The notes under the pieces were generated by a model, which was not told the origin of the DNA, did no database searches, and was given only the letters and a program-made list of their open reading frames with translations. This document shows, in pieces, positions 1 through 64,000 of a stretch of DNA of 64,000 bases (position 1 is its first letter; each line of letters begins with the position of its first letter). Position numbers and translations under genes: made by a program. The DNA lies in NCBI GenBank assembly GCA_963741955.1, contig CAVUKB010000010.1, positions 320,001 to 384,000 on the forward strand, in the 5' to 3' direction. Source of the stretch: an uncultured Acidobacteriota bacterium (lineage in GTDB: Bacteria > Acidobacteriota > Thermoanaerobaculia > Gp7-AA8).

Positions 1-1
1 G

Positions 2-1276
2 TCGGCGACGCCGCTCTTCGACGACCACGGAGAGATCCGTGGTTTCGTCGCCATCCAGCAGGATGTCACGGCGCAGAAGGAGGCGGAAGAAGAGCGGGCC
101 CGTCTCGACGCCCGTCTGACTCAGTTCGCGAAAATGGAGGCCCTCGGCACCCTGGCAGGAGGCATCGCCCACGACTTCAACAATATCCTCGCGGTCATTC
201 TCGCGCATGTCTCTCTGGTGGACCGGCTTTCGGGCGCGGAGCCCCGTACGGCTCGAGCAGTCGAAACGATCAGGCATGCAGTCCAGCGCGGTGCCTCGCT
301 TTCCCGGCAGATTCTCACGTTCGCTCGTCGGACGGAGATGGAGCGCCAACGCACCGATCTCGCGAGCATCATTCTCGAGCTCGGGCAAATGGTCTCGGAA
401 ACATTTCCACGCACGATCGAGCTGACGATCGATCTCGATCCTGACCTCCCCGCGGTCGACGGTGACGGGGGACAGATTCATCAGGCCCTGCTGAACCTCT
501 GCGTCAATGCCCGGGATGCGATGCCGGACGGGGGAAGTCTCCACGTCACTGCCCATCCGCTTCATCCGGGTGGCGGGCCGGTGACCCTCGAGGGAGCGCC
601 TCCCGGCGACTACGTCTGCGTCTCGGTCTCCGATACTGGATCGGGAATGGACGGAGAGACCCTTTCGCGGATCTTCGATCCGTTCTTCACCACCAAGGAA
701 AAGGGGAAGGGAACCGGGCTCGGTCTCGCCCTCGTCTATGGCATCGTCAATGCGCATCGAGGAATCGTCACGGTCGACTCGGAAGTGGGAGGAGGGACGG
801 TGTTTCGCCTCTACCTTCCGGCTGCCGCGGACCAAGTGGAGAGGGACGAAGAACCGACGCTCGCCGGACTCGAAGGGATGGGAGAGACACTACTGGTCGT
901 CGAAGACGAAGCGCAGCTGCTCGAGGCGATCACTCTGCATCTGCGTACGCGCGATTATCGCGTGATCACGGCATCGAACGGGCCCGACGCCGTCCGCCTG
1001 CTGCAGTCCGCCAGCCCGCCACCCGATGCGGTGATCATCGATCTGGGAATGCCGAAAATGGGTGCCGCAGAGCTGATCGAAAATCTGCGGAAAGCATCTC
1101 CCGGAATCGCGATCCTGGCGATGACCGGCTACGTCGAACCGGAGATCCATGCGAACGTGCTACGGTCGGGCGTGGAGTGCATCATTCAGAAGCCGTTTCA
1201 GGTGGAGCATCTCATCGCGAAACTGCGGAACGTTCTCGATCGCCAGAATGAAGAGGAAGATCGCGAGGCGAGCTGA
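2..1276 (+). CDS. Hybrid sensor histidine kinase/response regulator (PAS/PAC-HisKA-HATPase-REC), 5' truncated by the window edge
   Basis: Frame is open from position 2 (PAC-like [23 protein letters not shown]). H-box [14 protein letters not shown]-box [13 protein letters not shown]-boxes DTGSGM and [15 protein letters not shown], and a C-terminal receiver (LVVEDE...IIDLGMP...KPF). Confidence 0.95.
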
Positions 1277-1306
1277 CCTCGTTTCCCCCCCCGGATCTCT
1301 TCGATC

Positions 1307-2377
1307 TCAGACAGGCGGCGCGCAGGCGATGACCAGCATGGTCACGTCGTCGTCGTACGGCCGATTGCGGCCGAAACGCGCCAGGGTCTCGACGATCGAG
1401 GAGCAGATCTGCTCCGCCGAGCCGACCTCGCTCCGGCTCAGAAGCTCGCGAAGACGGCCTTCACCGAATTCATCACCCTCGCGGTTCTCGTACTCCGTCA
1501 CGCCGTCACTGTAGATCACCAGCCGGTCTCCGGGTGTGAGTTGGATGCGGACTGAGTGATATTCGGCGCCCGGAAGGATGCCTGTCACCGGTCCGGTCGG
1601 TTCGAGTCGCACCAGAGTGCCGTCGGCGCGGCGAAGGAGCGGCGGATTGTGTCCTCCGCTCGCGTAGAGCAGCTCACCGTTCTCCGTGTCGAGGAGTGCG
1701 TAGAAGATGGTGACGAAGGAACCGCGACGGAGGCGATGGCACTCGACCCGGTTCAGTGTGCCCAATACGTGTTCGGGCGCCAGCCGATCCGCCGTGAGCG
1801 CGTGAATGGTTGCCTGTACGTTCGACATGGTGAGCGCCGCGGCCATTCCTTTTCCCGAGACATCCGCCAGACAGATCGCGATCCGATGTGGTCCGGCCTC
1901 GATCACGTCGTAGTAGTCTCCGGCGACCGTCCACGCAGGGATCCACCGCGATGCGATGTCGACGTTCGGAAGAGACGGAACCGACGGGAGAAGATGACGC
2001 TGCACTTCCTGAATCAGATCTCGTTCGCGTTCGGTCTGCTTCCTCAGTGTGCTCACGACCACGTTCAGGAAGAGGAAGACCGCGAGCATCGAGATGTCGT
2101 TGAGGTAGGCGATCGGCGCCTTGGGTTCCGCCAGTGGACCGATCCGGTCGGCCACCGCCCAGGTGATCGCCGCGAGGAGCGCGAGAGCGTGCGCTCTCCG
2201 GGTACCCGCGATCCACGCGGTGGCGGTGACCGGAACGAGATAGAGCACGAGGAGCGAGACGATCGGTCCGGTGAAGTGATCGAAGAAACCGATCGCCACG
2301 ATCGCCAGGGCGGCTCCCGTCGTGAAGCGGTCCGGCGGGGTCGCTTCGACGCGACGCATCCAGGAGTTGAAGTTCAC
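1307..2377 (-). CDS. Membrane-bound PP2C/SpoIIE (RsbU-like) protein phosphatase
   Basis: N-terminal four-helix hydrophobic domain; PP2C motifs AGDYYD, ADVSGKG, SGGHNPP, YSDGVTE, DDVTM. Confidence 0.92.
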   Translation of the reverse strand: MNFNSWMRRVEATPPDRFTTGAALAIVAIGFFDHFTGPIVSLLVLYLVPVTATAWIAGTRRAHALALLAAITWAVADRIGPLAEPKAPIAYLNDISMLAVFLFLNVVVSTLRKQTERERDLIQEVQRHLLPSVPSLPNVDIASRWIPAWTVAGDYYDVIEAGPHRIAICLADVSGKGMAAALTMSNVQATIHALTADRLAPEHVLGTLNRVECHRLRRGSFVTIFYALLDTENGELLYASGGHNPPLLRRADGTLVRLEPTGPVTGILPGAEYHSVRIQLTPGDRLVIYSDGVTEYENREGDEFGEGRLRELLSRSEVGSAEQICSSIVETLARFGRNRPYDDDVTMLVIACAPPV

Positions 2378-2389
2378 TCTTCTTCCCCG

Positions 2390-3226
2390 TCAGCGGGTTC
2401 CTTTCGCCCAGTGAACGAAGGATCCGTTCGAGTAGACCAGATCGTTGTCGTATCCGGCGACCTCTCCCGATTCATCGTTCAGATATTCGAGCAGCTGCTG
2501 GTGCTCGAAGGTACCGTCTTTCCCGGCGCTCGCAATGACGTAGCCGTCGCACACTCCATTCTCACAGACGGCCGCGTACCGGATCGGATTCCCCCACCCG
2601 TCGACTCGCGGAAGAGTCCGGACGTAGGTCGGTTCGAGAAGAGTCGCGAGCGCCGATTCCGATGCGACGTCGGGATACGCCCGCTTGTCGACGGCATACG
2701 CTTCGACCGCCGTCGCCACCGTCCTCATATCCGCGGCGGTGCGCTTCTGCTTCGAGCGCTGAATCGCGGTGAGAAAATTCGGAATCGCGATCGCGGCGAG
2801 GACTCCGGGTATGTAAAGGAGGATCATGATCAGCGCGGCGATCCCGGTGAACTTCCAGAACGACTTCTGCTGGCGGAGCGCATCTTCCACCGATGCCACA
2901 CGAGGTCCGGTGGTGATCGCACGTCCGATCGCGCTGGCATACCGCGAGAGATAAAGCGCGGGGAAGAAGTAGAGGAGCGCGAGAAGCGAGTAGAGCACGC
3001 CGAGGCCGGCGACGACGATGCCACCCCCTGCAGACTTCGTCGCCGAGCCTCCGATCAGGCCGAAGCCGACCATGAAGATGCCGATGATGAGAATGAGCCC
3101 CGCAGCGATGAAGCCGAGAACCGAAAGGAGACGAACCCACGGTTTCGTCCTGCGCAACGAGTCGAGCATCGGGCCGGTGAGGAGATCACGGGGTGGCGGA
3201 ACCGAGGCGGTGAAAGGAGCATCCAT
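2390..3226 (-). CDS. DUF5362-like membrane domain fused to a GspG/pseudopilin-like C-terminal domain
   Basis: N-half TKPWVRLLSVLGFI...LYFFPALYL...QKSFWKFTGI resembles DUF5362. C-half LAAIAIPNFL...KRTAADMR...VEAYAVD...DGWGNPIRY...SAGKDG resembles the T2SS G domain. Confidence 0.75.
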   Translation of the reverse strand: MDAPFTASVPPPRDLLTGPMLDSLRRTKPWVRLLSVLGFIAAGLILIIGIFMVGFGLIGGSATKSAGGGIVVAGLGVLYSLLALLYFFPALYLSRYASAIGRAITTGPRVASVEDALRQQKSFWKFTGIAALIMILLYIPGVLAAIAIPNFLTAIQRSKQKRTAADMRTVATAVEAYAVDKRAYPDVASESALATLLEPTYVRTLPRVDGWGNPIRYAAVCENGVCDGYVIASAGKDGTFEHQQLLEYLNDESGEVAGYDNDLVYSNGSFVHWAKGTR

Positions 3227-3332
3227 CGGGTGGGCCTCCGAGTCTGGATTCTTGATGCCCCGGAATTATAGACCAGTCCGCACCGATGCCGATGCGACGC
3301 GCCCCCGCCGAAGCGCGCCGCATCTCTCCCCA

Positions 3333-4091
3333 TCAATCGTCTCGATCACGTCGATCACCGTCGTCCCGATCGTGGTCGCTCTGGCCGCCGCGGCCGTCGC
3401 GCCACCCATCGCCCGACCGTTGGAGCGAATCGGCGACGAAGTTACGACCGGAGTACCATCCGCTGAAGGCGGCGTAGCTTCCGCGATGGAGTCCGCGGGC
3501 CCACCGGTTTCCGTCGCTGCGGCCGAGCGCCCTGGTGTCGATGGTGATGTCGCCGACGCGGTCGCTGTGCAGCACCACGAGATCGCGGTTCCGCTGGATG
3601 GAGACGATCGTTCCTTCGACGTACGCCGTGACGCGGCTGCCGTGCTGGTCGTACCCGCGGCCATACGTGTCGTTAGGGCCGTACGGATCGTACTGGCCGT
3701 AGGCGCGATCGCGCACGCTCTCGAGAACGGTCACTGAGCGGGCGTGGAGTCGCGAGGAGCGGGACCCGGAGAGGTCGACGCCGACCCGGTCACCCCTCTC
3801 GAGGTCGCGGATCCGGTAACGGCGGCCGCGATACCACGCCACGATCCCTCCTTTGGCGTCGATCCGGAGAACGCCACGGTTCGTCCGAAGGGTGAATTCA
3901 TCTCCGTTCGGATTGACCCAGTCGACCACGCCTTCGACATCCCACCGGCTTTGCGTCGATGACCCTCCGCCGTCCCCCGGTCCGTTCGTCCTCCAGTCGA
4001 GACGCTGTTCCGCGAATACGGACAGTGCCGAGAGGGCGAAGACCGCGATGGCGATTGTCGTAACTCTTTGAATTCTTGTGCCTTGTACCAT
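3333..4091 (-). CDS. Secreted hypothetical protein with two small beta-barrel (DUF5666-like) repeats
   Basis: GGAGG lies upstream of the ATG at 4091; signal peptide ends ...SVFA; two repeats VEGVV...DLERGDRVGV and VEGTI...GLHRGSYAAF. Confidence 0.6.
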   Translation of the reverse strand: MVQGTRIQRVTTIAIAVFALSALSVFAEQRLDWRTNGPGDGGGSSTQSRWDVEGVVDWVNPNGDEFTLRTNRGVLRIDAKGGIVAWYRGRRYRIRDLERGDRVGVDLSGSRSSRLHARSVTVLESVRDRAYGQYDPYGPNDTYGRGYDQHGSRVTAYVEGTIVSIQRNRDLVVLHSDRVGDITIDTRALGRSDGNRWARGLHRGSYAAFSGWYSGRNFVADSLQRSGDGWRDGRGGQSDHDRDDGDRRDRDD

Positions 4092-4341
4092 CGGTTCCTC
4101 CCGTTCGATCGAGCTTCCGTCAACCGAAGTGCGCAATCGTCGCGCCATGCGGGCGCCGGGACGACCTGATTCGAGTTCCCCTTCAGGAGGGTCATGTCTT
4201 CGGTTCGCTCACGACCGAGAGGCTCCGCGATCCGCAGGCTCGGATTTCCAATTTCGAAGAGCGAAAGAGACGCAAGTGAATTCTCGTTCTGGTGTATGGT
4301 CCTCGGAGGGAGTTCCTCCTGTTTTGTCGCGGAGCTCGGGC

Positions 4342-5727
4342 ATGGCGAAAACCGATCAGAAAGCGATCACCTCCGGCGACACCGTCGGTGGAATTCCCAA
4401 CGCCCTGAGGTCTCAGGTGGCGGTCCTCGACGCGGACGGATGGATCGTCTGGACCAATGAGTCGTGGCGGCGTTTCGCGCAGGAAAACTCGACCACCGAC
4501 GGCGCCGCCTATCTCGGATGGAACTACCAGTCCGTCTGTGAGGCGGCTGCTCGATCCGGCGCGTCCCCCGCCGCGGCGGTCCTTCAGGGAATCATGTCCG
4601 TGCGTGCGGGAACGAGCGACGAGTTTTCGCTGGAATACGAATGCCACTCGCCGTCGGCGGAGCGCTGGTTTCTGCTTCGCGTGACGCGTCTCGCGGCCGA
4701 TTCCCCCGGGGCGCTGGTGGTCACGCACGACGACATTACCGAGCGGAGACGGGCGGAGCTCGAATTGAGGGAAGCCGAGCAGAGGCTCCGGAAAGTTCTC
4801 GAGACGCTCCCGGTCGGGGTCTGGATCATGAACCGTGAAGGGATGATCGTTCACGGCAATCCGGCGGGACAGAAGATCTGGGCGGGGGCCCGTTACGTCG
4901 GCCCGGGTGATTTCGGAGAATACAAAGGATGGTGGGTCAGCAGCGGGAAGCCGATCGCCGCGGACGAGTGGGCGGCGGCGCGCGCGATCCGGAACGGTGA
5001 GATCTCCATCGACGAGGAGGTCGAGATCGAGTGCTTCGACGGAAGCCGGAAGATCATTCTCAACTCCGCGATGCCGCTGCTCGACGCGAACGGAAGGACC
5101 TCCGGCGCGATCATCGTCAACCAGGACATCACCCAACGGAAACGTTACGAGAGCGCGCTGCAGCTGGCGAACGAGAAGTTCGAGAGGGCGAATCTCGAAC
5201 TGAAGGAAGCGCTCGCGCGCGAGCATACTCTCGCGGGCCTCGACAGCCTCACCGAAGTGCACAACCGGCGTTACTTCTTCGAGCTCGCCGAGCACGAGCT
5301 CAACGTCGCCACGCGCTACGGTCACGCGATCTCGATCGTTCTGTTCGATATCGATCACTTCAAGGCGGTCAACGATCAATTGGGACACGAGGCGGGAGAC
5401 TACGTGCTGAAAGAGGTCGCCGGGATCATGAAGACGCAGCTTCGCGAGTCGGACGTCCTCGCGCGGTACGGGGGGGAAGAGTTCATCCTCCTGATGCCGA
5501 ACACCCGCGCTGTCGACGCGATGGTGGTCGCGGACCGGATCCGCGAGCGGATCGCTTCCGTGACCATGTTCCTGCGCACCGGAGTCAGCGTGGTGACCGT
5601 CAGTGGAGGCGTGGCCGATACCGAATCGGCGACCGGAGGGCTCGACGCCATCGTACGGGAAGCCGACCGCGCGCTCTATCGCGCGAAGGCAGCGGGGCGT
5701 AACCGCGTGATGATGAACCGGCGTTGA
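4342..5727 (+). CDS. PAS-PAS-GGDEF diguanylate cyclase
   Basis: Two PAS/PAC units (THDDITERR, NQDITQRK), then DSLTEVHNRR, DIDHFKAVND, an RESD I-site, RYGGEEF and ADRALYRAKAAGRNRV. Start placed at MAKTDQ by inference. Confidence 0.93.
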   Translation: MAKTDQKAITSGDTVGGIPNALRSQVAVLDADGWIVWTNESWRRFAQENSTTDGAAYLGWNYQSVCEAAARSGASPAAAVLQGIMSVRAGTSDEFSLEYECHSPSAERWFLLRVTRLAADSPGALVVTHDDITERRRAELELREAEQRLRKVLETLPVGVWIMNREGMIVHGNPAGQKIWAGARYVGPGDFGEYKGWWVSSGKPIAADEWAAARAIRNGEISIDEEVEIECFDGSRKIILNSAMPLLDANGRTSGAIIVNQDITQRKRYESALQLANEKFERANLELKEALAREHTLAGLDSLTEVHNRRYFFELAEHELNVATRYGHAISIVLFDIDHFKAVNDQLGHEAGDYVLKEVAGIMKTQLRESDVLARYGGEEFILLMPNTRAVDAMVVADRIRERIASVTMFLRTGVSVVTVSGGVADTESATGGLDAIVREADRALYRAKAAGRNRVMMNRR

Positions 5728-5730
5728 AGT

Positions 5731-6426
5731 TCATCCGGACTCCTCCACCCTTCGACCCAGCTCCTCGAGCTTCGCGTGGTCCTTCACGATCACTTTTTCC
5801 CGTCCCGATTTCACGATCCCCTCGGCATCCCACGACTTGAGAAGCCGGCTCACCGTGAAGAGGGTCGTGCCGATCATCTCCGCCAGATCCTGGCGCGAGA
5901 GAGTCAGCGCCGGCGAGGCCGATTCGATCCGCTGTTCTTCCAGTTTCACCAGGACCCGCGCCAGCCGCTGCGGCACGGGGATCGTCGCCAGCTCGTGAAA
6001 GCGCTCCTGCAACTCCTGCATCCGCTCGGAGACGATCTTCATCGCATCGACCGCGATCTGCGGATGACGCTCGAGGTAGGGCTGGAGGACCTCTCGCGAC
6101 CAGCCGATGAGCACTGCACCGGTCGTCGCAACCGCGCTGACTGGATAACGGAAGCTGCGCAGCGCAGCGACCACTCCGAACAGCAGACCCGGAGTCATGA
6201 ACGCGACGATCATCTGCTCTCCATCGCGGGTGAGCTTCGAGAGTCGGATCTGTCCTTCCGCGACGATCCACGCCCAGTGGCCTTCATCGCCCTGGTGGAA
6301 AAGGATCTCCCCCGGAACGAGCGTGCGGAGGGTGGTCTGCCGGACGAGCTCGTCGATCTCGCCGGGAGCAAGATGCTCGAAAACAGGGCAGGCTTCCACG
6401 TGTCCTCTGATCGTCGCCGGATCCAC
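5731..6426 (-). CDS. Crp/Fnr family transcriptional regulator, NnrR-like
   Basis: C-terminal part of ORF 5731..8118; GTG at 6426 follows GGGAGA. cNMP-binding fold (GEILFHQGD...GLLFGVVA...YPVSAVA) and HTH LSRQDLAEMIGTTLFTVSRLL. No FNR Cys cluster. Confidence 0.88.
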   Translation of the reverse strand: MDPATIRGHVEACPVFEHLAPGEIDELVRQTTLRTLVPGEILFHQGDEGHWAWIVAEGQIRLSKLTRDGEQMIVAFMTPGLLFGVVAALRSFRYPVSAVATTGAVLIGWSREVLQPYLERHPQIAVDAMKIVSERMQELQERFHELATIPVPQRLARVLVKLEEQRIESASPALTLSRQDLAEMIGTTLFTVSRLLKSWDAEGIVKSGREKVIVKDHAKLEELGRRVEESG

Positions 6427-6468
6427 ATGGACATTCTCCCGTCTCCGCGGTCGCGGAACAACCGTTGA

Positions 6469-6482
6469 TTGACCCGGCGCAA
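6469..6482. promoter_or_regulatory. FNR/NnrR-type binding box TTGAC-N4-CGCAA
   Basis: TTGACCCGGCGCAA(AG) lies in the divergent intergenic region between the Crp/Fnr gene and narK. It fits TTG-N8-CAA, with an NnrR-like CGCAAAG right half. Confidence 0.65.
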
Positions 6483-6699
6483 AGAAGACATTTTCCGGTG
6501 GCTCGATACTGATTGCGACTCCTGTGTCGAGGACTGAAGCGCTCCACTGCCACGAATCGCGACTCGAGTCGTGGCAGCCCGCAAATTCGAGCCATAAGAT
6601 GATCACCGGAATTTCGAATTCTTCATTCCTCTCCAGCCGCCGCATCGGCGGTGAAAGGGGTGACAGTCCCGGTCGAATCTTCTTCTCCGGAGGCGTCAG

Positions 6700-7995
6700 A
6701 TGAGCAGAATCAAGGGGACACCGCGGCAAGGCCTCTTCGCGGCGACCCTCGGCTTTTTCGTCGGCTTTGCAGCCGTCGCGCTGTTCGGTCCCACCGCGAA
6801 ACTCTTCTCCGATCCGCTGCACCTCTCGTCGCTGGCTGCAGGATTTCTGATCGCCATGCCGGCACTCTCGGGCTCTCTTCTCCGGATCCCGTTCTCCGCG
6901 TGGGTCGACACGACCGGAGGCCGCAAGCCATTTCTCGTGCTCCTCACTCTCTCTCTGGTCGGAATGGCGGGCGTTCTCGCGGTGGTCCTCCTCTTCTATC
7001 CGTCGAGGATGACCGGCGCCGTCTACCCGCTGCTCCTCCTTCTCGGCGTCCTCTGCGGATGCGGGATCGCGACTTTCTCCGTCGGGATCAGTCAGGTCGC
7101 GTACTGGTATCCGCAGAAATCGCAGGGACGAGCGCTGGCGATCTTCGCCGGGATCGGAAACGTCGCGCCGGGCATCTTTTCTTTTCTCATTCCGGTGGCG
7201 CTGGTGAGTCTCGGACTGAGTGGTGCCTATCTCGCGTGGCTGATCTTCCTCGCCGCAGGCACCATCGTCTACTTCGCGTTCGGCCGGAATGCCTGGTTCT
7301 TCCAGCTCCGCACGGAGGGAGCGTCGGTCGACGAGGCGAGGAATGAAGCGAAGTCGATGGGACAGGAGCTCTTCCCCGCCGGAAGTCTTCGTGAAAGTCT
7401 CGCTGCATCCGCGAAAGTCTGGAAGACGTGGGCGCTGGTGTCGATCTACTTCACAACCTTCGGCGGGTTCATCGCGCTCACCGCATGGCTGCCGACGTAC
7501 TGGACGCAATATTTCGGGCTGTCGCTCGTCACGGCGGGCCTTCTCACCGGGATCTATTCGGTCCTCACCTCGCTGATCCGGATCGTGGGCGGACTGGTCG
7601 CCGACAAGCTTCGTGAAGGGGGTGAGAACACCGCTGTCCTCGCTCTCCTGGTGATGCTGGTGGGAGCGCTGGTGATGACCATGGCTCGTGAATACGAGCT
7701 CGCCATTCCGGGGATCATTCTTCTCGCCTCCGGAATGGGGATCTGCAACGCGGCGGTGTTCAAGATCGTTCCGCAGGCGGTGCCGCACGCCGTAGGCGGC
7801 GCTGCGGGGTGGGTGGGTGGACTCGGCGCGTTCGGCGGATTCGTCATTCCGCCGATGCTCGGCTTCGCGGTCAGGGATCTCGGTAACCGCGGCTACGCGA
7901 TCGGCTTCATCATCTTCATCTTCCTTGCTCTCTTTTCGCTCGCGATGGCCTGGATGCTCAAGTACATCCCGAATCCCGATGAGGTTCCGACGTGA
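6700..7995 (+). CDS. narK: Nitrate/nitrite transporter (MFS, NarK family)
   Basis: 12-TM MFS pattern with GSLLRIP, FSVGISQVAYWYP..QGRAL..FAGIGN, TTFGGF and GWVGGLGAFGGF; first gene of the nar operon. Confidence 0.92.
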   Translation: MSRIKGTPRQGLFAATLGFFVGFAAVALFGPTAKLFSDPLHLSSLAAGFLIAMPALSGSLLRIPFSAWVDTTGGRKPFLVLLTLSLVGMAGVLAVVLLFYPSRMTGAVYPLLLLLGVLCGCGIATFSVGISQVAYWYPQKSQGRALAIFAGIGNVAPGIFSFLIPVALVSLGLSGAYLAWLIFLAAGTIVYFAFGRNAWFFQLRTEGASVDEARNEAKSMGQELFPAGSLRESLAASAKVWKTWALVSIYFTTFGGFIALTAWLPTYWTQYFGLSLVTAGLLTGIYSVLTSLIRIVGGLVADKLREGGENTAVLALLVMLVGALVMTMAREYELAIPGIILLASGMGICNAAVFKIVPQAVPHAVGGAAGWVGGLGAFGGFVIPPMLGFAVRDLGNRGYAIGFIIFIFLALFSLAMAWMLKYIPNPDEVPT

Positions 7996-8825
7996 GAGCG
8001 CTCGTGCGGGGATCGCTCGTCGTGCTCGCGGCTCTGGCGGTCGGAGCTGCGGCGTGGGGGGAGAGCCCGCCCGGACCGGCGAGTTCCGCGAGTGCGTCAC
8101 CCGCCGCCGCGAACGCACCGGCCGATCCCGCAGCCGACTACTTTCTGGACACCTGCGCCGGGTGCCACACCATCGGGGGTGGAGTACTCACAGGGCCGGA
8201 CCTCCAGAAAGCCACTGCATGGTCAGCGGACGACCTCCATGCCGCAGTCAAGCGGATGGAGAAAAACGTCGGTCCGATGAGCGACGAGCGGGTCAGCGCT
8301 CTGGTGTCCCTCCTGAAGAGCGGCGAGGTTCAGAAGCGGCTCGAGGCGGCGAAGGAGCGACGCAGGGTCGAGCTCACCGCGACACTGGTGCCGGGCTCCC
8401 CCGCGACCGGCCGCGATCTCTTCTTCGGAGCGAAGACCTTCGCCTCCGGCGGAATTCCGTGTGCAGCCTGCCACGCCGTCGGCGGCGAAGGAGGAAACAT
8501 GGCGGTCGACCTCACTGCCGTCTATCCGCGACTCGGCGAACAGTCGCTGATGTCGACCATCGAACGTCCGGCCTTTCCTCTGATGAAGACCGCCTACGGC
8601 GCTCACGTCGTGAGCTCTCAGGAGGCGATGGATCTCTCGGCCTTTTTCAAGTCCGTGGGGAAAGGGCTGCCGCGTGACGCGAGCGTTCCGCCCCGGAATC
8701 TCGCAGCGCTGCACGGAACCGCGGCCGGGCTGGTGATCGTCGCACTCGGCGGTGTGGCGTGGATCTTCCGCTCGCGTCGCGGCGGATTGAGAAGACGGAT
8801 GCTGCGCGACTCGTACAAGAGGTGA
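7992..8825 (+). CDS. narC: Membrane-anchored dihaem c-type cytochrome (NarC-like)
   Basis: Signal peptide; CAGCH (followed by GGGVLTGPDL) and CAACH; C-terminal TM helix with a basic tail; directly upstream of narG. Confidence 0.8.
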   Translation: MRALVRGSLVVLAALAVGAAAWGESPPGPASSASASPAAANAPADPAADYFLDTCAGCHTIGGGVLTGPDLQKATAWSADDLHAAVKRMEKNVGPMSDERVSALVSLLKSGEVQKRLEAAKERRRVELTATLVPGSPATGRDLFFGAKTFASGGIPCAACHAVGGEGGNMAVDLTAVYPRLGEQSLMSTIERPAFPLMKTAYGAHVVSSQEAMDLSAFFKSVGKGLPRDASVPPRNLAALHGTAAGLVIVALGGVAWIFRSRRGGLRRRMLRDSYKR

Positions 8826-8831
8826 ATCGAC

Positions 8832-11800
8832 GTGACCTGGATCCAGGATCTCTTCAGCCCCGAAGCCCGCTCGTGGGAAGACTTCTACCGGAACCGGTGG
8901 TCTCACGACAGAGTCGTCCGCAGCACCCACGGAGTGAACTGCACCGGCGGCTGCAGCTGGAACATCCACGTCAAGCAGGGTCTGGTGACGTGGGAGTACC
9001 AGGCGCTCGACTATCCGCGTTTCGATCCCGACATTCCGTCCTACGAGCCGCGCGGATGCCAGCGCGGGATCTCGCACTCCTGGTACGTCTACAGTCCTCT
9101 GCGGGTGAAGTACCCGTACGTGCGCGGGACTCTCCTCGACCTCTGGAAAGAATCGCTGAAGAAGCACTCCGATCCGATCGCAGCGTGGGAATCACTGGTG
9201 ACCGACGATGCGGCGCGCGCGAAGTGGCAGAAGGCGCGCGGGAAGGGAGGGTTCCGCCGCGCAAGCTGGAACGAAGTGCTGCCGATGCTCGCAGCCGCGA
9301 ACCTCTACACTGCACGACGCCACGGTCCCGACCGGGTGATCGGCTTCTCGCCCATCCCGGCGATGTCGATGGTCAGCTATGCCGCCGGCGCGCGGTATCT
9401 GCAGCTTCTCGGCGGGGTCTGTCTTTCGTTCTACGACTGGTACTGCGATCTTCCTCCCGCCTCGCCGGAGATCTGGGGCGAGCAGACCGACGTCGGGGAG
9501 AGCGCCGACTGGTACAAGTCGCGGTACATCGCGGTAGTCGGCTCCAACGTCCTCGGGACGCGGACGCCCGACGCGCACTTTCTGGTCGAAGCGCGGCATC
9601 AGGGAGCGAAAGTCGTGGTCTTCTCTCCCGATCTCAGTCAGACGTCCAAGGTCGCCGACGAGTGGGTTCCGATCCATCAGGGACAGGACGGCGCGTTCTG
9701 GATGGCGGTCACCCACGTCCTCCTCGAGGAGTTCCACACGAAGAGAACCGTTCCCTACTTCGACGACTATCTCCGCCGATACACGGACGGCCCGTTCCTG
9801 GTCGAGCTCGAGCCGGACGGCCATGGCGGTTATGGTGCCGGATCGCTGCTGCGCAGCTCCGCGCTCCCCGAGTCGAAGGACGAGGAGCTCGGCGAATGGA
9901 AGCTCGTGGTCATCGACGAAGATCTGAAGCTCCGGATGCCGCAGGGGACGGTCGGGCATCGCTGGCAGAAGAAGAAGGGACAGTGGAATCTCGAGTCGCG
10001 CGATGCGCGCAGCGGCGAAGAATACACGCCGCGTCTCACCCTCGCCGGAGCGAGTGACGAGGTCGTCCTCGTCCGGATCGACGACTTTTCGGAGCCGGGG
10101 ACTCCGGGCCTGATCCGGCGCAGCGTTCCCGCTCGACGGATCGAGACGATGGACGGACCGCGGCTCGTCACCACCGCATTCGATCTTCTCCTCGCCCAGT
10201 ACGGCGTCCGCCGCGACCTCGGCGAAGGGCCGGAGGGCGAATGGCCCGAAGGTTACGCCGACGCCGCGCAACCGTTCACTCCTGCATGGCAGGAACAGTT
10301 CACCGGAGTGGCGGCCGCCGACGTGATCCGCTTCGCGCGCGAGTGGGGGAAGACTGCGGAGACGACGAAGGGGCGCTGCATGATCATCATCGGCGCCGGC
10401 GTCAATCACTGGTACCACAACAATCTGATTTACCGCGCCGCCATCACCGCGCTGATGGTCACCGGCTGCATCGGTCGCAACGGCGGCGGTTGGAACCACT
10501 ACGTCGGTCAGGAGAAGCTCGTCCCCGTCGCATCCTGGGCGCCGATTGCGTTTGCGCAGGACTGGGGCGGTCCGCCACGTCTGCAGAACGCGCCGTCGTT
10601 CCACTACATGCACTCGGATCAGTGGCGCTACGACCGTCCGTTCGGCGAAGTCTGTCCGGTCGCCGACGACGGCCAGCCGATGGCGTCCGGCCACACCGCC
10701 GACCTGCAGGCTAAAGCCGTTCGCTGTGGCTGGCTCCCCTGTTATCCGCAGTTCGATCGGACCAACGCGAGCGTTCTCGAAGAGGCGCGTGCGGCAGGTG
10801 AGGATGTCGCGAGTCACGTGGTCGGGCAGCTCCGCCAGCGCAACCTTCGCTTCTCGATGGAGGATCCCGACAACCCCGAGTCGTTCCCACGCGTCTGGTA
10901 CATCTGGCGCGGGAACGCCCTGCAGGCCTCCGCCAAAGGACACGAGTACTTCCTCGAGCACTACCTCGGTACCGACAGCGCTTCGGTCGCGGCGGAGGAA
11001 GGGGAGGGATTCGTCGAGGACGTCGTCTGGCGCGACGTCGCGGCAAAGGGGAAGCTCGACCTGGTCGTCGACCTGAACTTCAGGATGGACACCTCCGCCC
11101 TCTACTCCGATGTCGTCCTCCCCGCCGCCTCGTGGTACGAGAAGGACGACCTCAACTCGACGGACCTCCACAGCTTCATCCATCCACTCCAGCGCGCGAT
11201 CACCCCCTGCTGGGAGTCGAAGAGCGACTGGCAGATCTTCCGCGAGCTCGCCCGGGTGACCCAGGAGATCGCACAGGAGTGGATGCCTGACCCCTTCGAG
11301 GATCTCGTCCTCACCCCTCTGATGCACGACACCGCCGCTGAAGTCGCGCAGCCGGACGTGCGTGACTGGGCGAAGGGAGAGTGCGAGCCGGTTCCCGGAA
11401 AGACGATGGCGAACATCACCGTCGTCACCCGTGACTACGCGAATCTCTACAACCGGTTCGTCTCCCTGGGGCCGAAATTCCGAGACGGCGGACTCGGCGC
11501 GCACGGTACGAAGTATCCGGTCGACGATGTGTACGACCGCTGGCGCGAGATTCACGCGGTCGAAAAGTGGGATGGCGAGACGTATCCCTCTCTGCGCGAA
11601 GACCGCTCCGTCTGTGACACCATTCTCCGTTTCGCGCCGGAGACGAACGGCGAGCTCGCGTGGCGGGCGTTCCGCTCCGAGTCGGAGAAGACCGGTCGCG
11701 ACCACACCCATCTCGCGGAGAAGACCCGTGGCGTGACGTACAGCTTCGACGATCTGGTGCGCCAGCCTCGTCGAGTCCTCACCTCCCCGTACTGGACCGG

Positions 11801-12473
11801 CATCACGGGCGACGGCCGTACGTACGCGGCATTCTGTCAGAACGTCGAAGAGCTGATCCCGTGGCGCACCCTCACCGGACGGCAGCATCTCTATCTCGAC
11901 CACCAGGTCTACCGGGCCTTCGGCGAGCACCTCCCGACCTTCAAACCGCGCCCGGACCAGAGGGCGCTCGGCGATCTCGAACAAACCCCCGCCGACCATC
12001 GTTCGCTGGTCCTCAACTACCTCACCCCTCACGGGAAGTGGCATATTCACTCCACGTACGGCGACACGCTCCGGATGGAGACGCTCTCCCGCGGCATCGA
12101 GCCGATCTGGATGAACGACCGCGACGCGGGACTCCTCGGGATTCGCGACAACGACTGGGTCGAGGTGCTGAACGACCACGGCGTCGTCGTCACCCGCGCG
12201 TGCGTCAGCGCACGCATCCCGCGCGGAATGTGCTTCATCTACCACGCGACGGAGCGGACCATCGGAACGCCGAAGACGACCACTCGACTTCGTAACGGAA
12301 AACCGCGGCGCGCCGGCGCGCACAACAGTCTGACCCGGGTGCGGCTCAAGCCGGTGTTCATGATCGGCGGGTACGCGCAGTTCACGTACGCATTCAACTA
12401 CTGGGGGCCGCCCGGCGTGAACCGGGACACCTACGTCGTGGTTCGCAAGACGGAGAGGAAACCCGAATGGTGA
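8832..12473 (+). CDS. narG: Respiratory nitrate reductase alpha subunit (cytoplasm-facing, no Tat leader)
   Basis: [14 protein letters not shown] (FS0), [57 protein letters not shown]; 1213 aa. Confidence 0.97.
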
Positions 12474-12487
12474 GCTCGAACGGAGAA

Positions 12488-13992
<1,505 letters not shown>

Positions 13993-13996
<4 letters not shown>

Positions 13997-14553
13997 GCGC
14001 GGTGGACGTGGAACCGCTTTGTCTGGGAGTGGAGACACTCGGCGTGCTGTCGCCTCTCTTCCGGTATCCGGCAGAGGGATACGCGCGTGCTCTCGACTTT
14101 GCGCGCGTTTTCGAGACGGAGATCGACGCGGCTGCAGGAAGCGCGCTCGCTCGATTCGCCGCAGAGATCGAGCCGCTCAGTCGAGGCCAGCTCGAGTCGA
14201 CGTACACCCACACCTTCGATCTCGCGCCGTCGTGCAGCCCGTACCTCGGCGCGCACCTCTTCGGTGACGAGACGCCGGATCGCGCGCGGCTGATGGTGGG
14301 CCTCCGGATGACGTACCGGAACCACGGGATCGACGTCGACGGGCGTGAACTGCCGGACCACGTCGCGGAGGTGCTCGAACATGCGCGCTGCTTCGAAGGC
14401 GCAGAGTGGTTCGAGCTCGGAAGGCTGATCCTGATTCCCGCGCTCGATCGGATGACGGCGATTCTCGAATCAACGACGAATCCGTACCGGCATCTCCTCG
14501 ACGCGACCCGGCGAGTGGCTCGGACACTTTTCGAAGAAGGAGGTCTATCGTGA
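13993..14553 (+). CDS. narJ: Nitrate reductase molybdenum cofactor assembly chaperone
   Basis: ATGA overlap with the narH stop; LFRYP, YTHTFDL..SPYLG.HLFG, ELPDHV, NPYR motifs. Confidence 0.9.
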
Positions 14554-15878
14554 CCGGCGCCCCGATCGAAAACCTCCTTCTCACCGGGATTCCCTACGCC
14601 GCGATCGTCGTCTTCATCGCCGGGATGTTCTGGCGGATTCGATCGCAGTTCTCGATCTCATCGCTCTCCTCGCAGTTTCTCGAAAGTCGATGGCTCGTCT
14701 GGGGCTCGGTCCCGTTTCACCTCGGGATCACCATCCTGTTCATCGGACATCTGATTCCGGTCATCATCCCGGGGGCGTGGAAAGTACTCGTCTCGAATGC
14801 CTCGTTCCGCATCGCCGTGGAGAGCGTCGGACTCGGCGCGGCGGTACTCACCCTGATCGGGCTGCTCGTCCTCTTCGTGCGTCGGATCACTTCGCGGACG
14901 GTGCAGCCGAATTCGACGGTGATGGATCTGGTGGTGCTCGGAATCCTGATCTTTCAGGTCGCGGTGGGAACGGGAGTGGCGGCGCTTCACCGGTGGGGAT
15001 CACTCTGGTCGGTGGGAACGACCACGCCGTACCTCTGGAGTCTCCTCACCCTCCACCCCGATCCGGCCCTGGTCGGCGGGATGCCGCCTCTGATGCAGCT
15101 CCACCTCACAGGCGCGTGGGTGGTGCTCGCGCTGATCCCGTTCACCCGCCTCGTGCACATGTTCTCCCTCCCTCTGCAGTACCTTGCCAGACCGCCGCAG
15201 CGCGTGATCTGGGCGAGCGCTCGAAGACGTCTCGCGGACGAGCGGCGTGAGGAACGGGACGTTGCGGGACGGCGTCTCCTCCTGAGGGGCGCGGTCGGTG
15301 TGGGAGCCGCGGGCGTCCTTCTCTCCATCGGTGTCGCCGACAAACTCTTCAACTACTTCCGCGGCCCGCAGATGACGCTGGACGAAGAAGCCGCGCTCCT
15401 CAAGAAACGACTCGGCCGGCTCGAAGCGACGACCGAGCAGCGGCAGCTCGAGCTCGAGCGGATGCGGAAGTCGTACATCCGCGTCGCGCGTCTCGGCGAT
15501 CTCTCACGCGACACCGGCTTCTACTTCGTCGATTACCAGATGCGGCCGGCGCTCGCGTTCCGGAACGCCGAGGGTCTGCCCCACCTGATCTCGGCCAAGT
15601 GCACGCACCTCGGGTGCACGGTGGCGAAGGACGTCGACCCGGAAGGACGGATCGTCTGTCCGTGCCACATCTCGTACTTCAACGTCGCGACCGGCGTCCC
15701 GCAGCCGGGATCGCCGGCCAAGGCGCCGCTTCCGATGCTCGGCTGGGTGCTGCGCGAGCCTCAGGGCGGCATCGTCGCGAAGAGAACCGCCGACGGACGG
15801 ATGGAGGGGAAGATCGATCCGGCGGTGCTCGACGACTACGAAGTGTGGATCTCGCGCGAGATGGAGGTTCAGGCCTGA
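14550..15878 (+). CDS. narI: Nitrate reductase gamma subunit (NarI) fused to a C-terminal Rieske [2Fe-2S] domain
   Basis: GTG at 14550 follows GGAGG. NarI motifs SSLSSQFLE, PFHLGI..IGH and QLH..PFTRLVH give four haem His. These are followed by GRRLLLRG plus a TM helix, a helical linker, and Rieske boxes CTHLGC and CPCH, all in one frame. Confidence 0.88.
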   Translation: MTGAPIENLLLTGIPYAAIVVFIAGMFWRIRSQFSISSLSSQFLESRWLVWGSVPFHLGITILFIGHLIPVIIPGAWKVLVSNASFRIAVESVGLGAAVLTLIGLLVLFVRRITSRTVQPNSTVMDLVVLGILIFQVAVGTGVAALHRWGSLWSVGTTTPYLWSLLTLHPDPALVGGMPPLMQLHLTGAWVVLALIPFTRLVHMFSLPLQYLARPPQRVIWASARRRLADERREERDVAGRRLLLRGAVGVGAAGVLLSIGVADKLFNYFRGPQMTLDEEAALLKKRLGRLEATTEQRQLELERMRKSYIRVARLGDLSRDTGFYFVDYQMRPALAFRNAEGLPHLISAKCTHLGCTVAKDVDPEGRIVCPCHISYFNVATGVPQPGSPAKAPLPMLGWVLREPQGGIVAKRTADGRMEGKIDPAVLDDYEVWISREMEVQA

Positions 15879-16978
15879 TGCCGACACGATTCCAGGCGGC
15901 GACCGCATTCCTCTCCGAGCGCCTTCCGCTCGAGAAGATGAGCGTGCGCTCGCTCATCACCACCAAGATGGTGCCGGTCCACCGCATGAGCTGGGCCTAC
16001 TACCTCGGCGGACTCACGCTCTTCTTATTCATGGTCCAGATGGTGACGGGCCTGATGCTCCTCTTCTATTACGAGCCGACGGTCAGTGATGCGCACGCAT
16101 CGGTCGAGAGGATCACCGAGCACGTGGTCGGTGGTGGGCTGGTGCGGAATCTTCACACCTGGGCCGCGTCGGCCATGATTCTGATGGTGCTCGCGCACAT
16201 GATCACCACCTTCGCGATGAAGGCGTTCGACAAACCGCGCGAGATCACCTGGCTGAGTGGAGTGACTCTGCTTCTTCTCGCGTTCGGATTCGGGTTCACC
16301 GGTTACCTTCTGCCGTGGCACCAGATCGCGGTCAATGCGACCAAGGTGGGACTGCAGTCGATCGAAGACGTCGGGCAATACCTCCCGACGGCGATCGCCA
16401 CCTGGCCTACCCGGCTCCGGGAGCTCATCCAGGGCGAACCGGCGGTGGGACAGGCCACGCTCTCGCGTTTCTACGCCATCCACGTCGTCGTCCTCCCGCT
16501 GGTGTTCCTCGGGTTAGTCGGGCTCCACCTTCTCTCCGTGCAGCTTCACGGCATGAGCCGCGGAGTCGACCGGCCGACGGACCGCACCGAGCGCTTCTTC
16601 CCGTTCTTCATCCTCAAGGATTTCTGGGTGTGGGGCGTGGCGTTCCTGGCGATCTTCACCCTCGCTCTCACGCTGCCGTTCGAATCGTTCTTTCAATATC
16701 CCCTTTTCGAGGCCTACAACGCGATGGGCTCGACGCCGGACGGGATCAAGCCGGAATGGTATTTCTACTTCGTCTACTATCCGCTCGAGCTGCTCCCGTT
16801 CTGGGTGGTGGGGCTCCTGATGAACGGCGCGATCGTCACGCTGTTCGTCTCACCCTGGATCTTCAAAGGGACCAAACGACGGACTCTACAGACGCTCGCG
16901 GTGATCGCGACGACGTACCTCGTGGTGATGACGCTCTTCGGGGGTCAGATCTACAGCGTCTTCCGAGGAGGCAAGTGA
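15878..16978 (+). CDS. Cytochrome b subunit of a Rieske/cytochrome b (bc-type) complex
   Basis: TGATG coupling to narI-Rieske; YYLGG, RNLHTW...LAH, TGYLLPW, TLSRFYAIH...LH, and the Qo motif IKPEWYF. Confidence 0.93.
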   Translation: MPTRFQAATAFLSERLPLEKMSVRSLITTKMVPVHRMSWAYYLGGLTLFLFMVQMVTGLMLLFYYEPTVSDAHASVERITEHVVGGGLVRNLHTWAASAMILMVLAHMITTFAMKAFDKPREITWLSGVTLLLLAFGFGFTGYLLPWHQIAVNATKVGLQSIEDVGQYLPTAIATWPTRLRELIQGEPAVGQATLSRFYAIHVVVLPLVFLGLVGLHLLSVQLHGMSRGVDRPTDRTERFFPFFILKDFWVWGVAFLAIFTLALTLPFESFFQYPLFEAYNAMGSTPDGIKPEWYFYFVYYPLELLPFWVVGLLMNGAIVTLFVSPWIFKGTKRRTLQTLAVIATTYLVVMTLFGGQIYSVFRGGK

Positions 16979-17634
16979 TGCGCGCGCGTCTGCTCGGCGC
17001 GATGACCTTGGCGCTGTTGGTCTCTGCGAACGCCTGGGCTTATCCCGAGTTCCAGACCTGGATCTCGAAGCACTCCGGCCATTCCGTCGACTGCGCGATG
17101 TGCCACGTGAATCCGGAGGGGCCGGAGGGATTGGGGGAGGGGCAGATCAGGGGTCTCGACCGTCAGGAGCTCGAACGGCTGAACGACGCGCGTGCGGCGT
17201 TTCAGCCCGGGATCAGGATCGACAGTCCGATCCTGAACGAATTCGGGAATCGCATCATCGAACGGCTCGGACGGAAGGAGTTTCTGGAGATCCGAGTGAC
17301 GGATCCGGGGCGGCTGGTTGCGAAGTACGGCTTCGAATCCGATCTCGACGGCGACGGGATCCCCGACGCACAGGAGTATCTCGACGGGACGCTTCCGATC
17401 GACCCGCGGAGTGGCGATCCATGGCTGCTGTTCGCGCATAATCTCGGCCGCCGATGGCTCGACCTCCTGATGGTGATCCTCGCTACGCTGTGCGGGCTCT
17501 TCGGTCTCAACCAGATGCTCCACTGGTTCGAATTCGCGTCGCGCGAAGAAGAGACCGCGGATGCGACGGTGGACGAACGACATCCCCGGCCGCGCCGCCG
17601 CCCCACCCGCGCACGGACTTCGATTTCGAGCTGA
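16978..17634 (+). CDS. Membrane-anchored monohaem c-type cytochrome-like protein with a DxDxDG loop
   Basis: TGATG coupling to cyt b; signal peptide ...SANAWA; CAMCH; DLDGDGIPDAQE; C-terminal TM helix. Confidence 0.7.
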   Translation: MRARLLGAMTLALLVSANAWAYPEFQTWISKHSGHSVDCAMCHVNPEGPEGLGEGQIRGLDRQELERLNDARAAFQPGIRIDSPILNEFGNRIIERLGRKEFLEIRVTDPGRLVAKYGFESDLDGDGIPDAQEYLDGTLPIDPRSGDPWLLFAHNLGRRWLDLLMVILATLCGLFGLNQMLHWFEFASREEETADATVDERHPRPRRRPTRARTSISS

Positions 17635-17642
17635 AGCAGGAA

Positions 17643-17948
17643 TCAAGAGTGGGGCGATCCACTTCGGCTGGTGTGCCAGAGCTCGAGGACGGCGACGGTC
17701 TGATCCTCTTCCGAGATCGTGTAATACAAATAGTAACCAACGGACGAGAGGAGGATTCTCCGAAGGTGGGGAATCGCGGTGTGTTTCACCGATTCACAGG
17801 CTCTCGGGAACGACGTCAGAGCCAGGAATCCTCGCTAGATCTCCTACGAGAAGAGCAGAGGTGCAGTGCCGCGGTTCTCGAGCCACCACGCGGCGGGTTT
17901 TTCGATCTGGCGCTCGGCGCGGGGAGAGACGCGGATCCGATAACTCAA
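17643..17948 (-). pseudogene. RelE/ParE-family toxin pseudogene
   Basis: Manual translation: MSYRIRVSPRAERQIEKPAAWWLENRGTAPLLFS*EI*RGF...LRRILLSSVGYYLYY...VLELWHTSR. Two in-frame TAG codons at 17844-17846 and 17835-17837. Confidence 0.75.
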
Positions 17949-18168
17949 CGACCGCTGTCCTCGAGCCTCCGAATCAGATCGTCATCGTTCATGAAATTAC
18001 CGGACTGAATTTCTTTCAGCGACTCGAGAAGCGCGTCCTCCTCAGTGCGGGAGAGGGAGACGGGCTCGTTCGTCCCGGAGGCGAGGACCGCAACCGGAGT
18101 CCCATCTTCCAATGCGCCCGGGGAAGCGCAATTTTTCCGTCGACAACGGTTCGGGTCACGATCTTCAT
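17945..18168 (-). pseudogene. Putative cognate antitoxin, frameshifted
   Basis: MKIVTRTVVDGKIALP, then a 1-nt shift in a C run near 18120 to GALEDGTPVAVL...LSRTEEDALLESLKEIQSG...LIRRLE. Its stop overlaps the toxin TTG start. Confidence 0.6.
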
Positions 18169-18237
18169 CAATTCAGTCTACCCGCACATCCGCCAGAGAA
18201 TTTCCGTTCGAGCGAGACGGTGTGAGAAATACGGGCC

Positions 18238-18400
18238 AGGAGTCTGCGCGGTAGAAACGTCCGTAGTGAGAAAGCGGAGCAGCGAGGCCAAATTCGTTCG
18301 GATTTGAGGTGCGTAGCGGTGGCTACTCGCCGAAAATCGGGGCGGATTTGGACCGCTGATCCGCTTTCGCAGCAGGACGGTTTCTATCGCGCAGACTCCT
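18238..18400. mobile_element. MITE-like element with ~60-bp imperfect terminal inverted repeats
   Basis: Left arm AGGAGTCTGCGCGGTAGAAAC...GAAAGCGGAGCAGCG. The right arm's reverse complement reads AGGAGTCTGCGCGATAGAAAC...GAAAGCGGATCAGCG. No coding capacity. Confidence 0.6.
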
Positions 18401-18456
18401 AGGGGACAGCGATTTCGTACAATCAGAACCACCCCATGACAGGAGGCCCGTTCCCG

Positions 18457-18804
18457 ATGCCGATCCCGACGATCCTGAAATCGATCGCTCTTTTCATCGC
18501 GGCCGGACTCTGCGAGATCGGGGGCGGCTATCTCGTCTGGCTCTGGCTCCGCGAGTCGCGCGGATTCGTCCTCGGCGCAGCCGGCGGCCTGATCCTCTTT
18601 CTTTACGGCATCCTCCCGACCTTCCAGCCCGCGCACTTCGGTCGCGTCTACGCCGCGTACGGAGGAGTCTTCGTGGTGATGTCGCTCCTGTGGGGGTGGT
18701 GGATCGACGGCCGTCGTCCGGACGCTCCCGACTGGATCGGCGCCGCGTTCTGCGCGGTCGGCGTTGCGGTGATCATGTACTGGCCTCGAACGGTGGCGAG
18801 GTGA
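18457..18804 (+). CDS. ynfA: YnfA/UPF0060 family small membrane protein
   Basis: [17 protein letters not shown] and [28 protein letters not shown]; AGGAGG upstream of the ATG at 18457. Confidence 0.92.
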
Positions 18805-18896
18805 TTGAGCGCACGAGTCTTGATGGCATGAGGGGATCACATCGGACCGCGACGACGGCCATGGAGAAACGACGGCTTCCATGAGAGGATGCGAGG

Positions 18897-20573
18897 ATGC
18901 GGCAGACCTCGCTCATGTGGATTCTCGCGCTCATCCTCGTCCTCCCGTCACCGGCCGCAGCGCAGACTCCTCACGTGTACTCCGAATCGATCGAGGTTCG
19001 CGTGGCGACCGTCGACGTGGTGGTCACGGACTCGAGCGGCCGGTACGTGCCGAATCTGACGAGGAACGATTTCGAGCTGTTCGAGAACGGGCAGCGGCGT
19101 GACATCACGAGTTTCTACGAAGCTCGAAACCAGGCGACGGGCGCGGTGACGGCGGAGGGAGGTTCGCCGGCGAAGACTACGACCGCGGTCGTTGCGCCCG
19201 AACCGCAGCCGCGCCACATCGTGATCTTCGTCGACAGCTACAGCCTCTCGCCTTTTCATCGCCAACGGATGCGCGATTCCGTGGTGCGGTTCGCGCAGGA
19301 GGGACTGCGGCCGGGCGACGAGATCATGCTCGTCTCCTGGAATCACGAGCTCCACATCGCCGTGCCGTTCACCACGGACCGCGAGGCGGTAGTGCACGGT
19401 GTCGATGCGCTCTTCGGTTCCACCTCGGGCGGTTTCGACATGGAGCGGAGCATCCTGGAACGGCAGATCGAAATGGAGCTGCAGAACGCGTTCGCCGGAG
19501 ACAACCGGGCCGGAAGGATGCTTGAAGCGTATCGGAACTCGACCAACTTCGTCGATCACTGGTGCGAACAGCAGAGCCGCCTGCTCCGGAATCTCGGGAC
19601 CGACCTGGAACGGATCATCTCCACCATGTCGGCATCCACCGGGCGAAAGGCGCTGGTCTTCGTCGGAGAGCACCTGCCGATGCAGGTCGGTCAGGACATG
19701 TACCAGCACGTCGACGAAGTGTTCCGTCCTTACGCTTCGCTGCTCCAGAACGTCCGTTTCGGGGCGCTTCACCTGCGGTCGGGCGGCTCCAGTCAGATCC
19801 CGCTGCAGGAAGGACTGCAGAAGACCGCGAACACGAACGGGGTCGCGCTCTACATGGTCGATCCGGCCGAGCCCGAGGCGCAGAACGATGCGGGGATGAA
19901 GAGCGCCGATTCACCTGCCGAGCACTTCATGCGTTTCTCGAATACCGCGGCCTCCTTTCAGGAAATGGCGAAGGCCACCGGCGGCCTCGCGCTCCTCGCT
20001 TCGAAGAACGCCGGGCTCGCGTTCGATGCGGTGGCGGGAGATCTCGATCACTACTACTCGCTCGGGTATCGACCGGAAGGGAATCGGGAAGCGCGCGCGG
20101 TAAAGGTCAGAGTGGAGCGGCCGGGTCTCACGGTCCGCTTCCGCCGCGAGGTCGTGGTGCGGCCGCTCGAGGCCGAAGTGCGCGACGGACTGGCGGCGAA
20201 TGCGTTCACTGCTCCCGCGCGGAACGACCTCGACGTCTCGCTCTCGTTCGCTGCGCAGCGAAACAAGGGCCGCAGGCGGATCATCCTTCCCGTCACCGTG
20301 CACATCCCGTCGGCACAGCTCTCGTTTCAGGGCACGAACGACGGTTCCGCTGCGGCGATCCGCATTCTGATCGGAGCGATCGAGAGGAAGGGGACATTCT
20401 CGGCGATCACCGAACGGAGACAGGAGATCCGGATCGCGACCGGAAAGCCGCTGCCGGCGGAGATCGAGTATTCAGTCGACGTCGAGCTTCGCCGCACGAC
20501 GCAGGTCCTCTCCGTCGCGGTCATCGACGAGACCTCCGACGCGGTTGGCTACGCGCGAGCGGAACTGAAATGA
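18897..20573 (+). CDS. Secreted acidobacterial-type VWA domain protein
   Basis: Signal peptide; VDVVVTD..G..V.NL...DFELFENG, IVIFVD, GRKALVFV, MAKATGG, YYSLGYRP. Confidence 0.85.
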   Translation: MRQTSLMWILALILVLPSPAAAQTPHVYSESIEVRVATVDVVVTDSSGRYVPNLTRNDFELFENGQRRDITSFYEARNQATGAVTAEGGSPAKTTTAVVAPEPQPRHIVIFVDSYSLSPFHRQRMRDSVVRFAQEGLRPGDEIMLVSWNHELHIAVPFTTDREAVVHGVDALFGSTSGGFDMERSILERQIEMELQNAFAGDNRAGRMLEAYRNSTNFVDHWCEQQSRLLRNLGTDLERIISTMSASTGRKALVFVGEHLPMQVGQDMYQHVDEVFRPYASLLQNVRFGALHLRSGGSSQIPLQEGLQKTANTNGVALYMVDPAEPEAQNDAGMKSADSPAEHFMRFSNTAASFQEMAKATGGLALLASKNAGLAFDAVAGDLDHYYSLGYRPEGNREARAVKVRVERPGLTVRFRREVVVRPLEAEVRDGLAANAFTAPARNDLDVSLSFAAQRNKGRRRIILPVTVHIPSAQLSFQGTNDGSAAAIRILIGAIERKGTFSAITERRQEIRIATGKPLPAEIEYSVDVELRRTTQVLSVAVIDETSDAVGYARAELK

Positions 20574-20608
20574 CGTGGTGAGCGTCTCGCGGCTCGCGGC
20601 GGCGGATC

Positions 20609-21061
20609 TTACTTCAGCAGCGTTGCCAATGCGCTCCGCAGCGCGTCGTAAGACCGCTTTCCCAGCTTTTTCGCATATCCCTTCTCAATCCTGTCGATGG
20701 CGCGGCGGGCGAGCGAAGCGACCGCGAGCCCTTCTTCCGTGAGGACGATCAGACGTGCGCGCCGGTCCGTGGGGTCGTCGCGACGGTCGAGATAGCCGAG
20801 GTCCGACAACTCGTCCACCAACTCCTTCATGGAGGGCTTGCTGATCCCGGCGAGCGCCGCGAGCTCGGTGAGTCTCGCACCGTCGCGCCCGAGGTTGGCG
20901 AGGACGGCGCCATGCTTGGGCCGAAGGGCGTCGTGACCGGCATTCCGAAACGCACGAAACAGCTCTCTCTCGAACGCGCGGTAGGCCTCCAGGAGGAGCG
21001 TGCCGGTGTTCGCCTCATCCGGAGGGAGGGATTTCGGCTGACGGAGCTCTCTTGACAACAT
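20609..21061 (-). CDS. MarR family transcriptional regulator
   Basis: ELAALAGISKPSMKELVDEL..LGYL.R..DPTDRRARLIVLTEEG. Confidence 0.92.
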   Translation of the reverse strand: MLSRELRQPKSLPPDEANTGTLLLEAYRAFERELFRAFRNAGHDALRPKHGAVLANLGRDGARLTELAALAGISKPSMKELVDELSDLGYLDRRDDPTDRRARLIVLTEEGLAVASLARRAIDRIEKGYAKKLGKRSYDALRSALATLLK

Positions 21062-21063
21062 GA

Positions 21064-21097
21064 TTAGGTTACCTTATCTTTTGATTAGGTAACCTAA
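21064..21097. promoter_or_regulatory. Tandem palindromic operator pair (likely MarR sites)
   Basis: TTAGGTTACCTTA (21064-21076) and TTAGGTAACCTAA (21085-21097), 21 bp apart, in the short divergent marR intergenic region. Confidence 0.7.
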
Positions 21098-21117
21098 CGA
21101 TAAGGAGGCTCCCTGCA

Positions 21118-21591
21118 ATGAACCGTCAGCTCTTCACCACGTCGATCGGCATCCCATACTCCGCCGCAGGCTTCACCGAAAAGGACGAAGCTCTCTCGGC
21201 GCTCGCTCCGGTTGCCGGCTTCGTCGACGCCTGGAATCGTCACGACATGAATGCTCTGGCCGAGCTCTATACCGCGGACGCGGAATTCGTGAATGTGATC
21301 GGGATGTGGTGGCACGGCCGTGACGAGATTCGAGCGCAACACGCACTGCTTCACCAGGGAAGGATGAAGCAAACCACGCTCAGCCAGGAGGCCCCGATGG
21401 TGAAGCTCCTCTCGCAGTCGGTGGCGATGGCACACGCGAGATGGGAGCTGCGGGGCGACGCCGGAGCTCCAGGGTGGGAGATCGGCGAGGTCCGGCGCGG
21501 AATGCTGATTCACGTCCTGATCCGTGAGGCCGGGGTATGGAAGATCACCGCCACGCAGAACACCGACATCGTCGAGATTCCGAACAACTGA
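21118..21591 (+). CDS. SgcJ/EcaC family (NTF2-like/SnoaL-like) protein
   Basis: FVDAWNRHDM.ALAELYT.DAEFVNVIG...GRDEIRAQH...WKITATQNT; AAGGAGG RBS. Confidence 0.85.
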   Translation: MNRQLFTTSIGIPYSAAGFTEKDEALSALAPVAGFVDAWNRHDMNALAELYTADAEFVNVIGMWWHGRDEIRAQHALLHQGRMKQTTLSQEAPMVKLLSQSVAMAHARWELRGDAGAPGWEIGEVRRGMLIHVLIREAGVWKITATQNTDIVEIPNN

Positions 21592-21676
21592 CGACCGGCT
21601 CGACCACTCGTCGGGGGAAGCGGGGCCCTCTCCGCGACGAGACACTGAATTCCCCGGACGACGATTCTCCCGGAAG

Positions 21677-22225
21677 TCAGAGCTCCAGTGCGATGTCGGC
21701 GGATGTCCGCACGGTCGCGAACGATCCGTCGAGTGCCGCGAGGTACGACGTCTGGACGTCGGCCGCGGCGACCATGCGCTCCCCGAACCGGAGATCCCGC
21801 GTCGCGCACGCGTCGTGGACGAGCTCGCAGCTGAAGCCGTAATCGGCGGCGGCGCGGGTGGTCGTGTCGACGCACATGTGGGTCATCATCCCGGCGATCA
21901 CGAGCTGATCGGGCCCCAGGGCCCGTAGATGCTCGAGGAGCGGAGTCTCCCGGAACGAATTCGGGTAATGCTTCCGGAACAGCGTCTCTCCGGAGAGCGG
22001 TGCGACGCTCGGGTGGATCTCGACGCCGGCCGTCCCGGGAAGAAAGAACGTCGCGCCGGGCCGCACCGAGACATGCTGGATGTGAATCACCGGGCGCACC
22101 GCTCGACGGAACGAGTCGAGGAGCTCTGACGCTCGATTGACGGCGTCATCACTCCCGTCGAGCTCCATCGCACCCCCGGGAAAGTAGTCTTTCTGAAGAT
22201 CGATCAGCAGCAACGCTCGTTTCAT
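21677..22225 (-). CDS. Isochorismatase-family cysteine hydrolase
   Basis: ALLLIDLQKDYF, KHYPNSF, GMMTHMCVDTT (Asp-Lys-Cys triad). Confidence 0.92.
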   Translation of the reverse strand: MKRALLLIDLQKDYFPGGAMELDGSDDAVNRASELLDSFRRAVRPVIHIQHVSVRPGATFFLPGTAGVEIHPSVAPLSGETLFRKHYPNSFRETPLLEHLRALGPDQLVIAGMMTHMCVDTTTRAAADYGFSCELVHDACATRDLRFGERMVAAADVQTSYLAALDGSFATVRTSADIALEL

Positions 22226-22459
22226 CGAGTCACCCCTCCACTTGTTACGGAATCATAACTCCCCCCTCTTCCGTCAAAACTCCCGGATCGCGTATCCTTT
22301 GAGCGGGACGTTTCATCGGACTTCCGTGGAGGGGCGAACGGGGCGGTCTGAGGCAGGCCGGTCTCATCCTCCAATCGGGAATCCCGACGATTCATTACGG
22401 CAAGGTCCGCGGTCAGAGCACGATCCAATCAACCGGAGTACCGCAGTCGAGGTGTCTTT

Positions 22460-23584
22460 ATGAAGAAACGCATGTTTCTGATGCTTTCGGTCGTCGTCGT
22501 CTTCATCGGAGCGGTGGGAGGGTTCAAGTTCCTGCAGATCCGCGATGCGATGGCGCAGGGTGCGGCCTATCAGCCGCCTCCCGAAGCGGTGACCACGATC
22601 GTCGCGCACCAGGAGCAGTGGGCCGACAAGCTCAAGGCGATCGGAACGGTCGTCGCGGTGAACGGGGTCGACGTCAGCGCCGATCTCCCCGGTGTGGTCG
22701 AGCAGATTCATTTCGAATCGGGCCGTCCGGTGGAGAAGGGGTCGGTCCTCGTCACGCTCGACACGCGCCAGGAGCGCGCCCAGCTCGCGGCTGCGGTCGC
22801 GGAGCGCGACCGGCTCGCGGTCGATCTGAGACGCGCGCAGGAGATGCTCACCAGCGCGGTGATCCCGCAGTCGACCTACGATTCGGTGGCCGCGCAGTCG
22901 AAGCAGGCGATTGCCAGAGTCGGCGAGATCGAAGCGACCATCGCCCGCAAGACCATCCGCGCTCCGTTCTCCGGAGTCCTCGGGATCCGCAAGGTCAACC
23001 TCGGCCAGTACCTCTCCGGCGGCGAGGCTATCGTCTCCCTCCAGTCGCTCCGCCCCGCCTACGTCGAGTTCGACGTCCCCCAGCAGGATCTCGCCAAGCT
23101 GAAGATCGGCGGTGAGGTCGAAGCGACCACCGAGTCGATCGGTTCAGTGGAGAGTGGAAGGATCACCGCCTACGATTCGCGGATCGACCCGGTGACGCGA
23201 AACGTCCGGGTCCAGGCGAGCTTCGACAACCGCTCCGGCAACCTTCATCCCGGGATGTTCGTCGACGTTCACCTTTCGGCGGGTACGAATGTGGCGGTCA
23301 TCCCGCTCCCGTCGTCCGCGATCAGCTACGCGCCATTCGGAAACTCGGTGTACATCGTGGAGAACGTCAAGGGTGAGGACGGCAAGTCGTATCGAGGCGT
23401 GCGCCAGCAGTTCGTGAAGACCGGCGCCTCGCGCGGCGATCAGGTGGCCGTTCTTTCCGGCGTGAAACCGGGGGAGGAGGTCGTGACCTCGGGGGCGTTC
23501 AAACTTCGCCCCGGAGCGGCGGTGATCGTGAACAACCAGGTCCAGCCGTCGAACAATCCTTCGCCCAATCCGGCAGACAGCTGA
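22460..23584 (+). CDS. RND efflux periplasmic adaptor (MexH/MexV-like)
   Basis: N-terminal TM; lipoyl halves G.VEQIHFESG..VEKG and IRAPFSGVLG; L.PGMFV; GEEVVTSG. Confidence 0.92.
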   Translation: MKKRMFLMLSVVVVFIGAVGGFKFLQIRDAMAQGAAYQPPPEAVTTIVAHQEQWADKLKAIGTVVAVNGVDVSADLPGVVEQIHFESGRPVEKGSVLVTLDTRQERAQLAAAVAERDRLAVDLRRAQEMLTSAVIPQSTYDSVAAQSKQAIARVGEIEATIARKTIRAPFSGVLGIRKVNLGQYLSGGEAIVSLQSLRPAYVEFDVPQQDLAKLKIGGEVEATTESIGSVESGRITAYDSRIDPVTRNVRVQASFDNRSGNLHPGMFVDVHLSAGTNVAVIPLPSSAISYAPFGNSVYIVENVKGEDGKSYRGVRQQFVKTGASRGDQVAVLSGVKPGEEVVTSGAFKLRPGAAVIVNNQVQPSNNPSPNPADS

Positions 23585-23625
23585 GTCAGGGTCAGCTCTG
23601 CAGTTTCGAAGATCGGACGTGACGC

Positions 23626-26600
23626 ATGAAAATCACTGATCTCTTCGTCCGCCGCCCGGTACTCGCCGTGGTGGTGAACCTGGTCATCCTCATCGGCGGC
23701 CTTCAGGCCGTTCGCTCGCTGACCGTACGCCAGTTCCCGCGCAGTGACATGGCGAACGTCGTCGTACGCACCGTCTACATCGGCGCGAACGCCGATCTGG
23801 TGCGCGGCTTCATCACCGCGCCGCTCGAGCGGGCCATCGCCGGCGCCGACGGGATCGACTTCATGGAGTCTTCGAGCGCGCAGGGGATGAGCACCATCAC
23901 GGTGCACCTGAAGCTCAACTACGACACCAACGCCGCTCTCACCCAGATCCAGGCGAAGGTCGCCCAGGTGCGCAATCAGCTTCCCCCTGAAGCCGAGGCG
24001 CCGGTGATCGACCTGCAGACGACGGACAGCCAGTTCGCCTCCGGGTACCTCGGCTTTTCTTCAAAAGAGCTCGACCAGAACCAGATCACCGACTACCTGA
24101 CTCGCGTCGTCCAGCCGAAGCTGAGCGCGATCGCCGGCGTCCAGCGCGCAGAGATCTTCGGGGACCGGACTTTCGCCATGCGGGTCTGGCTCAAGCCCGA
24201 CCGGATGGCGGCACTCGGCATCTCTCCCTCCGAGGTCCACGACGCGCTCGCGGCGAACAACTATCTGTCGGCACTCGGAGCGACGAAGGGATCGATGACG
24301 TCGATCAACCTCGTCGCGAACACGAACCTCCAGACCGCCGACGAGTTCCGCAAGCTGGTGGTAAAGGAACGGAATGGGACGGTGATCCGTCTCGGCGACA
24401 TCGCCGACGTGGTGCTCGGCGCCGAGACGTACGACAGCGAAGTTCGCTTCAACGGACAGACCGCGGTCTTCATCGGGATCTACCCGCTGCCGACCGCGAA
24501 CACGCTCGACGTGATGAAGGCGGTCCGCGCTGAGATTCCCGAGATCCGGGCACAGCTTCCGGCCGGAATGAGCATCGGCGTTCCGTACGACTCCTCGGAG
24601 TACATCCAGTCGGCGATCGACGAGGTTCTCAAGACGCTGACGGAGACGCTCCTCATCGTCGTGCTGGTGATCTTCCTCTTCCTCGGCAGCGTCCGGGGAT
24701 TGATCATCCCGGTGGTCGCGATTCCGGTCTCGCTGATCGGCGCGGTCCTCCTGATGATGATCTTCGGCTTCACCATCAACCTTCTGACGCTCCTCGCGAT
24801 CGTCCTATCCGTCGGGCTGGTCGTCGATGATGCGATCGTGATGGTGGAGAACATCGAGCGGCATCTCCACATGGGAAAGACGCCGATGCAGGCGGCGGCC
24901 GACGCGGCGCGCGAGCTGGTCGGTCCGGTCATCGCGATGACCATCACCCTCGCCACGGTGTACACGCCGGTCGCACTGCAGGGGGGGCTGACCGGTTCGC
25001 TTTTCCGCGAATTCGCGTTCACCCTCGCGGGCGCGGTGCTGATCTCCGGATTCGTAGCCCTGACCCTCTCTCCGATGATGGGATCGAAGCTGCTGCGCGA
25101 AGGCGACACCGAGCGCGGCTTTGCGGGGATGATCAACCGTCACTTCGAGGTGGTGCGGCGGCTTTATACGCGGCTCCTCACCGGAACGCTGAAGTACCGG
25201 CCGGTAGTCTTCACCCTCTGGATCATCGTCGTCGCCCTGGCGATTCCCTTCTACATGTTCTCCCAGAAGGAGCTCGCTCCTCCGGAGGATCAGAACTTCA
25301 TCTTCGGCATCATTCAGGCAGCTCCGAACGCGACGCTCGACCAGACCAAGCTCTTCGCGCATCAGGTGGACGACATCTACCGCGCACAGCCGGAGTACAA
25401 GGCGACGTTTCAGGTGGTCACCCCGAACGGCGGCTTCGGCGGGATGGCGATGAAGCCTCTCGAGGAGCGGTCCCGCGGAGTGCAGCAGGTTCAGGTCGCT
25501 GTCTCGAACGCCACGTCGAAGATCCCCGGGATCCGTTCGATCCAGCTGATTCCTCCGTCACTCCCCGGCGGTGAAGGATTCCCGGTCGACTTCGCAATCG
25601 TTTCGACCGCCGAGCCGGAGCAGCTCGCGGAGTTCGCAAACCAGCTGGTGCAGAAGGCGTACACGAGCGGGAAGTTCATGTTCGTCGATACGGACCTGAA
25701 GTTCGACCAGCCGCAGGCGAAAGTGGTTTTCGACCGCGACAAGCTCCGCGCGCAGGGAGTCGACATGTCTCAGGTCGGACGCGACCTCTCCGTACTCCTC
25801 GGCGGGAACTACGTGAACCGCTTCAGTATCCAGGGACGCAGCTACAAGGTCATCCCGCAGGTGAAGCGCGCCGACCGCCTCACGCCCGACCAGCTCGAGC
25901 AGATCTACGTCACCGGGGGAAACGGGAAGCTCGTTCCGCTCTCGACGTTCGCCACGCTGGAGACCTCGACCCAACCTCGCGAGCTGAAGCGCTTTCAGCA
26001 GCTCAATGCGGTGCGGATCCAGGGAGCGATCCCGCCGGGCGTTTCGCTCGACGACGCTCTCTCGTATCTCGAGGAGCAGGCGCGCGAAATTCTGCCGCGC
26101 GGCTACTCCATCGACTACGCGGGCGAGTCGCGACAGTTGCGCACTGAGGGGAACAAGTTTCTCGGCGTGTTTCTCCTCTCGGCGATTCTGATCTATCTCG
26201 TACTCGCGGCGCAGTTCGAGAGCTTCCGCGATCCGCTGATCATCCTCGCGGGCTCGGTCCCGCTCGCGATCTCCGGATCGCTCCTCTTCTCGTTCCTCGG
26301 GCTCACGTCGATCAACATCTACAGCCAGATCGGTCTGATCACGCTGGTCGGACTGATCTCGCGCAACGGCATTCTGATCGTCGAATTCGCGAATCACCTT
26401 CAGGAGACGGGGAAGGCGAAGATCGCGGCGGTGATCGAGGCGGCGGGAACTCGGCTCCGGCCGATTCTGATGACCACGGCGGCGACTGTCGCTGGCCATC
26501 TCCCGCTCGTCTTCGCACGCGGTCCGGGAGCCGGAGCGCGCAACAGCGTCGGCATCATGCTGGTGACGGGAATGATGATCGGGACCTGCTTCACGCTGTT

Positions 26601-26718
26601 CGTCGTGCCGTCGATCTACGTCCTTCTCGCGCGGACGCATCGCGCCGACGAGATCGAGGAGATCGCCACGGAGTCGGAACCGGAGATCGGTCCCGACCTC
26701 GAGCCCTCTACGGTGTAG
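23626..26718 (+). CDS. RND efflux permease (MexI/MexW-like)
   Basis: 1030 aa; FVRRPVLA, SVGLVVDDAIVMVENI, RNGILIVEFAN, RLRPILMTT. Confidence 0.95.
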   Translation: MKITDLFVRRPVLAVVVNLVILIGGLQAVRSLTVRQFPRSDMANVVVRTVYIGANADLVRGFITAPLERAIAGADGIDFMESSSAQGMSTITVHLKLNYDTNAALTQIQAKVAQVRNQLPPEAEAPVIDLQTTDSQFASGYLGFSSKELDQNQITDYLTRVVQPKLSAIAGVQRAEIFGDRTFAMRVWLKPDRMAALGISPSEVHDALAANNYLSALGATKGSMTSINLVANTNLQTADEFRKLVVKERNGTVIRLGDIADVVLGAETYDSEVRFNGQTAVFIGIYPLPTANTLDVMKAVRAEIPEIRAQLPAGMSIGVPYDSSEYIQSAIDEVLKTLTETLLIVVLVIFLFLGSVRGLIIPVVAIPVSLIGAVLLMMIFGFTINLLTLLAIVLSVGLVVDDAIVMVENIERHLHMGKTPMQAAADAARELVGPVIAMTITLATVYTPVALQGGLTGSLFREFAFTLAGAVLISGFVALTLSPMMGSKLLREGDTERGFAGMINRHFEVVRRLYTRLLTGTLKYRPVVFTLWIIVVALAIPFYMFSQKELAPPEDQNFIFGIIQAAPNATLDQTKLFAHQVDDIYRAQPEYKATFQVVTPNGGFGGMAMKPLEERSRGVQQVQVAVSNATSKIPGIRSIQLIPPSLPGGEGFPVDFAIVSTAEPEQLAEFANQLVQKAYTSGKFMFVDTDLKFDQPQAKVVFDRDKLRAQGVDMSQVGRDLSVLLGGNYVNRFSIQGRSYKVIPQVKRADRLTPDQLEQIYVTGGNGKLVPLSTFATLETSTQPRELKRFQQLNAVRIQGAIPPGVSLDDALSYLEEQAREILPRGYSIDYAGESRQLRTEGNKFLGVFLLSAILIYLVLAAQFESFRDPLIILAGSVPLAISGSLLFSFLGLTSINIYSQIGLITLVGLISRNGILIVEFANHLQETGKAKIAAVIEAAGTRLRPILMTTAATVAGHLPLVFARGPGAGARNSVGIMLVTGMMIGTCFTLFVVPSIYVLLARTHRADEIEEIATESEPEIGPDLEPSTV

Positions 26719-26754
26719 TGGCTCGCGCCAGAGTGGGTCGCGCGTCCCGCGCAG

Positions 26755-26779
26755 GCTCCCCGGCGTGGCGCCGGGGAGC
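26755..26779 (+). terminator. GC-rich hairpin downstream of the RND operon
   Basis: GCTCCCCGGCG-TGG-CGCCGGGGAGC, a perfect 11-bp stem 37 nt after the stop codon; no U-tract. Confidence 0.35.
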
Positions 26780-27288
26780 GATGGTTTGCAGCGGAGGCTG
26801 GATGCGACAAGTCACGCGGCTGACACGGCGAATTCCCTCGTACTCGATGAGAACCACGCTGCAGTCCCGCTGGCAAAACCTGAAGTGATCGTTCCGCCAA
26901 TACTTCCGGCAGACCTGAAACTGGCTGCACACTCGTTCAGGACTCCTGTGTCGAAGCGGAGGGTTTCAGCTCTTCTGTGCGGTGGGAGGCCAATCGGCAT
27001 GTTACGGAACTGTCACGAGTCGAAAACGCTGGGTACCGAAGTGCCGTTGTGAAGGTACACCCTAAGTGAAAGGAAGTCTTGTCGGAGGACAGCAACCGCT
27101 GAGGATCGCGCGAGATGGATTCTGCCGACGACGCCGTGCCGCGGTGCCCCTCCTGCCCGAGCCTGAGCACGACAAGATCATGGCAAGTCGCAGCATTCAG
27201 TTATCACGGTTACCCTGGCATCGACGCCGGCCGATCCATCGTAGGTGAAAACGGCCGTTGGGACGGCAGCCCAGAAGGAGAAGACGAC

Positions 27289-29709
27289 ATGAACTCAAGA
27301 AGAAGGTTCGCGAAAGTGCGGTTGCACCCCACGACCGCGCTCGCCGCGACTTTGGCGCTCGTCGCGTCGACGCTTGTCGCGGGGGCACCAGGTCGAACAA
27401 AGCTGCTGATCAGTTCCGGCGGATCCGCGCCGCCGCAGACCACGGTCACAGCAATGGTTGCCGCTGGCGCAAAAGCTATCGAAGCGTACGACCCTTTCCA
27501 GCTGATCGACGTTCCGGCCAACGCGGTCCCCGACTTTCTTGCGTTGGCCACTCACCTTGGACTAACGGTCGAGATTCGCGACGACTTCGACGAGGTGCGC
27601 CTACCTCGGCTCATGATCGACACGCGAAGACCGCCCACGATCCCCAGCTATCCGCCGGGAACTAACGGGATCTTCGTAGTACAATTCAAGGGTCCCCAGA
27701 AGGCTGAGTGGTCGCGATCACTCAGCGCACACGGCATTATAGTGCTGCAAGGAATTCAAGCCAATGCGGCGCTGGTGGTGGCCACGACGACTGCCCTTGA
27801 TCGCTACCTGGCCGAAACGTCCGTTGTCCAATGGGTAAGCCCGTACCCTCCCGAGGCAAAAGGAGCCTTATTCGGTCGCGATGATCCACCTGCCGATCTC
27901 CAGATCGAAGTCGCGAACGTTCCGGGTAAGGAACAGGTCGCTGAGAGAGCCGCCGCTGCCTCGGGATTTGCAGCTCGAACCGAATACGGGCCCAACGACT
28001 TTCGCATCCACGCCCGTCTCAGCGGCGCTGACGCGATCCAACTGCTCGCCGAACCGCTAGTCTTGGGTATCTTTCACGAGCCGCAGTGGCGACTCTCGGA
28101 CGAACGCCAAGTCCTTAGCGCGACGATGAAGACTGGTTGGACTAGTCCGAGCCCAGGTTACCAGTCCTGGCTGGTCAGCAATTGCGCGGTCTGTTCGAAC
28201 CTCGGCCCGACTTTCAAAGTGAGCATAGCGGACACCGGGCTGGACAAGGGCAATGTTCCGCAGGGCCAAGAGGGGGTCGAGCAGGCAGATTTGCGAGGGC
28301 GAGAAGTCTTCGGTTCGCAATGGGCTACCGACGATTGCTCAAGTCCCGGAGGCTACGTCGGGTGCGATCGCTTGGGCCATGGCACGATGGTTGCCGGAAT
28401 CGTGGGTGGAAACGGCGCGACGGCCACCGTCGATACGGGTAACTATCTCCTCGGTGTAGGTGTCGCGCCCACCGCGACGATCGTGAGTACGAAGATCGAA
28501 AACGGCGCAGGCGTTGTCGGTTCAGGCACAATCAGGAGCTGGGCGCCGGACGCGACTAATCGCGGTGCCTATATTCAGAACCACTCCCACAACGACTACG
28601 GGCACGACGTCAGCGGTCGATATACTCTCGAAAGTCGCGACTTTGATTACGTCGTCCGAGACGCCGATGGTGACTGGACGGATCATGATGATACGCAAAT
28701 CACCTTAACAGTATCGGCAGGTAATATCGACCAGGCGGGGGACGACCCTAATAAGCAGCTCGTATCGCCGCCGGCAACCGCGAAGAACGTGATTTCAGTG
28801 GGTGCTACCGAGAATTACCGCCCGGATAAGGACGCCATGGATTGTGCCTCGACTCAAGCCGATAGCTACCGCAATCTCGCCATCATCAGCAAGCGTGGTG
28901 TTCTGGATGCCGCCATCTTCAAGCCCGACCTGGTTGCACCGGCAACTATGATTATCAGCGCAAAGCCCGGGACCCAAGCGGCAGCACCTTGGTGCGACAA
29001 CTGGCCCTATGGAAGTCTAAAGCATAACATGGGTTCGGGTACGAGCTTCGCTGCCCCCATAGCCGCCGGAGTGGCGCTTCTAGCCGGGCGTATTTACTCG
29101 TCAAGCCCGAGTGCCCCAGCCCCCGCGCTTAGAAAGGCGATGTTGATAGCAGCAGCGCGCAGCATGATCGGAGGTATCGACCGGTATACCAATACTTCCA
29201 TAGGTGCCCGCCCGAACAGCACGATCGGGTTCGGGCTCGTCACTCTCGAAGCGATTGCCAAGTCGATCGGCAGTCAGTATGTCAATCAGAGCGTCCGCTT
29301 CTACACGTCAGGCGCGTCGTGGTCACAGGACTACTACACTGTGGATCAAAACAGTCTGGTCACGATCGTTCTCGCCTGGACTGACGCGCCGGGCCCAGCC
29401 GGAGGCAGCCCGCAGCTCGTTAACAATCTCGACCTGACGGTTGAGGTATTTCAGCCGGGTGGTTGCGTTTACCGAATGGTCGGGAACGACATCAGTGCGA
29501 CAACCGAAAACTCGTATGGGCATTCCTGCGTCGGCAGTCTTGCAATGGACACCAAAAACAACGTCGAAATCGTCAGGTTCACGCCGGGCCTAAGCAATCA
29601 GTACCGAGTCACGGTACGAGCTACATCATTGAATGGAGAGGCTCTACCGCTGCAAGGCATATCACAGGATTTTGCGTTGTATGCGATTAATGCGAGGCTC
29701 ACCCCATGA
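27289..29709 (+). CDS. Secreted S8 (subtilisin-like, KP-43 type) serine peptidase
   Basis: Triad ADTGLD, GHGTMVAG, GTSFAAP; SAGN oxyanion motif; KPDLVAP; C-terminal LAWTD.PG..LVNNLDL..NNVE..QDFAL domain. ATG at 27289 follows AAGGAG. Confidence 0.9.
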   Translation: MNSRRRFAKVRLHPTTALAATLALVASTLVAGAPGRTKLLISSGGSAPPQTTVTAMVAAGAKAIEAYDPFQLIDVPANAVPDFLALATHLGLTVEIRDDFDEVRLPRLMIDTRRPPTIPSYPPGTNGIFVVQFKGPQKAEWSRSLSAHGIIVLQGIQANAALVVATTTALDRYLAETSVVQWVSPYPPEAKGALFGRDDPPADLQIEVANVPGKEQVAERAAAASGFAARTEYGPNDFRIHARLSGADAIQLLAEPLVLGIFHEPQWRLSDERQVLSATMKTGWTSPSPGYQSWLVSNCAVCSNLGPTFKVSIADTGLDKGNVPQGQEGVEQADLRGREVFGSQWATDDCSSPGGYVGCDRLGHGTMVAGIVGGNGATATVDTGNYLLGVGVAPTATIVSTKIENGAGVVGSGTIRSWAPDATNRGAYIQNHSHNDYGHDVSGRYTLESRDFDYVVRDADGDWTDHDDTQITLTVSAGNIDQAGDDPNKQLVSPPATAKNVISVGATENYRPDKDAMDCASTQADSYRNLAIISKRGVLDAAIFKPDLVAPATMIISAKPGTQAAAPWCDNWPYGSLKHNMGSGTSFAAPIAAGVALLAGRIYSSSPSAPAPALRKAMLIAAARSMIGGIDRYTNTSIGARPNSTIGFGLVTLEAIAKSIGSQYVNQSVRFYTSGASWSQDYYTVDQNSLVTIVLAWTDAPGPAGGSPQLVNNLDLTVEVFQPGGCVYRMVGNDISATTENSYGHSCVGSLAMDTKNNVEIVRFTPGLSNQYRVTVRATSLNGEALPLQGISQDFALYAINARLTP

Positions 29710-30491
29710 CCAGATTATGCTTGCACGTGACCGCACTCTTGTCGTGTATCGCCGGCACGTTGAGCGCCGGAACGAGGTTGGTACCGGTGTTCGCCGAGCA
29801 CGTGCCGGGAAGAGGAGGTTCCGTGTGGCAGTCGGAGCTTCGCTTCTACAACGCTACGGCCGTGCCGCAAACGATCGAGGTGTCTCGAACATTTCCGGCG
29901 GAAGGCACCGAGTGCACCGGAATCGCTCCCTTTGCGATCGAGCCGGGAGCGTTGGCCCAAATTAGATCGATTGGCTGCGGCGAAGGCAGCGCGGCGGCGT
30001 TTGAAATGTTGGTTGCGGACGGCGTCGAAGTGTCGAGCGTCATTACCAATATCGATCAAACGGCCCAGACAAGCTGTTGCCTGACGGGATACTCGCAAAA
30101 CATACCGATCGTCGACGCGGACCGGGCGTATGAGTTACGCCACTCGATGGCTAACCTTCAAGTGCCCGTCGTCGGAAGAACGAATCTGGGCCGGCACAAT
30201 CTCGTCATCGTGAATCCCAGCGGAAGCCCGTTGATTGTGACGCTGTTATACTATGAGGCTCATGGGTTGGATGGTACGGTATTGTTCCAGCCCCAGGAAA
30301 TTGCCGTGCCCGCGAGGGCGTACACACAGGTCGGCGACGTGCTGCCGCAGCTTCACGGCTCGGTCACGGAGCCGATTATTACGGGATACTGGCGCATCGA
30401 CGCTGCAGGCGACCGGCCTTTCTTCATTCTCGACTCATATGTCGACAATGCTACGAATGATGCAACCACAATTGAAGCCGGTGACCGCTAA
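29706..30491 (+). CDS. Secreted hypothetical protein coupled to the S8 peptidase
   Basis: ATGA overlap; signal peptide; PVFAEHVPGRGGSVWQSELRFYN...YVDNATNDATTI domain. Confidence 0.65.
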   Translation: MTRLCLHVTALLSCIAGTLSAGTRLVPVFAEHVPGRGGSVWQSELRFYNATAVPQTIEVSRTFPAEGTECTGIAPFAIEPGALAQIRSIGCGEGSAAAFEMLVADGVEVSSVITNIDQTAQTSCCLTGYSQNIPIVDADRAYELRHSMANLQVPVVGRTNLGRHNLVIVNPSGSPLIVTLLYYEAHGLDGTVLFQPQEIAVPARAYTQVGDVLPQLHGSVTEPIITGYWRIDAAGDRPFFILDSYVDNATNDATTIEAGDR

Positions 30492-30514
30492 GGCCTGATC
30501 GTCCGAGAATCGAC

Positions 30515-30549
30515 TCTCAATTCTGCACTCTGCACTCCGCATTCTGAAT
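30515..30549. repeat. Five degenerate tandem heptamers
   Basis: TCTCAAT TCTGCAC TCTGCAC TCCGCAT TCTGAAT. Confidence 0.5.
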
Positions 30550-30560
30550 TCGTCTCTCAG

Positions 30561-30596
30561 AAAAAGGAACGGCCACCCTCGCGGGTGGCCGTTCCT
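30561..30596 (-). terminator. Rho-independent terminator of the M13 peptidase gene
   Basis: 14-bp stem AGGAACGGCCACCC-TCGC-GGGTGGCCGTTCCT. The preceding A run (30561-30565) reads as a U-tract on the minus strand. Confidence 0.85.
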
Positions 30597-30621
30597 GATT
30601 TACTCACTGGAGTGAATCGTC

Positions 30622-32739
30622 TTACCAGATCCGCACGCGGTCTGCCGGCTTGACGTAGTTCTTGTCTCCGGGTTGGACGTCGAATGCCTTGTACCACGCA
30701 TCGACGTTTCTCATAGGCGCGAACGCACGCACCTGACCCGGCGAGTGCGGGTCGGTCGCGAGCTGCTGACGGAGCGCGTCGTCGCGTGAGAGCGTTCTCC
30801 AGACCTGACCCCATCCGAGGAATACGCGCTGGTCGCCGGTGAATCCGTCGATGACCGGTGCGGGCTTCCCGTTCAGTGAGAGGTGGTACGCGTCGAGCCC
30901 GAGGAGGATTCCGCCGAGGTCCGCGATGTTCTCGCCCATGGTCTGGCCGGGGATGATGTGCATCCCGGGAAGATTGGCGAAGTCGATCGCTTCGTACTGT
31001 GCGCCGAGTTTCTTCGCCTGCGCGTCGAACTTCTCCGCGTCGTCCTTCGTCCACCAGTCGCGGAGGACGCCATTGCCGTCGGACTTCCGGCCCTGGTCGT
31101 CGAATCCGTGGGTGATCTCGTGTCCGATCACACCGCCGATCGCACCGTAGTTGACGGCCGGATCCGCCTTCGGATCGAAGAACGGCGGCTGGAGGATCGC
31201 GGCGGGAAAGACGATCTCGTTCCGGGACGAGGAGTAGTACGCGTTGACGGTCTGGGGGAACATGCCCCATTCCTGCTTGTCGACCGGCTGACCGATCCGG
31301 TTGACGTCGCGGTTCCACTCGAATTCCGCGGAGCGAAGGGTGTTGCCGACCAGGTCTCCCGATTTCACGTCGAGCTTCGAATAGTCACGCCACTTCGACG
31401 GGTAGCCGACGTTGACGGTGAAGTGCGCCAGCTTGTCGAGCGCCGCCTTCTTCGTCTCCGGGGACATCCAGGCGAGGTTTTCGATGCGGGCCTTCAGTGC
31501 GACTCGGAGGTCGGCGACCAGTTGCTCCATCTTCGCTTTCGACTCCGGCGGGAAGTAGTCGGCGACGTACGTCTTGCCGATCGCTTCGCCCATTCCGCGC
31601 TCCGCCGCGCCGACTGCGCGCTTCCAGCGCGGGCGCTGTTCCTGCGCTCCGTTGAGAAACTTCGAATGGAACTCCCAGTGCATGTCGACGAAGCGCTTCG
31701 ACAGAAGCGGTGCCGCGTCGTCTGCGATCTGGAACGCTTCCCACGCCTTCAGTGTGTCCACCGGGGTGTCGGCGAAGATCTTCGCGATCTTCGGGAAAGC
31801 AGTATTCTGACGGACGACTGCTTCCTTCGCCTTCGCAATTCCCGCCTCGTCGAAGTACTCCTTCCACGGGAATCCCGGCGCGTCCTTCTCGAGCTGCGCG
31901 AGCGTCATCGGGTTGTACGTCTTGTCGCGATCGCGGCTCTGGGCGCGGCTCCACTGTGCTTCCGCGATCTTCGTTTCCATCGCCACGATGTCGGCGGCGT
32001 TCTTCGCGGGCTGATCCCATCCGATTAGGCCGAGCATGTCGGAGACGTACTGCCGGTAGCGCTCTTTCTGCTTCTTGAAGTTGTCCTTCAGGTAGTAGTC
32101 GCGGTCGGGCAGCCCGATCCCGGACTGACCCATGTAAAGAGCGTAGACGTCGGGATGCTTCGCATCGTCGAACACGTACGAACCGAAGAATGAACGGCCG
32201 AACGAGTGATTCGAATCCGCCATCACCTTCGCGATGTCTTCGCGGGAGTTCGCGTTCTTCACCGCGTCGAGGTAGGGCTGGATCGGCTTGGCATCCAGCT
32301 CGTCGGCCTTCTTCTCGTCGAGATAGGTGTTGTAGAGCGTCGCGACCTTCCACTCCTCCGATCCCGGCTTCAGGCTCTTATCCGCAGCCCAGGTGTCGAG
32401 GATCTTCCGCACGCGGGCCTCGGAGAGGTCGCGCAGGAGGTCGAACGCGCCGAAGCGGGTCTTGTCCGGCGGGATCTGGGTGTTCTTCGCCCACGTCCCA
32501 TTCACGTAGTCGAAGAAATCATCGCCAGGCTTGACCGACGTGTCCATTCCGGAGAGATCGACGCCCCACGTGCCGTACCGCTTGGCCGTGGTGATGTCGC
32601 TCGTCGCCGGAGTCGACGGCGCTTCGGTGGCCGACTGAAGCCGGGCCGCGCCGTCTTGTTCGCCCGCGCGTGCCGCCGTGCTGAAGAGCGGCAGGATTGC
32701 GAGCAGCGAGATACAGACAACAGAGATCCTTGAGTTCAT
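30622..32739 (-). CDS. pepO: M13 family metallopeptidase (PepO/neprilysin-like), exported
   Basis: PGDDFFDYVNG.W, VNAYY, FPAAILQPPFF, IGHEITHGFD, GENIAD.GG, DPHSP; signal peptide from the ATG at 32739. Confidence 0.95.
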   Translation of the reverse strand: MNSRISVVCISLLAILPLFSTAARAGEQDGAARLQSATEAPSTPATSDITTAKRYGTWGVDLSGMDTSVKPGDDFFDYVNGTWAKNTQIPPDKTRFGAFDLLRDLSEARVRKILDTWAADKSLKPGSEEWKVATLYNTYLDEKKADELDAKPIQPYLDAVKNANSREDIAKVMADSNHSFGRSFFGSYVFDDAKHPDVYALYMGQSGIGLPDRDYYLKDNFKKQKERYRQYVSDMLGLIGWDQPAKNAADIVAMETKIAEAQWSRAQSRDRDKTYNPMTLAQLEKDAPGFPWKEYFDEAGIAKAKEAVVRQNTAFPKIAKIFADTPVDTLKAWEAFQIADDAAPLLSKRFVDMHWEFHSKFLNGAQEQRPRWKRAVGAAERGMGEAIGKTYVADYFPPESKAKMEQLVADLRVALKARIENLAWMSPETKKAALDKLAHFTVNVGYPSKWRDYSKLDVKSGDLVGNTLRSAEFEWNRDVNRIGQPVDKQEWGMFPQTVNAYYSSSRNEIVFPAAILQPPFFDPKADPAVNYGAIGGVIGHEITHGFDDQGRKSDGNGVLRDWWTKDDAEKFDAQAKKLGAQYEAIDFANLPGMHIIPGQTMGENIADLGGILLGLDAYHLSLNGKPAPVIDGFTGDQRVFLGWGQVWRTLSRDDALRQQLATDPHSPGQVRAFAPMRNVDAWYKAFDVQPGDKNYVKPADRVRIW

Positions 32740-33068
32740 CGAGATGTGTCCTCTCGTGTTTTTGCTCCCGCCGTGGCGGGGCAGCAGACTCGTGAAAACG
32801 AAATCAGGGCGAGAGAATATTCGCCGTCGCTCGGTGAGCGATGCTCTTTGCCCTGCTCGGAACCGCATTGCAGCGTCTATTCTGGATCTGCAGGAGGGGT
32901 CGGCGGCGGCTGGTACGGGCCGCCGCTCGATAGTTTGCAGAACCGTAACCAGCCCAGCCGTATCGGCCGACGTCCGTCAGCAGCTTTCAGGAATCCGCGG
33001 CGGGAACTTCTCTTGCAACAGCAGGCGGGACGATTCGTCATTCCGGGCGAGAGTCGTCGAGAGAAGCC

Positions 33069-34274
33069 ATGACGATCACCTGCGCCGACTGCGGCAGCAC
33101 GCAGACCATCCCCGTCCTTCCGCCACGCGGAATCGCGGAGTGCCACCGTTGCGACCGGATGCTCGACCGCCGCTCGTGGACGCGCTTCGACGTGACCTTC
33201 TTCGCTGCGGCCGGAATGCTCATTCTTCTTTTTCCCGCGATGTTCCTCCCGTTCCTCCAATCGACCATCAAGCACCTGGTTTTTCAGGAGAGCCGGCTCA
33301 TCTCCAGCGTTCCGGTGATTTACCGCGAGGTCTGGCTTCCCTTCGCTCTCGGATTTCTCTTTTTCGCGTTCGTCTTCCCGGCGATCCGCGCGATCCTGCT
33401 CCTGGTCGTCCTCGGTGCGATCCGGTTGCACAAGCGCCCGCGCGAGATCGGACGGTTCTTCCGCTGGCAACAGGAACTTCGGATCTGGAGCATGACCGAA
33501 GTGGTCGTGGTGGCAGGTGTGCTGACGTACTTCCGTGCCGCGGTCCCCGCGCAGGTGAGCATTCGCTCCGGGGCGTGGTGCTATCTCGCCGTGGCGGTGC
33601 TGTATTGGGTGAGCGACTGGTTTCTCGACCGGCGCGGAACGTGGAACGCGATTCTGCCGGACCGCGAGGCACCGCCGCGTCCCGGCCTCGTCTCGTGCGG
33701 TGTCTGTGAGATGACCATGGACTGGCGCCGCTCGGGAGATCCATGTCCGCGATGTGGTGCGAGACTCGACCGCGACCTCACCCGGACCTTTCCCGCGCTG
33801 CTCGCGCTCTTCGCGGCGACCATCCCGCTGATCCCTCTCGCCTACTCATATTCCGTGATCGTGAACGAGCAGTTGACCGGAGTATGGGAGTACACCGTGC
33901 TCGGAACCATTCAGCTGCTCGCGGATCGGGGGCAGTGGCAGTTCGGCGTGGTGGTGCTCGTCGCCGGAGTGCTCATCCCGTTCCTCGCGCTCTTCGCGCT
34001 CCTGTGGCTGCTGACGAGGATCTATCTGCCGAGCCGGCGCGGACTGGTGTTCGAGACGCGCCTCTACCGACTGCTCCACCGGCTGGTGCGGTGGCCGATG
34101 ATCATTCCCTTCATCGCCGCGATCGCGGCGCCGATCGTGAACTATCCGGGCATCGACGACATCTTCGCCGGACCGGGGGCGACGCCGTTCTTCGGTCTCG
34201 TGGTTCTGATCATGCTGGCCATCCGGATCTTCGAGCCGAGGCTGATGTGGCGGGAAGTAGGGGAGGCGCGGTGA
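33069..34274 (+). CDS. pqiA: Paraquat-inducible protein A
   Basis: Two CxxC..CxxC motifs plus two PqiA membrane domains (WSMTEV); heads a three-gene operon. Confidence 0.85.
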   Translation: MTITCADCGSTQTIPVLPPRGIAECHRCDRMLDRRSWTRFDVTFFAAAGMLILLFPAMFLPFLQSTIKHLVFQESRLISSVPVIYREVWLPFALGFLFFAFVFPAIRAILLLVVLGAIRLHKRPREIGRFFRWQQELRIWSMTEVVVVAGVLTYFRAAVPAQVSIRSGAWCYLAVAVLYWVSDWFLDRRGTWNAILPDREAPPRPGLVSCGVCEMTMDWRRSGDPCPRCGARLDRDLTRTFPALLALFAATIPLIPLAYSYSVIVNEQLTGVWEYTVLGTIQLLADRGQWQFGVVVLVAGVLIPFLALFALLWLLTRIYLPSRRGLVFETRLYRLLHRLVRWPMIIPFIAAIAAPIVNYPGIDDIFAGPGATPFFGLVVLIMLAIRIFEPRLMWREVGEAR

Positions 34275-35953
34275 GTGACGAACGGGACGATCGCAACGAC
34301 GTGACGCCGAAGGAGGAGACGCCGCGCGCGCACGTGCACACCTCGGAGTGGTCGCCGTGGATCTGGGTCGTCCCAGTGGTGGCGCTCGTCCTCGTAGGGT
34401 GGCTGGTGATCCGCTATGGCTTCTTCGGCGGTGCGGACGTCACGGTCCGTTTCTCGGAGGCGCGCGGACTGGAGCGGTACAGCCCGGTGAAGTACCGCGG
34501 CGCGAAGGTCGGAACGGTGGAGAGGATCACCGTCGATCCCCGGAAACGTCAGGTGCTGGTGCAGATCCGGATGGATTCGTCGATGAGCTACGCACTCCGC
34601 GAGCAGACGAAGTTCTGGATCGTCGAGCCCACACTTCAGGGAGGCGGACTCGGAAGTCTGATTGCAGGAACATACGTCGGAATCGCTCCCGGAGACGGGA
34701 AACGACTCAGCGAATTCGAGGGTCAGGAGTATCCGCCGGTTCTCGCGGCGCCGGAGCCGGGGAAGACCGTGATCCTCGAGACGCCGCACATCGGTGCGAT
34801 CGCGATCGGGTCGCCGGTGATGTTCGAGGGGATGACGGTCGGACGCGTCCTCGGATCGGAGTACGATCCGCAGCATCGCGAGACCTCGATCCATGCCTTC
34901 GTAGCGAAACAGTATGCGGATTTCGTACGGCAGGGATCGCGCTTCTGGCGCGAAGGCGGGCTGTCGATCTCGCTGACCGGCGGAAAGATCTCGACTGGTG
35001 AGTCATCTCTTTCTACGATCCTGAATCCCGGGATCTCCTTCTATACGCCGGAGATTCTTTCCGGCGCTCCGGTGGCGGAGGGGACGCATTTCGACCTCTA
35101 TGAATCGAAGGACGAGGCGACTGCTGCCGCGGATGGACCACATCTGACGTACCTGACGTATCTTCCCGGTCCGGTGCAGGGACTCTCTCCCGGGACTCCG
35201 GTGCAGATGAAGGGCATCGAGGTCGGATTCGTACGCGATGTTCACCTCCGCTACGTTCCGAGCTCGGCGACACTCGAGACTCCGGTGACGCTGGAGATCG
35301 ACCCGCGGCTTCTGGAGCTCGACATCCCTCCGCCGCTCACCAGGCAAGCTCTCCGCGCGAGCATGAACGACGCTCTCGCCGCGCTGGTGCGGAAGGGAAT
35401 GCGCGCGACACTCTCCACGAGTCTGATCCTTCCGGGAGCGGGTGCGGTCTCACTGGAGATGACCGCGCGGCCCGGAACCGGGAGACTGATCGTGAGCCAC
35501 GATCCGCCGATCATTCCGGCCGCGGAAGGCGGAAACGGGCTTCAGGGCGCGCTCGCGTCTCTCAATGACATCGCGAGCCGGATCAAGGCGCTTCCGATCG
35601 AACAGATTGCGGGGAACCTGCGGAGCACCACGGCGAGGGTCAACCAGCTGGTGCACGACAAACGCCTCGAGGAGAGTCTGACCAATCTGAACAAGGCGAT
35701 GAGCGACGTTCAGAAGATCACGTCCTCGGCCAGTGCCAGCGCACCTCAGATGATCTCCAGTCTCCAGAGCGCTGCAACGTCGGCGGAGGAGGCCGCGGCA
35801 CGATTGAATCAGCTCATCGGGAGCGCGCCACGTCAGAACTACGAGCTTGGTACGCTGGTCGAGGAACTGACGCGCGCCGCGGAATCGGTCCGCGCGCTCG
35901 CTCAATACCTCACCGAGAATCCCGATTCATTACTCAAGGGGAGGCGCAAGTGA
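34271..35953 (+). CDS. pqiB: PqiB/MCE-domain intermembrane transport protein
   Basis: GTGA overlap; WIWVVPVVA; three MCE units (VKYRGAKVGTV, GSPVMFEG..VG, GTPVQMKGIEVG); helical tail ending L..NPDSLL.G. Confidence 0.9.
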   Translation: MSDERDDRNDVTPKEETPRAHVHTSEWSPWIWVVPVVALVLVGWLVIRYGFFGGADVTVRFSEARGLERYSPVKYRGAKVGTVERITVDPRKRQVLVQIRMDSSMSYALREQTKFWIVEPTLQGGGLGSLIAGTYVGIAPGDGKRLSEFEGQEYPPVLAAPEPGKTVILETPHIGAIAIGSPVMFEGMTVGRVLGSEYDPQHRETSIHAFVAKQYADFVRQGSRFWREGGLSISLTGGKISTGESSLSTILNPGISFYTPEILSGAPVAEGTHFDLYESKDEATAAADGPHLTYLTYLPGPVQGLSPGTPVQMKGIEVGFVRDVHLRYVPSSATLETPVTLEIDPRLLELDIPPPLTRQALRASMNDALAALVRKGMRATLSTSLILPGAGAVSLEMTARPGTGRLIVSHDPPIIPAAEGGNGLQGALASLNDIASRIKALPIEQIAGNLRSTTARVNQLVHDKRLEESLTNLNKAMSDVQKITSSASASAPQMISSLQSAATSAEEAAARLNQLIGSAPRQNYELGTLVEELTRAAESVRALAQYLTENPDSLLKGRRK

Positions 35954-36558
35954 GATCTGTTCGGCCGCTTCCGCTGATCCTGCTGACTCTCCTCGGCGGA
36001 TGCTCGATCTTCTCCCGTCCGAAAAATCAGTTCTATCAGCTGGAGATCATTCCGCCGGCAGGAGCGGTCGCCGGCGTTTCGGGTCTTCCAGTCGGCGTCG
36101 ATCCGATCGAGCTTCCTCCGGAGATCGTGCGGAACGGCATCGTCGTCGAACAGAAAGACCAGAAGCTCGACGTACGCGGGACGGAACAGTGGGGCGCTCC
36201 GTTCCAGGAGATGTTTACGCACGCCATCGCCTTCGATCTGGCTGCGCGGCTCCCGGAGGGGATGGTCGTACTTCCCGGACAAGTCAAGCCGCCGTCCGGC
36301 TCGATGCGACCGATCGGTCTGAACGTCGCGAGGTTTGCGGCGGGTCCCGGGCCGGTGGTCGTGCTCGATGCACACTGGATTCTCGGCGGCGTCAGTCACC
36401 ATGAAACGATCCGCGTGGCGCTTCAATCCCTCGACACGCCCGACGTCGTATCCGGCATGAGCCGAGCAGTCGGCGAGCTCGCCGACAGCATCGCGGCGGG
36501 ACTCGCACGAGACATGGCCACGCGCCCGCTCGCACTCGCACCACACCAAGTGCCGTAG
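35950..36558 (+). CDS. pqiC: PqiC family lipoprotein
   Basis: Lipobox LLGGC; FYQL; ELP; QWGAP; VVLDAHW. Confidence 0.85.
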   Translation: MRSVRPLPLILLTLLGGCSIFSRPKNQFYQLEIIPPAGAVAGVSGLPVGVDPIELPPEIVRNGIVVEQKDQKLDVRGTEQWGAPFQEMFTHAIAFDLAARLPEGMVVLPGQVKPPSGSMRPIGLNVARFAAGPGPVVVLDAHWILGGVSHHETIRVALQSLDTPDVVSGMSRAVGELADSIAAGLARDMATRPLALAPHQVP

Positions 36559-36610
36559 GCGCGATTGACAATAGCCCCGGGTGAAGGCGCGAAGCGCCGG
36601 AAGCACGAGG
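36549..36610. repeat. REP-like element, copy 1
   Basis: AGTGCCGTAGGCGCGATTGACAATAGCCCCGGGTGAAGGCGCGAAGCGCCGGAA; similar to 37598-37658. Confidence 0.6.
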
Positions 36611-36662
36611 CGAGATCCGAACGACCGTGGGATGCTCACACACTCGCCGGGTCGGGGGGCGG

Positions 36663-36733
36663 TCCCCTCTCCCCGTCCGTATTCACGAACTTCAGCCGAC
36701 ATCCCCATTCGGGGAGAGGGTGAGGGTGAGGGG
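36663..36733. repeat. BoxC/REP-like palindrome; inverted solo copy of half of the 327-bp array unit
   Basis: CCCCTCTCCCCGTCCG..CACGAACTTCAGCCG..TTCGGGGAGAGGGTGAGGGTGAGGGG is close to the reverse complement of the first half of the array unit at 59749-61272. Confidence 0.7.
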
Positions 36734-36989
36734 CGACACCGAAACTCGAATTCAGAAGTCGTGCAGAATCGCCTCGTCGCAATTCGCGAAACACGTGCAG
36801 TTAACTCACCCACGAAGCGCGCCTCCATCCCACTCGCGCCGCCCTCAGTGCCGGAGGCACGAGGCGAGTTCCGAACGATCGAGGGATGTCCAGTGGTCAC
36901 CACCTCTTCGACGCAAGTGTCATCGAGGTCGACCGTGCGCGCGACGAAACGCCGCGCAGCCTCCGCCACCGGTGGAAGTCCGCTCCGGT

Positions 36990-37222
36990 TTACGCTTCTT
37001 CGTATGCGCGGAGAAACTTGTCTCGTTCGACCTTCGCCTGTCGACAGATCGTGCGCAGCGTCGAACCCCCGGATGATTCGGCATGGTGAGCGACGTGGCC
37101 GTGCCGTCCTCGTTTCGGCGTTGCATCGAGATATGCTCCCGTTCGCGCACGGTCACGAATCCGAGCTGCGTCAGTGCGCGTATGACCCGCGACTTCGGCG
37201 CGCCGGTCGGGAATTTCGGCAT
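36990..37222 (-). pseudogene. hicA: HicA-family toxin, frameshifted
   Basis: MPKFP..VIRALTQLGF..VREREHISM..LTMPNHP, then a frame change near 37068 to GSTLRTICRQA..DKFLRAYEEA*. Confidence 0.75.
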
Positions 37223-37446
37223 CAGTTCACGTTGGCTTCTGCGACGAATGCCTCGAGCACGGGCGAGTCATCGTCGTCGAGAACGTCGGAACCGAACGTC
37301 TCCACGTGAAAGCGAATGGCCGACTTCACGTCGGTCAGCGCCTCCTCGTAGCTGTCGCCTTCCCCGATCACGACGCCCTTCAGCCCTACGGGATACGCCA
37401 CATAGCCATCAGCGTGCTTCTCGACGATGATCTCGATCTGTTTCAT
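37222..37446 (-). CDS. hicB: HicB-family antitoxin
   Basis: IIVEKHADGYVAY..GL.G..GEGDSYEEAL..VKSAI.FH; TGATG-coupled to hicA. Confidence 0.85.
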   Translation of the reverse strand: MKQIEIIVEKHADGYVAYPVGLKGVVIGEGDSYEEALTDVKSAIRFHVETFGSDVLDDDDSPVLEAFVAEANVN

Positions 37447-37597
37447 GACTCCTCGATTCTAGACCGAAGTTCCTCCGGAGAGCCAACGGGCGGAAAGAGA
37501 AGCGGATAGGACGAGCGGTTTGTTCCCCGCAGCTTCGTTCGGGCAGGCAATTCGGGCTACGCGTCCACGCTCCGCCTCTTCACCAGCTGCCGCCCCC

Positions 37598-37658
37598 AGT
37601 GCCGAAGGTACGACAGACAATAGCCCAGGGTGAAGGCGCTCCGCGCCGGAACCCGGGG
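37598..37658. repeat. REP-like element, copy 2
   Basis: AGTGCCGAAGGTACGACAGACAATAGCCCAGGGTGAAGGCGCTCCGCGCCGGAACCCGGGG. Confidence 0.6.
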
Positions 37659-37764
37659 ATCGCGCGCGATGCGCAAATTCATGTTGCCGTGACCAACATC
37701 CAGGCGGGCTCGACGCGTGCCCGCCGGACCGAAGCCCTCGCGCCAACGAAACGTTCCGTCCTGT

Positions 37765-38184
37765 TCGCGACCGTCGTCGTGTCGATCTCGTCCATCGGAT
37801 CGTACGTCCAGTGCCACGTCGCGCCATCCGCACGGATCTCCTCGAAGAGGTTCCCGTGCTCGTCGTAGTGATACGTCGTCACATTTCCTCGGGCGTCTTC
37901 GAGCGTCTCCAGACGGTCCGCGTCGTCGTACGTGTACGTCGTGACCGCTCCCTCCGCGTCCGTTTCCTTGACGCGGTTCCCTCGGAGATCATAGTCGCTC
38001 TTCGTCTCCCGCCCCTCCGGGTCCGTCTTCTTGACGAGATGCCCGCGCGTGTCATACAGGAAGATGGTGACGAGCGGCCGGTCCGGATCGCTCATGTCGA
38101 TCGACATCGCCAGCCGGTTCTGCGCGTCGTACTCGAAGCGCGTGAGGTAAGTGTCGGTGGTTCCGTCAGGCCGCTTCTCAATGC
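37765..38184 (-). pseudogene. Rhs/YD-repeat fragment 1
   Basis: FEYDAQNRL..YDTRGHL..TDPEG..YDLRGNR..YDDADRL..YDEHGNL; largely matches 42700-42965. Confidence 0.8.
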
Positions 38185-38273
38185 AGCCCTCGATCGTCCG
38201 CCTTTTCGCGCTCCGCGACACAGCGCCTTTGCGCCCGACCGATCGCGATTGGATTCACAATGAGGGTCGGATG

Positions 38274-38669
38274 TCATCCTGGCAGCAGAAGGAGGAATAT
38301 GTCGACTCCGATCAGGGTAAGCAAGAGTGCTGATCCGAGAACCCGGAGCAATATCCTCTTGACGGAGATCGCTTTCGACGAGATCGTCGGGGCAATCCAG
38401 AGAGCCACGAGATAAGTAACCATTGTTGCGAGCCAGATGACATATATGGTTCCTCCACGTGACAGCAGGCCGGAATCCGTAACAGCAGGACCTGGGATGT
38501 GTTCACTGATTCGGCCCGCGGATGTCGTGTCGGAGAGTCCCCAGTTGTCCACGATGATCAGGCTGGTCATGACCGCGCAGATATTGCGACTCCATGCGCG
38601 AAATGTCGACCTGCGGCCAGTTCTAGGCGACCCAATAATCCAGTTCGTGACGTTCGACAATCGTCGCAT
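38274..38669 (-). CDS. Small hypothetical membrane protein (candidate orphan immunity protein)
   Basis: Visibly more AT-rich ORF with hydrophobic helices, lying between Rhs fragments. Confidence 0.4.
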   Translation of the reverse strand: MRRLSNVTNWIIGSPRTGRRSTFRAWSRNICAVMTSLIIVDNWGLSDTTSAGRISEHIPGPAVTDSGLLSRGGTIYVIWLATMVTYLVALWIAPTISSKAISVKRILLRVLGSALLLTLIGVDIFLLLLPG

Positions 38670-38927
38670 GTCGGCAGGTCCTCAGTATCCCAAGATCGAC
38701 CTATTGATGGTGCGGAACTTTGAGGGTCAGGGCTTCGCTTGTCGGTCCTCTCTTCTAAGTCTTTGTCACGGCGTTACTTCGTCGGCCTCCGTTGATGCAC
38801 GATATTCTACGACACCCGCTGCCGGATCACCGCGTTACACCTCCGAGCAGGGCCTGGTTAGTCGGCGCCGATTCCACGAGGAGTAGAACCCTCGGTATTT
38901 CGCGAAATCCGACGTACTCTCGATCGC

Positions 38928-39071
38928 ATCGCACGACCACTTCGTCTCGAGTTCCGAGGCGCCGTCTTCCACGTGACCTCCCGAGGCGGCGAACGGAAGA
39001 GGATCTTTCGCTCGGATGCGGAGATGCGCCTCGACTCCCGCCTCATCGCCTCCGAAGCGCGACGTCGATGA
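38928..39071 (+). pseudogene. N-terminal remnant of a REP-associated tyrosine transposase (RAYT, Y1/IS200-like)
   Basis: Translates IARPLRLEFRGAVFHVTSRGGERKRIFRSD, matching the typical RAYT start MARPLRxEFPGAxYHVTSRGN. Start codon lost (ATC) and early stop. Confidence 0.7.
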
Positions 39072-39380
39072 CGCGATTACCGATTCCGAACGGCCGAAGC
39101 GAGATGATTGCCTGCGACCGCGGGGATTTCGTCTGTTCCGCCCACAGTCCGTCTCGATCTTCGCCGGCAGAACCGAAAACCAACTGCCCCCTTTCCCTCT
39201 GGGTCTCGCCGTGAGAAGCGCGATCGGGGTCTGGCTGCCGAACACCGTCCGCTGGACCGGTCGATGTCGACGCTAAGTGACAGAGTGGGAGAGACTTATG
39301 CTGAGTTACCGACACGCGAAGCTCTGACCCCACTCTTCCCAACGGAGAATCGAAGGCCTGGCCCCGATCTTCCCGATCTC

Positions 39381-39473
39381 GAGATGCCCGCGCGTGTCGT
39401 ACTTGAAGGTGGTGATGAGCGGCCGATCCGGATCGCTCATGTCGATCGACATCGCCAGCCGGTTCTGCGCGTC
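39381..39473 (-). pseudogene. Rhs/YD-repeat fragment 2
   Basis: DAQNRLAMSIDMSDPDRPLITTFKYDTRGHL; near-identical to segments of fragments 1 and 3. Confidence 0.75.
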
Positions 39474-39934
39474 TCACTCGAGGAATGGCGCGACTGCCAG
39501 CCGCCGGTAAGTCGTCTCCACGCAAGGCGTTGCGGGCATCGACCGAGAAGCGAAGGCCTGGCCCTCTTTCCCCCGTCTTTGCGACCCTCTCGGCCCGTTC
39601 GTCGCCCCGATTGCGGCGACGTCACCCTGCGCAGCTAATCCGAAATCGCGCGGAAATCGAATCGAACCAGGCCTTTGCCCGCGGGTTCCACCGCGATCTC
39701 CAAGGTATCGGTCTCGAGCAACCTGCCTGCACCGGGAAAGGTTGCGGAAACGCGGTATTGGCCGATTTGACGATACGAGAAGCACACCGCCCCTGAAGGC
39801 AACCTGTCAATGCTGCCCGTATCCGGCTGAACCACCCACCCCGTGTATGGATGTCCGGATATATCCTGTCGTTCGCTGGGCTTCACCTTCAAACGGCAAA
39901 CAGCCTTTTCCGACTCGCTCGCCGAAACCAGGTG

Positions 39935-41446
39935 TCAGGGTCCTGAATGGCGTATCGCACTTAGCATCGGGACCTCCCCACCAGTCGGCAACCGATGGAA
40001 ATCCTCGTGAACGATGATGTCGAGGCCTTCGGTGAAACCTTCGCCCGGCACGTAGTAGGTTCGGCTCTTCCACGGACGATGCGAGTCGTCCATGGAAGCG
40101 GCGTCGCTGATGAGGAGGCCTTGGGGGATGAGCTCCGACGGCGATTCCACCGAGGAACCCCATACCTCCGCTGCGATCCTGATCCAGGCGATTCCGGAGG
40201 GACAGAAAATCGCATCGGGAAATCCTCTGAGGCCCTCGCTGATGATCGTCCGCTTCCATGACTGCAACTCTCGGCTCAGTGCGTTGTGAAATGAATCCTT
40301 GTCGGCGTCAAGAATGGCACGAACCATGTCGTGGTACTCTTTCTCGTCGCCATCTTTCGGCGGATGAGATTTGAGCCAGTCGGTAACCGTGGAGAGATCT
40401 CGTTCCACCAGGGCAAGAAACGGGTGTCCCGCATCCGGAGCATCGCCTGGCCGAGAGCGGGCGATCGCTATACACCGTCGGGCAAGGGCGAAGTCGCCTG
40501 CGACGATCGCTAACCACGCTCCTCTGGGGTGCTCGAGAAGATAACGAAGTCTCTTCGGCAGTACCGCACCCGCTGCGCAGGCGCGATCGAACTCGCACGT
40601 TGCCTCCGCTGCAAGGCGGAAATATGCAAGTGCTTTCGAGTAATCCCTCTCGCCGACCGCCACCTGTCCGATGTCCTCATAGTCTCGCGCCAGATCCAGA
40701 AGGCGGTGCGTTTCACCGTTCTCGTACCGCTGAATCGCAAGTTCGACCCGATCCGACTCCGAAAGTCTCGCCTTGTGCCGGCGGAGATCGTCGGTGGAGA
40801 ACAGGGCAACCGCCTTCCCTCGGCTCAGCTTTGGGGGCCGGAGGTACTCTCCCTTCCGCATCAGCATGAAACGGAGCTCGTAATCTGATGGTGGAGCGAA
40901 ATCCGAACCATCGAACGCCTCGCGCAGCGCGTCGTCGAAGGGCTTTTCATACCCGAAGTCCGACTCGCCGAGTGCCACTCGATCGAACGACATTCGGCCA
41001 GCCTCGAACCGGAGTAGAGTTTCCGTCCCGCCGAGACCATAAGCGGCCCCACGTCTGAGTCGGCCATCTTGGAAAAGGATGCCGGCCGAGGCACAGGTGC
41101 CATCACTCCTCAGCAGGCACCACGCCGGACCGGCAACAGTGCTGGCCACCTCGGATAAAACCAGCTCGAAGCGCGACAGAAGTTCTCGAACGCACTCGCG
41201 TGCATCGTCGTCCCCCGCGACCTGATCGACAAGGTGAGCCATGCCTTCGGGCAGCCCGCCCATTTCCAGTTCCTTCCCCCTGTAACCGGAGAGCGTCAGC
41301 GTCGCCGGCATCGACTCAGTTGGGGCGGGACTATAGTCCAGTGACACCTGCACGGGCTCTTTCAGCAGGCCGAGGGAGTTCTGCAGGCGCTTCGCGATCA
41401 TCCTGAGCCGCTCGGGATCGCATCTGGTCAGAACGAAAGCTTCCAT
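39935..41446 (-). CDS. Hypothetical protein with an Imm49-like C-terminal region (candidate immunity protein)
   Basis: 503 aa in Rhs context; C-terminal AWLAIVAGDFALAR...AILDAD...FHNAL...GIAW...SELIP pattern recalls the immunity 49 family. Confidence 0.45.
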   Translation of the reverse strand: MEAFVLTRCDPERLRMIAKRLQNSLGLLKEPVQVSLDYSPAPTESMPATLTLSGYRGKELEMGGLPEGMAHLVDQVAGDDDARECVRELLSRFELVLSEVASTVAGPAWCLLRSDGTCASAGILFQDGRLRRGAAYGLGGTETLLRFEAGRMSFDRVALGESDFGYEKPFDDALREAFDGSDFAPPSDYELRFMLMRKGEYLRPPKLSRGKAVALFSTDDLRRHKARLSESDRVELAIQRYENGETHRLLDLARDYEDIGQVAVGERDYSKALAYFRLAAEATCEFDRACAAGAVLPKRLRYLLEHPRGAWLAIVAGDFALARRCIAIARSRPGDAPDAGHPFLALVERDLSTVTDWLKSHPPKDGDEKEYHDMVRAILDADKDSFHNALSRELQSWKRTIISEGLRGFPDAIFCPSGIAWIRIAAEVWGSSVESPSELIPQGLLISDAASMDDSHRPWKSRTYYVPGEGFTEGLDIIVHEDFHRLPTGGEVPMLSAIRHSGP

Positions 41447-41659
41447 CGGTGGGTGAGATTAGCATGAGAGGCCAGGCACGCTGAGGGCCCCACTTCGCTC
41501 GGGCCGAACTACGTTGCCCAGGATGATTGGCAAGCTGCGCGCATCCCGACCGAGACACTGGCACGAGGTCGCAGCTGGCGATGAAGAGCGCGAACGTAAC
41601 TCCCGCAGCATCAGTCGATTGCTACCAGTTCCGAGACGCGAAGCTCTGACCCCAGGCTT

Positions 41660-43000
41660 CTCTGGCGTCGTCTGCGGGGTCTGTCCCGCGGGAGTCACGA
41701 CCTCCTCCACCTTCCTCCCGTTCGCGTCGTAGAGGTTCTCGAGCGTCGTTCCGTCGGCGAGCGTCGCCTTCGCAACGTGGTTCTCCGCGTCGTACTGGAG
41801 CACCGCTCCGGCCGTGCGCACGAGGTTCCCGTTCGCGTCGTACCCCAGCGTCTCCCCGCCGAAGCTCGCGTACTGGTTCCGCGTGTTGATCACCGTCGGC
41901 GTGACCGTCGTCGTCGCCGTCTGGGGCGTCTGCACGATATTCGTGATCGAGCGGTAGTTCAGCACCGGGTCGACGTCGTAGCTCGTCCTCCGCAGCATCG
42001 GATTCGTCTGCGTGTCCGTCTTCCAGAGCGTCTCCGCGATGATCGCCCCGATGCGATTGTGCTCGTAGTTCCACTTCCGCGCGAGACTCGCGCGAAGGAC
42101 GGCATTCTTCTCCCCTGCCGGGGAGCGGTCGTAGGTGACGTCGCGAACTGCGGTCCCGGAGATCGCACCCTCTGCGCACTCCGACTGACCACTGCATTGC
42201 GCTCGCTCCGCTCGCGCCGTCAGGGCGGAAGCCCTGACGCCCCCCGTCGCACTCGGCGCCGCGATGTCCCGGATCGAAGTCAGCCGCGCGTTCACGTCCC
42301 ATCCCCAGCTCGACGTGATCCCGTTCTCCAGCGTCCGGGTCACCTGACGCGGTCCCGCGTCCGCGTACATCACGATCGGCGCCGCGTTCCCGTTCTCTGT
42401 AATCGCCGCGATCCGTCCGAGCGGATCGATGCTTCGCGTGAGCGCGAGCCCCGAGGGGTATGTGACGCCCGTGAGGTTTCCGGCGGGATCGAACGCATGC
42501 GTCACCGTCCGCACCGGACCCTCTCCGATCTGCTGCGACTCCGTCAGCTCCCGGTCCAGCGAGTCGAATGTCGCCGTGGTCTTCACACCCTCGCTCGTCT
42601 TCGTTCCGGTCACTCGCCCGAGGTCGTCCACGGTATACGTGATCGCCGACGGACCGAGAACATTGGGCGCTCCGGCCATCGTCTTCGACGTCATCCGTCC
42701 CGCGTCGTCGTAGCCGTACGTCGTGACCGCTCCCACCGCGTCCGTTTCCTTGACGCGGTTCCCTCGGAGATCATACTCGCTCTTCGTCTCCCGCCCCTCC
42801 GGGTCGATCTTCTTCGTCAGATGCCCGCGCGTGTCGTACTGGAAGGTGGTGATGAGCGGCCGATCCGGATCGCTCATGTCGATCGACATCGCCAGCCCGT
42901 TCTACAGGTCGTACTCGAAGCGCGTGACATACGTGTCGGTGGTTCCGTCAGGCCGCTTCTCGATGCGTGTCTCGCTCTTCGGTTCCCGTTCGCGTCGTAC
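41660..43000 (-). pseudogene. Rhs/YD-repeat fragment 3 (truncated core, no toxin tip)
   Basis: Many YD repeats (YDDAGR, FDSLDR, FDPAGNL, YDANGNL, YDAENH). The 5' part carries a stop (YDL*) and a frameshift; no DPxG junction. Confidence 0.8.
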
Positions 43001-43101
43001 TGAGAGAAAGGAGTAGTTGCGAGGCGGTGACTCTGGGGAGGTTCAATTCTACAGTGAGTAGAATCCTTCGCGATCAACGGAATCCGAGGGACAATCACCC
43101 C

Positions 43102-43938
43102 ATGGACGATGAAACCCTACCCGACGACGGCCTTCCGACCTCGGTGGTCGGCGACTGGGCCGAAGAGAAGTACCGGCTGGTCGAGTGCTACGCGAATCTT
43201 TTCGCAACGTCGATGAAGAACCGGTGGGAGTGTCGAAATTACATCGACCTCTTCGCCGGAACGGGCCGCGCGCAGATTCGCGGAACGCAAAAGATCGTAC
43301 GCACGGCGGCGATCCGAGCGCTCGAGGTAACGGCGCCATTCGATCGGTACGTTTTCTGCGAGCTCGATTCGACACGCCTCGGCGCGCTGCGGCAGCGTGT
43401 CGAGCGGTCCCATACGGAGAGGAGTGTGCGTTTCATCGAGGGGAACACCAACGACCGTGTCGACGAGATTGTCGCCGCCATCCCGTTACCCACTCCCGGG
43501 TTCAGGGTTCTGACATTCTGTTTCGCTGATCCGTATCAGTTGGCCAATCTTCAGTTCGAGACGATCCGGAAAATCGCCTCGAGGTTCGTCGACTTTCTGA
43601 TCTTGATTCCAACCGGTATGGACCCGGGGCGCAACGAACAGAACTACGTCGCCGAACGCAGCCAGGTCGTCGCGCAATTCATCGGGCGAGAGAATTGGAG
43701 AGAGAGCTGGAGGAATGAGAGGCAGGTCGGGTTCGGCGATTTCGTGGCTCGCGAGTTCGGTGAGAGCATGCGGAGGCTCGGATATTTGTTCGGCGGATTG
43801 CACGAGACGCATCTGATGCGGAACACAAAGCGAAAAAGCCCGATTTACCGGCTGGCGATGTTCAGCCGGAACGACTTGGGCGAGAAGTTCTGGCGGGCGT
43901 GTAAAAAGGTAGCGACACCGCAGGGGAGCCTGTTCTGA
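43102..43938 (+). CDS. tcmP: Three-Cys-motif partner protein TcmP (SAM-methyltransferase-like fold)
   Basis: VGDWAEEKY, YIDLFAGTG, FCELD, FCFADPY, C-terminal Q.SLF; adjacent to a DUF5131 gene. Confidence 0.85.
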   Translation: MDDETLPDDGLPTSVVGDWAEEKYRLVECYANLFATSMKNRWECRNYIDLFAGTGRAQIRGTQKIVRTAAIRALEVTAPFDRYVFCELDSTRLGALRQRVERSHTERSVRFIEGNTNDRVDEIVAAIPLPTPGFRVLTFCFADPYQLANLQFETIRKIASRFVDFLILIPTGMDPGRNEQNYVAERSQVVAQFIGRENWRESWRNERQVGFGDFVAREFGESMRRLGYLFGGLHETHLMRNTKRKSPIYRLAMFSRNDLGEKFWRACKKVATPQGSLF

Positions 43939-43950
43939 AGGGAAGGGGGA

Positions 43951-44682
43951 ATGGCGCAGAACTCGACGATCGAATGGACCGAGGCGACGTGGAATCCGGT
44001 CACCGGATGCACGAAGGTCAGCCCCGGCTGCAAGAACTGCTATGCGGAGAGAATGGCGAATCGGCTCCGGGCGATGGGAGTCCCCGCGTATGAACATGGA
44101 TTCGAGTTGACGCTGCAGCCCCAGGCGCTGCTCGCTCCCTTGAGGTGGCGGAAGTCTCGGATGATCTTCGTCAACTCGATGAGCGACCTTTTTCATCATA
44201 GCGTGCCGACCGAATTCGTCCTTCGCGTAATGGAGGTGATACGGGCGGCACACTGGCACCAGTTCCAGATTCTCACCAAGCGATCGGAGCGCCTCGCCGA
44301 GTTGGATCGCAAAATTCAGTGGCCGTCGAACCTCTGGCTGGGGGTGAGTGTGGAGTCCAGTTCGTACGGATGGCGTATCGACGATCTCCGTCGAGTCGGG
44401 GCGGCGGTTCGTTTCCTCTCGCTGGAACCGCTTCTAGGGCCGATCGAAGGGATGAATCTCGACGGGATTCACTGGGTCATTGCCGGGGGCGAGTCCGGTC
44501 CGAGGGCGCGCCCCGTCGATCCGGCGTGGATCATCGAGATTCGCGACCAGTGTCTGGCCGCACGAGTCCCGTTTTTCTTCAAGCAATGGGGAGGAACTCG
44601 AAAGAAGAAGACCGGAAGGCTGCTCGAGGGTGCAACCTGGGATCAGATGCCGGCGTCGCAGGCCGGCACCCTCTCAGTCTGA
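43951..44682 (+). CDS. DUF5131 (phage Gp37/Gp68) family three-Cys protein
   Basis: IEWTEATWNPVTGCTKVSPGCKNCYA, FVNSMSDLFH, QILTKR, FLSLEPLLG, WVIAGGESG, FFFKQWGG. Confidence 0.95.
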   Translation: MAQNSTIEWTEATWNPVTGCTKVSPGCKNCYAERMANRLRAMGVPAYEHGFELTLQPQALLAPLRWRKSRMIFVNSMSDLFHHSVPTEFVLRVMEVIRAAHWHQFQILTKRSERLAELDRKIQWPSNLWLGVSVESSSYGWRIDDLRRVGAAVRFLSLEPLLGPIEGMNLDGIHWVIAGGESGPRARPVDPAWIIEIRDQCLAARVPFFFKQWGGTRKKKTGRLLEGATWDQMPASQAGTLSV

Positions 44683-44932
44683 GAATTGAGGAGACCGGCC
44701 ATGCGAAGGAGGGGAGCCTCAAAGATTCTACGATCACCGCTCGACGCTCGGAGATGGTTCTTCTGATTCGTGCGCAATTATGCGCATAAAATTCATCGCT
44801 TGGCTATTATTTCAGAATATTGTACTGTTCATATCTTACGCTCTCTTTTCGGGAAAAGACCATGGCCACGCTGCGTCCCGACTGCCTCGCCCGGAAGCCC
44901 CGACCACTGGACTGAAAGCGAGAATCGCTTTC

Positions 44933-46582
44933 TCACTTTTCCGCGACGATCTCCCCGCGGGCGAATGACGTCTCCTTCGTCACCGCGTCGGTGATGCCGA
45001 CCGAGAGAAGATTCCGTCCTTCACGCACGGTCAGGTTCGCGGTGAAGACGAGAGGCTGACTGCGAAAGTCCTTCTCTTCCGCAGGCTGGATGCGAACCGG
45101 ATTCGCCTGATGGAAGACGGTCGAGAGTGCGCCCTGATCATTTCCGACGGCCACCCACACCGTGAATCCTCCTTCCACTGCGTCGCCACGTTTGACGAGC
45201 TCGATGGAGGAAGGAATGGTGATCTCGAGAGGAACCTGGTACTGATCCCCCTGCGGCTGCGGTTTTCCGGTCCGCACGCCGATCTTCCAGGCAGAGGGTT
45301 CTGCAGGGGCGAAGACGTTCGCAATCACGCGGTCTCGGGTTTGCGCCTGTTCCGACAGCGGCGCCCAGCTTCGGCGCACCCGCGCGACGACTCCCTTCCT
45401 CCGAACCTTCACTTCGATGTTCCGATCGTTCGGATTGGTGCGGGACGGTCGGAATCCGAGAGAGTAGTACGAGTCCACGTCGCGACGGACCGTCTCCAGC
45501 GCTCGATCGAACCGGGATGCGCGCTTCATCGCGATGCCTCCGGTTGCGTCGGCGACGTCCTGGTACGCGTCTTCAGTATTGCCGAGGCGGAGAAAATCGC
45601 CGCCCGCGTCGGCGAGGGCGTCGGCGCTCGTGATGTCCATCGAGTTCGCCGGAGCTCCGGCCGCGATCATGTACATGGTCACGCCATGCGTGTTCGCGTT
45701 CCGGCCGAGTGACTCGATTCTCTCCCGGTGCTTCCTGACCTGCTCGGGATTCGGCCGCTCGTTCGGAGCGTCGAAGCCGCGCATCCATGGCATGAAGAGC
45801 TGGTTCGCCCACTGATACGTCTCGAGACCCGGATCCTTCGGAAGGAGCGCGCCGGCGACGACCAGTACTTTCTTCCCGTCCGCTCCTCCCACCGTCGCGA
45901 TGGTCACGTCGAGGGCATTGACGAGACTCTTCGAGATCAGGACGGTCCTGTCGGTGTCGACCCGAGCGAATGAGATGCACTCGTGATACGCGCTGAGGAC
46001 GGCCATCTGGCCGCTTCGGACCTGGGCGAGCGCCGCGGTACACGCTTTACGCACTGAATCGAACCCGCTCTGCAGCACTGCAGGGGAGCTCTGGCTGGAG
46101 ATCCGCGCAACTGCAGCGTGGAGCGCGGCTCGGTCCTCGGTCAGTGGCTGTTCGATCCGATAAGTTCCGTTCCAGTCGACCACGGACGCGAGATCGCCGG
46201 GACGCATCTGTGAATCGATGAACCGATCGATGCCGGCGAGGATCTCCCGTCTCGCGATCGGATGCATCGACCAGCTGTCGACGAAGAAGACGAAGCGGGT
46301 GGGGCGCGAGGAGGTCTCGTCACCCGTGGCCGACACGCCGGACGGCTGCTGGTTCCCGGCATCACCACGGAGCTCTGTGAAGTTGGTCAGCTTCTGTCGG
46401 ACGCCATCTTCCAGCAGTTCGAAATCATTTCCGTTCAGGCCATGCACGGGATTGCCATCGCGATCTGTGACCACCACGTCGACGTTGACCACGGTGACCT
46501 CGACGGATTGCCGGAACGGTTCCTGTGCGAAGGCGGGAAAAGTCAGAGTGACGAGAACCAGGGTCAGTAAAAGCTTGCGCAT
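44933..46582 (-). CDS. Secreted acidobacterial-type VWA domain protein (paralog of 18897..20573)
   Basis: VNVDVVVTD..G.PV.GL...DFELLEDG, FFVD, GKKVLVV, VADATGG, YYSLGFRP. Confidence 0.85.
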   Translation of the reverse strand: MRKLLLTLVLVTLTFPAFAQEPFRQSVEVTVVNVDVVVTDRDGNPVHGLNGNDFELLEDGVRQKLTNFTELRGDAGNQQPSGVSATGDETSSRPTRFVFFVDSWSMHPIARREILAGIDRFIDSQMRPGDLASVVDWNGTYRIEQPLTEDRAALHAAVARISSQSSPAVLQSGFDSVRKACTAALAQVRSGQMAVLSAYHECISFARVDTDRTVLISKSLVNALDVTIATVGGADGKKVLVVAGALLPKDPGLETYQWANQLFMPWMRGFDAPNERPNPEQVRKHRERIESLGRNANTHGVTMYMIAAGAPANSMDITSADALADAGGDFLRLGNTEDAYQDVADATGGIAMKRASRFDRALETVRRDVDSYYSLGFRPSRTNPNDRNIEVKVRRKGVVARVRRSWAPLSEQAQTRDRVIANVFAPAEPSAWKIGVRTGKPQPQGDQYQVPLEITIPSSIELVKRGDAVEGGFTVWVAVGNDQGALSTVFHQANPVRIQPAEEKDFRSQPLVFTANLTVREGRNLLSVGITDAVTKETSFARGEIVAEK

Positions 46583-46680
46583 GGGCGTCGGGACCTTCCT
46601 TTGAGCCGACTTTATTGTTTTTCGACGATTTCGGATACAGGCTCACTCGACGTGGCCAAGAGCTCGAGACCGCGACGATC

Positions 46681-47754
46681 TCATTGCGCCCCGCAGTTGC
46701 TGCGCCACTTCGCGAGGTCGCGCCAGGCGGATCGCTGCATCGGATGCGCGAGCCACTCACGCTCTTTCTCCCACGCCTTTCGTGCGCCGGCATCGTTCGA
46801 AGGATCGTTCGACAGTTCCTCGAACGGGATCATCTCCACGAGTTTCAGCCGATCCACCGGACCCTGCCAGATCCATCCGTCGGCGAAGTCGATGATTCGA
46901 ACGAACGGGTGGCCGGCTGCGTAGAAGCTCGATGCGGGTAGATGCATCTCCGCAATCGGAGAGGCGGCGAGGTCGAACCCCACTGGCCGGCCAGCGCTCG
47001 CTGCGGCGCAGTCGATGATGCCGCTGAGCGGAAGGCAGTATCTTGTTTCTTCCTCTCCTCGGGGACCACACATCTCGGGCTTTTCGAGTGCGATGAGGAA
47101 GACGTCTTCCCCGAACTGGCGCCAGAGAATGTTGCCCATTCGATCCATGAACTGCGCGACGCGACCGTTGCGGCTCCGGTTGACCTGAAGGTAGCGGGTG
47201 AATGCGTGATGCATGCCGCAGTAGACGAGCATCGGGCGTCTTTGGTCTCCGGAATACTCCGCCACTCTCGAGGCCATGAAGGCATCGTAGTCGATGCCGG
47301 CTTTCCTCCAGTCGGGTGGCGGGCCGAGGGCGACGATCTGCATCGCCGGCAGCTCCGGATGCGCGTGCGTGGATTCCCACGCGCGGTGAAAGATCTCCCG
47401 GTACTGAAGGTAAGGCCAATCGGCGCTTTTCATCAGATCGTTCGCGAGAGAGCGATTCCACTCCGTTCCGGCGATCAGCCGGTCGACGTCTCCCTGTCTC
47501 TTCGCGCTCATCCACTCGATCCCGAGGGCCACGCCGCGCTGGTGGAGCTTCGGAACGAGCGAGGAGACGAGCTCCGCATCATCGCGTCCCCAGTGCCCTT
47601 CGCCGAGGATGACCAGCGGGTGTCGCTCGAGCCTCTGGAGGACGTAGTCGGCCGGAGCCATGCCGGTGTCGCGGAGATACGTTTCGAGCGTCCCGGCGTG
47701 AAGCGGCAGCGAGGTGGCGACGCAGAAGAGGAGTGCAAGGAATCGCATGTTCAC
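46681..47754 (-). CDS. Secreted protein, probable EreA/ChaN-like hydrolase
   Basis: Signal peptide; VILGEGH, LGIEW, FMA and LVYCGMHH motifs typical of the EreA/ChaN/TIKI fold. Confidence 0.55.
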   Translation of the reverse strand: MNMRFLALLFCVATSLPLHAGTLETYLRDTGMAPADYVLQRLERHPLVILGEGHWGRDDAELVSSLVPKLHQRGVALGIEWMSAKRQGDVDRLIAGTEWNRSLANDLMKSADWPYLQYREIFHRAWESTHAHPELPAMQIVALGPPPDWRKAGIDYDAFMASRVAEYSGDQRRPMLVYCGMHHAFTRYLQVNRSRNGRVAQFMDRMGNILWRQFGEDVFLIALEKPEMCGPRGEEETRYCLPLSGIIDCAAASAGRPVGFDLAASPIAEMHLPASSFYAAGHPFVRIIDFADGWIWQGPVDRLKLVEMIPFEELSNDPSNDAGARKAWEKEREWLAHPMQRSAWRDLAKWRSNCGAQ

Positions 47755-47812
47755 TGGTACCGCACGACTGCTCGGGCCGCAGTGAGGTGAGTCACGCCAC
47801 GGAGTGACCGTA

Positions 47813-48264
47813 TCGCGGAGCGTCGGTCAATCCGGGCGATCCGCTCCGCTTCTGCGAAGGACCAGGGTAATGGTTCGGTCGCGCACGCGCCGCGATCCGC
47901 GCGGCGGATCAGAGGATCCGCGCCCCTCGGCAGTGATGTCGTTGGGGTGCGGATCAATCTCGGCGTTGCGTCTTCATGGGGTGCGGATCCCGCCCCGAGG
48001 GATCCGCCGCGAAGATCGTGTGGTACGCGATGAAGAGGAAGATCGCGATGAAGAGGAAGACTGTGGGTTTCGCGGAGCGTCGGTCAAGCCGGGCGATCAG
48101 CTCCGCTTCTGCGAAGGACCGGGGTGATGGTGCGGTCGCGCACGCGCCGGGATCCGCGCGGCGGATCAGAGGATCCGCGCCCCTCGGCAGTGATGTCGTT
48201 GGGGTGCGGATCAATCTCGGCGGTGCGTCTTCATGGGGTGCGGATCCCGCCCCGCGGGATCCGC
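47813..48264. repeat. Two ~195-bp direct repeats (period 257 bp) built of REP-like palindromes
   Basis: 47813-48007 and 48070-48264 are near-identical; each contains GCGGATCAGAGGATCCGC and GTGCGGATCCC...GGGATCCGC hairpins. Confidence 0.85.
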
Positions 48265-48350
48265 ACTCCATGAGGCGGGTTAGCCGCACCCACTCGCGCC
48301 TCGTCCTGGAATCGGGTCTAATCGATTGGAATCGTTTGGAGGAGGACCGA

Positions 48351-48749
48351 ATGAGTCGAGTGAACATCGGATCGGGAGCGCCGTGGGAGGCGCAGAAGGG
48401 ATATTGCCGTGCCGTGCGCGTCGGGCCGTACGTCCACGTCGCCGGGACGACGGCCGTCGGAACCGATGGACATCCGGTTGGAGAAGGGGACGCGTACATT
48501 CAGGCGAAGCGAGTGTTCGAGATCATCGCCGGAGCGCTCGCGGAGGCGGGTGCGTCGATGGAGGACGTGGTCCGCACCCGGATGTTTCTGACCAGCATTC
48601 GCGACAAAGAGTCGGTAGGAAGAGCGCATGGTGAAGTGTTTCGCGACATTCGCCCGGCGGCGACGATGGTCGAGGTGAGCGCTCTCTACGAACCGTGGAT
48701 GCTGGTGGAGATCGAGGCAGACGCGATCGTTGCGGGTGAGCGGGATTGA
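48351..48749 (+). CDS. RidA/YjgF/UK114 family protein
   Basis: WEAQKGYCRAVRVG..VHVAGTT, DVVRTRMF, RPAATMVEV..L..LVEIEADA; GGAGGA RBS. Confidence 0.92.
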   Translation: MSRVNIGSGAPWEAQKGYCRAVRVGPYVHVAGTTAVGTDGHPVGEGDAYIQAKRVFEIIAGALAEAGASMEDVVRTRMFLTSIRDKESVGRAHGEVFRDIRPAATMVEVSALYEPWMLVEIEADAIVAGERD

Positions 48750-48952
48750 GCGGCTACCCGATGATCGTAGCGGAAACACGTGGGAAACTGGCTGGCACGA
48801 CCAACGATTCCGGCTTCGGGATACTTCTCGACGTCGTCGTCTGGTGTGGGCCCGCCGGGGGCCGGCTTCGAGCGTCGGCCGCACTCAGGTTCGTCGAGTC
48901 ACGTGGCCACGCGAGGGTGTTTGCGTGGAACCGAACGGGCCAATTCTTCCAA

Positions 48953-51652
48953 TCATGATCGACGTTCAGTGCGGCTCCTCAGCACGCGCCAGAGCACGAG
49001 CGCGCCCACGAGCGCGAGAGCGATCAGTGCGAGGAGTCCGAGTCGCCCGGCTGGAGTCGTCGGTTTGACGATCGCCAATCCTCTTCCCAGTGGACCGAGC
49101 TCGCGCACGGCAGCACTGGCGCTCTGCCCGGCAGCATTCACGACAGACACCTCGGCCGGGGTGCTCGGATCGGGATAGGTCACCTTCAGGAGAGATTCGG
49201 ACACGAACTGTACGGCCGGGGCCTCTGCGTCATCGAGAACGACGTGGCTGTCTCGCGAGAATCCCGACCCTTGAACTTCGAGAGTTCCCGACCTCGCTTC
49301 GGCCGACGCGATGACAGGCCCCCTGGGGCAGGTGGCGCAGCCGGCGATCTTTATAAACGTCCCTCGAACGCCCGAGAAGTTGATGGAGGGTTGCCATCGA
49401 GGCAGCAACGCACTCGAAAATCCGATGTATCCATTGCCGTCGGCGTCGATAGTGAAGGAGGGTTGAACCTCATCTGAACCCGACGCGGGACCCAGCGCCA
49501 TCGACCAGTCGGCCCTCGTGCCGAGCGAGTTCACTCGAGCCGCGAAATAGTTTCCCGGATCGTCGCCGCTTGACGGGGGGCCGCTGATGACTCCGCCGAC
49601 GGTCGGAAAATCGCGTGATGTCGTCGATCCGAAAAGGTAGACGTTCTGGTTTCGGTCGATCGAGATTTCTTCGACGGAATCCTCCCCTGATCCGCCCACG
49701 AGAGTGCACCAGCGAAGTTTCCACTCCCTCGGCTCGAATTTGCAGACGAAACCGTCGCTGACTCCGGACCGGACCGCTTTCCATCCGGCGGAGACGGCAG
49801 GAAAATTCGCGGAACCGGTTCCTCCGGCGGCGTAGATGTTGCCCGCTGAATCAAGCGCGATCGCGTCGATCCAGTCCCGGTCCCAGATCGGGTCGCCCAC
49901 TCCGCCGATGAGCGTCCAGCGCACGACCGAATCCGCCCCCTTTTTCCGAGGATCGAGCTCCAGGAGGTACGCGTCGGATGCGCCGCCGTGGAAGGCGGGA
50001 TCGACTCCCTTCCCCTGGGGGAGATCCTTTGGCGGGCCGAACGTCACTCCGCCGACGAGAATGCGGCCGTTTCGCATCTGCGCGATTGGACCGGGTGCAC
50101 TGCGAAGAAGCGTGGCATAAACAACTCGTGGCTGTTTCGCCTGGGGATCGACGACGACGATCCAGCCTGAGGAGTTGGAACGGTCCTTCCAGAACGCATT
50201 CGAGAGCATTGAAACGCCTGGTTCCGATATGCCGGATCCGAAATGGCCGGAGAGGAGAATCAGCCCATCCAGGCCGATCGCGATCCGGTTGGCCGAAACG
50301 CCACTGAGCACCGAAGATTCGACCAGATTGCCGGACGCTCCGAGCCTTGCGAGGAGGAGCCCCGCGCAGGCAGGGGAGCAAGGTCTGGTCAGAGGGAGCT
50401 CACCGCCGTGGGTGGAAGCTGCCACCAGGAGACTGCCGTCGGGTTGCGGAGAGAGCGCCATTGCGGGGCCGTTGCCGGCGGATCCACCAAGGATGGTGGT
50501 GTATTGGAGAACTCCGCTCCGGTCGAACTTTTCGACCACGACGTCGTCCTCGCTGCGCTCGTGAGAGTATCCGTCGTCGATCTTGAAGTCGTACAGCAGC
50601 CCGGGTGCGAACGTTTGGGACTGCGACGCGACGTAGATCCCTCCCTCGGAATCGACGGCGATCGCGCCCAGCCGTTCGGCGAGTGAGGGTTTCGGACTGG
50701 TCGCCGACGGCAACGGAGACGCAAACCTGGCAAGTCGAATGTCGATCTCGATTTCGCAGGAAGGATCAGGAGCTCCAAGATCGAAAGAGGCTGTTTGGGT
50801 TTGGAACGAGGTTTGATGCCATCGAATGTCCAGTGCTCCCGACGACTGATCACAGCGACGCGAACCGTGCGCGCTGGCGAAAGGGATGCCTCCCTCACCG
50901 TGCCTCCCATCGAGGAGACGACCGTCCGCGTCGACGGTCACCGTGTCGGAAAAACCGATCGCGACTCTTGACGGGTCTGTACCGCGAGGGATGATCACTC
51001 GCAACTGGTCTTGAACCCCGCCGAGAGTCAGGACACCTTCGATCCCGCTCGTGGGTTCACGCAGGTGGACCGAATCAAATACGGGTTGATCGGTCCTCCA
51101 CTCTTCCCGATTCTTCCCGATATAGACGTTCAACCGGCGGACGGAGCGCTGCACCTCTTCGGGTGCAGGTGGCTGGGCGACCGCCAGGGGAGGAGGCATG
51201 TCGGGTCGGTCGGGCCGATAAGCCAGGGAGACAACGCGGGGAAGAGATGTAAGGGCCGGAGCACTCCAGGGAAACCGGGGACCAGAAATTTCGTCTGTGG
51301 TGACCAGAGGCTGCACCGCGATTATCGATTTTCCTTCGCCCTGGAAGAACCAAATCGGCTCGGGAATCGCTGCGATTCGGCAGCTCGTCGAGGATTCACC
51401 TCCGAACCGGTAGGAAAAAGGGACAGTGGTAGGGATGTCGACCGGGAGTGCCGCGGCACGCGGTGGCGGTGCGTCGGGAGGCACGTCCACGGGCTTGCTG
51501 ACGGGAGTCGTTCCGCCATTGTCGATATGGACGCGTCCCTGTGCATCTCGCGTCACGGTAGTGCCAGTTTGCGCAGAGGAGGCCGACGCGGTCAGCAGAA
51601 TCAGAGAGCTCAATGCGACGATCGCGACGCGGAACCGTTTCGTTGCATTCAT
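48953..51652 (-). CDS. Secreted SBBP-repeat (beta-propeller) protein with an IPT-like domain and C-terminal membrane anchor
   Basis: NVYIGKNREEWRTD; repeats IAVDSEGGIYVA, IALDSAGNIYAAGGTGSANFP and ISIDRNQNVYLFGSTTSRDFP; V.GSGF...V.FVSE..L; tail PTTPAGRLGLLALIALALVGALVLWR. Confidence 0.75.
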   Translation of the reverse strand: MNATKRFRVAIVALSSLILLTASASSAQTGTTVTRDAQGRVHIDNGGTTPVSKPVDVPPDAPPPRAAALPVDIPTTVPFSYRFGGESSTSCRIAAIPEPIWFFQGEGKSIIAVQPLVTTDEISGPRFPWSAPALTSLPRVVSLAYRPDRPDMPPPLAVAQPPAPEEVQRSVRRLNVYIGKNREEWRTDQPVFDSVHLREPTSGIEGVLTLGGVQDQLRVIIPRGTDPSRVAIGFSDTVTVDADGRLLDGRHGEGGIPFASAHGSRRCDQSSGALDIRWHQTSFQTQTASFDLGAPDPSCEIEIDIRLARFASPLPSATSPKPSLAERLGAIAVDSEGGIYVASQSQTFAPGLLYDFKIDDGYSHERSEDDVVVEKFDRSGVLQYTTILGGSAGNGPAMALSPQPDGSLLVAASTHGGELPLTRPCSPACAGLLLARLGASGNLVESSVLSGVSANRIAIGLDGLILLSGHFGSGISEPGVSMLSNAFWKDRSNSSGWIVVVDPQAKQPRVVYATLLRSAPGPIAQMRNGRILVGGVTFGPPKDLPQGKGVDPAFHGGASDAYLLELDPRKKGADSVVRWTLIGGVGDPIWDRDWIDAIALDSAGNIYAAGGTGSANFPAVSAGWKAVRSGVSDGFVCKFEPREWKLRWCTLVGGSGEDSVEEISIDRNQNVYLFGSTTSRDFPTVGGVISGPPSSGDDPGNYFAARVNSLGTRADWSMALGPASGSDEVQPSFTIDADGNGYIGFSSALLPRWQPSINFSGVRGTFIKIAGCATCPRGPVIASAEARSGTLEVQGSGFSRDSHVVLDDAEAPAVQFVSESLLKVTYPDPSTPAEVSVVNAAGQSASAAVRELGPLGRGLAIVKPTTPAGRLGLLALIALALVGALVLWRVLRSRTERRS

Positions 51653-51877
51653 AGAATTCACCGGTTGGATCGCGAGTCGTTGCGGACGACCCGAATCTCT
51701 TTCAGTGGGACACTCGGGCAAGAGAGGGTTCACGAATCTTTGCCGAATCATCATATCGGACTGTTGTACCGAGTGTGACCAATGAATCGCGAAGAAGGCT
51801 GGAGCGGCCCGGAAGGAGAGTGAGAGATCGGGTCCGCGAGAATAGAGGCGCTCCACATCGGTCGTCCCGACGCTGAG

Positions 51878-52795
51878 CTACTCCGGTGGCGGCGTCTTCT
51901 CCCGAAGATCTCTGGTCCAATCGCGCGTGCGCCATTGGAAGAGAGAAGTGCCTTCGGTTTCTGCGCCGCTCTCGAGCTCCTCCCGCTGCCGGCGCACGAA
52001 GCCGCGGAAACGCGCGAGGTACCGCCTGCTGCCGAACGACGCGGGATCCAGGTCGATCGCCTGCGCAATCAGGTCCAGATCGTGAAGCTCGCCGAGGGTG
52101 CGGGAGAGCTGCTTCATTGCACGCGCGCGGTCTTCGAGTGATGCGAAGCCGCTCTCGTCGAGAAATCGTGCGTGGTACCAGTGGATCTTGGCGACCTTCC
52201 TCCACTGATGAAAGCTCTCCGGAGTCCGCTCCTCGAGCGCGCGGCGCATCGCGCGGCGAGAGGAGCGGTAACTGCGGACGATTGCCTTCTCTAGATCGCG
52301 GCGGTTCATGTGGTCGACCGGCCAGGCTGCGACCCTCAATCGTTCCGCAGTCAGTTCGTGCTTCCATCGGGCCGTGGTCTCGCCGTCGATGCCGGTGGTG
52401 ACGTGGCTCACCAGGACTCGCCGGATTTTGGTGAACTCTCGTGCGGTCCACTCGTCGCGGAATCGCTCCCGCAGCCGGTCGATCGTCTCGACTCTCGCTT
52501 TCGCGTCGCGCGCGGCTGCCAGCTCGCGGCCCGCATCCCGAAACAGAGTCCAGTCCTGTCGACCTTTCCTGGGGAGAGCCCGGCGGAGCAGGTCGGTGAT
52601 CCCTCGAAGCTCTTTGAGGCGGCGCCGGACTTCGTGAACCATGACGTCGGGATCCGCTTCGTCCGATCCCAGATGCGCGATCGCGTCGTCGATCAGCTCG
52701 AGAGCCTTCCGGCGCAGGAGCTGCGGCGCGAATTCGCCGTCGTCCCTGGTGAAATCGAGGACCACCGATTCCGAGCTCGGGTCGGGCGTGCTCAC
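51878..52795 (-). CDS. CHAD domain protein (polyphosphate-binding)
   Basis: VHEVRRRLKELR, LAAARDA, FHQWRKVAK, LGELHDL. Confidence 0.9.
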   Translation of the reverse strand: MSTPDPSSESVVLDFTRDDGEFAPQLLRRKALELIDDAIAHLGSDEADPDVMVHEVRRRLKELRGITDLLRRALPRKGRQDWTLFRDAGRELAAARDAKARVETIDRLRERFRDEWTAREFTKIRRVLVSHVTTGIDGETTARWKHELTAERLRVAAWPVDHMNRRDLEKAIVRSYRSSRRAMRRALEERTPESFHQWRKVAKIHWYHARFLDESGFASLEDRARAMKQLSRTLGELHDLDLIAQAIDLDPASFGSRRYLARFRGFVRRQREELESGAETEGTSLFQWRTRDWTRDLREKTPPPE

Positions 52796-52939
52796 TTCGT
52801 TTCGTCTCCGGTGTGAGAATACTCTCGACCGGAGCCAAGGGGGAATCCCGCGGAAGATCCGCCTCCCGAGGTGCTTTCCATCGAATTTGCATATTCCGGA
52901 TGCCGAGGTCGCCGGTGCGACTTAAGTGTGTGAGGACAA

Positions 52940-54446
52940 ATGGGGAATGCATCCCGTCACATCGCGGCGATCGACGTCGGAACGAACTCGATCCACATGG
53001 TCGTGGCCGAGGTCCGTGGACGGACCTATCGGGTGGTGGACAAGGAGAAGGCGACGGTCCAGCTGGGACTGAGCAGCCTCGACGGAGCGCCACTCAGCGA
53101 TGCTGCGATGGAGAGGGGAGTTGCCGCCATCGTGCACATGGCGGAGGTCGCCCGCGGCTGGAATGCGAAGGAGGTCGTCGCCGTGGCGACCAGCGCGGTG
53201 CGGGAGGCACCGAACCGGCGAGAGTTTCTTCGGCGGGTTCGGGATGCCGCGGAAATCCGGATCCGGGTGATCTCCGGCGAAGAAGAGGCGGACTACATCT
53301 ATCGCGCGGTCCGCTCGGCGGTCGGTCTCGAAAGCGCGACCGTGCTCTGCGTCGACATCGGCGGCGGAAGCGTCGAGTTCATCATCGGCACCGGGAGCGA
53401 GATCTACTTCACCGCCAGCGAACCGCTCGGTTCGTTGCGGCTCTCACAGCGTTTCGAGTTGCAGGATCTCGCGACCGCGGAATCAATCGATTCCTCTCGC
53501 CGATTCGCCGCGGATCAGCTCCGGAAGGTCCAGAAGAAGGTTCGCGCCATCGGGGTCGATCGCTGCATCGGAACTTCGGGAACCATCCAGACCCTTGCAG
53601 CGCTCGCGGCCGGGGAGAAATCGAGCTCGAACCGGACGCTCTCGTTCGAAGCGCTCGGAGCCGTGATGTCGCGATTCGTCGGGACGAGCGCGCGCGAACG
53701 TGCGGAAAAGTTCGACATGGACGAGAAGCGTGCGGCCACGATCGTCGCCGGCGGCGCGGTGCTCATGGCGACGATGGAGCTCCTCGGGGTCGAGTCTCTC
53801 ATTCCATCCAACGTCGGGATCCGGGAGGGTCTGATCGAAGCACAGATCGCGCGACGGCCGGCGTCGAAGGACGGCTCTTCGCTGAGACGGTCGGCGTCGA
53901 TCGCGTTCGCGGAGAGAAGTGACTGTGACATGCGCCATTCGCGGCACGTGGCGCGGCTCGCATCGCGTATCTTCGACCAGACGACGGATCTGCATGATCT
54001 GCCCCCGAGTCGCGCGAGCTTCTGGAAATGCCGCTCTCCTCCACGAGGTCGGCCTGCACGTGAGCGACCGCGGGTACCACAAACATTCCTACTACCTGAT
54101 CCGTCATGCGGCACTTCGCGGGTTCAGCGAGGAGCAGCTGATCGTGGTGGCGAACGTTGCGCGCTACCACCGCAAGGCGAAACCGAAAGAGGGTCACGAG
54201 AATCTCCAGGAGCTCGCCGGGAGACGGTCCGACGTGGAGAAACTCTCGGCGATTCTCCGCATCGCGGAAGCGCTGGACCGAAGCCACCGTCAGGCGGTAC
54301 GCGACGTCGCGGTCCGGTCCAACGGCGACGTGAAGTTCCTCGTGCGGGCGCGCACGGACGCCTCGGTGGAAATCGCCGCGGCAGCCAAACGCGCGCGCTA
54401 CTTTTCGAATCTTTTCGACCGCAAGGTGCGGTTCAGGAGTATTTGA
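52940..54446 (+). pseudogene. ppx: Exopolyphosphatase Ppx/GppA with two close frameshifts (possibly a sequencing artefact)
   Basis: AIDVGTNSI, ATSAVREA, ISGEEEA, DIGGGSVE, GIREG. The C-terminal HD-like domain (AALLHEVG..YHKHSYYLI..VARYHR) is in another frame after ~54030. Confidence 0.85.
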
Positions 54447-54455
54447 GGTGAAGCG

Positions 54456-54932
54456 ATGCTGATCGTGTTGTTCCGGCATGGAATCGCGGAGAAGAAGGAC
54501 GGCGAGAAACCGGACGAAGAGCGCCGTCTGACGGACGAAGGACACCGGAAGATGAAGCGGATCTCCAAGCGGGTGGCGAAGATGATTCCCGATGCGGACG
54601 CCATCTACAGCAGCCCGCTCCTCCGAGCCTGGGAGACCGCCGAGTGGCTGCAGAAGAGATACGAGCGAAAGCTCGAGATTCAGTCGGCGGATGCGCTCGA
54701 GCCGGGGCGCGATCCGGAGGAGTTCCGGGCCCTGCTCCGTCGGAGCTCTTCGTCCTGCGCGTTTTTCGTCGGGCACGAGCCGCATCTCTCGTCGCTGATG
54801 CTGGCGCTGACGAAGATGCATCCCGAGTCGGAAGTCGCTTTGAAGAAGGGTGGGTGTTACGGGCTGGAGATGGACGGTCCGGACGACGTAGCACGGCTAC
54901 GGTTCATGCTCGAACCGGCGTTGCTCGAATGA
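54456..54932 (+). CDS. sixA: Phosphohistidine phosphatase SixA
   Basis: LFRHGIA, D..RRLT..G, SSPLLRA.ETA, VGHEP, LKKGG. Confidence 0.9.
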   Translation: MLIVLFRHGIAEKKDGEKPDEERRLTDEGHRKMKRISKRVAKMIPDADAIYSSPLLRAWETAEWLQKRYERKLEIQSADALEPGRDPEEFRALLRRSSSSCAFFVGHEPHLSSLMLALTKMHPESEVALKKGGCYGLEMDGPDDVARLRFMLEPALLE

Positions 54933-54976
54933 CGACCCCGCCGTCTGCATCGACTTTTGGTGTGCTGCAGGAGCTC

Positions 54977-57181
54977 CTATTTCTTTTTCTTTTTCGCCTT
55001 GCGCCGGAACGGTCCTGCCTTCTGGAGAATCTCGTCGTACGGACCCACTGAGATTGCTTCGGCCCGTGCGATGGCGATGAACGCCTCCTGGCTTCGCACC
55101 GGCTGACTGGCCGGATCGCGCCGGTGGTACACGCCTTCGGAGTCGAGCTCCCATCCCTTCAGGTTGTCCGCGAGAACGACCGGGAGGATCTGCCTGTCGA
55201 TGCGGGTCTTGAGAACCTCCGAATGCACCGGGAAGGTGACCTCGATCCGGCGGAAGAAGTTGCGGGGCATCCAGTCTCCGCTCGAGATCCAGAACTCCGG
55301 ATCGCCGCCGTTCTCGAATCGGAAGAGGCGGGAGTGCTCCAGAAAGCGGTCGATCACCGAGGTGACTACGATGTTCTCGCTCAGCGAAGGGACGCCGGGG
55401 ACGAGACAGCAGATCCCGCGCACGGCGAGGCGGATCTGCACGCCCGCGCAGCTCGCGGCATAGAGCGCGCGGATCACCTCCGGCTCCACGAGCGCATTCA
55501 TCTTTGCGACGATGCCCGACGGGTTCCCATTCTCCGCCGCCCGCCGCTCACGCTCGATCATCGAAAGAACCCAGCGATGGTAGTCCGTCGGAGCGACGAC
55601 CATCTTCTGCCACGTGAACGGAGAGCCCTGATCCGCGATGAGCTCCTGCACTCCGGCTGCGCTGAATCCCGTCACCAGGTTCATCACCTGCGCCGCGTCG
55701 GCGGTGAGCGCCTCGTCGGTGGTGAATAGATCGAGGTCGGTGTAGAGGCGGCCGGTGAGCGCGTTGTAATTCCCGGTGGAGAGGTGCGCGTAGCGGCGCA
55801 GCTCGTCCCCCTCCCTCCGCACGACCAGGCAGATCTTGCAGTGTGTCTTGATGCCGACCAGGCCGTACACGACCTGCACTCCGGCCTGTTCGAGTCTGCG
55901 GGCCCAGGTGATGTTTTTCTGTTCGTCGAACCGCGCCTGCAGCTCGACCACCGCAGTGACCTGCTTCCCGTGCTCGGCGGCACGCGCGAGCGATTCCAGC
56001 ACCAGAGAACCGGGATCGGTCCGGTAGAGGGTCTGTTTGATCGCCACCACGTCGGGATCCTCGGCGGCGCTCATCACGAAGTCGATTACCGCAGCGAACG
56101 AATCGTAGGGGCGGTGCAGGAGGACGTCGCCGCTGCGGATGATGGCGAAGATGTCTTCGCTCGTCGCCAGCCGGGCCGGAATGCGTGGGTTGAACGGAGG
56201 ATCCTTCAGCTGCGGCGCCGTCACCGCGTCGTACAACGGCATCAGCTCGTCGAGTTTCAGTGGGCCGGGAGCGAAGTAGACGTCCTCGCGTGCCGCCCCG
56301 GTACTGTTGAGGATCAGCTCGAGGACGCGCTCGTCGGATCCTTCACCCACTTCGAGCCATACCACCTCGCTCCTCTCGCGTCGTCGAAGCTCGCTCTCCA
56401 TGCTCTTCAGCAGATCCTGGACGTCCTCCTCCTTGATCGAGAAATCGGAGTTTCGGATGACGCGGAACACTGCGGACTTCTTCAGGCGAAGTCCGGGGAA
56501 AAAGCGCTCGATGTGAGACGTGATCACGTCTTCCAGGAGGACGAAACGGTTCTTCTCCCCATACTGAACGAGTCGTGGCGAAGGTTCGGGAATCTTCACC
56601 ACGACGGTGTGCCGCTCGCCGCGATGCGATTCGAGCCGCAGTGCGAGGTTGAGTGAGCGGTTCGCGAGGAGAGGGAATGGATGTCCGGGGTCGATCGCCA
56701 GGGGTGTGAGGATCGGCTCGAGATGACGAGTGAAGTATTCTTCGAGCGCGGCTCTTCCTTTCTTTCCGAGGTCCTCGATGCGCTCGATGCGGATCCCTTC
56801 CTTCTCCAGCGATCCGAGGAGGTCCTTTCCGAGGCATTCGTACATCGCGTCGAGAAGACGCCTCACGCGCTTGCGGATCGTGTCGAGCTTTTCCGCGTAT
56901 CGAGCGGTCGGGCCGGCGCCGGCGGCGATCACGTCACGCACTTCGCCGACCCGGACCATCAGGAACTCGTCGAGATTGTGCGCGCAGATCGAGAGGAACT
57001 TCAGTCGTTCGAGAAGAGGGACGTCCGGATTCTGGGCTTCGCCGAGCACACGCCGGTCGAACTCGATCCAGCTGAGCTCGCGATCGAACAGAGGAATCTC
57101 CTCGGGAGCCGCAGCCGCCTTTTTCGAAGCGGAGGGCTCGTCCGGATGGAGGATTGCGAAGTCTTCGGTCGGAACGGACAT
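54977..57181 (-). CDS. ppk1: Polyphosphate kinase 1
   Basis: RELSWIEF..RVL, LLERLKFL..NLDEF, HPFP, AIKQTLYRT, ELQARFDE, KTHCK, STGNYN, RFLEHSR. Confidence 0.97.
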   Translation of the reverse strand: MSVPTEDFAILHPDEPSASKKAAAAPEEIPLFDRELSWIEFDRRVLGEAQNPDVPLLERLKFLSICAHNLDEFLMVRVGEVRDVIAAGAGPTARYAEKLDTIRKRVRRLLDAMYECLGKDLLGSLEKEGIRIERIEDLGKKGRAALEEYFTRHLEPILTPLAIDPGHPFPLLANRSLNLALRLESHRGERHTVVVKIPEPSPRLVQYGEKNRFVLLEDVITSHIERFFPGLRLKKSAVFRVIRNSDFSIKEEDVQDLLKSMESELRRRERSEVVWLEVGEGSDERVLELILNSTGAAREDVYFAPGPLKLDELMPLYDAVTAPQLKDPPFNPRIPARLATSEDIFAIIRSGDVLLHRPYDSFAAVIDFVMSAAEDPDVVAIKQTLYRTDPGSLVLESLARAAEHGKQVTAVVELQARFDEQKNITWARRLEQAGVQVVYGLVGIKTHCKICLVVRREGDELRRYAHLSTGNYNALTGRLYTDLDLFTTDEALTADAAQVMNLVTGFSAAGVQELIADQGSPFTWQKMVVAPTDYHRWVLSMIERERRAAENGNPSGIVAKMNALVEPEVIRALYAASCAGVQIRLAVRGICCLVPGVPSLSENIVVTSVIDRFLEHSRLFRFENGGDPEFWISSGDWMPRNFFRRIEVTFPVHSEVLKTRIDRQILPVVLADNLKGWELDSEGVYHRRDPASQPVRSQEAFIAIARAEAISVGPYDEILQKAGPFRRKAKKKKK

Positions 57182-57331
57182 CAGCCAGCGGGCCGCATCC
57201 GGATGGCCGGAGCGACCTCCCTTTCACTCGAGAGAATTCAGTGAGATTCTACGTCCGTTCCGCCGGGAAAGCTCAGATCTGCCCCTCGTTCGATCTTCCG
57301 GACCCGATCCCGCGTGGATGTTCGTTTCGCG

Positions 57332-58639
57332 TCAGCCGGCTGCCGGAATCCCGAAAACCGCCACGGCCGACGTCGCGATTGCCGCCAGTGAGCCGACCAC
57401 GATGATCCGGACTCTCCCTTCCGCATCTCTCCGCTCGACTGCGACGAGGACGGCGACCAGGCATTGGAAGGCGTAGAAGACGGCGAAGGCCCGCGAGGCG
57501 TAACTGAGGATCTGAAGAACGTCAGTCGACCAGGCGAGGGCGACCGTCCCTGCGCCGATCAGAACGTATGGAATGCGACTGGAGACCCGACCCCTGAAGA
57601 TCGTCTTCAGAAGGCCCGAGCATCCGGCATCGTCGGCGACGGCGGCGGAGAACTGGCTCACGCCCGCGGCGATCACGATGAGAAGCGGGAGGATTGCCGC
57701 GACCGGTCCGACCAGGTGGACGATCTCGGTCACGCTCGCCCGGGGCGGTGCGCCGGGGTGAAAGAGAAGAAGAGCCAGAGTGGTGAAGAGAAGATAGATT
57801 CCCGCCGAGATCAGCTGAGCGATCCGCATCGTCCGCACACGCTGTTCCGGCGAATGAGTGGCGCCGAGGAACCTGCTCGTCTCGAACCCCTGCACCACGA
57901 TCAGGAGTCCCATCAGATCCCGGAGAGAACGAAGGGGCGACTCCGACGGCTGGATGGCGGGAAGGTGCCAGGTTCCGGCGGAAAGCGCATGCACGTGGAA
58001 GATGGCCAGCGCCGCGAGGAGCGCGGCGATCATTCCGAGATTCAATGCGACCGCGTAACGTTCGACGCCCTCGAGCGCGCGGAGGCCCCGCCACAGGCCG
58101 ACCGAAGTGATCACCACGAGAAGCGCAGTCGTGAACGTTTTCGAGGCGAAGGGACTTTGCCATCGGAATGCGTCGAGAACGAATGCGCTCAGGAGGCTGA
58201 GGTAGTAAGTGACGGATACGAGGTACGCCCCCGCGAGGATGACGTGCGAAGCTCGCTCGATGTCGGTCGCCAGGGATCTGTCGCGACGGGCCCAGAGACC
58301 TTCGGTCGCGAGCGCGTGGCCGTGCGTCGCGGTGTGCTCTCCCGCTTCCCGCGGCCGTTCGCCGACCACGACCTCGGTGTATCGGATGTTGAACCGGATC
58401 ACCGAGCCCACCGCGTATGCGACGACGAGGAGAGCGGCCATCGCGAGAGGGGCATACAGCCCCGCCGCGCCCACCAGCAGCGGTGCGGAAACGAGAAACC
58501 CGCTCCCCATGATCGAGGCGAGCGGAGTGGTGGTCGCCGTCCATGCGCGCGAGCGGCGAAGGGAAGGGAGAAACGCGAGAACCCCCGCCGTGCCGAGGGT
58601 GATCGTAAGGACCAGAACGTCCGTCGCGCCGAATTGCAT
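57332..58639 (-). CDS. APC-superfamily-like membrane transporter
   Basis: Polytopic membrane protein with TPLASIMGSGFL, IVVQGFETSR, SQFSAAVAD, ASRAFA. Confidence 0.65.
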   Translation of the reverse strand: MQFGATDVLVLTITLGTAGVLAFLPSLRRSRAWTATTTPLASIMGSGFLVSAPLLVGAAGLYAPLAMAALLVVAYAVGSVIRFNIRYTEVVVGERPREAGEHTATHGHALATEGLWARRDRSLATDIERASHVILAGAYLVSVTYYLSLLSAFVLDAFRWQSPFASKTFTTALLVVITSVGLWRGLRALEGVERYAVALNLGMIAALLAALAIFHVHALSAGTWHLPAIQPSESPLRSLRDLMGLLIVVQGFETSRFLGATHSPEQRVRTMRIAQLISAGIYLLFTTLALLLFHPGAPPRASVTEIVHLVGPVAAILPLLIVIAAGVSQFSAAVADDAGCSGLLKTIFRGRVSSRIPYVLIGAGTVALAWSTDVLQILSYASRAFAVFYAFQCLVAVLVAVERRDAEGRVRIIVVGSLAAIATSAVAVFGIPAAG

Positions 58640-58802
58640 TGCGGGAAGGATATCGGATCGGAGCGATCGGGGTCGGCATCAGGGGAGCGGAAGCGCGAAT
58701 TTCACCATCCACCGCCTGGGAGGTGCGGCGGGTTCGTTCCGGGACGTGGTCGTCGGTAGGGCTCGATCGGAACAGCCTTCCGGGAACGAGACTCTTCGCA
58801 GC

Positions 58803-59564
58803 CTACTGCGCGAGATAGCCGCCGTCGATCGGATAGTACGATCCGGTGACGAACGACGACTTTCCGCACGAGAGCCAGAGGACGAGCTCCGCGACTTCTT
58901 CGGGCTTGCCGAGGCGGCCGATCGGATGAGCGGCGGTGAGCTTCGCGAGCGTGTCGCGGTCGTTCTCGAGAGCTGCGATGAGAGGCGTGTGAATGAATGC
59001 CGGGCCGACGGAGTTGACCCGGATGCCGCGTGTCGCGTACTCGAGTGCGGCGTTCTTCGTCAGTCCCACCAGGCCGTGTTTCGCGCTGACGTACGCCGAG
59101 GCGGTGGGAAAGCCGACCTCTCCGAGGATCGAAGCCATGTTCACGATCGCGCCGCCGTGTTCGAGCATGGCCGGAATCTCGTACCTCATGCAGTAGAACG
59201 CGCCGGAGAGATTGATGGCGATGACCCGGTCCCATCCTTCGATCGAGAGGTCGCCGACCAGGTTCGACTCGCCGCCGATTCCGGCGTTGTTGCAGGCGAC
59301 GTCGAGTCCCCCGAGCTCGTCGACCGTGCGCCGTACGAGCGCCTGGCACTCCGCAGCCACGGAGATGTCGGCGTGGACGTAGATCGCTTTCGCTCCGTTT
59401 GCGCGGAGCTCGTCCGCGAACCGCTCGCCGTCCGCGTCGGCGACATCCGAAACGGCGACGCGGGCGCCTTCACGGGCATAGATCTCGGCGATGGCGCGTC
59501 CGATGCCGGACGCGGCGCCGGTGACCAGTGCGACTTTTCCTTCGAGGATTTTCTTTTCAGACAT
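58803..59564 (-). CDS. Short-chain dehydrogenase/reductase
   Basis: TGAASGIG, NNAGI, NMASI, YVSAK, PIGRLG.PEEVA, DGG. Confidence 0.95.
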   Translation of the reverse strand: MSEKKILEGKVALVTGAASGIGRAIAEIYAREGARVAVSDVADADGERFADELRANGAKAIYVHADISVAAECQALVRRTVDELGGLDVACNNAGIGGESNLVGDLSIEGWDRVIAINLSGAFYCMRYEIPAMLEHGGAIVNMASILGEVGFPTASAYVSAKHGLVGLTKNAALEYATRGIRVNSVGPAFIHTPLIAALENDRDTLAKLTAAHPIGRLGKPEEVAELVLWLSCGKSSFVTGSYYPIDGGYLAQ

Positions 59565-59748
59565 GTTCGACCTCCATCCACGGATCGTGCCGGAGCGTAT
59601 GGGTCGCCACGGTTTGCTCCCATGACATCTTGCCTCGAAGAGCGACGTGGGAGATAGATGCAGCTGCACCAGGCCGCAAGCGATGGTGTGCGCAGGGTGA
59701 GCGCCAATCGCCGGTCTCTTCTATTCAGGCATCATCTCGGCCCGTTTG

Positions 59749-61272
59749 GGCTGAAGTTCGTGAGTTGCGTAGGCTGTACGAGGTGAATGACACGAGAGTG
59801 GTGATCAATTTTCAGGGTTGCCCCTCACCCTGCCCTCTCCCCGAAGTCGCTCCTCGGCTGAAGTTGGTGAGTGCGGACGGGGAGAGGGGAGACCGCGCGA
59901 GAGGCGCGGGTGTTGCCCTGAATGGAGATCTCGATCGACTCCCGAAGCCGCGAACGTTCAGCTCTCGCACGGCTCGCGCTCCCCTCTCCCCGTCCACGAT
60001 CACCACTTTGGAACAGGCTCGTTGTTCGGGGAGAGGGGCCAGGGGGTGAGGGGATGTTCATCGTGCATGTTGCGACGGCTGAAGTTCGTGAGTTGCGTGG
60101 GCTGTACGAGGTGAATGACACGAGAGTGGTGATCAATTTTCAGGGTTGCCCCTCACCCTGCCCTCTCCCCGAAGTCGCTCCTCGGCTGAAGTTGGTGAGT
60201 GCGGACGGGGAGAGGGGAGACCGCGCGAGAGGCGCGGGTGTGTCCTGAATGGAGATCTCGATCGACTCCCGAAGCCGCGAACGTTCAGCTCTCGCACGGC
60301 TCGCGCTCCCCTCTCCCCGTCCACGATCACCACTTTGGAACAGGCTCGTTGTTCGGGGAGAGGGGCCAGGGGGTGAGGGGATGTTCATCGTGCATGTTGC
60401 GACGGCTGAAGTTCGTGAGTTGCGTGGGCTGTACGAGGTGAATGACACGAGAGTGGTGCTCAATTTTCAGGGTCGCCCCTCACCCTCCCCTCTCCCCGAA
60501 GTCGCTCCTCGGCTGAAGTTGGTGAGTGCGGACGGGGAGAGGGGAGACCGCGCGAGAGGCGCGGGTGTGTCCTGAATGGAGATCTCGATCGACTCCCGAA
60601 GCCGCGAACGTTCAGCTCTCGCGCGGCTCGCGCTCCCCTCTCCCCGTCCACGATCACCACTTTGGAACAGGCTCGTTGTTCGGGGAGAGGGGCCAGGGGG
60701 TGAGGGGACGTTCATCGTGCATGCTGCGACGGCTGAAGTTCGTGAGTTGCGTGGGCTGTACGAGGTGAATGACACGAGAGTGGTGCTCAATTTTCAGGGT
60801 CGCCCCTCACCCTCCCCTCTCCCCGAAGTCGCTCCTCGGCTGAAGTTGGTGAGTGCGGACGGGGAGAGGGGAGACCGCGCGAGAGGCGCGGGTGTTGCCC
60901 TGAATGGAGATCTCGATCGACTCCCGAAGCCGCGAACGTTCAGCTCTCGCACGGCTCGCGCTCCCCTCTCCCCGTCCACGATCACCACTTTGGAACAGGC
61001 TCGTTGTTCGGGGAGAGGGGCCAGGGGGTGAGGGGACGTTCATCGTGCATGCTGCGACGGCTGAAGTTCGTGAGTTGCGTGGATTGTACGAGGTGAATGA
61101 CACGAGAGTGGTGATCAATTTTCAGGGTTGCCCCTCACCCTCCCCTCTCCCCGAAGTCGCTCCTCGGCTGAAGTTGGTGAGTGCGGACGGGGAGAGGGGA
61201 GACCGCGCGAGAGGCGCGGGTGTGTCCTGAATGGAGATCTCGATCGACTCCCGAAGCCGCGAACGTTCAGCT
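59749..61272. repeat. Tandem array of ~4.65 copies of a 327/328-bp unit containing two inverted BoxC/REP-like palindromes
   Basis: Units start at 59749, 60077, 60404, 60731 and 61059. Each has CCCCTCACCC..CCCTCTCCCCGAA..GGACGGGGAGAGGGGAG and its inverted counterpart CTCCCCTCTCCCCGTCC..TTCGGGGAGAGGG..GGGGTGAGGGG. Confidence 0.95.
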
Positions 61273-61360
61273 TCAGGACACGATCGGCGCGGCGGAATCC
61301 AAATGCGCGCTCCAAAGGCTCGGCGCGATTACGGGTGCGACCAGAGCCGGTCGCACCACC

Positions 61361-62578
61361 TCACTCGAATCGCAGTGCTTCGATCGGATTCAGAGCCGCC
61401 GCCTTTCGGGCCGGGTAGAAGCCGAAGAAGATGCCGACGGCAGCCGAGAAGCCGATCGCCACGAACACCATCATCGGAGAGACCTGAGTCGTCCATCCGG
61501 TGAAGTGGGCCACGATCCGCGCGCCGGCGAATCCGGTGACCAGACCGATGATTCCGCCGACGATGCTCATCACGATGCTCTCGACCAGGAACTGCGTCAG
61601 CACGTCTCCGCCGCGCGCACCGACGGCCATCCGGATCCCGATCTCACGCGTCCTCTCGGTCACCGAGACCAGCATGATGTTCATGATTCCGATGCCGCCC
61701 ACCAGAAGCGAGATCGAAGCGATGGCGGCGAGAAGCATGGTCATCACCTTGGTCGAGCTCTCCGCCGCCTCCGCCAGGTCAGTCTGATTGCGGACGGTGA
61801 AGTCGTCCGGCTCGCCGTCGTTCAACTTGTGTGCTTCACGCATGATCGTGCGCACCTGTTCCTGCGCGGCCGGAATCATGTCGGGGGAGCTCGTGCTCAC
61901 CAGGATCTGCGGAAGACGCCGGAACCCGCTCAGACGCGTCTGGAGCGTGGTGTACGGAATGAGGATCACGTCGTCCTGGTCGGTCCCGTTCGCGGTCTGT
62001 CCTTTTCGCGAAAGCACCCCGATGATGTCGAACACCGAATCGCGCAGCTGGAAGCGCTGCCCGACCGGGTCCATTCCGGAGAAGAGCTGATCCGCCACGG
62101 TCCGCCCGAGTACTGCGACTTTCCTCCGGGCACGTACGTCGTCCGTGGTGAAGAACGTCCCGCTGTCGAGCGGCCAGTCACGGATGTTCTGGTATCCGAC
62201 GTCGACGCCGTTGACTCGAGCTCGCCAGTTCGACGTGCCGCTCTTGGCTTGACCGAACGTGAATACCACCGGAGAGACGTAGGTCAGCAGATCACCTTCA
62301 CGCTGCAGCTTCGCCGCGTCGTCGAGCGAGATGCTGTTGACGCTTCCCGCGCCCTGGCTCACTCCTCCCTGATTGGAAGCGCCGGGAGTGATCACGATCA
62401 TGTTCGTACCGAGTCCGTTGATCTGATCGCGGATGGTCGAGCGTGCGCCCTGTCCGACCGCCACCATCACCAGGACCGCTGCGACACCGATGATGATGCC
62501 GAGCATGGTCAGAAGCGTGCGCATCTTGTTTTTGAGAATGCTCTGCCCTGCGACTTTCACCAGTACGGAAGGTTTCAT
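61361..62578 (-). CDS. MacB-family ABC transporter permease
   Basis: [58 protein letters not shown]. Confidence 0.95.
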
Positions 62579-63339
62579 GACGCCACCTCGTCGTCGTCGT
62601 CGATTGCCCCGAGAGCAGCGGCATCCGCAGCGGCATCCCTCCGCGACTGGACCGGATGATCCTTCCGGATCCTTCCGTCACGCACCTCGACGATCCGCTT
62701 TGCGTAGGCTGCGATGTCCGGCTCGTGGGTGACCAGGATGACGGTGATCCCCTGATCGTTGAGTTCCTGGAAGAGGGCCATCACTTCCACCGAGGTGTGG
62801 CTGTCGAGATTTCCGGTCGGTTCGTCGGCGAGGATCAGTGCCGGATCGGTCACCAGAGCCCGGGCGATCGCCACGCGCTGCTGCTGACCTCCGGAGAGCT
62901 CGTTCGACAGGTGGTTGCGCCGATCGACGAGTCCGACCCGTTCGAGGGCCTCACCGGCTTTCTTCGCCGTGTCGATACGCCGCCCGGAGCGGTCGTACAG
63001 GAGCGGGAGCTCCACATTGGAGAGCGCACTGGTTCTCGGCAGAAGGTTGAATCCCTGAAAGACGAATCCGATCTTGCGGTTCCTCACGTCGGCGAGCTCT
63101 TTCCTGGAGAGGCCGTCCACGCGGGTCCCGTCGAGGAAATAGGATCCACTGGTCGGGAGGTCGAGGCAGCCGAGTATGTTCATGAGCGTTGACTTACCCG
63201 ATCCGGAAGCTCCCATGACGGCGACCATCTCGCCCGGCTCCACGGTCAGCGAGACTCCGCGGAGCGCGTGCACCTCGTTGTGTCCCATCCGGTAGACCTT
63301 CTGCAGTGCTTCGGTTCGAATGACGTGATCTCTGTTCAT
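62575..63339 (-). CDS. MacB/LolD-type ABC transporter ATP-binding protein
   Basis: [38 protein letters not shown]; start MNRDH at 63339. Confidence 0.95.
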
Positions 63340-64000
63340 CAGAATGCTCCGGGAGGCCCGTGGCGCTGGCTGCGTTGCTGAGTGAACGGACCCGAGGTCT
63401 CCGTCGATGCGCTCTGCGATTGAGCCCCCATCCCGACGATCACCTGCATCCCTTCCTTGATGTTGCGTCCACGCACTTCGGTCGCGGTTCCATCGCTCAC
63501 TCCGGTCCGTGCCGGGGCCATGGAGATCTTTCCGCCGGGATCGACGATCCACAGCATCCCGAAATCGGCGGGGCGGTTGCCTCCGTTCCAGCGGCGTCCG
63601 GATCCGTTCCCCGGCGCGCCGTTTCCGCCGCGCGCGGTTCCGTTCCCTGTCCCGGTGGCTGCGTCAGAGCTGGTCGCGGCTCCCCCTGCGGCTGCCGCGG
63701 CCTTCTTCCGTTCCTCACGAATCTTTGCGATCACGTCCTCGGACGGGCGGAACCTCAGCGCCGCGTTCGGCACCTTCAGCACGTCCGAGACCGAATTGAC
63801 CAGGAAGTCGATGTTCGCGGTCATCCCCGGAAGAAGTTTTCCATCGGGATTCTCGACGTCGATCGGAACGGTGTAGTTGACGACGTTCTCCTGAACCGTC
63901 GACTGCAGCCGCACCTGGCGCACCTTTCCTTCGAACTTCTCGTTCGGCATCGATTGCACGGTGAACCGGACCTTCTGTCCCTCTTTGATCTGTGAGATGT
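63339..64000 (-). CDS. MacA-like periplasmic adaptor, 5' truncated by the window edge
   Basis: [48 protein letters not shown]. Confidence 0.85.

What the first reader, a model, noticed from the sequence alone, without database searches (positions are those of the whole stretch)
6700..17634. Nitrate reductase operon hard-wired to a Rieske/cytochrome b complex through a NarI-Rieske fusion
Seen: eight closely spaced, mostly overlapping genes (narK, dihaem cyt c, narG, narH, narJ, narI::Rieske, cyt b with PEWY, monohaem cyt c). NarG has no Tat leader, and NarI keeps four haem His yet continues in frame into a CTHLGC/CPCH Rieske domain. Established: canonical cytoplasmic NarGHI oxidises quinol through NarI in a redox loop without a bc complex. 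Rieske/cyt b partners are known for outward-facing archaeal Nar lacking NarI (Haloferax NarB/NarC), and Thermus Nar carries a dihaem NarC. Inference: this operon builds a Nar-bc supercomplex with two quinol-oxidising modules joined by one polypeptide. It could add a Q-cycle to nitrate respiration, or split quinol electrons between nitrate and periplasmic cytochrome c acceptors (Nir/Nor/Nos). I do not recall this fusion being described.
Basis: partly seen in the sequence, partly recalled or inferred. Interest (0 to 1): 0.92.

Follow-up and report, generated by a model that had tools for sequence, protein, structure and literature searches.

The report
Nitrate reductase fused to complex III
A soil bacterium, like hundreds of uncultured species from many phyla, encodes a nitrate reductase whose membrane anchor is fused to the iron-sulfur protein of a dedicated cytochrome bc complex, which probably lets nitrate respiration conserve about twice the usual energy.

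Summary
Eight translationally coupled genes (6700-17634, + strand) encode NarK, a dihaem cytochrome c, NarG, NarH, NarJ, a 442-aa NarI::Rieske fusion, a b6-like cytochrome b and a monohaem cytochrome c.

- **The fusion is real.** All 120 best homologues carry both domains. At least 80 genome loci from more than 12 phyla hold it, and gene order never varied where flanks allowed a check.
- **Topology fits.** An invariant twin-arginine motif and a sixth membrane helix follow NarI, so the Rieske domain should be exported by Tat.
- **The Nar core is the Thermus NarCGHI type**. The bc part also exists free-standing.
- **Carriers mostly lack NirS, NirK and NosZ**. This argues against a branch to denitrification enzymes.
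- **NarI has changed.** The fused clade has lost the basic residue aligned with E. coli NarI Lys86, which non-bc relatives keep.

Best reading (about 0.5): quinol goes to the Qo site, then Rieske, three anchored c haems, NarI and NarGH. This is a Q-cycle-coupled nitrate reductase, as already hypothesised for Streptomyces Nar1. No description of the fusion was found in print.

The parts
5731..6450 (-). Divergent Crp/Fnr-family regulator (context; probable anaerobic activator of the operon)
   Evidence: PF00027 + PF13545 + PF00325. Thermus nar has a Crp/Fnr gene in the same divergent position. No FNR box above chance.
6700..7995 (+). narK-type MFS nitrate/nitrite transporter
   Evidence: PF07690 E 8e-30; TIGR00886 170.7 bits, below its cut-off of 311.7.
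7992..8825 (+). NarC homologue: periplasmic dihaem cytochrome c with signal peptide and C-terminal TM anchor
   Evidence: Two CxxCH in 48 of 48 homologues. Invariant C55/C58/H59/M89 and C157/C160/H161/M198. The only hits in the plasmid collection are narC of 13 Thermus thermophilus plasmids, 41% identity over 103 aa, E 4e-19. TM at residues 237-255.
8832..12473 (+). narG, catalytic Mo-bisPGD subunit, cytoplasmic (no Tat leader, short N-terminus)
   Evidence: TIGR01580 1521 bits, aligned from model position 27. 59% identical over its full length to T. thermophilus NarG, with the same short N-terminus.
12467..13996 (+). narH, Fe-S subunit
   Evidence: TIGR01660 638.7 bits against a cut-off of 524.
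13993..14553 (+). narJ chaperone
   Evidence: TIGR00684 68.7 bits against 59.35; ATG behind GAGGAGG.
14550..15212 (+). NarI domain of the fusion (residues 1-221): five TM helices, four haem-b histidines
   Evidence: PF02665 full length. 29% identity to E. coli NarI in the alignment; PDB chain match E 7e-19. H57/H67/H185/H203 invariant in 113 of 113. Five hydrophobic segments.
15213..15347 (+). Cytoplasmic linker with invariant twin arginine (R241-R242, nt 15270-15275), then a sixth, Gly/Ala-rich TM helix (residues 244-266): an internal Tat signal-anchor
   Evidence: R241 and R242 invariant in 113 of 113. The linker 215-245 has 9 K/R against 5 D/E; the TM6 Kyte-Doolittle score is 1.82. Stand-alone relatives begin with the same RR + TM as an N-terminal signal.
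15348..15473 (+). Conserved, predicted helical tether between TM6 and the Rieske fold (residues 267-308)
   Evidence: Conserved columns L291, E303, R304. The helical shape is inferred from sequence only.
15474..15878 (+). Periplasmic bc-type Rieske [2Fe-2S] domain (CTHLGC ... CPCHISYF)
   Evidence: PF00355. CTHLxC and CPCH in 113 of 113. Best solved relatives are the Thermus and b6f/bc1 Rieske proteins. A distinct subfamily: only 29 cluster representatives at E <= 1e-10 among 1.84 billion.
15878..16978 (+). Cytochrome b: b6-like N-terminal half fused to a subunit-IV-like half, seven TM helices, PEWY
   Evidence: PF00033/PF00032. Best solved match is cytochrome b6, E 5e-46. His93/107/202/217 invariant in 72 of 72. 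The haem-ci Cys position is Phe in 60 of 72. PEWY in 71 of 71.
16978..17634 (+). Membrane-anchored monohaem cytochrome c, the presumed c1/f-equivalent subunit of the bc part
   Evidence: One CxxCH in 69 of 69 homologues. C-terminal TM at 163-181. Always follows cytochrome b (68 of 68), also in free-standing bc clusters. No Pfam or NCBIfam family.

Best explanation
The operon encodes one hard-wired quinol:nitrate oxidoreductase supercomplex.

**Shown**
- A Thermus-type, cytoplasm-facing NarCGHI nitrate reductase is covalently joined, through NarI, to the Rieske protein of its own dedicated bc-type complex. That complex has a b6-like cytochrome b and a membrane-anchored monohaem cytochrome c.
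- The seven-gene set is conserved as a unit across many phyla.

**Inferred, topology**
- The five NarI helices are inserted by Sec, leaving the C-terminus in the cytoplasm.
- The invariant internal RR motif then hands the sixth helix and the folded Rieske domain to Tat, so the cluster sits in the periplasm beside the cytochrome b Qo site.

**Inferred, mechanism**
- Menaquinol is oxidised at Qo.
- One electron runs through the b haems to a quinone-reducing Qi site (Q-cycle).
- The other goes from Rieske to the monohaem c, then the two NarC haems, the distal haem of NarI, across the membrane to NarH, NarG and nitrate.
- NarI therefore works mainly as a transmembrane wire fed from c haems, not as the quinol oxidase.
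- The yield would be about 4 charges per 2 electrons instead of 2.
For: **The fusion is real and under selection**
- 120 of 120 listed homologues carry PF02665 + PF00355.
- 78 of 80 genome loci match from residue <=15 to >=391.
- The haem His, RR and Rieske ligands are invariant in 113 of 113.

**The module is self-contained.** Gene order held wherever there was room to check:
- narJ 73 of 73
- narH 63 of 63
- narG 53 of 53
- narC 52 of 52
- cytochrome b 72 of 72
- cytochrome c 68 of 68
Both c cytochromes carry TM anchors. No soluble carrier gene is part of the conserved set.

**NarC is the known redox and physical partner of NarI.**
- It is the homologue of Thermus NarC.
- A strong NarC-NarI two-hybrid interaction is reported in PMC7694296 (passages read).

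**The bc part is a complete complex III-type unit that also exists alone.** Rieske-cytb-cytc clusters occur with no nar gene within 6 kb upstream. It has the four b-haem His and PEWY.

**Few other periplasmic acceptors are on offer in 34 carrier genomes.**
- NirS: the best match is 47 bits and partial.
- NirK: 0 of 34 over the cut-off.
- NosZ: 1 of 34.
- The home genome has none of these, nor NrfA. Its two aa3-type oxidases each have their own ACIII next door, and it has three further Rieske/cytochrome b pairs.

**Non-orthologous parallel.** In the same class, 15 nar operons are followed on the same strand by a complete ACIII, the other quinol:cytochrome c oxidoreductase. No oxidase gene followed in the three loci examined.

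**The NarI site has changed.**
- The residue aligned with E. coli Lys86 is Arg in 17 of 18 non-bc NarC-type NarIs and in Thermus.
- It is Arg in only 4 of the 112 fused NarIs that matched the anchor pattern (113 aligned); Phe in 63, Ala in 15, Val in 12.
- A K86A variant structure is listed. The role of Lys86 in quinol oxidation is recalled, not read here.

**The same mechanism and its energetics are argued in print.** For Streptomyces Nar1 the proposal is dihaem c to haem bD, 4 H+ against 2 H+, with a menaquinol-to-nitrate span of about 505 mV (PMC7931247, Discussion read).
Against:
- Thermus NarCGHI works with its bc complex repressed. There NarC is proposed to carry electrons out of Nar, not in (PMC7694296).
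- The window's nearest NarG relatives (L115 and L116, 77-80% identical) have an unfused NarI and no bc genes, yet keep intact narC-narGHJI.
- 106 of 120 short unfused NarIs also lack Arg/Lys at the Lys86 column. That change alone therefore need not abolish function.
- An Arg two residues earlier (position 84) is present in 48 of 113 fused proteins.
- ACIII-linked NarIs keep the Arg, so the ACIII parallel does not require a NarI without a quinol site.
- Absences in G001-G033 are soft, because MAG completeness was not given. The cytochrome c-dependent NO reductase was not searched. NrfA is present in 17 of 34.
- By E. coli haem potentials (recalled), electron flow from c haems to NarI haem bD would be locally uphill.
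Confidence: 0.5

Rival explanations
1. Hub or branch model. NarI remains the quinol oxidase for nitrate. The Rieske/cytochrome b complex is a second, more efficient quinol oxidase that reduces the anchored c haems (cyc1, NarC). These pass electrons on to other periplasmic acceptors such as NrfA, unknown nitrite or NO reductases, or oxidases. The fusion only secures co-assembly and 1:1 stoichiometry.
For: - The Thermus precedent: NarC is needed for growth on nitrite or NO and is proposed as a bridge to Nir/Nor (PMC7694296).
- NarCGHJI without bc exists in Thermus and in the window's nearest relatives.
- NrfA is present in 17 of 34 carrier genomes.
- Arg84 is kept in 48 of 113 fused proteins.
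Against: - NirS, NirK and NosZ are missing from nearly all 34 carriers, and all of them plus NrfA from the 99.1%-complete home genome.
- NrfA normally has its own quinol dehydrogenase (established knowledge, recalled).
- The home genome's oxidases have their own ACIII.
- 27 of 34 carriers have further cytochrome b genes for general use.
- No soluble carrier or acceptor gene is part of the conserved set.
Confidence: 0.27
2. Co-assembly without electron exchange. NarI serves as an extra membrane anchor for the Rieske protein, as the additional helices of actinobacterial Rieske proteins do. The two enzymes work independently, and the bc part serves general respiration under anoxic or microoxic induction.
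For: - Polytopic Rieske proteins with extra helices are known (PMC5449189, passages read).
- In 7 of 34 carriers the module's cytochrome b is the only one found, so there it may be the cell's general bc complex.
Against: - The strict seven-gene synteny includes NarC and the anchored cytochrome c across more than 12 phyla.
- The bc-linked NarG clade is monophyletic.
- The NarI Lys86-equivalent has changed in step with the fusion.
- ACIII sits in the same operon position in relatives.
Confidence: 0.12
3. Reverse operation. The enzyme is a Nitrobacter-type nitrite oxidoreductase. Electrons from nitrite leave through NarI and NarC, and part of them is driven backwards through the bc complex to the quinone pool.
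For: The Nitrobacter NXR cluster resembles the Thermus nar cluster and has a NarC homologue through which electrons leave (statement in PMC7694296). Nitrite oxidisers need reverse flow through complex III (recalled).
Against: - NarG passes the narG equivalog cut-off, and the operon has narK and a divergent Crp/Fnr regulator, as in Thermus nitrate respiration.
- The carriers are lineages labelled Acidobacteriota, Verrucomicrobiota, Melainabacteria, Hydrogenedentota and others, none known to me as nitrifiers (recalled).
- Carbon-fixation genes were not examined.
Confidence: 0.04
4. Artefact: a sequencing or assembly error removed a stop codon between separate narI and Rieske genes.
For: None found. 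Stand-alone Rieske relatives do exist, but in loci without nar.
Against: - The fused frame is present in 120 of 120 listed homologues and in 78 of 80 independent genome loci.
- The linker itself has invariant residues.
- There are no differences in a second assembly.
Confidence: 0.01

Closest known systems
Thermus thermophilus heterotetrameric nitrate reductase NarCGHI (narCGHJIKT)
   Same: - The gene order narC-narG-narH-narJ-narI with narK, and a divergent Crp/Fnr regulator.
- NarG is 59% identical with the same shortened N-terminus. NarI is 40% identical. The second haem domain of NarC is 41% identical.
- Cytoplasmic orientation.
   Different: - Thermus NarI is 229 aa and unfused, and no Rieske, cytochrome b or extra cytochrome c gene follows.
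- Thermus NarI keeps Arg at the E. coli Lys86 column; the window has Phe.
- In Thermus, Nar is said to replace a repressed complex III (PMC7694296). Here complex III is built in.
Streptomyces coelicolor Nar1 dependent on the bcc-aa3 supercomplex (Falke et al. 2021, PMC7931247)
   Same: A cytoplasmic NarGHI that appears not to act as a classical quinol oxidase. It co-purifies with bcc components. The authors propose electron flow from a dihaem cytochrome c to NarI haem bD with a working Q-cycle (abstract and Discussion read).
   Different: In Streptomyces the link is by separate, unlinked genes and possibly a transient association, and no NarC is present. Here it is a covalent fusion in one operon.
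Actinobacterial obligate bcc-aa3 (CIII2-CIV2) supercomplex
   Same: A Rieske/cytochrome b complex is wired to its terminal reductase by membrane-bound c haems without a soluble carrier. The Rieske protein is polytopic and is inserted by Sec plus Tat (PMC5449189).
   Different: - The terminal enzyme is an aa3 oxidase, not Nar.
- The extra Rieske helices are not a haem protein.
- The cytochrome b here is b6-like with a fused subunit IV part.
- cyc2 matches actinobacterial QcrC only weakly (E 0.0011, below cut-off).
Haloarchaeal periplasm-facing Nar with NarB (Rieske) and NarC (cytochrome b)
   Different: That enzyme has a Tat-exported NarG and no NarI. Here NarG has no Tat leader and a full NarI is present. 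The window is not a member.
nar operons followed by an alternative complex III-like cluster (Planctomycetota/KSB1 MAGs, PMC10732223)
   Same: A membrane-bound Nar sits directly upstream of a quinol:cytochrome c oxidoreductase-type module. I found the same arrangement in 15 loci of the window's own class. The paper reports 13 instances (section 10 read).
   Different: - The module is ACIII (ActABCDEF), not Rieske/cytochrome b, and there is no fusion to NarI.
- The authors read it as a possible new nitrite reductase or a respiratory-chain component.
- Their Supplementary Table 1 could not be seen.

Membership tests
Respiratory membrane-bound nitrate reductase NarGHI (cytoplasm-facing) | NarG, NarH, NarJ and NarI each pass the curated equivalog models | tested here: met
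   TIGR01580 1521 against 1084; TIGR01660 638.7 against 524; TIGR00684 68.7 against 59.35; TIGR00351 113.8 against 105.55.
Respiratory membrane-bound nitrate reductase NarGHI (cytoplasm-facing) | NarI with four histidine ligands for two b haems | tested here: met
   H57, H67, H185 and H203 align with E. coli H56, H66, H187 and H205. They are invariant in 113 of 113.
Respiratory membrane-bound nitrate reductase NarGHI (cytoplasm-facing) | No functional Tat leader on NarG; nitrate transporter present | tested here: met
   The N-terminus has no RR. narK is in the operon.
Respiratory membrane-bound nitrate reductase NarGHI (cytoplasm-facing) | Quinol oxidation at the NarI QD site (E. coli Lys86) | tested here: inconclusive
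   The aligned residue is Phe in the window. In 112 fused relatives it is Phe in 63 and Arg in 4. It is Arg in 17 of 18 non-bc relatives and in Thermus. The functional meaning of Lys86 is recalled, not read here.
Thermus-type NarCGHI | Membrane-anchored periplasmic dihaem cytochrome c encoded directly upstream of narG and homologous to NarC | tested here: met
   Two CxxCH and a C-terminal TM. BLASTP to T. thermophilus NarC gives E 4e-19. It is in the same position.
Thermus-type NarCGHI | NarG lacking the N-terminal NarJ-binding extension | tested here: met
   Alignment with Thermus NarG starts at residues 3 and 4. The absence in Thermus is stated in PMC10609526.
Thermus-type NarCGHI | Physical NarC-NarI contact | not testable with these tools
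Rieske/cytochrome b complexes (bc1, b6f) | Rieske protein with CTHxGC and CPCH boxes (including the disulfide cysteines) and a Tat signal-anchor | tested here: met
   113 of 113 have both boxes. RR is invariant before the TM.
Rieske/cytochrome b complexes (bc1, b6f) | Cytochrome b with four haem histidines and a Qo PEWY motif | tested here: met
   His93/107/202/217 in 72 of 72. PEWY in 71 of 71.
Rieske/cytochrome b complexes (bc1, b6f) | Third subunit homologous to cytochrome c1 or f | tested here: not met
   The monohaem c has no Pfam or NCBIfam match. The Atlas gave only leads (Temptin_C, TSP3_bac). It is analogous in position and anchoring only.
Rieske/cytochrome b complexes (bc1, b6f) | Haem ci cysteine of b6f and Firmicute complexes | tested here: not met
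   The position is Leu in the window, Phe in 60 of 72 and Cys in 4 of 72.
Sec-Tat dual-targeted polytopic membrane proteins (Tooke et al. 2017) | Conserved twin arginine directly before the last TM, followed by a cofactor-binding extracytoplasmic domain | tested here: met
   R241-R242 are invariant, followed by TM 244-266 and the Rieske domain.
Sec-Tat dual-targeted polytopic membrane proteins (Tooke et al. 2017) | Weakly hydrophobic last TM with positive charges after it | tested here: inconclusive
   TM6 scores 1.82 on the Kyte-Doolittle scale, against 2.05-2.52 for TM1-4 and 1.74 for TM5. K265 and R271 follow it. No dGapp was computed.
Sec-Tat dual-targeted polytopic membrane proteins (Tooke et al. 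2017) | Tat-dependent export shown by reporter fusion | not testable with these tools
   This needs an experiment. The family is not among those listed in the paper ('NarI' occurs 0 times).
Haloarchaeal pNar (NarGH + NarB/NarC) | Tat-exported NarG and absence of NarI | tested here: not met
   There is no RR leader, and a full NarI is present.

The most novel reading that the evidence does not exclude
A widespread and so far unrecognised class of respiratory supercomplex, a complex III-Nar 'nitrate respirasome'. In it NarI has given up quinol oxidation and serves as a transmembrane wire fed by a Rieske/cytochrome b Q-cycle through three anchored c haems. This would double the charge yield of nitrate respiration in menaquinone-using bacteria of more than 12 phyla. 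With the ACIII-linked nar operons it points to a general rule: NarC-type nitrate reductases are cytochrome c-fed enzymes paired in cis with a quinol:cytochrome c oxidoreductase. The fusion would also be a new Sec-Tat dual-targeted family with five Sec helices and one Tat helix.
Probability: 0.45. Interest if true: 0.9.

Novelty: new variant of a known kind. Interest (0 to 1): 0.8.

Why it matters
- **It challenges the textbook.** Textbook NarGHI oxidises quinol itself and is independent of complex III. A covalent NarI-Rieske fusion, kept with its cytochrome b and c partners in hundreds of species, is genomic evidence that nitrate reduction can be coupled to a Q-cycle. That would give about 4 instead of 2 charges per 2 electrons.
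- **It makes an open question testable.** This idea has so far only been hypothesised for Streptomyces spores (PMC7931247). The module supplies a defined, obligate system for testing it, and for settling what NarC does.
- **It changes energy-yield estimates.** The carriers are abundant uncultured soil, freshwater and wastewater lineages that are annotated simply as having 'nitrate reductase gamma subunit'.
- **It adds a candidate to a rare class.** Few membrane proteins are known to be inserted jointly by Sec and Tat.

Tried and rejected
- **Structure tools.** No fold, topology model or subunit contact could be computed.
- **Sequencing runs.** No RNA holder was listed. The only holder is the probable source sample.
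- **Promoter, terminator and FNR-box scans** gave nothing above chance: 1 promoter-like site against 1.1 expected, 9 terminator-like sites against 6.6, and 17 FNR-like matches against 11.4, none upstream of narK.
- **'Decayed fusion' idea for the nearest unfused relatives.** Translation past the narI stop in L115 and L116 shows no linker or Rieske remnant. The loss therefore left no trace that I could see.
- **Open frames of 521 and 414 aa around NarI in G225 and G080** are not fusions. tblastn finds only the NarI part, and ACIII genes follow.
- **Atlas search.** For the monohaem cytochrome c it gave only weak leads. For a fusion homologue it returned only its own cluster.
- **Paper searches for the role of E. 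coli NarI Lys86** gave noise or nothing, and Bertero 2005 is not held. That role is therefore recalled.
- **The 760-aa haem-copper oxidase at G000:C10:431916** has no NCBIfam match. Reading it as a quinol-dependent NO reductase is a guess.

Full report
**1. What is in the sequence**

On the + strand from 6700 to 17634 lie eight genes. Their ends overlap by 1-7 nt or are 6 nt apart.

| Gene | Coordinates | Evidence |
|---|---|---|
| narK-type MFS transporter | 6700-7995 | PF07690 |
| Dihaem cytochrome c | 7992-8825 | Cytochrome c domain matches (PF13442, PF00034) |
| narG | 8832-12473 | TIGR01580, 1521 bits |
| narH | 12467-13996 | TIGR01660, 638.7 bits |
| narJ | 13993-14553 | TIGR00684, 68.7 bits |
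| narI::Rieske, 442 aa | 14550-15878 | Full-length PF02665 at residues 8-221, PF00355 at 311-393 |
| Cytochrome b, 366 aa | 15878-16978 | PF00033 + PF00032 |
| Monohaem cytochrome c, 218 aa | 16978-17634 | No family match |

- A Crp/Fnr regulator is divergent upstream. Unrelated genes follow downstream.
- NarG has no twin-arginine leader and starts at position 27 of the narG model.

**2. The fusion is real**

- All 120 best of 560 homologues (438-479 aa, plus one fragment) carry both Pfam domains. They are named only 'respiratory nitrate reductase subunit gamma'.
Of the best 80 loci, 78 match from residue <=15 to >=391, and two are cut by contig ends.
- In 113 aligned fusion proteins the following are invariant:
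  - the four haem histidines;
  - two arginines, R241-R242;
  - the Rieske ligands and disulfide cysteines.
- A second assembly of the probable source sample shows no difference across 15002-16100. It is not independent data.

**3. Anatomy and topology**

- Hydropathy gives five NarI helices.
- A net-positive loop follows (9 K/R against 5 D/E in residues 215-245).
- Then come the RR motif, a sixth Gly/Ala-rich helix (244-266), a conserved stretch that looks helical, and the Rieske fold.
- E. coli NarI has its C-terminus in the cytoplasm (established). An N-in/C-out sixth helix therefore puts the Rieske domain in the periplasm, as in every bc complex.
- Stand-alone relatives of the Rieske part start with the same RR + TM as an ordinary N-terminal Tat signal-anchor.
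- I infer Sec insertion of five helices followed by Tat insertion of the sixth, as shown for actinobacterial Rieske proteins. That paper does not mention NarI (0 occurrences; PMC5449189, passages read).

**4. The Nar core is of the Thermus type**

- The dihaem cytochrome hits only narC of 13 Thermus thermophilus plasmids in the plasmid collection. There the gene sits directly before narGHJI-narK, with a divergent Crp/Fnr gene.
- Identities to Thermus are 41% over the second haem domain of NarC (E 4e-19), 40% for NarI, and 59% for NarG with the same short N-terminus.
- A review (PMC7694296, passages read) makes these points:
  - NarC and NarI interact strongly.
  - NarC is needed for maturation.
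  - Its electron-transfer role is 'not well defined', and it is proposed to bridge to Nir/Nor while complex III is repressed.
  - Nitrobacter NXR has a NarC homologue.

**5. The bc part**

- Cytochrome b is closest to cytochrome b6 (E 5e-46) and has seven predicted helices.
- The four haem histidines are present in 72 of 72. PEWY is present in 71 of 71.
- Phe, not Cys, occupies the haem-ci position in 60 of 72.
- The Rieske part belongs to a narrow subfamily. Of 703 hits among 1.84 billion cluster representatives, only 29 reach E 1e-10 and 16 reach 1e-30.
- Three representatives of about 225 aa are stand-alone.
- For one of them (P0247), five loci were examined: Rieske is followed by cytochrome b (61-65% identical), and by the same monohaem c (42-45%) in the four loci that reach that far. 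No nar gene was found in the up to 6 kb of flank held, and in L136 a small cytochrome c lies upstream.
- The module therefore joins two complexes that each exist on their own.

**6. Conservation, distribution and history**

Gene order was conserved wherever the flank was long enough:

| Gene | Loci in the expected position |
|---|---|
| narJ | 73 of 73 |
| narH | 63 of 63 |
| narG | 53 of 53 |
| narC | 52 of 52 |
| Cytochrome b | 72 of 72 |
| Monohaem c | 68 of 68 |

- The 80 loci are all MAGs. Their labels are Melainabacteria 16, Verrucomicrobiota 15, Hydrogenedentota 9, Acidobacteriota 7, Planctomycetota 6, and ten or more further labels.
- I built a FastTree of 71 NarG rows.
  - Loci without a hit of at least 1100 aa were dropped, as were two loci with internal stops.
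  - Support values are SH-like only.
  - The root was placed on Thermus by assumption.
- In that tree all 55 bc-linked NarG, plus two without bc, fall in one clade (support 100). ACIII-linked NarG fall in two other clades.
- The window's sisters, L115 and L116, have an unfused NarI and no bc genes. This looks like a single secondary loss.
- Both of those genomes carry a second, ACIII-linked nar operon within about 10-15 kb.
- In a sample of 201 genomes of the window's class, 19 have NarI, and only the window's is fused.

**7. Which acceptors could the c haems serve?**

Results for 34 carrier genomes (completeness is known only for the home genome, at 99.1%):

| Enzyme | Result |
|---|---|
| NirS | 12 of 34 pass the Pfam cut-off, but the best match is 47 bits over at most 215 of 368 positions. 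I read these as other propeller proteins |
| NirK | 0 of 34 over the cut-off; best 190 bits |
| NosZ | 1 of 34 |
| NrfA | 17 of 34 |

- The home genome has none of the four.
- Its two A-type oxidases each sit beside their own ACIII.
- It has three further Rieske/cytochrome b pairs.
- In 7 of 34 carriers the module's cytochrome b is the only one found.
- The cytochrome c-dependent NO reductase was not searched.

**8. A parallel with ACIII**

- In the window's class, 15 unfused narC-narGHJI operons are followed on the same strand by ActB and ActC.
- In three loci examined in detail the full ActABCDEF set is present. It is followed by hemerythrin, an MFS transporter or an Rrf2 regulator, not by oxidase genes.
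- The exceptions were L116, L119, L120, L129 (too short) and L115 (convergent on the neighbour's ACIII).
- The same linkage was reported 13 times in Planctomycetota and KSB1 MAGs, and read there as a possible nitrite reductase or respiratory component (PMC10732223, section 10 read; supplements not seen).
- Two unrelated quinol:cytochrome c oxidoreductases in the same operon position suggest that this activity is what NarC-type Nar is paired with. The loci are kin, so the count overstates independence.

**9. A change in NarI**

- Between the invariant His-x6-Pro and Glu91-x2-Gly94 the NarC-type NarIs align without gaps. E. coli Lys86 falls on window position 86. A K86A variant structure is listed.
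- That column is Arg in Thermus and in 17 of 18 non-bc NarIs; one gave no pattern.
- Of the 113 aligned fused NarIs, 112 matched the anchor pattern. In these the column is Phe in 63, Ala 15, Val 12, Leu 6, Ile 6, Arg 4, Gly 3, Met 2 and Ser 1. It is Ala and Gly in the two bc-less sisters.
- Lys86 is needed for quinol oxidation in E. coli. This is recalled (Bertero et al. 2005) and was not read here.

Caveats:
- 106 of 120 short unfused NarIs of unknown context also lack Arg/Lys there.
- Arg84 is present in 48 of 113.
- Only 63 of 113 have any K/R in positions 82-88.

**10. Mechanism**

- The best-supported reading (about 0.5) is a series path: quinol to Qo, Rieske, the monohaem c, NarC, NarI, NarH, NarG and nitrate, with the Q-cycle retained. 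This matches the proposal, including its energetics, made for Streptomyces Nar1 (PMC7931247, Discussion read).
- What is shown: gene content, the fusion, its conservation, the homologies and the residue change.
- What is inferred: the topology, the supercomplex, the direction of electron flow and the proton yield.
- The main rival (about 0.27) keeps NarI as the quinol oxidase and uses the c haems as a hub to other acceptors.

**11. Novelty**

- Six searches of the held library turned up no description of a NarI-Rieske fusion: NarI/Rieske/fusion; NarI/Rieske/narG/cytochrome b; Obscuribacter; 'nitrate reductase gamma'/Rieske/fused; NarI + Rieske as whole words; and the Sec-Tat papers.
- Subscription journals are mostly not covered.
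- The concept of Q-cycle-coupled Nar and the nar-ACIII linkage are already in print. The covalent, operon-encoded Nar-bc unit and its breadth appear new.

Noticed in passing
L117, L118, L121-L128, L130-L134 (genomes of the window's class): narC-narGHJI(-narK) is followed on the same strand by a complete alternative complex III (ActABCDEF), with no oxidase genes after it in the three loci examined. This holds for 15 loci; the exceptions are L116, L119, L120, L129 (short) and L115 (convergent).
   Followed up: partly
L115/L126 (G140:C3) and L116/L123 (G050:C40): The two genomes nearest the window each carry two nar operons about 10-15 kb apart. One has a bc-clade NarG (77-80% identical to the window's) but has lost Rieske, cytochrome b and cytochrome c. 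The other is ACIII-linked.
   Followed up: partly
L136 5538-8356; also L137, L140-L142 (metagenome contigs): Free-standing clusters of Rieske and cytochrome b, plus a cyc1-like cytochrome c where the contig reaches that far, related to the module's bc part. No nar genes were found in the up to 6 kb of flank held. In L136 a small cytochrome c lies upstream and a histidine kinase and response regulator lie downstream.
   Followed up: partly
window 16978-17634 and 69 homologues: The monohaem cytochrome c has a conserved YP[EQ][FY] motif (58 of 70). It lies where signal-peptide cleavage is expected (my reading) and, wherever a Y/F-P-x-aromatic motif was found (59 sequences), 17 residues before CxxCH. 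No conserved Met or His sixth ligand was seen. This recalls the N-terminal amino ligand of cytochrome f, but no homology was detected. It also has an invariant DxDxDG calcium-binding-like motif.
   Followed up: partly
G000: C5:234240-235160, C6:274692-275654, C7:15522-16498; C4:315982-322206; C7:1219401-1224736; C10:431916-433253: The home genome has three further Rieske/cytochrome b pairs, one of them with a 1024-aa open frame around cytochrome b. It also has two ACIII clusters, each beside an A-type haem-copper oxidase, and a 760-aa haem-copper oxidase with no NCBIfam match, possibly a quinol NO reductase.
   Followed up: partly
NarC-type NarI, window residues 148-170 and E91: A strongly conserved periplasmic loop (HRWG.xWS..T.TPYLWS.LTL.P) and an invariant Glu91 are shared by fused, ACIII-linked and Thermus NarIs but not by E. 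coli NarI. This may be the NarC docking site or a different quinol site.
   Followed up: no
L053 against L075: A MAG labelled Clostridia and one labelled Blastocatellia have almost identical NarG (end branches 0.014 and 0.018). MAGs labelled Rickettsiales and Alphaproteobacteria also carry the module. Some phylum labels of carrier MAGs are probably binning or naming errors.
   Followed up: no
G025, G019, G010, G024 (NrfA matches): Full-length NrfA matches contain one or two in-frame TGA or TAG codons in four carrier genomes. The cause (frameshift, assembly error or recoding) was not examined.
   Followed up: no
window 37679-38254 and 41459-42901 (-), 43939-44682 (+), 22352-26718 (+): RHS-repeat protein fragments, a DUF5131 (phage-related) gene and an RND efflux pair (HlyD + AcrB) lie elsewhere in the window. 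They are unrelated to the nar locus.
   Followed up: no

Follow-up and report, generated by a model that had tools for sequence, protein, structure and literature searches.

The window analysed here, a 64,000-nucleotide stretch of DNA from an uncultured Acidobacteriota bacterium, encodes a NarI protein fused to a bc-type Rieske protein. This fusion is, on the sequence evidence, probably best explained by a Rieske half that has retained its own uncleaved Tat anchor and is brought into the membrane by dual Sec/Tat insertion. Polytopic membrane proteins that use both systems are known as class IV Tat substrates (PMC5449189, PMC13673990). NarI::Rieske would very probably be such a substrate, with five Sec helices plus one Tat helix (5+1) and the N-terminus outside. 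The fusion gene and its parts are the following:

14550..15878, + strand: narI::rieske fusion gene, 442 codons plus stop in an open, continuous frame
14550..15227, + strand: NarI domain, residues 1-226, with five hydrophobic helices and the invariant haem histidines H57, H67, H185 and H203
15186..15269, + strand: predicted basic cytoplasmic loop from helix 5 to RR, residues 213-240, from the alignment of 120 proteins
15267..15287, + strand: internal twin-arginine motif G-R-R-L-L-L-R, residues 240-246, with RR (CGG CGT) at 15270-15275
15288..15338, + strand: helix 6, Gly/Ala-rich, residues 247-263, presumably a Tat signal anchor that stays uncleaved
15339..15362, + strand: flank behind helix 6 with the conserved basic residues K265 and R271, from the alignment of 120 proteins
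15378..15467, + strand: charged linker of 30 residues (277-306), helical in the AF2 model
15474..15875, + strand: Rieske [2Fe-2S] domain, residues 309-442, with box I C-T-H-L-G-C at 15600-15617 and box II C-P-C-H at 15657-15668

The GTG at 14550 was taken as the start codon, which makes the RR pair residues 241-242 of a 442-aa product. An upstream GTG at 14406 is disfavoured by the N-termini of the homologues, by an AGGAGG before 14550 and by the GTGA overlap with the narJ stop. The original prediction had placed an RR after the NarI C-terminus, and the codons CGG CGT were indeed read at this site. The basic stretch, the Gly/Ala-rich helix and the charged linker that it had also described are likewise present in place, the basic stretch proper comprising residues 225-237 (15222-15260).

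Two samples were used for comparison. The homologue alignment contained the window protein and 119 relatives, which are 50-68% identical. The genome loci examined were the best 80 of 563 matched (42-67% identical), all 80 from metagenome-assembled genomes (MAGs); the search patterns were drawn from the Rieske half, and the remaining 483 of the 563 loci may include unfused forms. The NarI::Rieske layout at approximately 440 aa was found in 120/120 listed database proteins from several sources, and the junction is spanned in 80/80 genome loci. With these counts and the open, continuous frame in the window, we rejected the explanation that assembly or gene calling merged two genes; it has practically no chance of being right. 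Some entries of the family are artefacts, but in the opposite direction: the "unfused" P0122 corresponds to the tail end of a gene broken by a frameshift (L075), and the "unfused" P0124 has exactly the sequence of the fused P0072 in its C-terminal part.

The NarI half was identified by several comparisons. It matches Pfam PF02665 over residues 8-221 (E 9e-56, above the cut-off), scores 113.8 bits with the NCBIfam narI model TIGR00351 (cut-off 105.55) and matches E. coli NarI 1Q16_C with E 7e-19 (residues 14-218 aligned to 12-220). Foldseek comparison with the NarI structure gave target-normalised TM-scores of 0.76-0.81. A match to the curated family profile, the four haem histidines and upstream narG, narH and narJ are thus all found. 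The Rieske half matches PF00355 over residues 311-393 (E 1e-7, above the cut-off), and its nearest solved relative by sequence is the quinol-cytochrome c reductase Rieske subunit 3FOU/1NYK (E 1e-7). Residues C351, H353, C356, C370, C372 and H373 are invariant in the 120 aligned proteins. Assignment to the bc type rests on both boxes, the two extra cysteines, the signal-anchor helix and an adjacent cytochrome b with a Qo motif.

A lack of RR conservation had been named beforehand as one finding that would refute the original prediction, and the prediction withstood this test. Both R241 and R242 are invariant in 120/120 aligned proteins, and they are two of only five invariant columns within residues 213-276 (R214, W221, R241, R242 and G261). 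In the best 80 of 563 loci, the pair reads RR in 78 and KR in 2, with the second Arg kept in 80/80. The composition of the motif in these 80 loci (S44/A19/T6, R78/K2, R80, x, F71/L8/V1, L55/I13/V9, K47/R22, G56/A23) fits the Tat consensus S-R-R-x-F-L-K (PMC7317946). The window motif has Leu in place of the consensus Phe, a replacement present in 44/120 aligned proteins. The conservation of RR is more than chance.

Ahead of this motif, a second Arg pair is nearly invariant too (R225 in 118/120 and R226 in 116/120), and the loop before helix 6 is basic overall, with a median of 8 K+R over residues 214-246 in the 120 aligned proteins. Both observations would also be expected if helix 6 were an ordinary Sec/YidC span, RR served as a positive-inside signal or as a contact to NarH or lipid, and Tat were uninvolved. 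We consider this improbable. Charge alone would not account for the conservation of the whole S-R-R-x-F-L-K pattern, and the sole substitution in the RR pair is K for the first Arg (2/80 fused and 8/79 unfused sequences). Moreover, unfused relatives hold the motif at the N-terminus without any NarI.

These unfused relatives were found among 121 shorter matches examined, of which 79 have at least 195 aa, a Met start and RR (71) or KR (8) at residues 5-37. The 18 that were inspected whole continue from the motif into the same helix, linker and Rieske domain. Remoter unfused Rieske relatives (32-39% identity) have an N-terminal RR and helix as well, and close unfused relatives of the NarI half also exist. 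Since the unfused relatives bear the motif, helix and linker near the N-terminus, the internal segment of the fusion would be a retained Tat signal anchor. The distance from RR to box I is 110 residues in 113/120 fused and 74/81 unfused proteins, which points to the layout of the 18 for the unfused set at large. Thus, the linker is a trait of the Rieske clade and not of the fusion, and the suggestion that its length is a device for the fused head to reach the Qo site had to be dropped.

The clade of the Rieske half is tight and separate: only 29 cluster representatives with E <= 1e-10 were found among 1.84 billion. On a tree of fused and unfused Rieske sequences from a quick IQ-TREE search, the fused/unfused label changes 6-7 times, at least three of these changes being forced by well-supported branches and some "unfused" rows being artefacts. 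The tree left out every second A1 row and the fused rows P0005, P0007, P0009, P0011 and P0016, the latter five because the box I pattern found no match in them.

RR is predicted to lie on the cytoplasmic side, based on the end-to-end fit with E. coli NarI and on the K/R-rich loop. In the E. coli structure 1Q16, the NarI C-terminus is cytoplasmic. According to the published rules for Sec-to-Tat hand-over, a loop of at least 8 residues precedes the Tat helix, the helix is of low hydrophobicity, and positive charges follow it (PMC5449189). In the fusion proteins, the loop between helix 5 and RR has 27-30 residues in 120/120, residues 264-278 include 1-4 K/R in 120/120, and position 265 is K or R in 111/120. 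On a crude scale without position weights, the median of helix 6 is the highest, which marks it as the least hydrophobic, but it ranks so among the six helices of the same protein in only 65/120 cases. The loop and the basic flank fit the hand-over rules, and a weakly hydrophobic helix 6 would fit them as well. Kyte-Doolittle values do not set helix 6 apart from the haem-bearing helices by a clearly lower hydrophobicity; it is level with helix 5 (19-residue means in the window protein of 1.82 and, lower, 1.74, respectively), as an ordinary Sec span might be. Against such a span, a Rieske domain acquires its cluster before leaving the cytoplasm, and Tat exports those bacterial bc-type Rieske proteins that have been studied (PMC7317946).

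For the dual Sec/Tat reading, we propose the following course of events. SRP/Sec/YidC would insert the five NarI helices co-translationally, such that the chain starts outside and helix 5 ends on the cytoplasmic side. Helix 6, which is apparently weakly hydrophobic, preceded by S/G-R-R-x-F/L-L-K/R and followed by basic residues, would be inserted incompletely by Sec, and the Rieske domain would fold and take up its 2Fe-2S cluster in the cytoplasm. The Tat translocase would bind the membrane-tethered RR and carry the folded domain to the periplasmic side, leaving helix 6 as the sixth span. No TatA or TatC gene was detected among the 47 window ORFs scanned (Pfam; small ORFs partly covered), and the presence of Tat in the host is therefore assumed. 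The dual Sec/Tat insertion proposed in the original prediction is supported by the conserved RR, the Tat consensus and the homology to unfused N-terminal signal anchors.

A close precedent for such biogenesis is actinobacterial QcrA, and the facts on QcrA that the prediction had cited, an internal RR after Sec helices and export by Tat, agree with the literature (PMC3471235, PMC5449189). In Streptomyces coelicolor Sco2149, Mycobacterium tuberculosis QcrA and a five-helix variant from Kitasatospora, the Rieske domain is exported via an internal uncleaved twin-arginine anchor that follows Sec helices (PMC3471235, PMC5449189, PMC7317946), and the last helix is of low hydrophobicity with basic residues behind it (PMC5449189). 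QcrA differs in having two or four extra helices and its N-terminus inside, whereas the fusion has a complete five-helix dihaem NarI and its N-terminus, as predicted, outside. The NCBIfam model bc1_QcrA_actin gave only 32.3 bits (cut-off 275), confined to residues 351-398. Thus, the fusion is QcrA-like in its predicted biogenesis, yet it is not a member of the QcrA family.

A second precedent is the Sco3746 family, which combines a haem-b polytopic domain and a conserved RR with a last helix inserted by Tat and a cofactor domain that is exported (PMC5449189). For Sco3746, dependence on both Sec and Tat was proven by experiment (PMC5449189). Compared by layout, it differs in its membrane domain, in exporting a molybdenum-cofactor domain and in being 4+1 instead of 5+1. 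The fusion shares several features with class IV proteins: an RR before the last helix, preceding helices predicted to leave this RR in the cytoplasm, a C-terminal cofactor domain, a basic flank and a loop that exceeds the minimum of 8 residues; NarI-Rieske is absent from the dual-targeted families listed in PMC5449189. A literature search, outside which lay subscription-only papers and the supplementary lists of PMC5449189, returned no description of a NarI-Rieske fusion. The fusion would add a sixth architecture to the short list of Sec+Tat proteins (5+1, N-out, a dihaem cytochrome as the Sec part). It also offers a natural test case for the published hand-over rules.

The fusion gene lies in a module, the other genes of which are listed here together with an adjoining transporter gene:

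6700..7995, + strand: MFS transporter, NarK-like (Pfam MFS_1, E 8e-30), its stop overlapping the next start (GTGA)
7992..8825, + strand: membrane-anchored dihaem cytochrome c, 277 aa (Pfam Cytochrome_CBB3, E 1.5e-9), CxxCH at residues 55 and 157
8832..12473, + strand: NarG, catalytic subunit of the cytoplasm-facing type (NCBIfam narG, 1521 bits, cut-off 1084)
12467..13996, + strand: NarH, iron-sulfur subunit (NCBIfam narH, 639 bits, cut-off 524; Pfam Fer4_11 and Nitr_red_bet_C)
13993..14553, + strand: NarJ chaperone (NCBIfam narJ, 68.7 bits, cut-off 59.35), overlapping narH (ATGA) and the fusion gene (GTGA)
15878..16978, + strand: cytochrome b, long form (b plus subunit IV part), 366 aa (PF00033, E 6.5e-39; PF00032)
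16978..17634, + strand: monohaem cytochrome c, 218 aa, with one CxxCH, a signal peptide and a C-terminal membrane anchor

Gene junctions in the module overlap, and the start of the cytochrome b gene overlaps the stop of the fusion gene (TGATG). The six neighbours of the fusion were found in the order dihaem c, NarG, NarH, NarJ, NarI::Rieske, cytochrome b, monohaem c in 47/47 loci with enough flank. Counted singly, the dihaem c gene is upstream of narG in 53/53 testable loci, the cytochrome b gene directly downstream of the fusion in 74/74 and the monohaem c gene downstream of cytochrome b in 70/70. Many related loci also have a NarK-like ORF close to the module, frequently directly after the monohaem c gene. 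The dihaem c is built of a signal peptide, two CxxCH motifs, a C-terminal hydrophobic anchor and a basic tail; in the 45 homologues extracted, two CxxCH are present in 45 and the anchor in 44. In cytochrome b, H93, H107, H202, H217 and P-E-W-Y at 292-295 (the Qo motif) are invariant among 73 sequences. The homologues of the monohaem c contain exactly one CxxCH in 71/71 cases. A twin-arginine motif or hydrophobic stretch ahead of the NarG FS0 motif was seen in 0/47 homologous loci.

The monohaem c has no match in Pfam or NCBIfam, and its AF2 model (pLDDT 93.5) gave 0 matches to the PDB by Foldseek at E <= 1e-3. A conserved Y-P-E-F where the mature protein begins, together with the absence of a conserved sixth ligand, had raised the idea of a cytochrome f relative. 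This was rejected by the fold, the AF2 model being all-helical and without a PDB relative.

The gene neighbourhood bears on the side of the membrane at which the Rieske domain would work. Extra cysteines such as C356 and C372 have a role as a disulfide and are typical of extracytoplasmic bc-type Rieske proteins; both are invariant here. As judged from the bc-type boxes with these cysteines and from the adjoining Qo-type cytochrome b, the Rieske domain must act outside the cytoplasm. A cytoplasmic Rieske domain, with "helix 6" re-entrant or peripheral and electrons exchanged on the NarH side, would suit the cytoplasmic location of NarGH in this system. The AF2 model of the fusion (helix 224-271, break 272-276, helix 277-306) does not fix the mutual placement of the domains (pTM 0.52), which would also suit such a location. 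This reading is nevertheless very unlikely, given the strictly linked cytochrome b, the invariant P-E-W-Y motif of which belongs to the outer side, and the unfused homologues, which are laid out as normal signal-anchored Rieske subunits.

With the Rieske domain exported, its head would serve the Qo site of the adjoining cytochrome b, and the fusion would thereby tether a Rieske/cytochrome b complex to cytoplasm-facing NarGH. That NarI and the Rieske/cytochrome b unit work together has strong evidence in the gene fusion itself, and the constant module suggests a hard-wired Nar-bc supercomplex. This functional part is less certain than the biogenesis part, and the existence of close unfused relatives of the NarI half counts against it. 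In our preferred reading, the Rieske/b unit would oxidise quinol in a Q-cycle, and the high-potential electron would pass via the membrane-anchored c haems to the outer NarI haem, across the membrane and on to NarH and NarG. The module would then, as we tentatively propose, be an undescribed, widespread machine in which Nar is hard-wired to a Q-cycle, NarI is a transmembrane wire instead of a quinol oxidase, and electrons run from Rieske to monohaem c, dihaem c and NarH/NarG. By textbook charge bookkeeping, the Q-cycle route would move approximately 4 charges per 2 electrons, compared to 2 for classical NarGHI. If the proposal is true, nitrate respiration would translocate roughly double the charge per electron that textbook NarGHI does, and the monohaem c in the electron path would be a new fold. 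The fusion would then also be the first Tat/Sec dual substrate with a complete functional cytochrome as its Sec-inserted part.

Comparison with E. coli NarGHI (1Q16) bears on the role of NarI. The two systems are alike in that NarG, NarH, NarJ and NarI of the window score above the NCBIfam equivalog cut-offs, the NarI haem histidines are kept, and NarG is without an export signal. They differ in the Rieske domain borne by the window NarI and in the dihaem c, cytochrome b and monohaem c added to the operon. K86 of the E. coli quinol site, a neighbour of the outer haem, aligns with S85 of the window protein, a variable position in the fusion family. K/R is absent from residues 78-89 in 39/120 homologues, and Arg is present at position 83 or 84 in 69/120.

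It is also possible, if doubtful, that the protein is made in the same way and NarI still oxidises quinol. The Rieske, b and c proteins would in that case be a separate bc complex, tethered just for assembly or stability, the c cytochromes of which pass electrons to other acceptors such as an oxidase or the reductases of nitrite, NO or N2O. The NarI half scores above the narI equivalog cut-off with its four haem histidines kept, the module encodes a complete Rieske/b/c set, and Thermus NarC was proposed to carry electrons from Nar to Nir and Nor (PMC7694296). For two independent enzymes, however, a covalent tether and strict synteny of seven genes (47/47 loci) would be odd, the Pfam scan of 47 window ORFs (small ORFs partly covered) yielded no nir, nor or nos gene, and in the Streptomyces precedent the flow is from bc to Nar (PMC7931247).

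This precedent is S. coelicolor Nar1, a cytoplasm-facing NarGHI whose activity requires the bcc-aa3 supercomplex, subunits of which are purified along with it (PMC7931247). The authors of that study proposed that a dihaem c donates to haem bD of NarI without loss of the Q-cycle (PMC7931247). The association is non-covalent there, whereas in the window NarI and Rieske form one polypeptide and the partner genes one operon. In Thermus thermophilus, the first gene of narCGHJI encodes a membrane-anchored periplasmic dihaem c, and NarC interacted with NarI in two-hybrid assays (PMC7694296). The window dihaem c matches NarC by architecture (signal peptide, two CxxCH, C-terminal anchor, location directly before narG), but we found no mention of a Rieske fusion or cytochrome b gene for the Thermus operon in PMC7694296.

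Haloarchaeal Nar clusters resemble the module in having Rieske/cytochrome b genes beside narGH, for which a Q-cycle feed to nitrate reduction was proposed; they differ in that NarGH faces outward and in being without NarI and without a fusion (PMC3509893). In the same work, bacterial cytoplasmic Nar is said to be fed straight from quinol without a Rieske/b complex (PMC3509893). At the gene level, the predicted module contradicts such bc-free feeding. The only other bacterial hint against a bypass of bc that we found comes from Streptomyces Nar1, whose need for bcc-aa3 is unexplained (PMC7931247). The module makes the question of Nar-bc coupling directly testable.

The direction of flow through the proposed machine could also be the reverse, with the enzyme acting as nitrite oxidoreductase and its tethered bc-type partner driving electrons from cytochrome c to quinone. 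This is unlikely, as NarG scores as a narG equivalog and the module is accompanied by a NarK-type transporter gene. To our knowledge, there are no known nitrite oxidisers among Obscuribacterales, Hydrogenedentota, Verrucomicrobiota and the other hosts with which the loci are labelled. The point in its favour is that the very similar cluster of Nitrobacter (cytochrome c and NarGHJI-like) oxidises nitrite (PMC7694296).

Among the best 80 of 563 loci, the MAGs that carry the module bear labels from at least 13 groups of phylum rank, such as Obscuribacterales/Melainabacteria, Verrucomicrobiota, Hydrogenedentota and Acidobacteriota. Annotation pipelines call the fusion protein merely "nitrate reductase subunit gamma". 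With the module spread across many phyla under so uninformative an annotation, assumptions on how much energy these groups gain from nitrate respiration may be wrong.

The twin-arginine pair (codons CGG CGT, 15270-15275) lies inside a plus-strand gene that ends at 15878 and encodes P0001, a 442-residue NarI-Rieske fusion protein whose numbering is used below. Its start codon is most likely the GTG at 14550, which is favored by an upstream AGGAGG, by a GTGA overlap with the narJ stop and by the matching N termini of homologs. The original prediction had placed a basic stretch, the sequence G-R-R-L-L-L-R, a Gly/Ala-rich helix and a charged linker between the two domains, and all of them were found there:

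Elements of the NarI-Rieske protein
8-221, NarI domain (PF02665, Pfam E 9e-56)
225-237, basic stretch
240-246, G-R-R-L-L-L-R
247-263, Gly/Ala-rich hydrophobic stretch (helix 6, following the NarI helices 1-5)
277-306, charged helix (linker)
311-393, Rieske domain (PF00355, Pfam E 1e-7, above the cut-off)

An AlphaFold2 model based on a 120-sequence alignment (mean pLDDT 85.7, pTM 0.52) contained an unbroken helix at 224-271, a break at 272-276, a helix at 277-306 and a beta-rich domain at 309-442. In Foldseek searches, the N-terminal half of the model resembled E. coli NarI chains (TM-score normalized to target, 0.76-0.81) and the C-terminal part matched Rieske proteins; no solved chain spanning both halves was matched. 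Public annotation hides the fusion. Where source names were given for the ~440-residue proteins P0002-P0121, they read only "(respiratory) nitrate reductase (subunit) gamma", and among NCBIfam models only narI scored above its cut-off, the Rieske half remaining below every cut-off.

Conservation of the motif was analyzed in homologs. A word-indexed search returned 559 proteins at E <= 1e-3; the 120 of these that were listed and inspected all contained both Pfam domains and had a length of ~440 residues. The window protein was aligned with 119 of them, leaving out P0012, a 293-residue fragment of the window's own protein. R241 and R242 were invariant (120/120), as the twin-arginine prediction demanded; from residue 213 to residue 276 just five columns never varied, and this pair makes up two of them. 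The surrounding columns were S/G/A at -1, F (74) or L (44) at +2, L/V/I/M at +3, K (54) or R (48) at +4 and G/A at +5. In addition, genomes (one per species) were scanned with search patterns from the Rieske half. At least 563 loci matched, and the best 80, all from metagenome-assembled genomes, spanned the NarI-Rieske junction without exception. Their motif was S44/A19/T6, R78/K2, R80, x, F71/L8/V1, L55/I13/V9, K47/R22, G56/A23, with K-R replacing R-R in two loci (L048 and L065). Some Tat signals naturally have K-R. Judged by its residues, the fusion-family motif in the best 80 loci is the Tat consensus, given as S-R-R-x-F-L-K in the available text of PMC7317946.

Several features argue for export of the Rieske domain. 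The Rieske boxes are bc-type, with C351, H353, C356, C370, C372 and H373 invariant (n=120). The second cysteine of one box forms a disulfide with that of the other in extracytoplasmic Rieske proteins. The gene next after the fusion (15878-16978, TGATG overlap) encodes a cytochrome b, in which four histidines were invariant in 73 sequences, as was the P-E-W-Y Qo motif. Residues 14-218 of the NarI half aligned to E. coli NarI. Since the C terminus of E. coli NarI (structure 1Q16) is cytoplasmic, one further inside-to-outside span is required, and one such span is present. We infer that the Rieske domain must be exported.

Unfused relatives were searched with residues 228-442 as query against shorter proteins, and 121 matches were examined. 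In 79 of these (at least 195 residues, Met start), RR (71) or KR (8) was located at residues 5-37. The 18 unfused proteins inspected in full had the same helix, D-K flank, charged linker and Rieske domain after the motif. Several unfused relatives sit on contigs of 0.3-3.7 Mb and have N-terminal regions unrelated to NarI; by these features, they are true signal-anchored Rieske proteins. Remoter unfused relatives (32-39% identity) also had RR plus helix at the N terminus. Sharing motif, helix and linker with unfused Rieske N termini, the fusion's internal segment is, by sequence comparison, a homolog of N-terminal Tat signal anchors. The long linker had been proposed to let the Rieske head reach the Qo site. 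As an adaptation to the fusion it did not hold up: 110 residues separated RR from Rieske box I in 113/120 fused and in 74/81 unfused proteins, so the linker either is older than the fusion or, at the least, does not depend on it. When 1.84 billion cluster representatives were searched exhaustively and without a profile, this Rieske type had 704 matches at E <= 1e-3 but only 29 at E <= 1e-10, with 16 left at E <= 1e-30, which marks it as a tight clade. It comprises fused forms of ~423-441 residues and unfused forms of ~224-229 residues. Close unfused relatives of both halves were seen on long contigs: NarI proteins of ~220 residues ending right after a conserved P-P-Q-K-V-V-W (P0293, P0307, P0329, P0292) and Rieske proteins of ~227 residues with an N-terminal RR anchor (P0140, P0168, P0177, P0193). 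Two short entries were artifacts, P0122 being the tail of a frameshifted gene in L075 and P0124 being identical to part of the fused P0072.

According to the available text of Tooke et al. (PMC5449189), dual-targeted proteins have in common that their last helix is weakly hydrophobic, that positive charges follow it and that a loop of 8 or more residues precedes it. In the fusion family (n=120), the loop before RR had 27-30 residues (median, 8 K/R), 1-4 K/R occurred within the 15 residues after helix 6 in 120/120, and position 265 was K or R in 111/120. By a crude Hessa-type sum, helix 6 had the least favorable median (3.92; other helices, -1.91 to 3.34) and was the least hydrophobic of the six in only 65/120 proteins. 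On the Kyte-Doolittle scale, helix 5 of the window protein (1.74) scored below helix 6 (1.82). Low hydrophobicity of helix 6 is weakly suggested as a family trait.

We propose that NarI helices 1-5 would be inserted cotranslationally via Sec/YidC and that helix 6 would be released at the cytoplasmic face. The Rieske domain would then fold and acquire its cluster, and Tat would move it across, helix 6 staying as an uncleaved anchor. Architecture, conserved motif, homology to N-terminal signal anchors and strict gene module are all evident at the sequence level, and the biogenesis route as a whole appears quite probable. No Tat genes were found by Pfam among the ORFs scanned in the 64-kb window.

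The available text of PMC5449189 describes as dual Sec/Tat families the actinobacterial Rieske proteins (3 or 5 helices), the heme-molybdenum family of Sco3746, a polyferredoxin family and membrane-bound YkuE relatives. A 2026 review assigns such proteins to class IV of Tat substrates, its available text naming the streptomycete Rieske protein as sole example (PMC13673990). "NarI" does not occur in the available text of either paper. The window protein would work like the known families, but it is not a QcrA (32 bits with the QcrA model, cut-off 275). No published description of a NarI-Rieske fusion or of its module was found in the literature searched, in which few subscription journals were covered. 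We would rate the NarI-Rieske proteins as a new family within the dual-targeting class.

The fusion gene is part of the following array:

Genes of the nar region
6700-7995, plus strand, NarK-like transporter
7992-8825, plus strand, diheme cytochrome c
8832-12473, plus strand, NarG
12467-13996, plus strand, NarH
13993-14553, plus strand, NarJ
14550-15878, plus strand, NarI-Rieske
15878-16978, plus strand, cytochrome b
16978-17634, plus strand, monoheme cytochrome c

Six of the seven junctions overlap (GTGA, ATGGTGA, ATGA, GTGA, TGATG, TGATG), the sole gap being the 6 nt before narG; the genes look tightly coupled in translation. Neighbors in the same order and strand were counted in those of the best 80 loci that had enough flank. 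NarJ was present in 73/73 testable loci, NarH in 65/65, NarG in 55/55, the diheme c preceding narG in 53/53, cytochrome b in 74/74, monoheme c in 70/70 and all six together in 47/47. NarG matched the narG equivalog of NCBIfam and had an export signal in 0/47 loci, indicating a cytoplasm-facing active site. Going by record titles (bin labels as deposited), the best 80 loci were labeled Verrucomicrobiota (17), Obscuribacterales/Melainabacteria (17), Hydrogenedentota (11), Acidobacteriota (7), Planctomycetota (5), unclassified bins (5), Proteobacteria (3), Myxococcales/Deltaproteobacteria (3), Omnitrophota (3), Sumerlaeota (2), Bacteroidota (2), "Clostridia" (2), Nitrospiraceae (1), FCPU426 (1) and Gemmatimonadota (1).

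The diheme c combines a signal peptide with a C-terminal anchor and a basic tail; among its homologs (n=45), two CxxCH motifs were present in 45/45 and the anchor in 44/45. In architecture it resembles Thermus NarC, a diheme c that binds NarI (PMC7694296, available text). The monoheme c (homolog, e.g., L001:12435-13091) has both a signal peptide and, at its C terminus, a membrane anchor. It matched no Pfam or NCBIfam family, and its confident, all-helical AlphaFold2 model (pLDDT 93.5) had no PDB fold relative at E <= 1e-3. No Met or His that could be the sixth heme ligand was conserved among homologs. The predicted mature N terminus, Y-P-E-F, is nearly invariant and lies 17 residues ahead of CxxCH; a D-x-D-x-D-G loop (residues 122-127) is also conserved. 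In cytochrome f, heme is ligated by the N-terminal amine, an arrangement that the Y-P-E-F terminus recalls.

We regard the module as encoding a putative Nar in which the membrane subunit and a bc-type complex are covalently linked. The Rieske head and the adjacent cytochrome b would oxidize quinol, the covalent tether together with both membrane-anchored c cytochromes would guide the high-potential electron to the outer heme of NarI, and from there it would cross to NarH and NarG. Experimental precedents for this route are the binding of NarC to NarI in Thermus and, in the available text of PMC7931247, S. coelicolor Nar1, which needs the bcc-aa3 supercomplex and copurifies with it; its authors propose electron transfer from a c heme to heme bD of NarI. 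The main rival is that NarI still oxidizes quinol and the bc-type unit is merely tethered to it. The quinol-site lysine of E. coli NarI (K86) aligned with S85 of the window protein; Arg stood at position 83 or 84 in 69/120 homologs, and 39/120 lacked any K/R across residues 78-89, a pattern that favors neither reading. We hold the route via Rieske/b and the c cytochromes to NarI and NarGH with less confidence than the biogenesis route. If it is true, the Q-cycle would by textbook bookkeeping contribute 2 charges per 2 electrons and inward electron transfer another 2, twice the yield of classical NarGHI.

Upstream of the nar module, a hybrid histidine kinase/receiver (134-1276, plus strand) and a PAS-PAS-GGDEF diguanylate cyclase (4078-5727, plus strand) are encoded, which are possible regulators. 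Elsewhere in the window, two RHS-repeat ORFs on the minus strand (37679-38221, Pfam E 2e-28; 41459-42889, Pfam E 5e-31) lie ~3 kb apart and flank a 503-codon ORF without family assignment (39935-41446); they may represent a fragmented or polymorphic RHS toxin locus. A polyphosphate cluster at 51878-57181 encodes a CHAD protein, a Ppx/GppA phosphatase, a histidine phosphatase and polyphosphate kinase 1.
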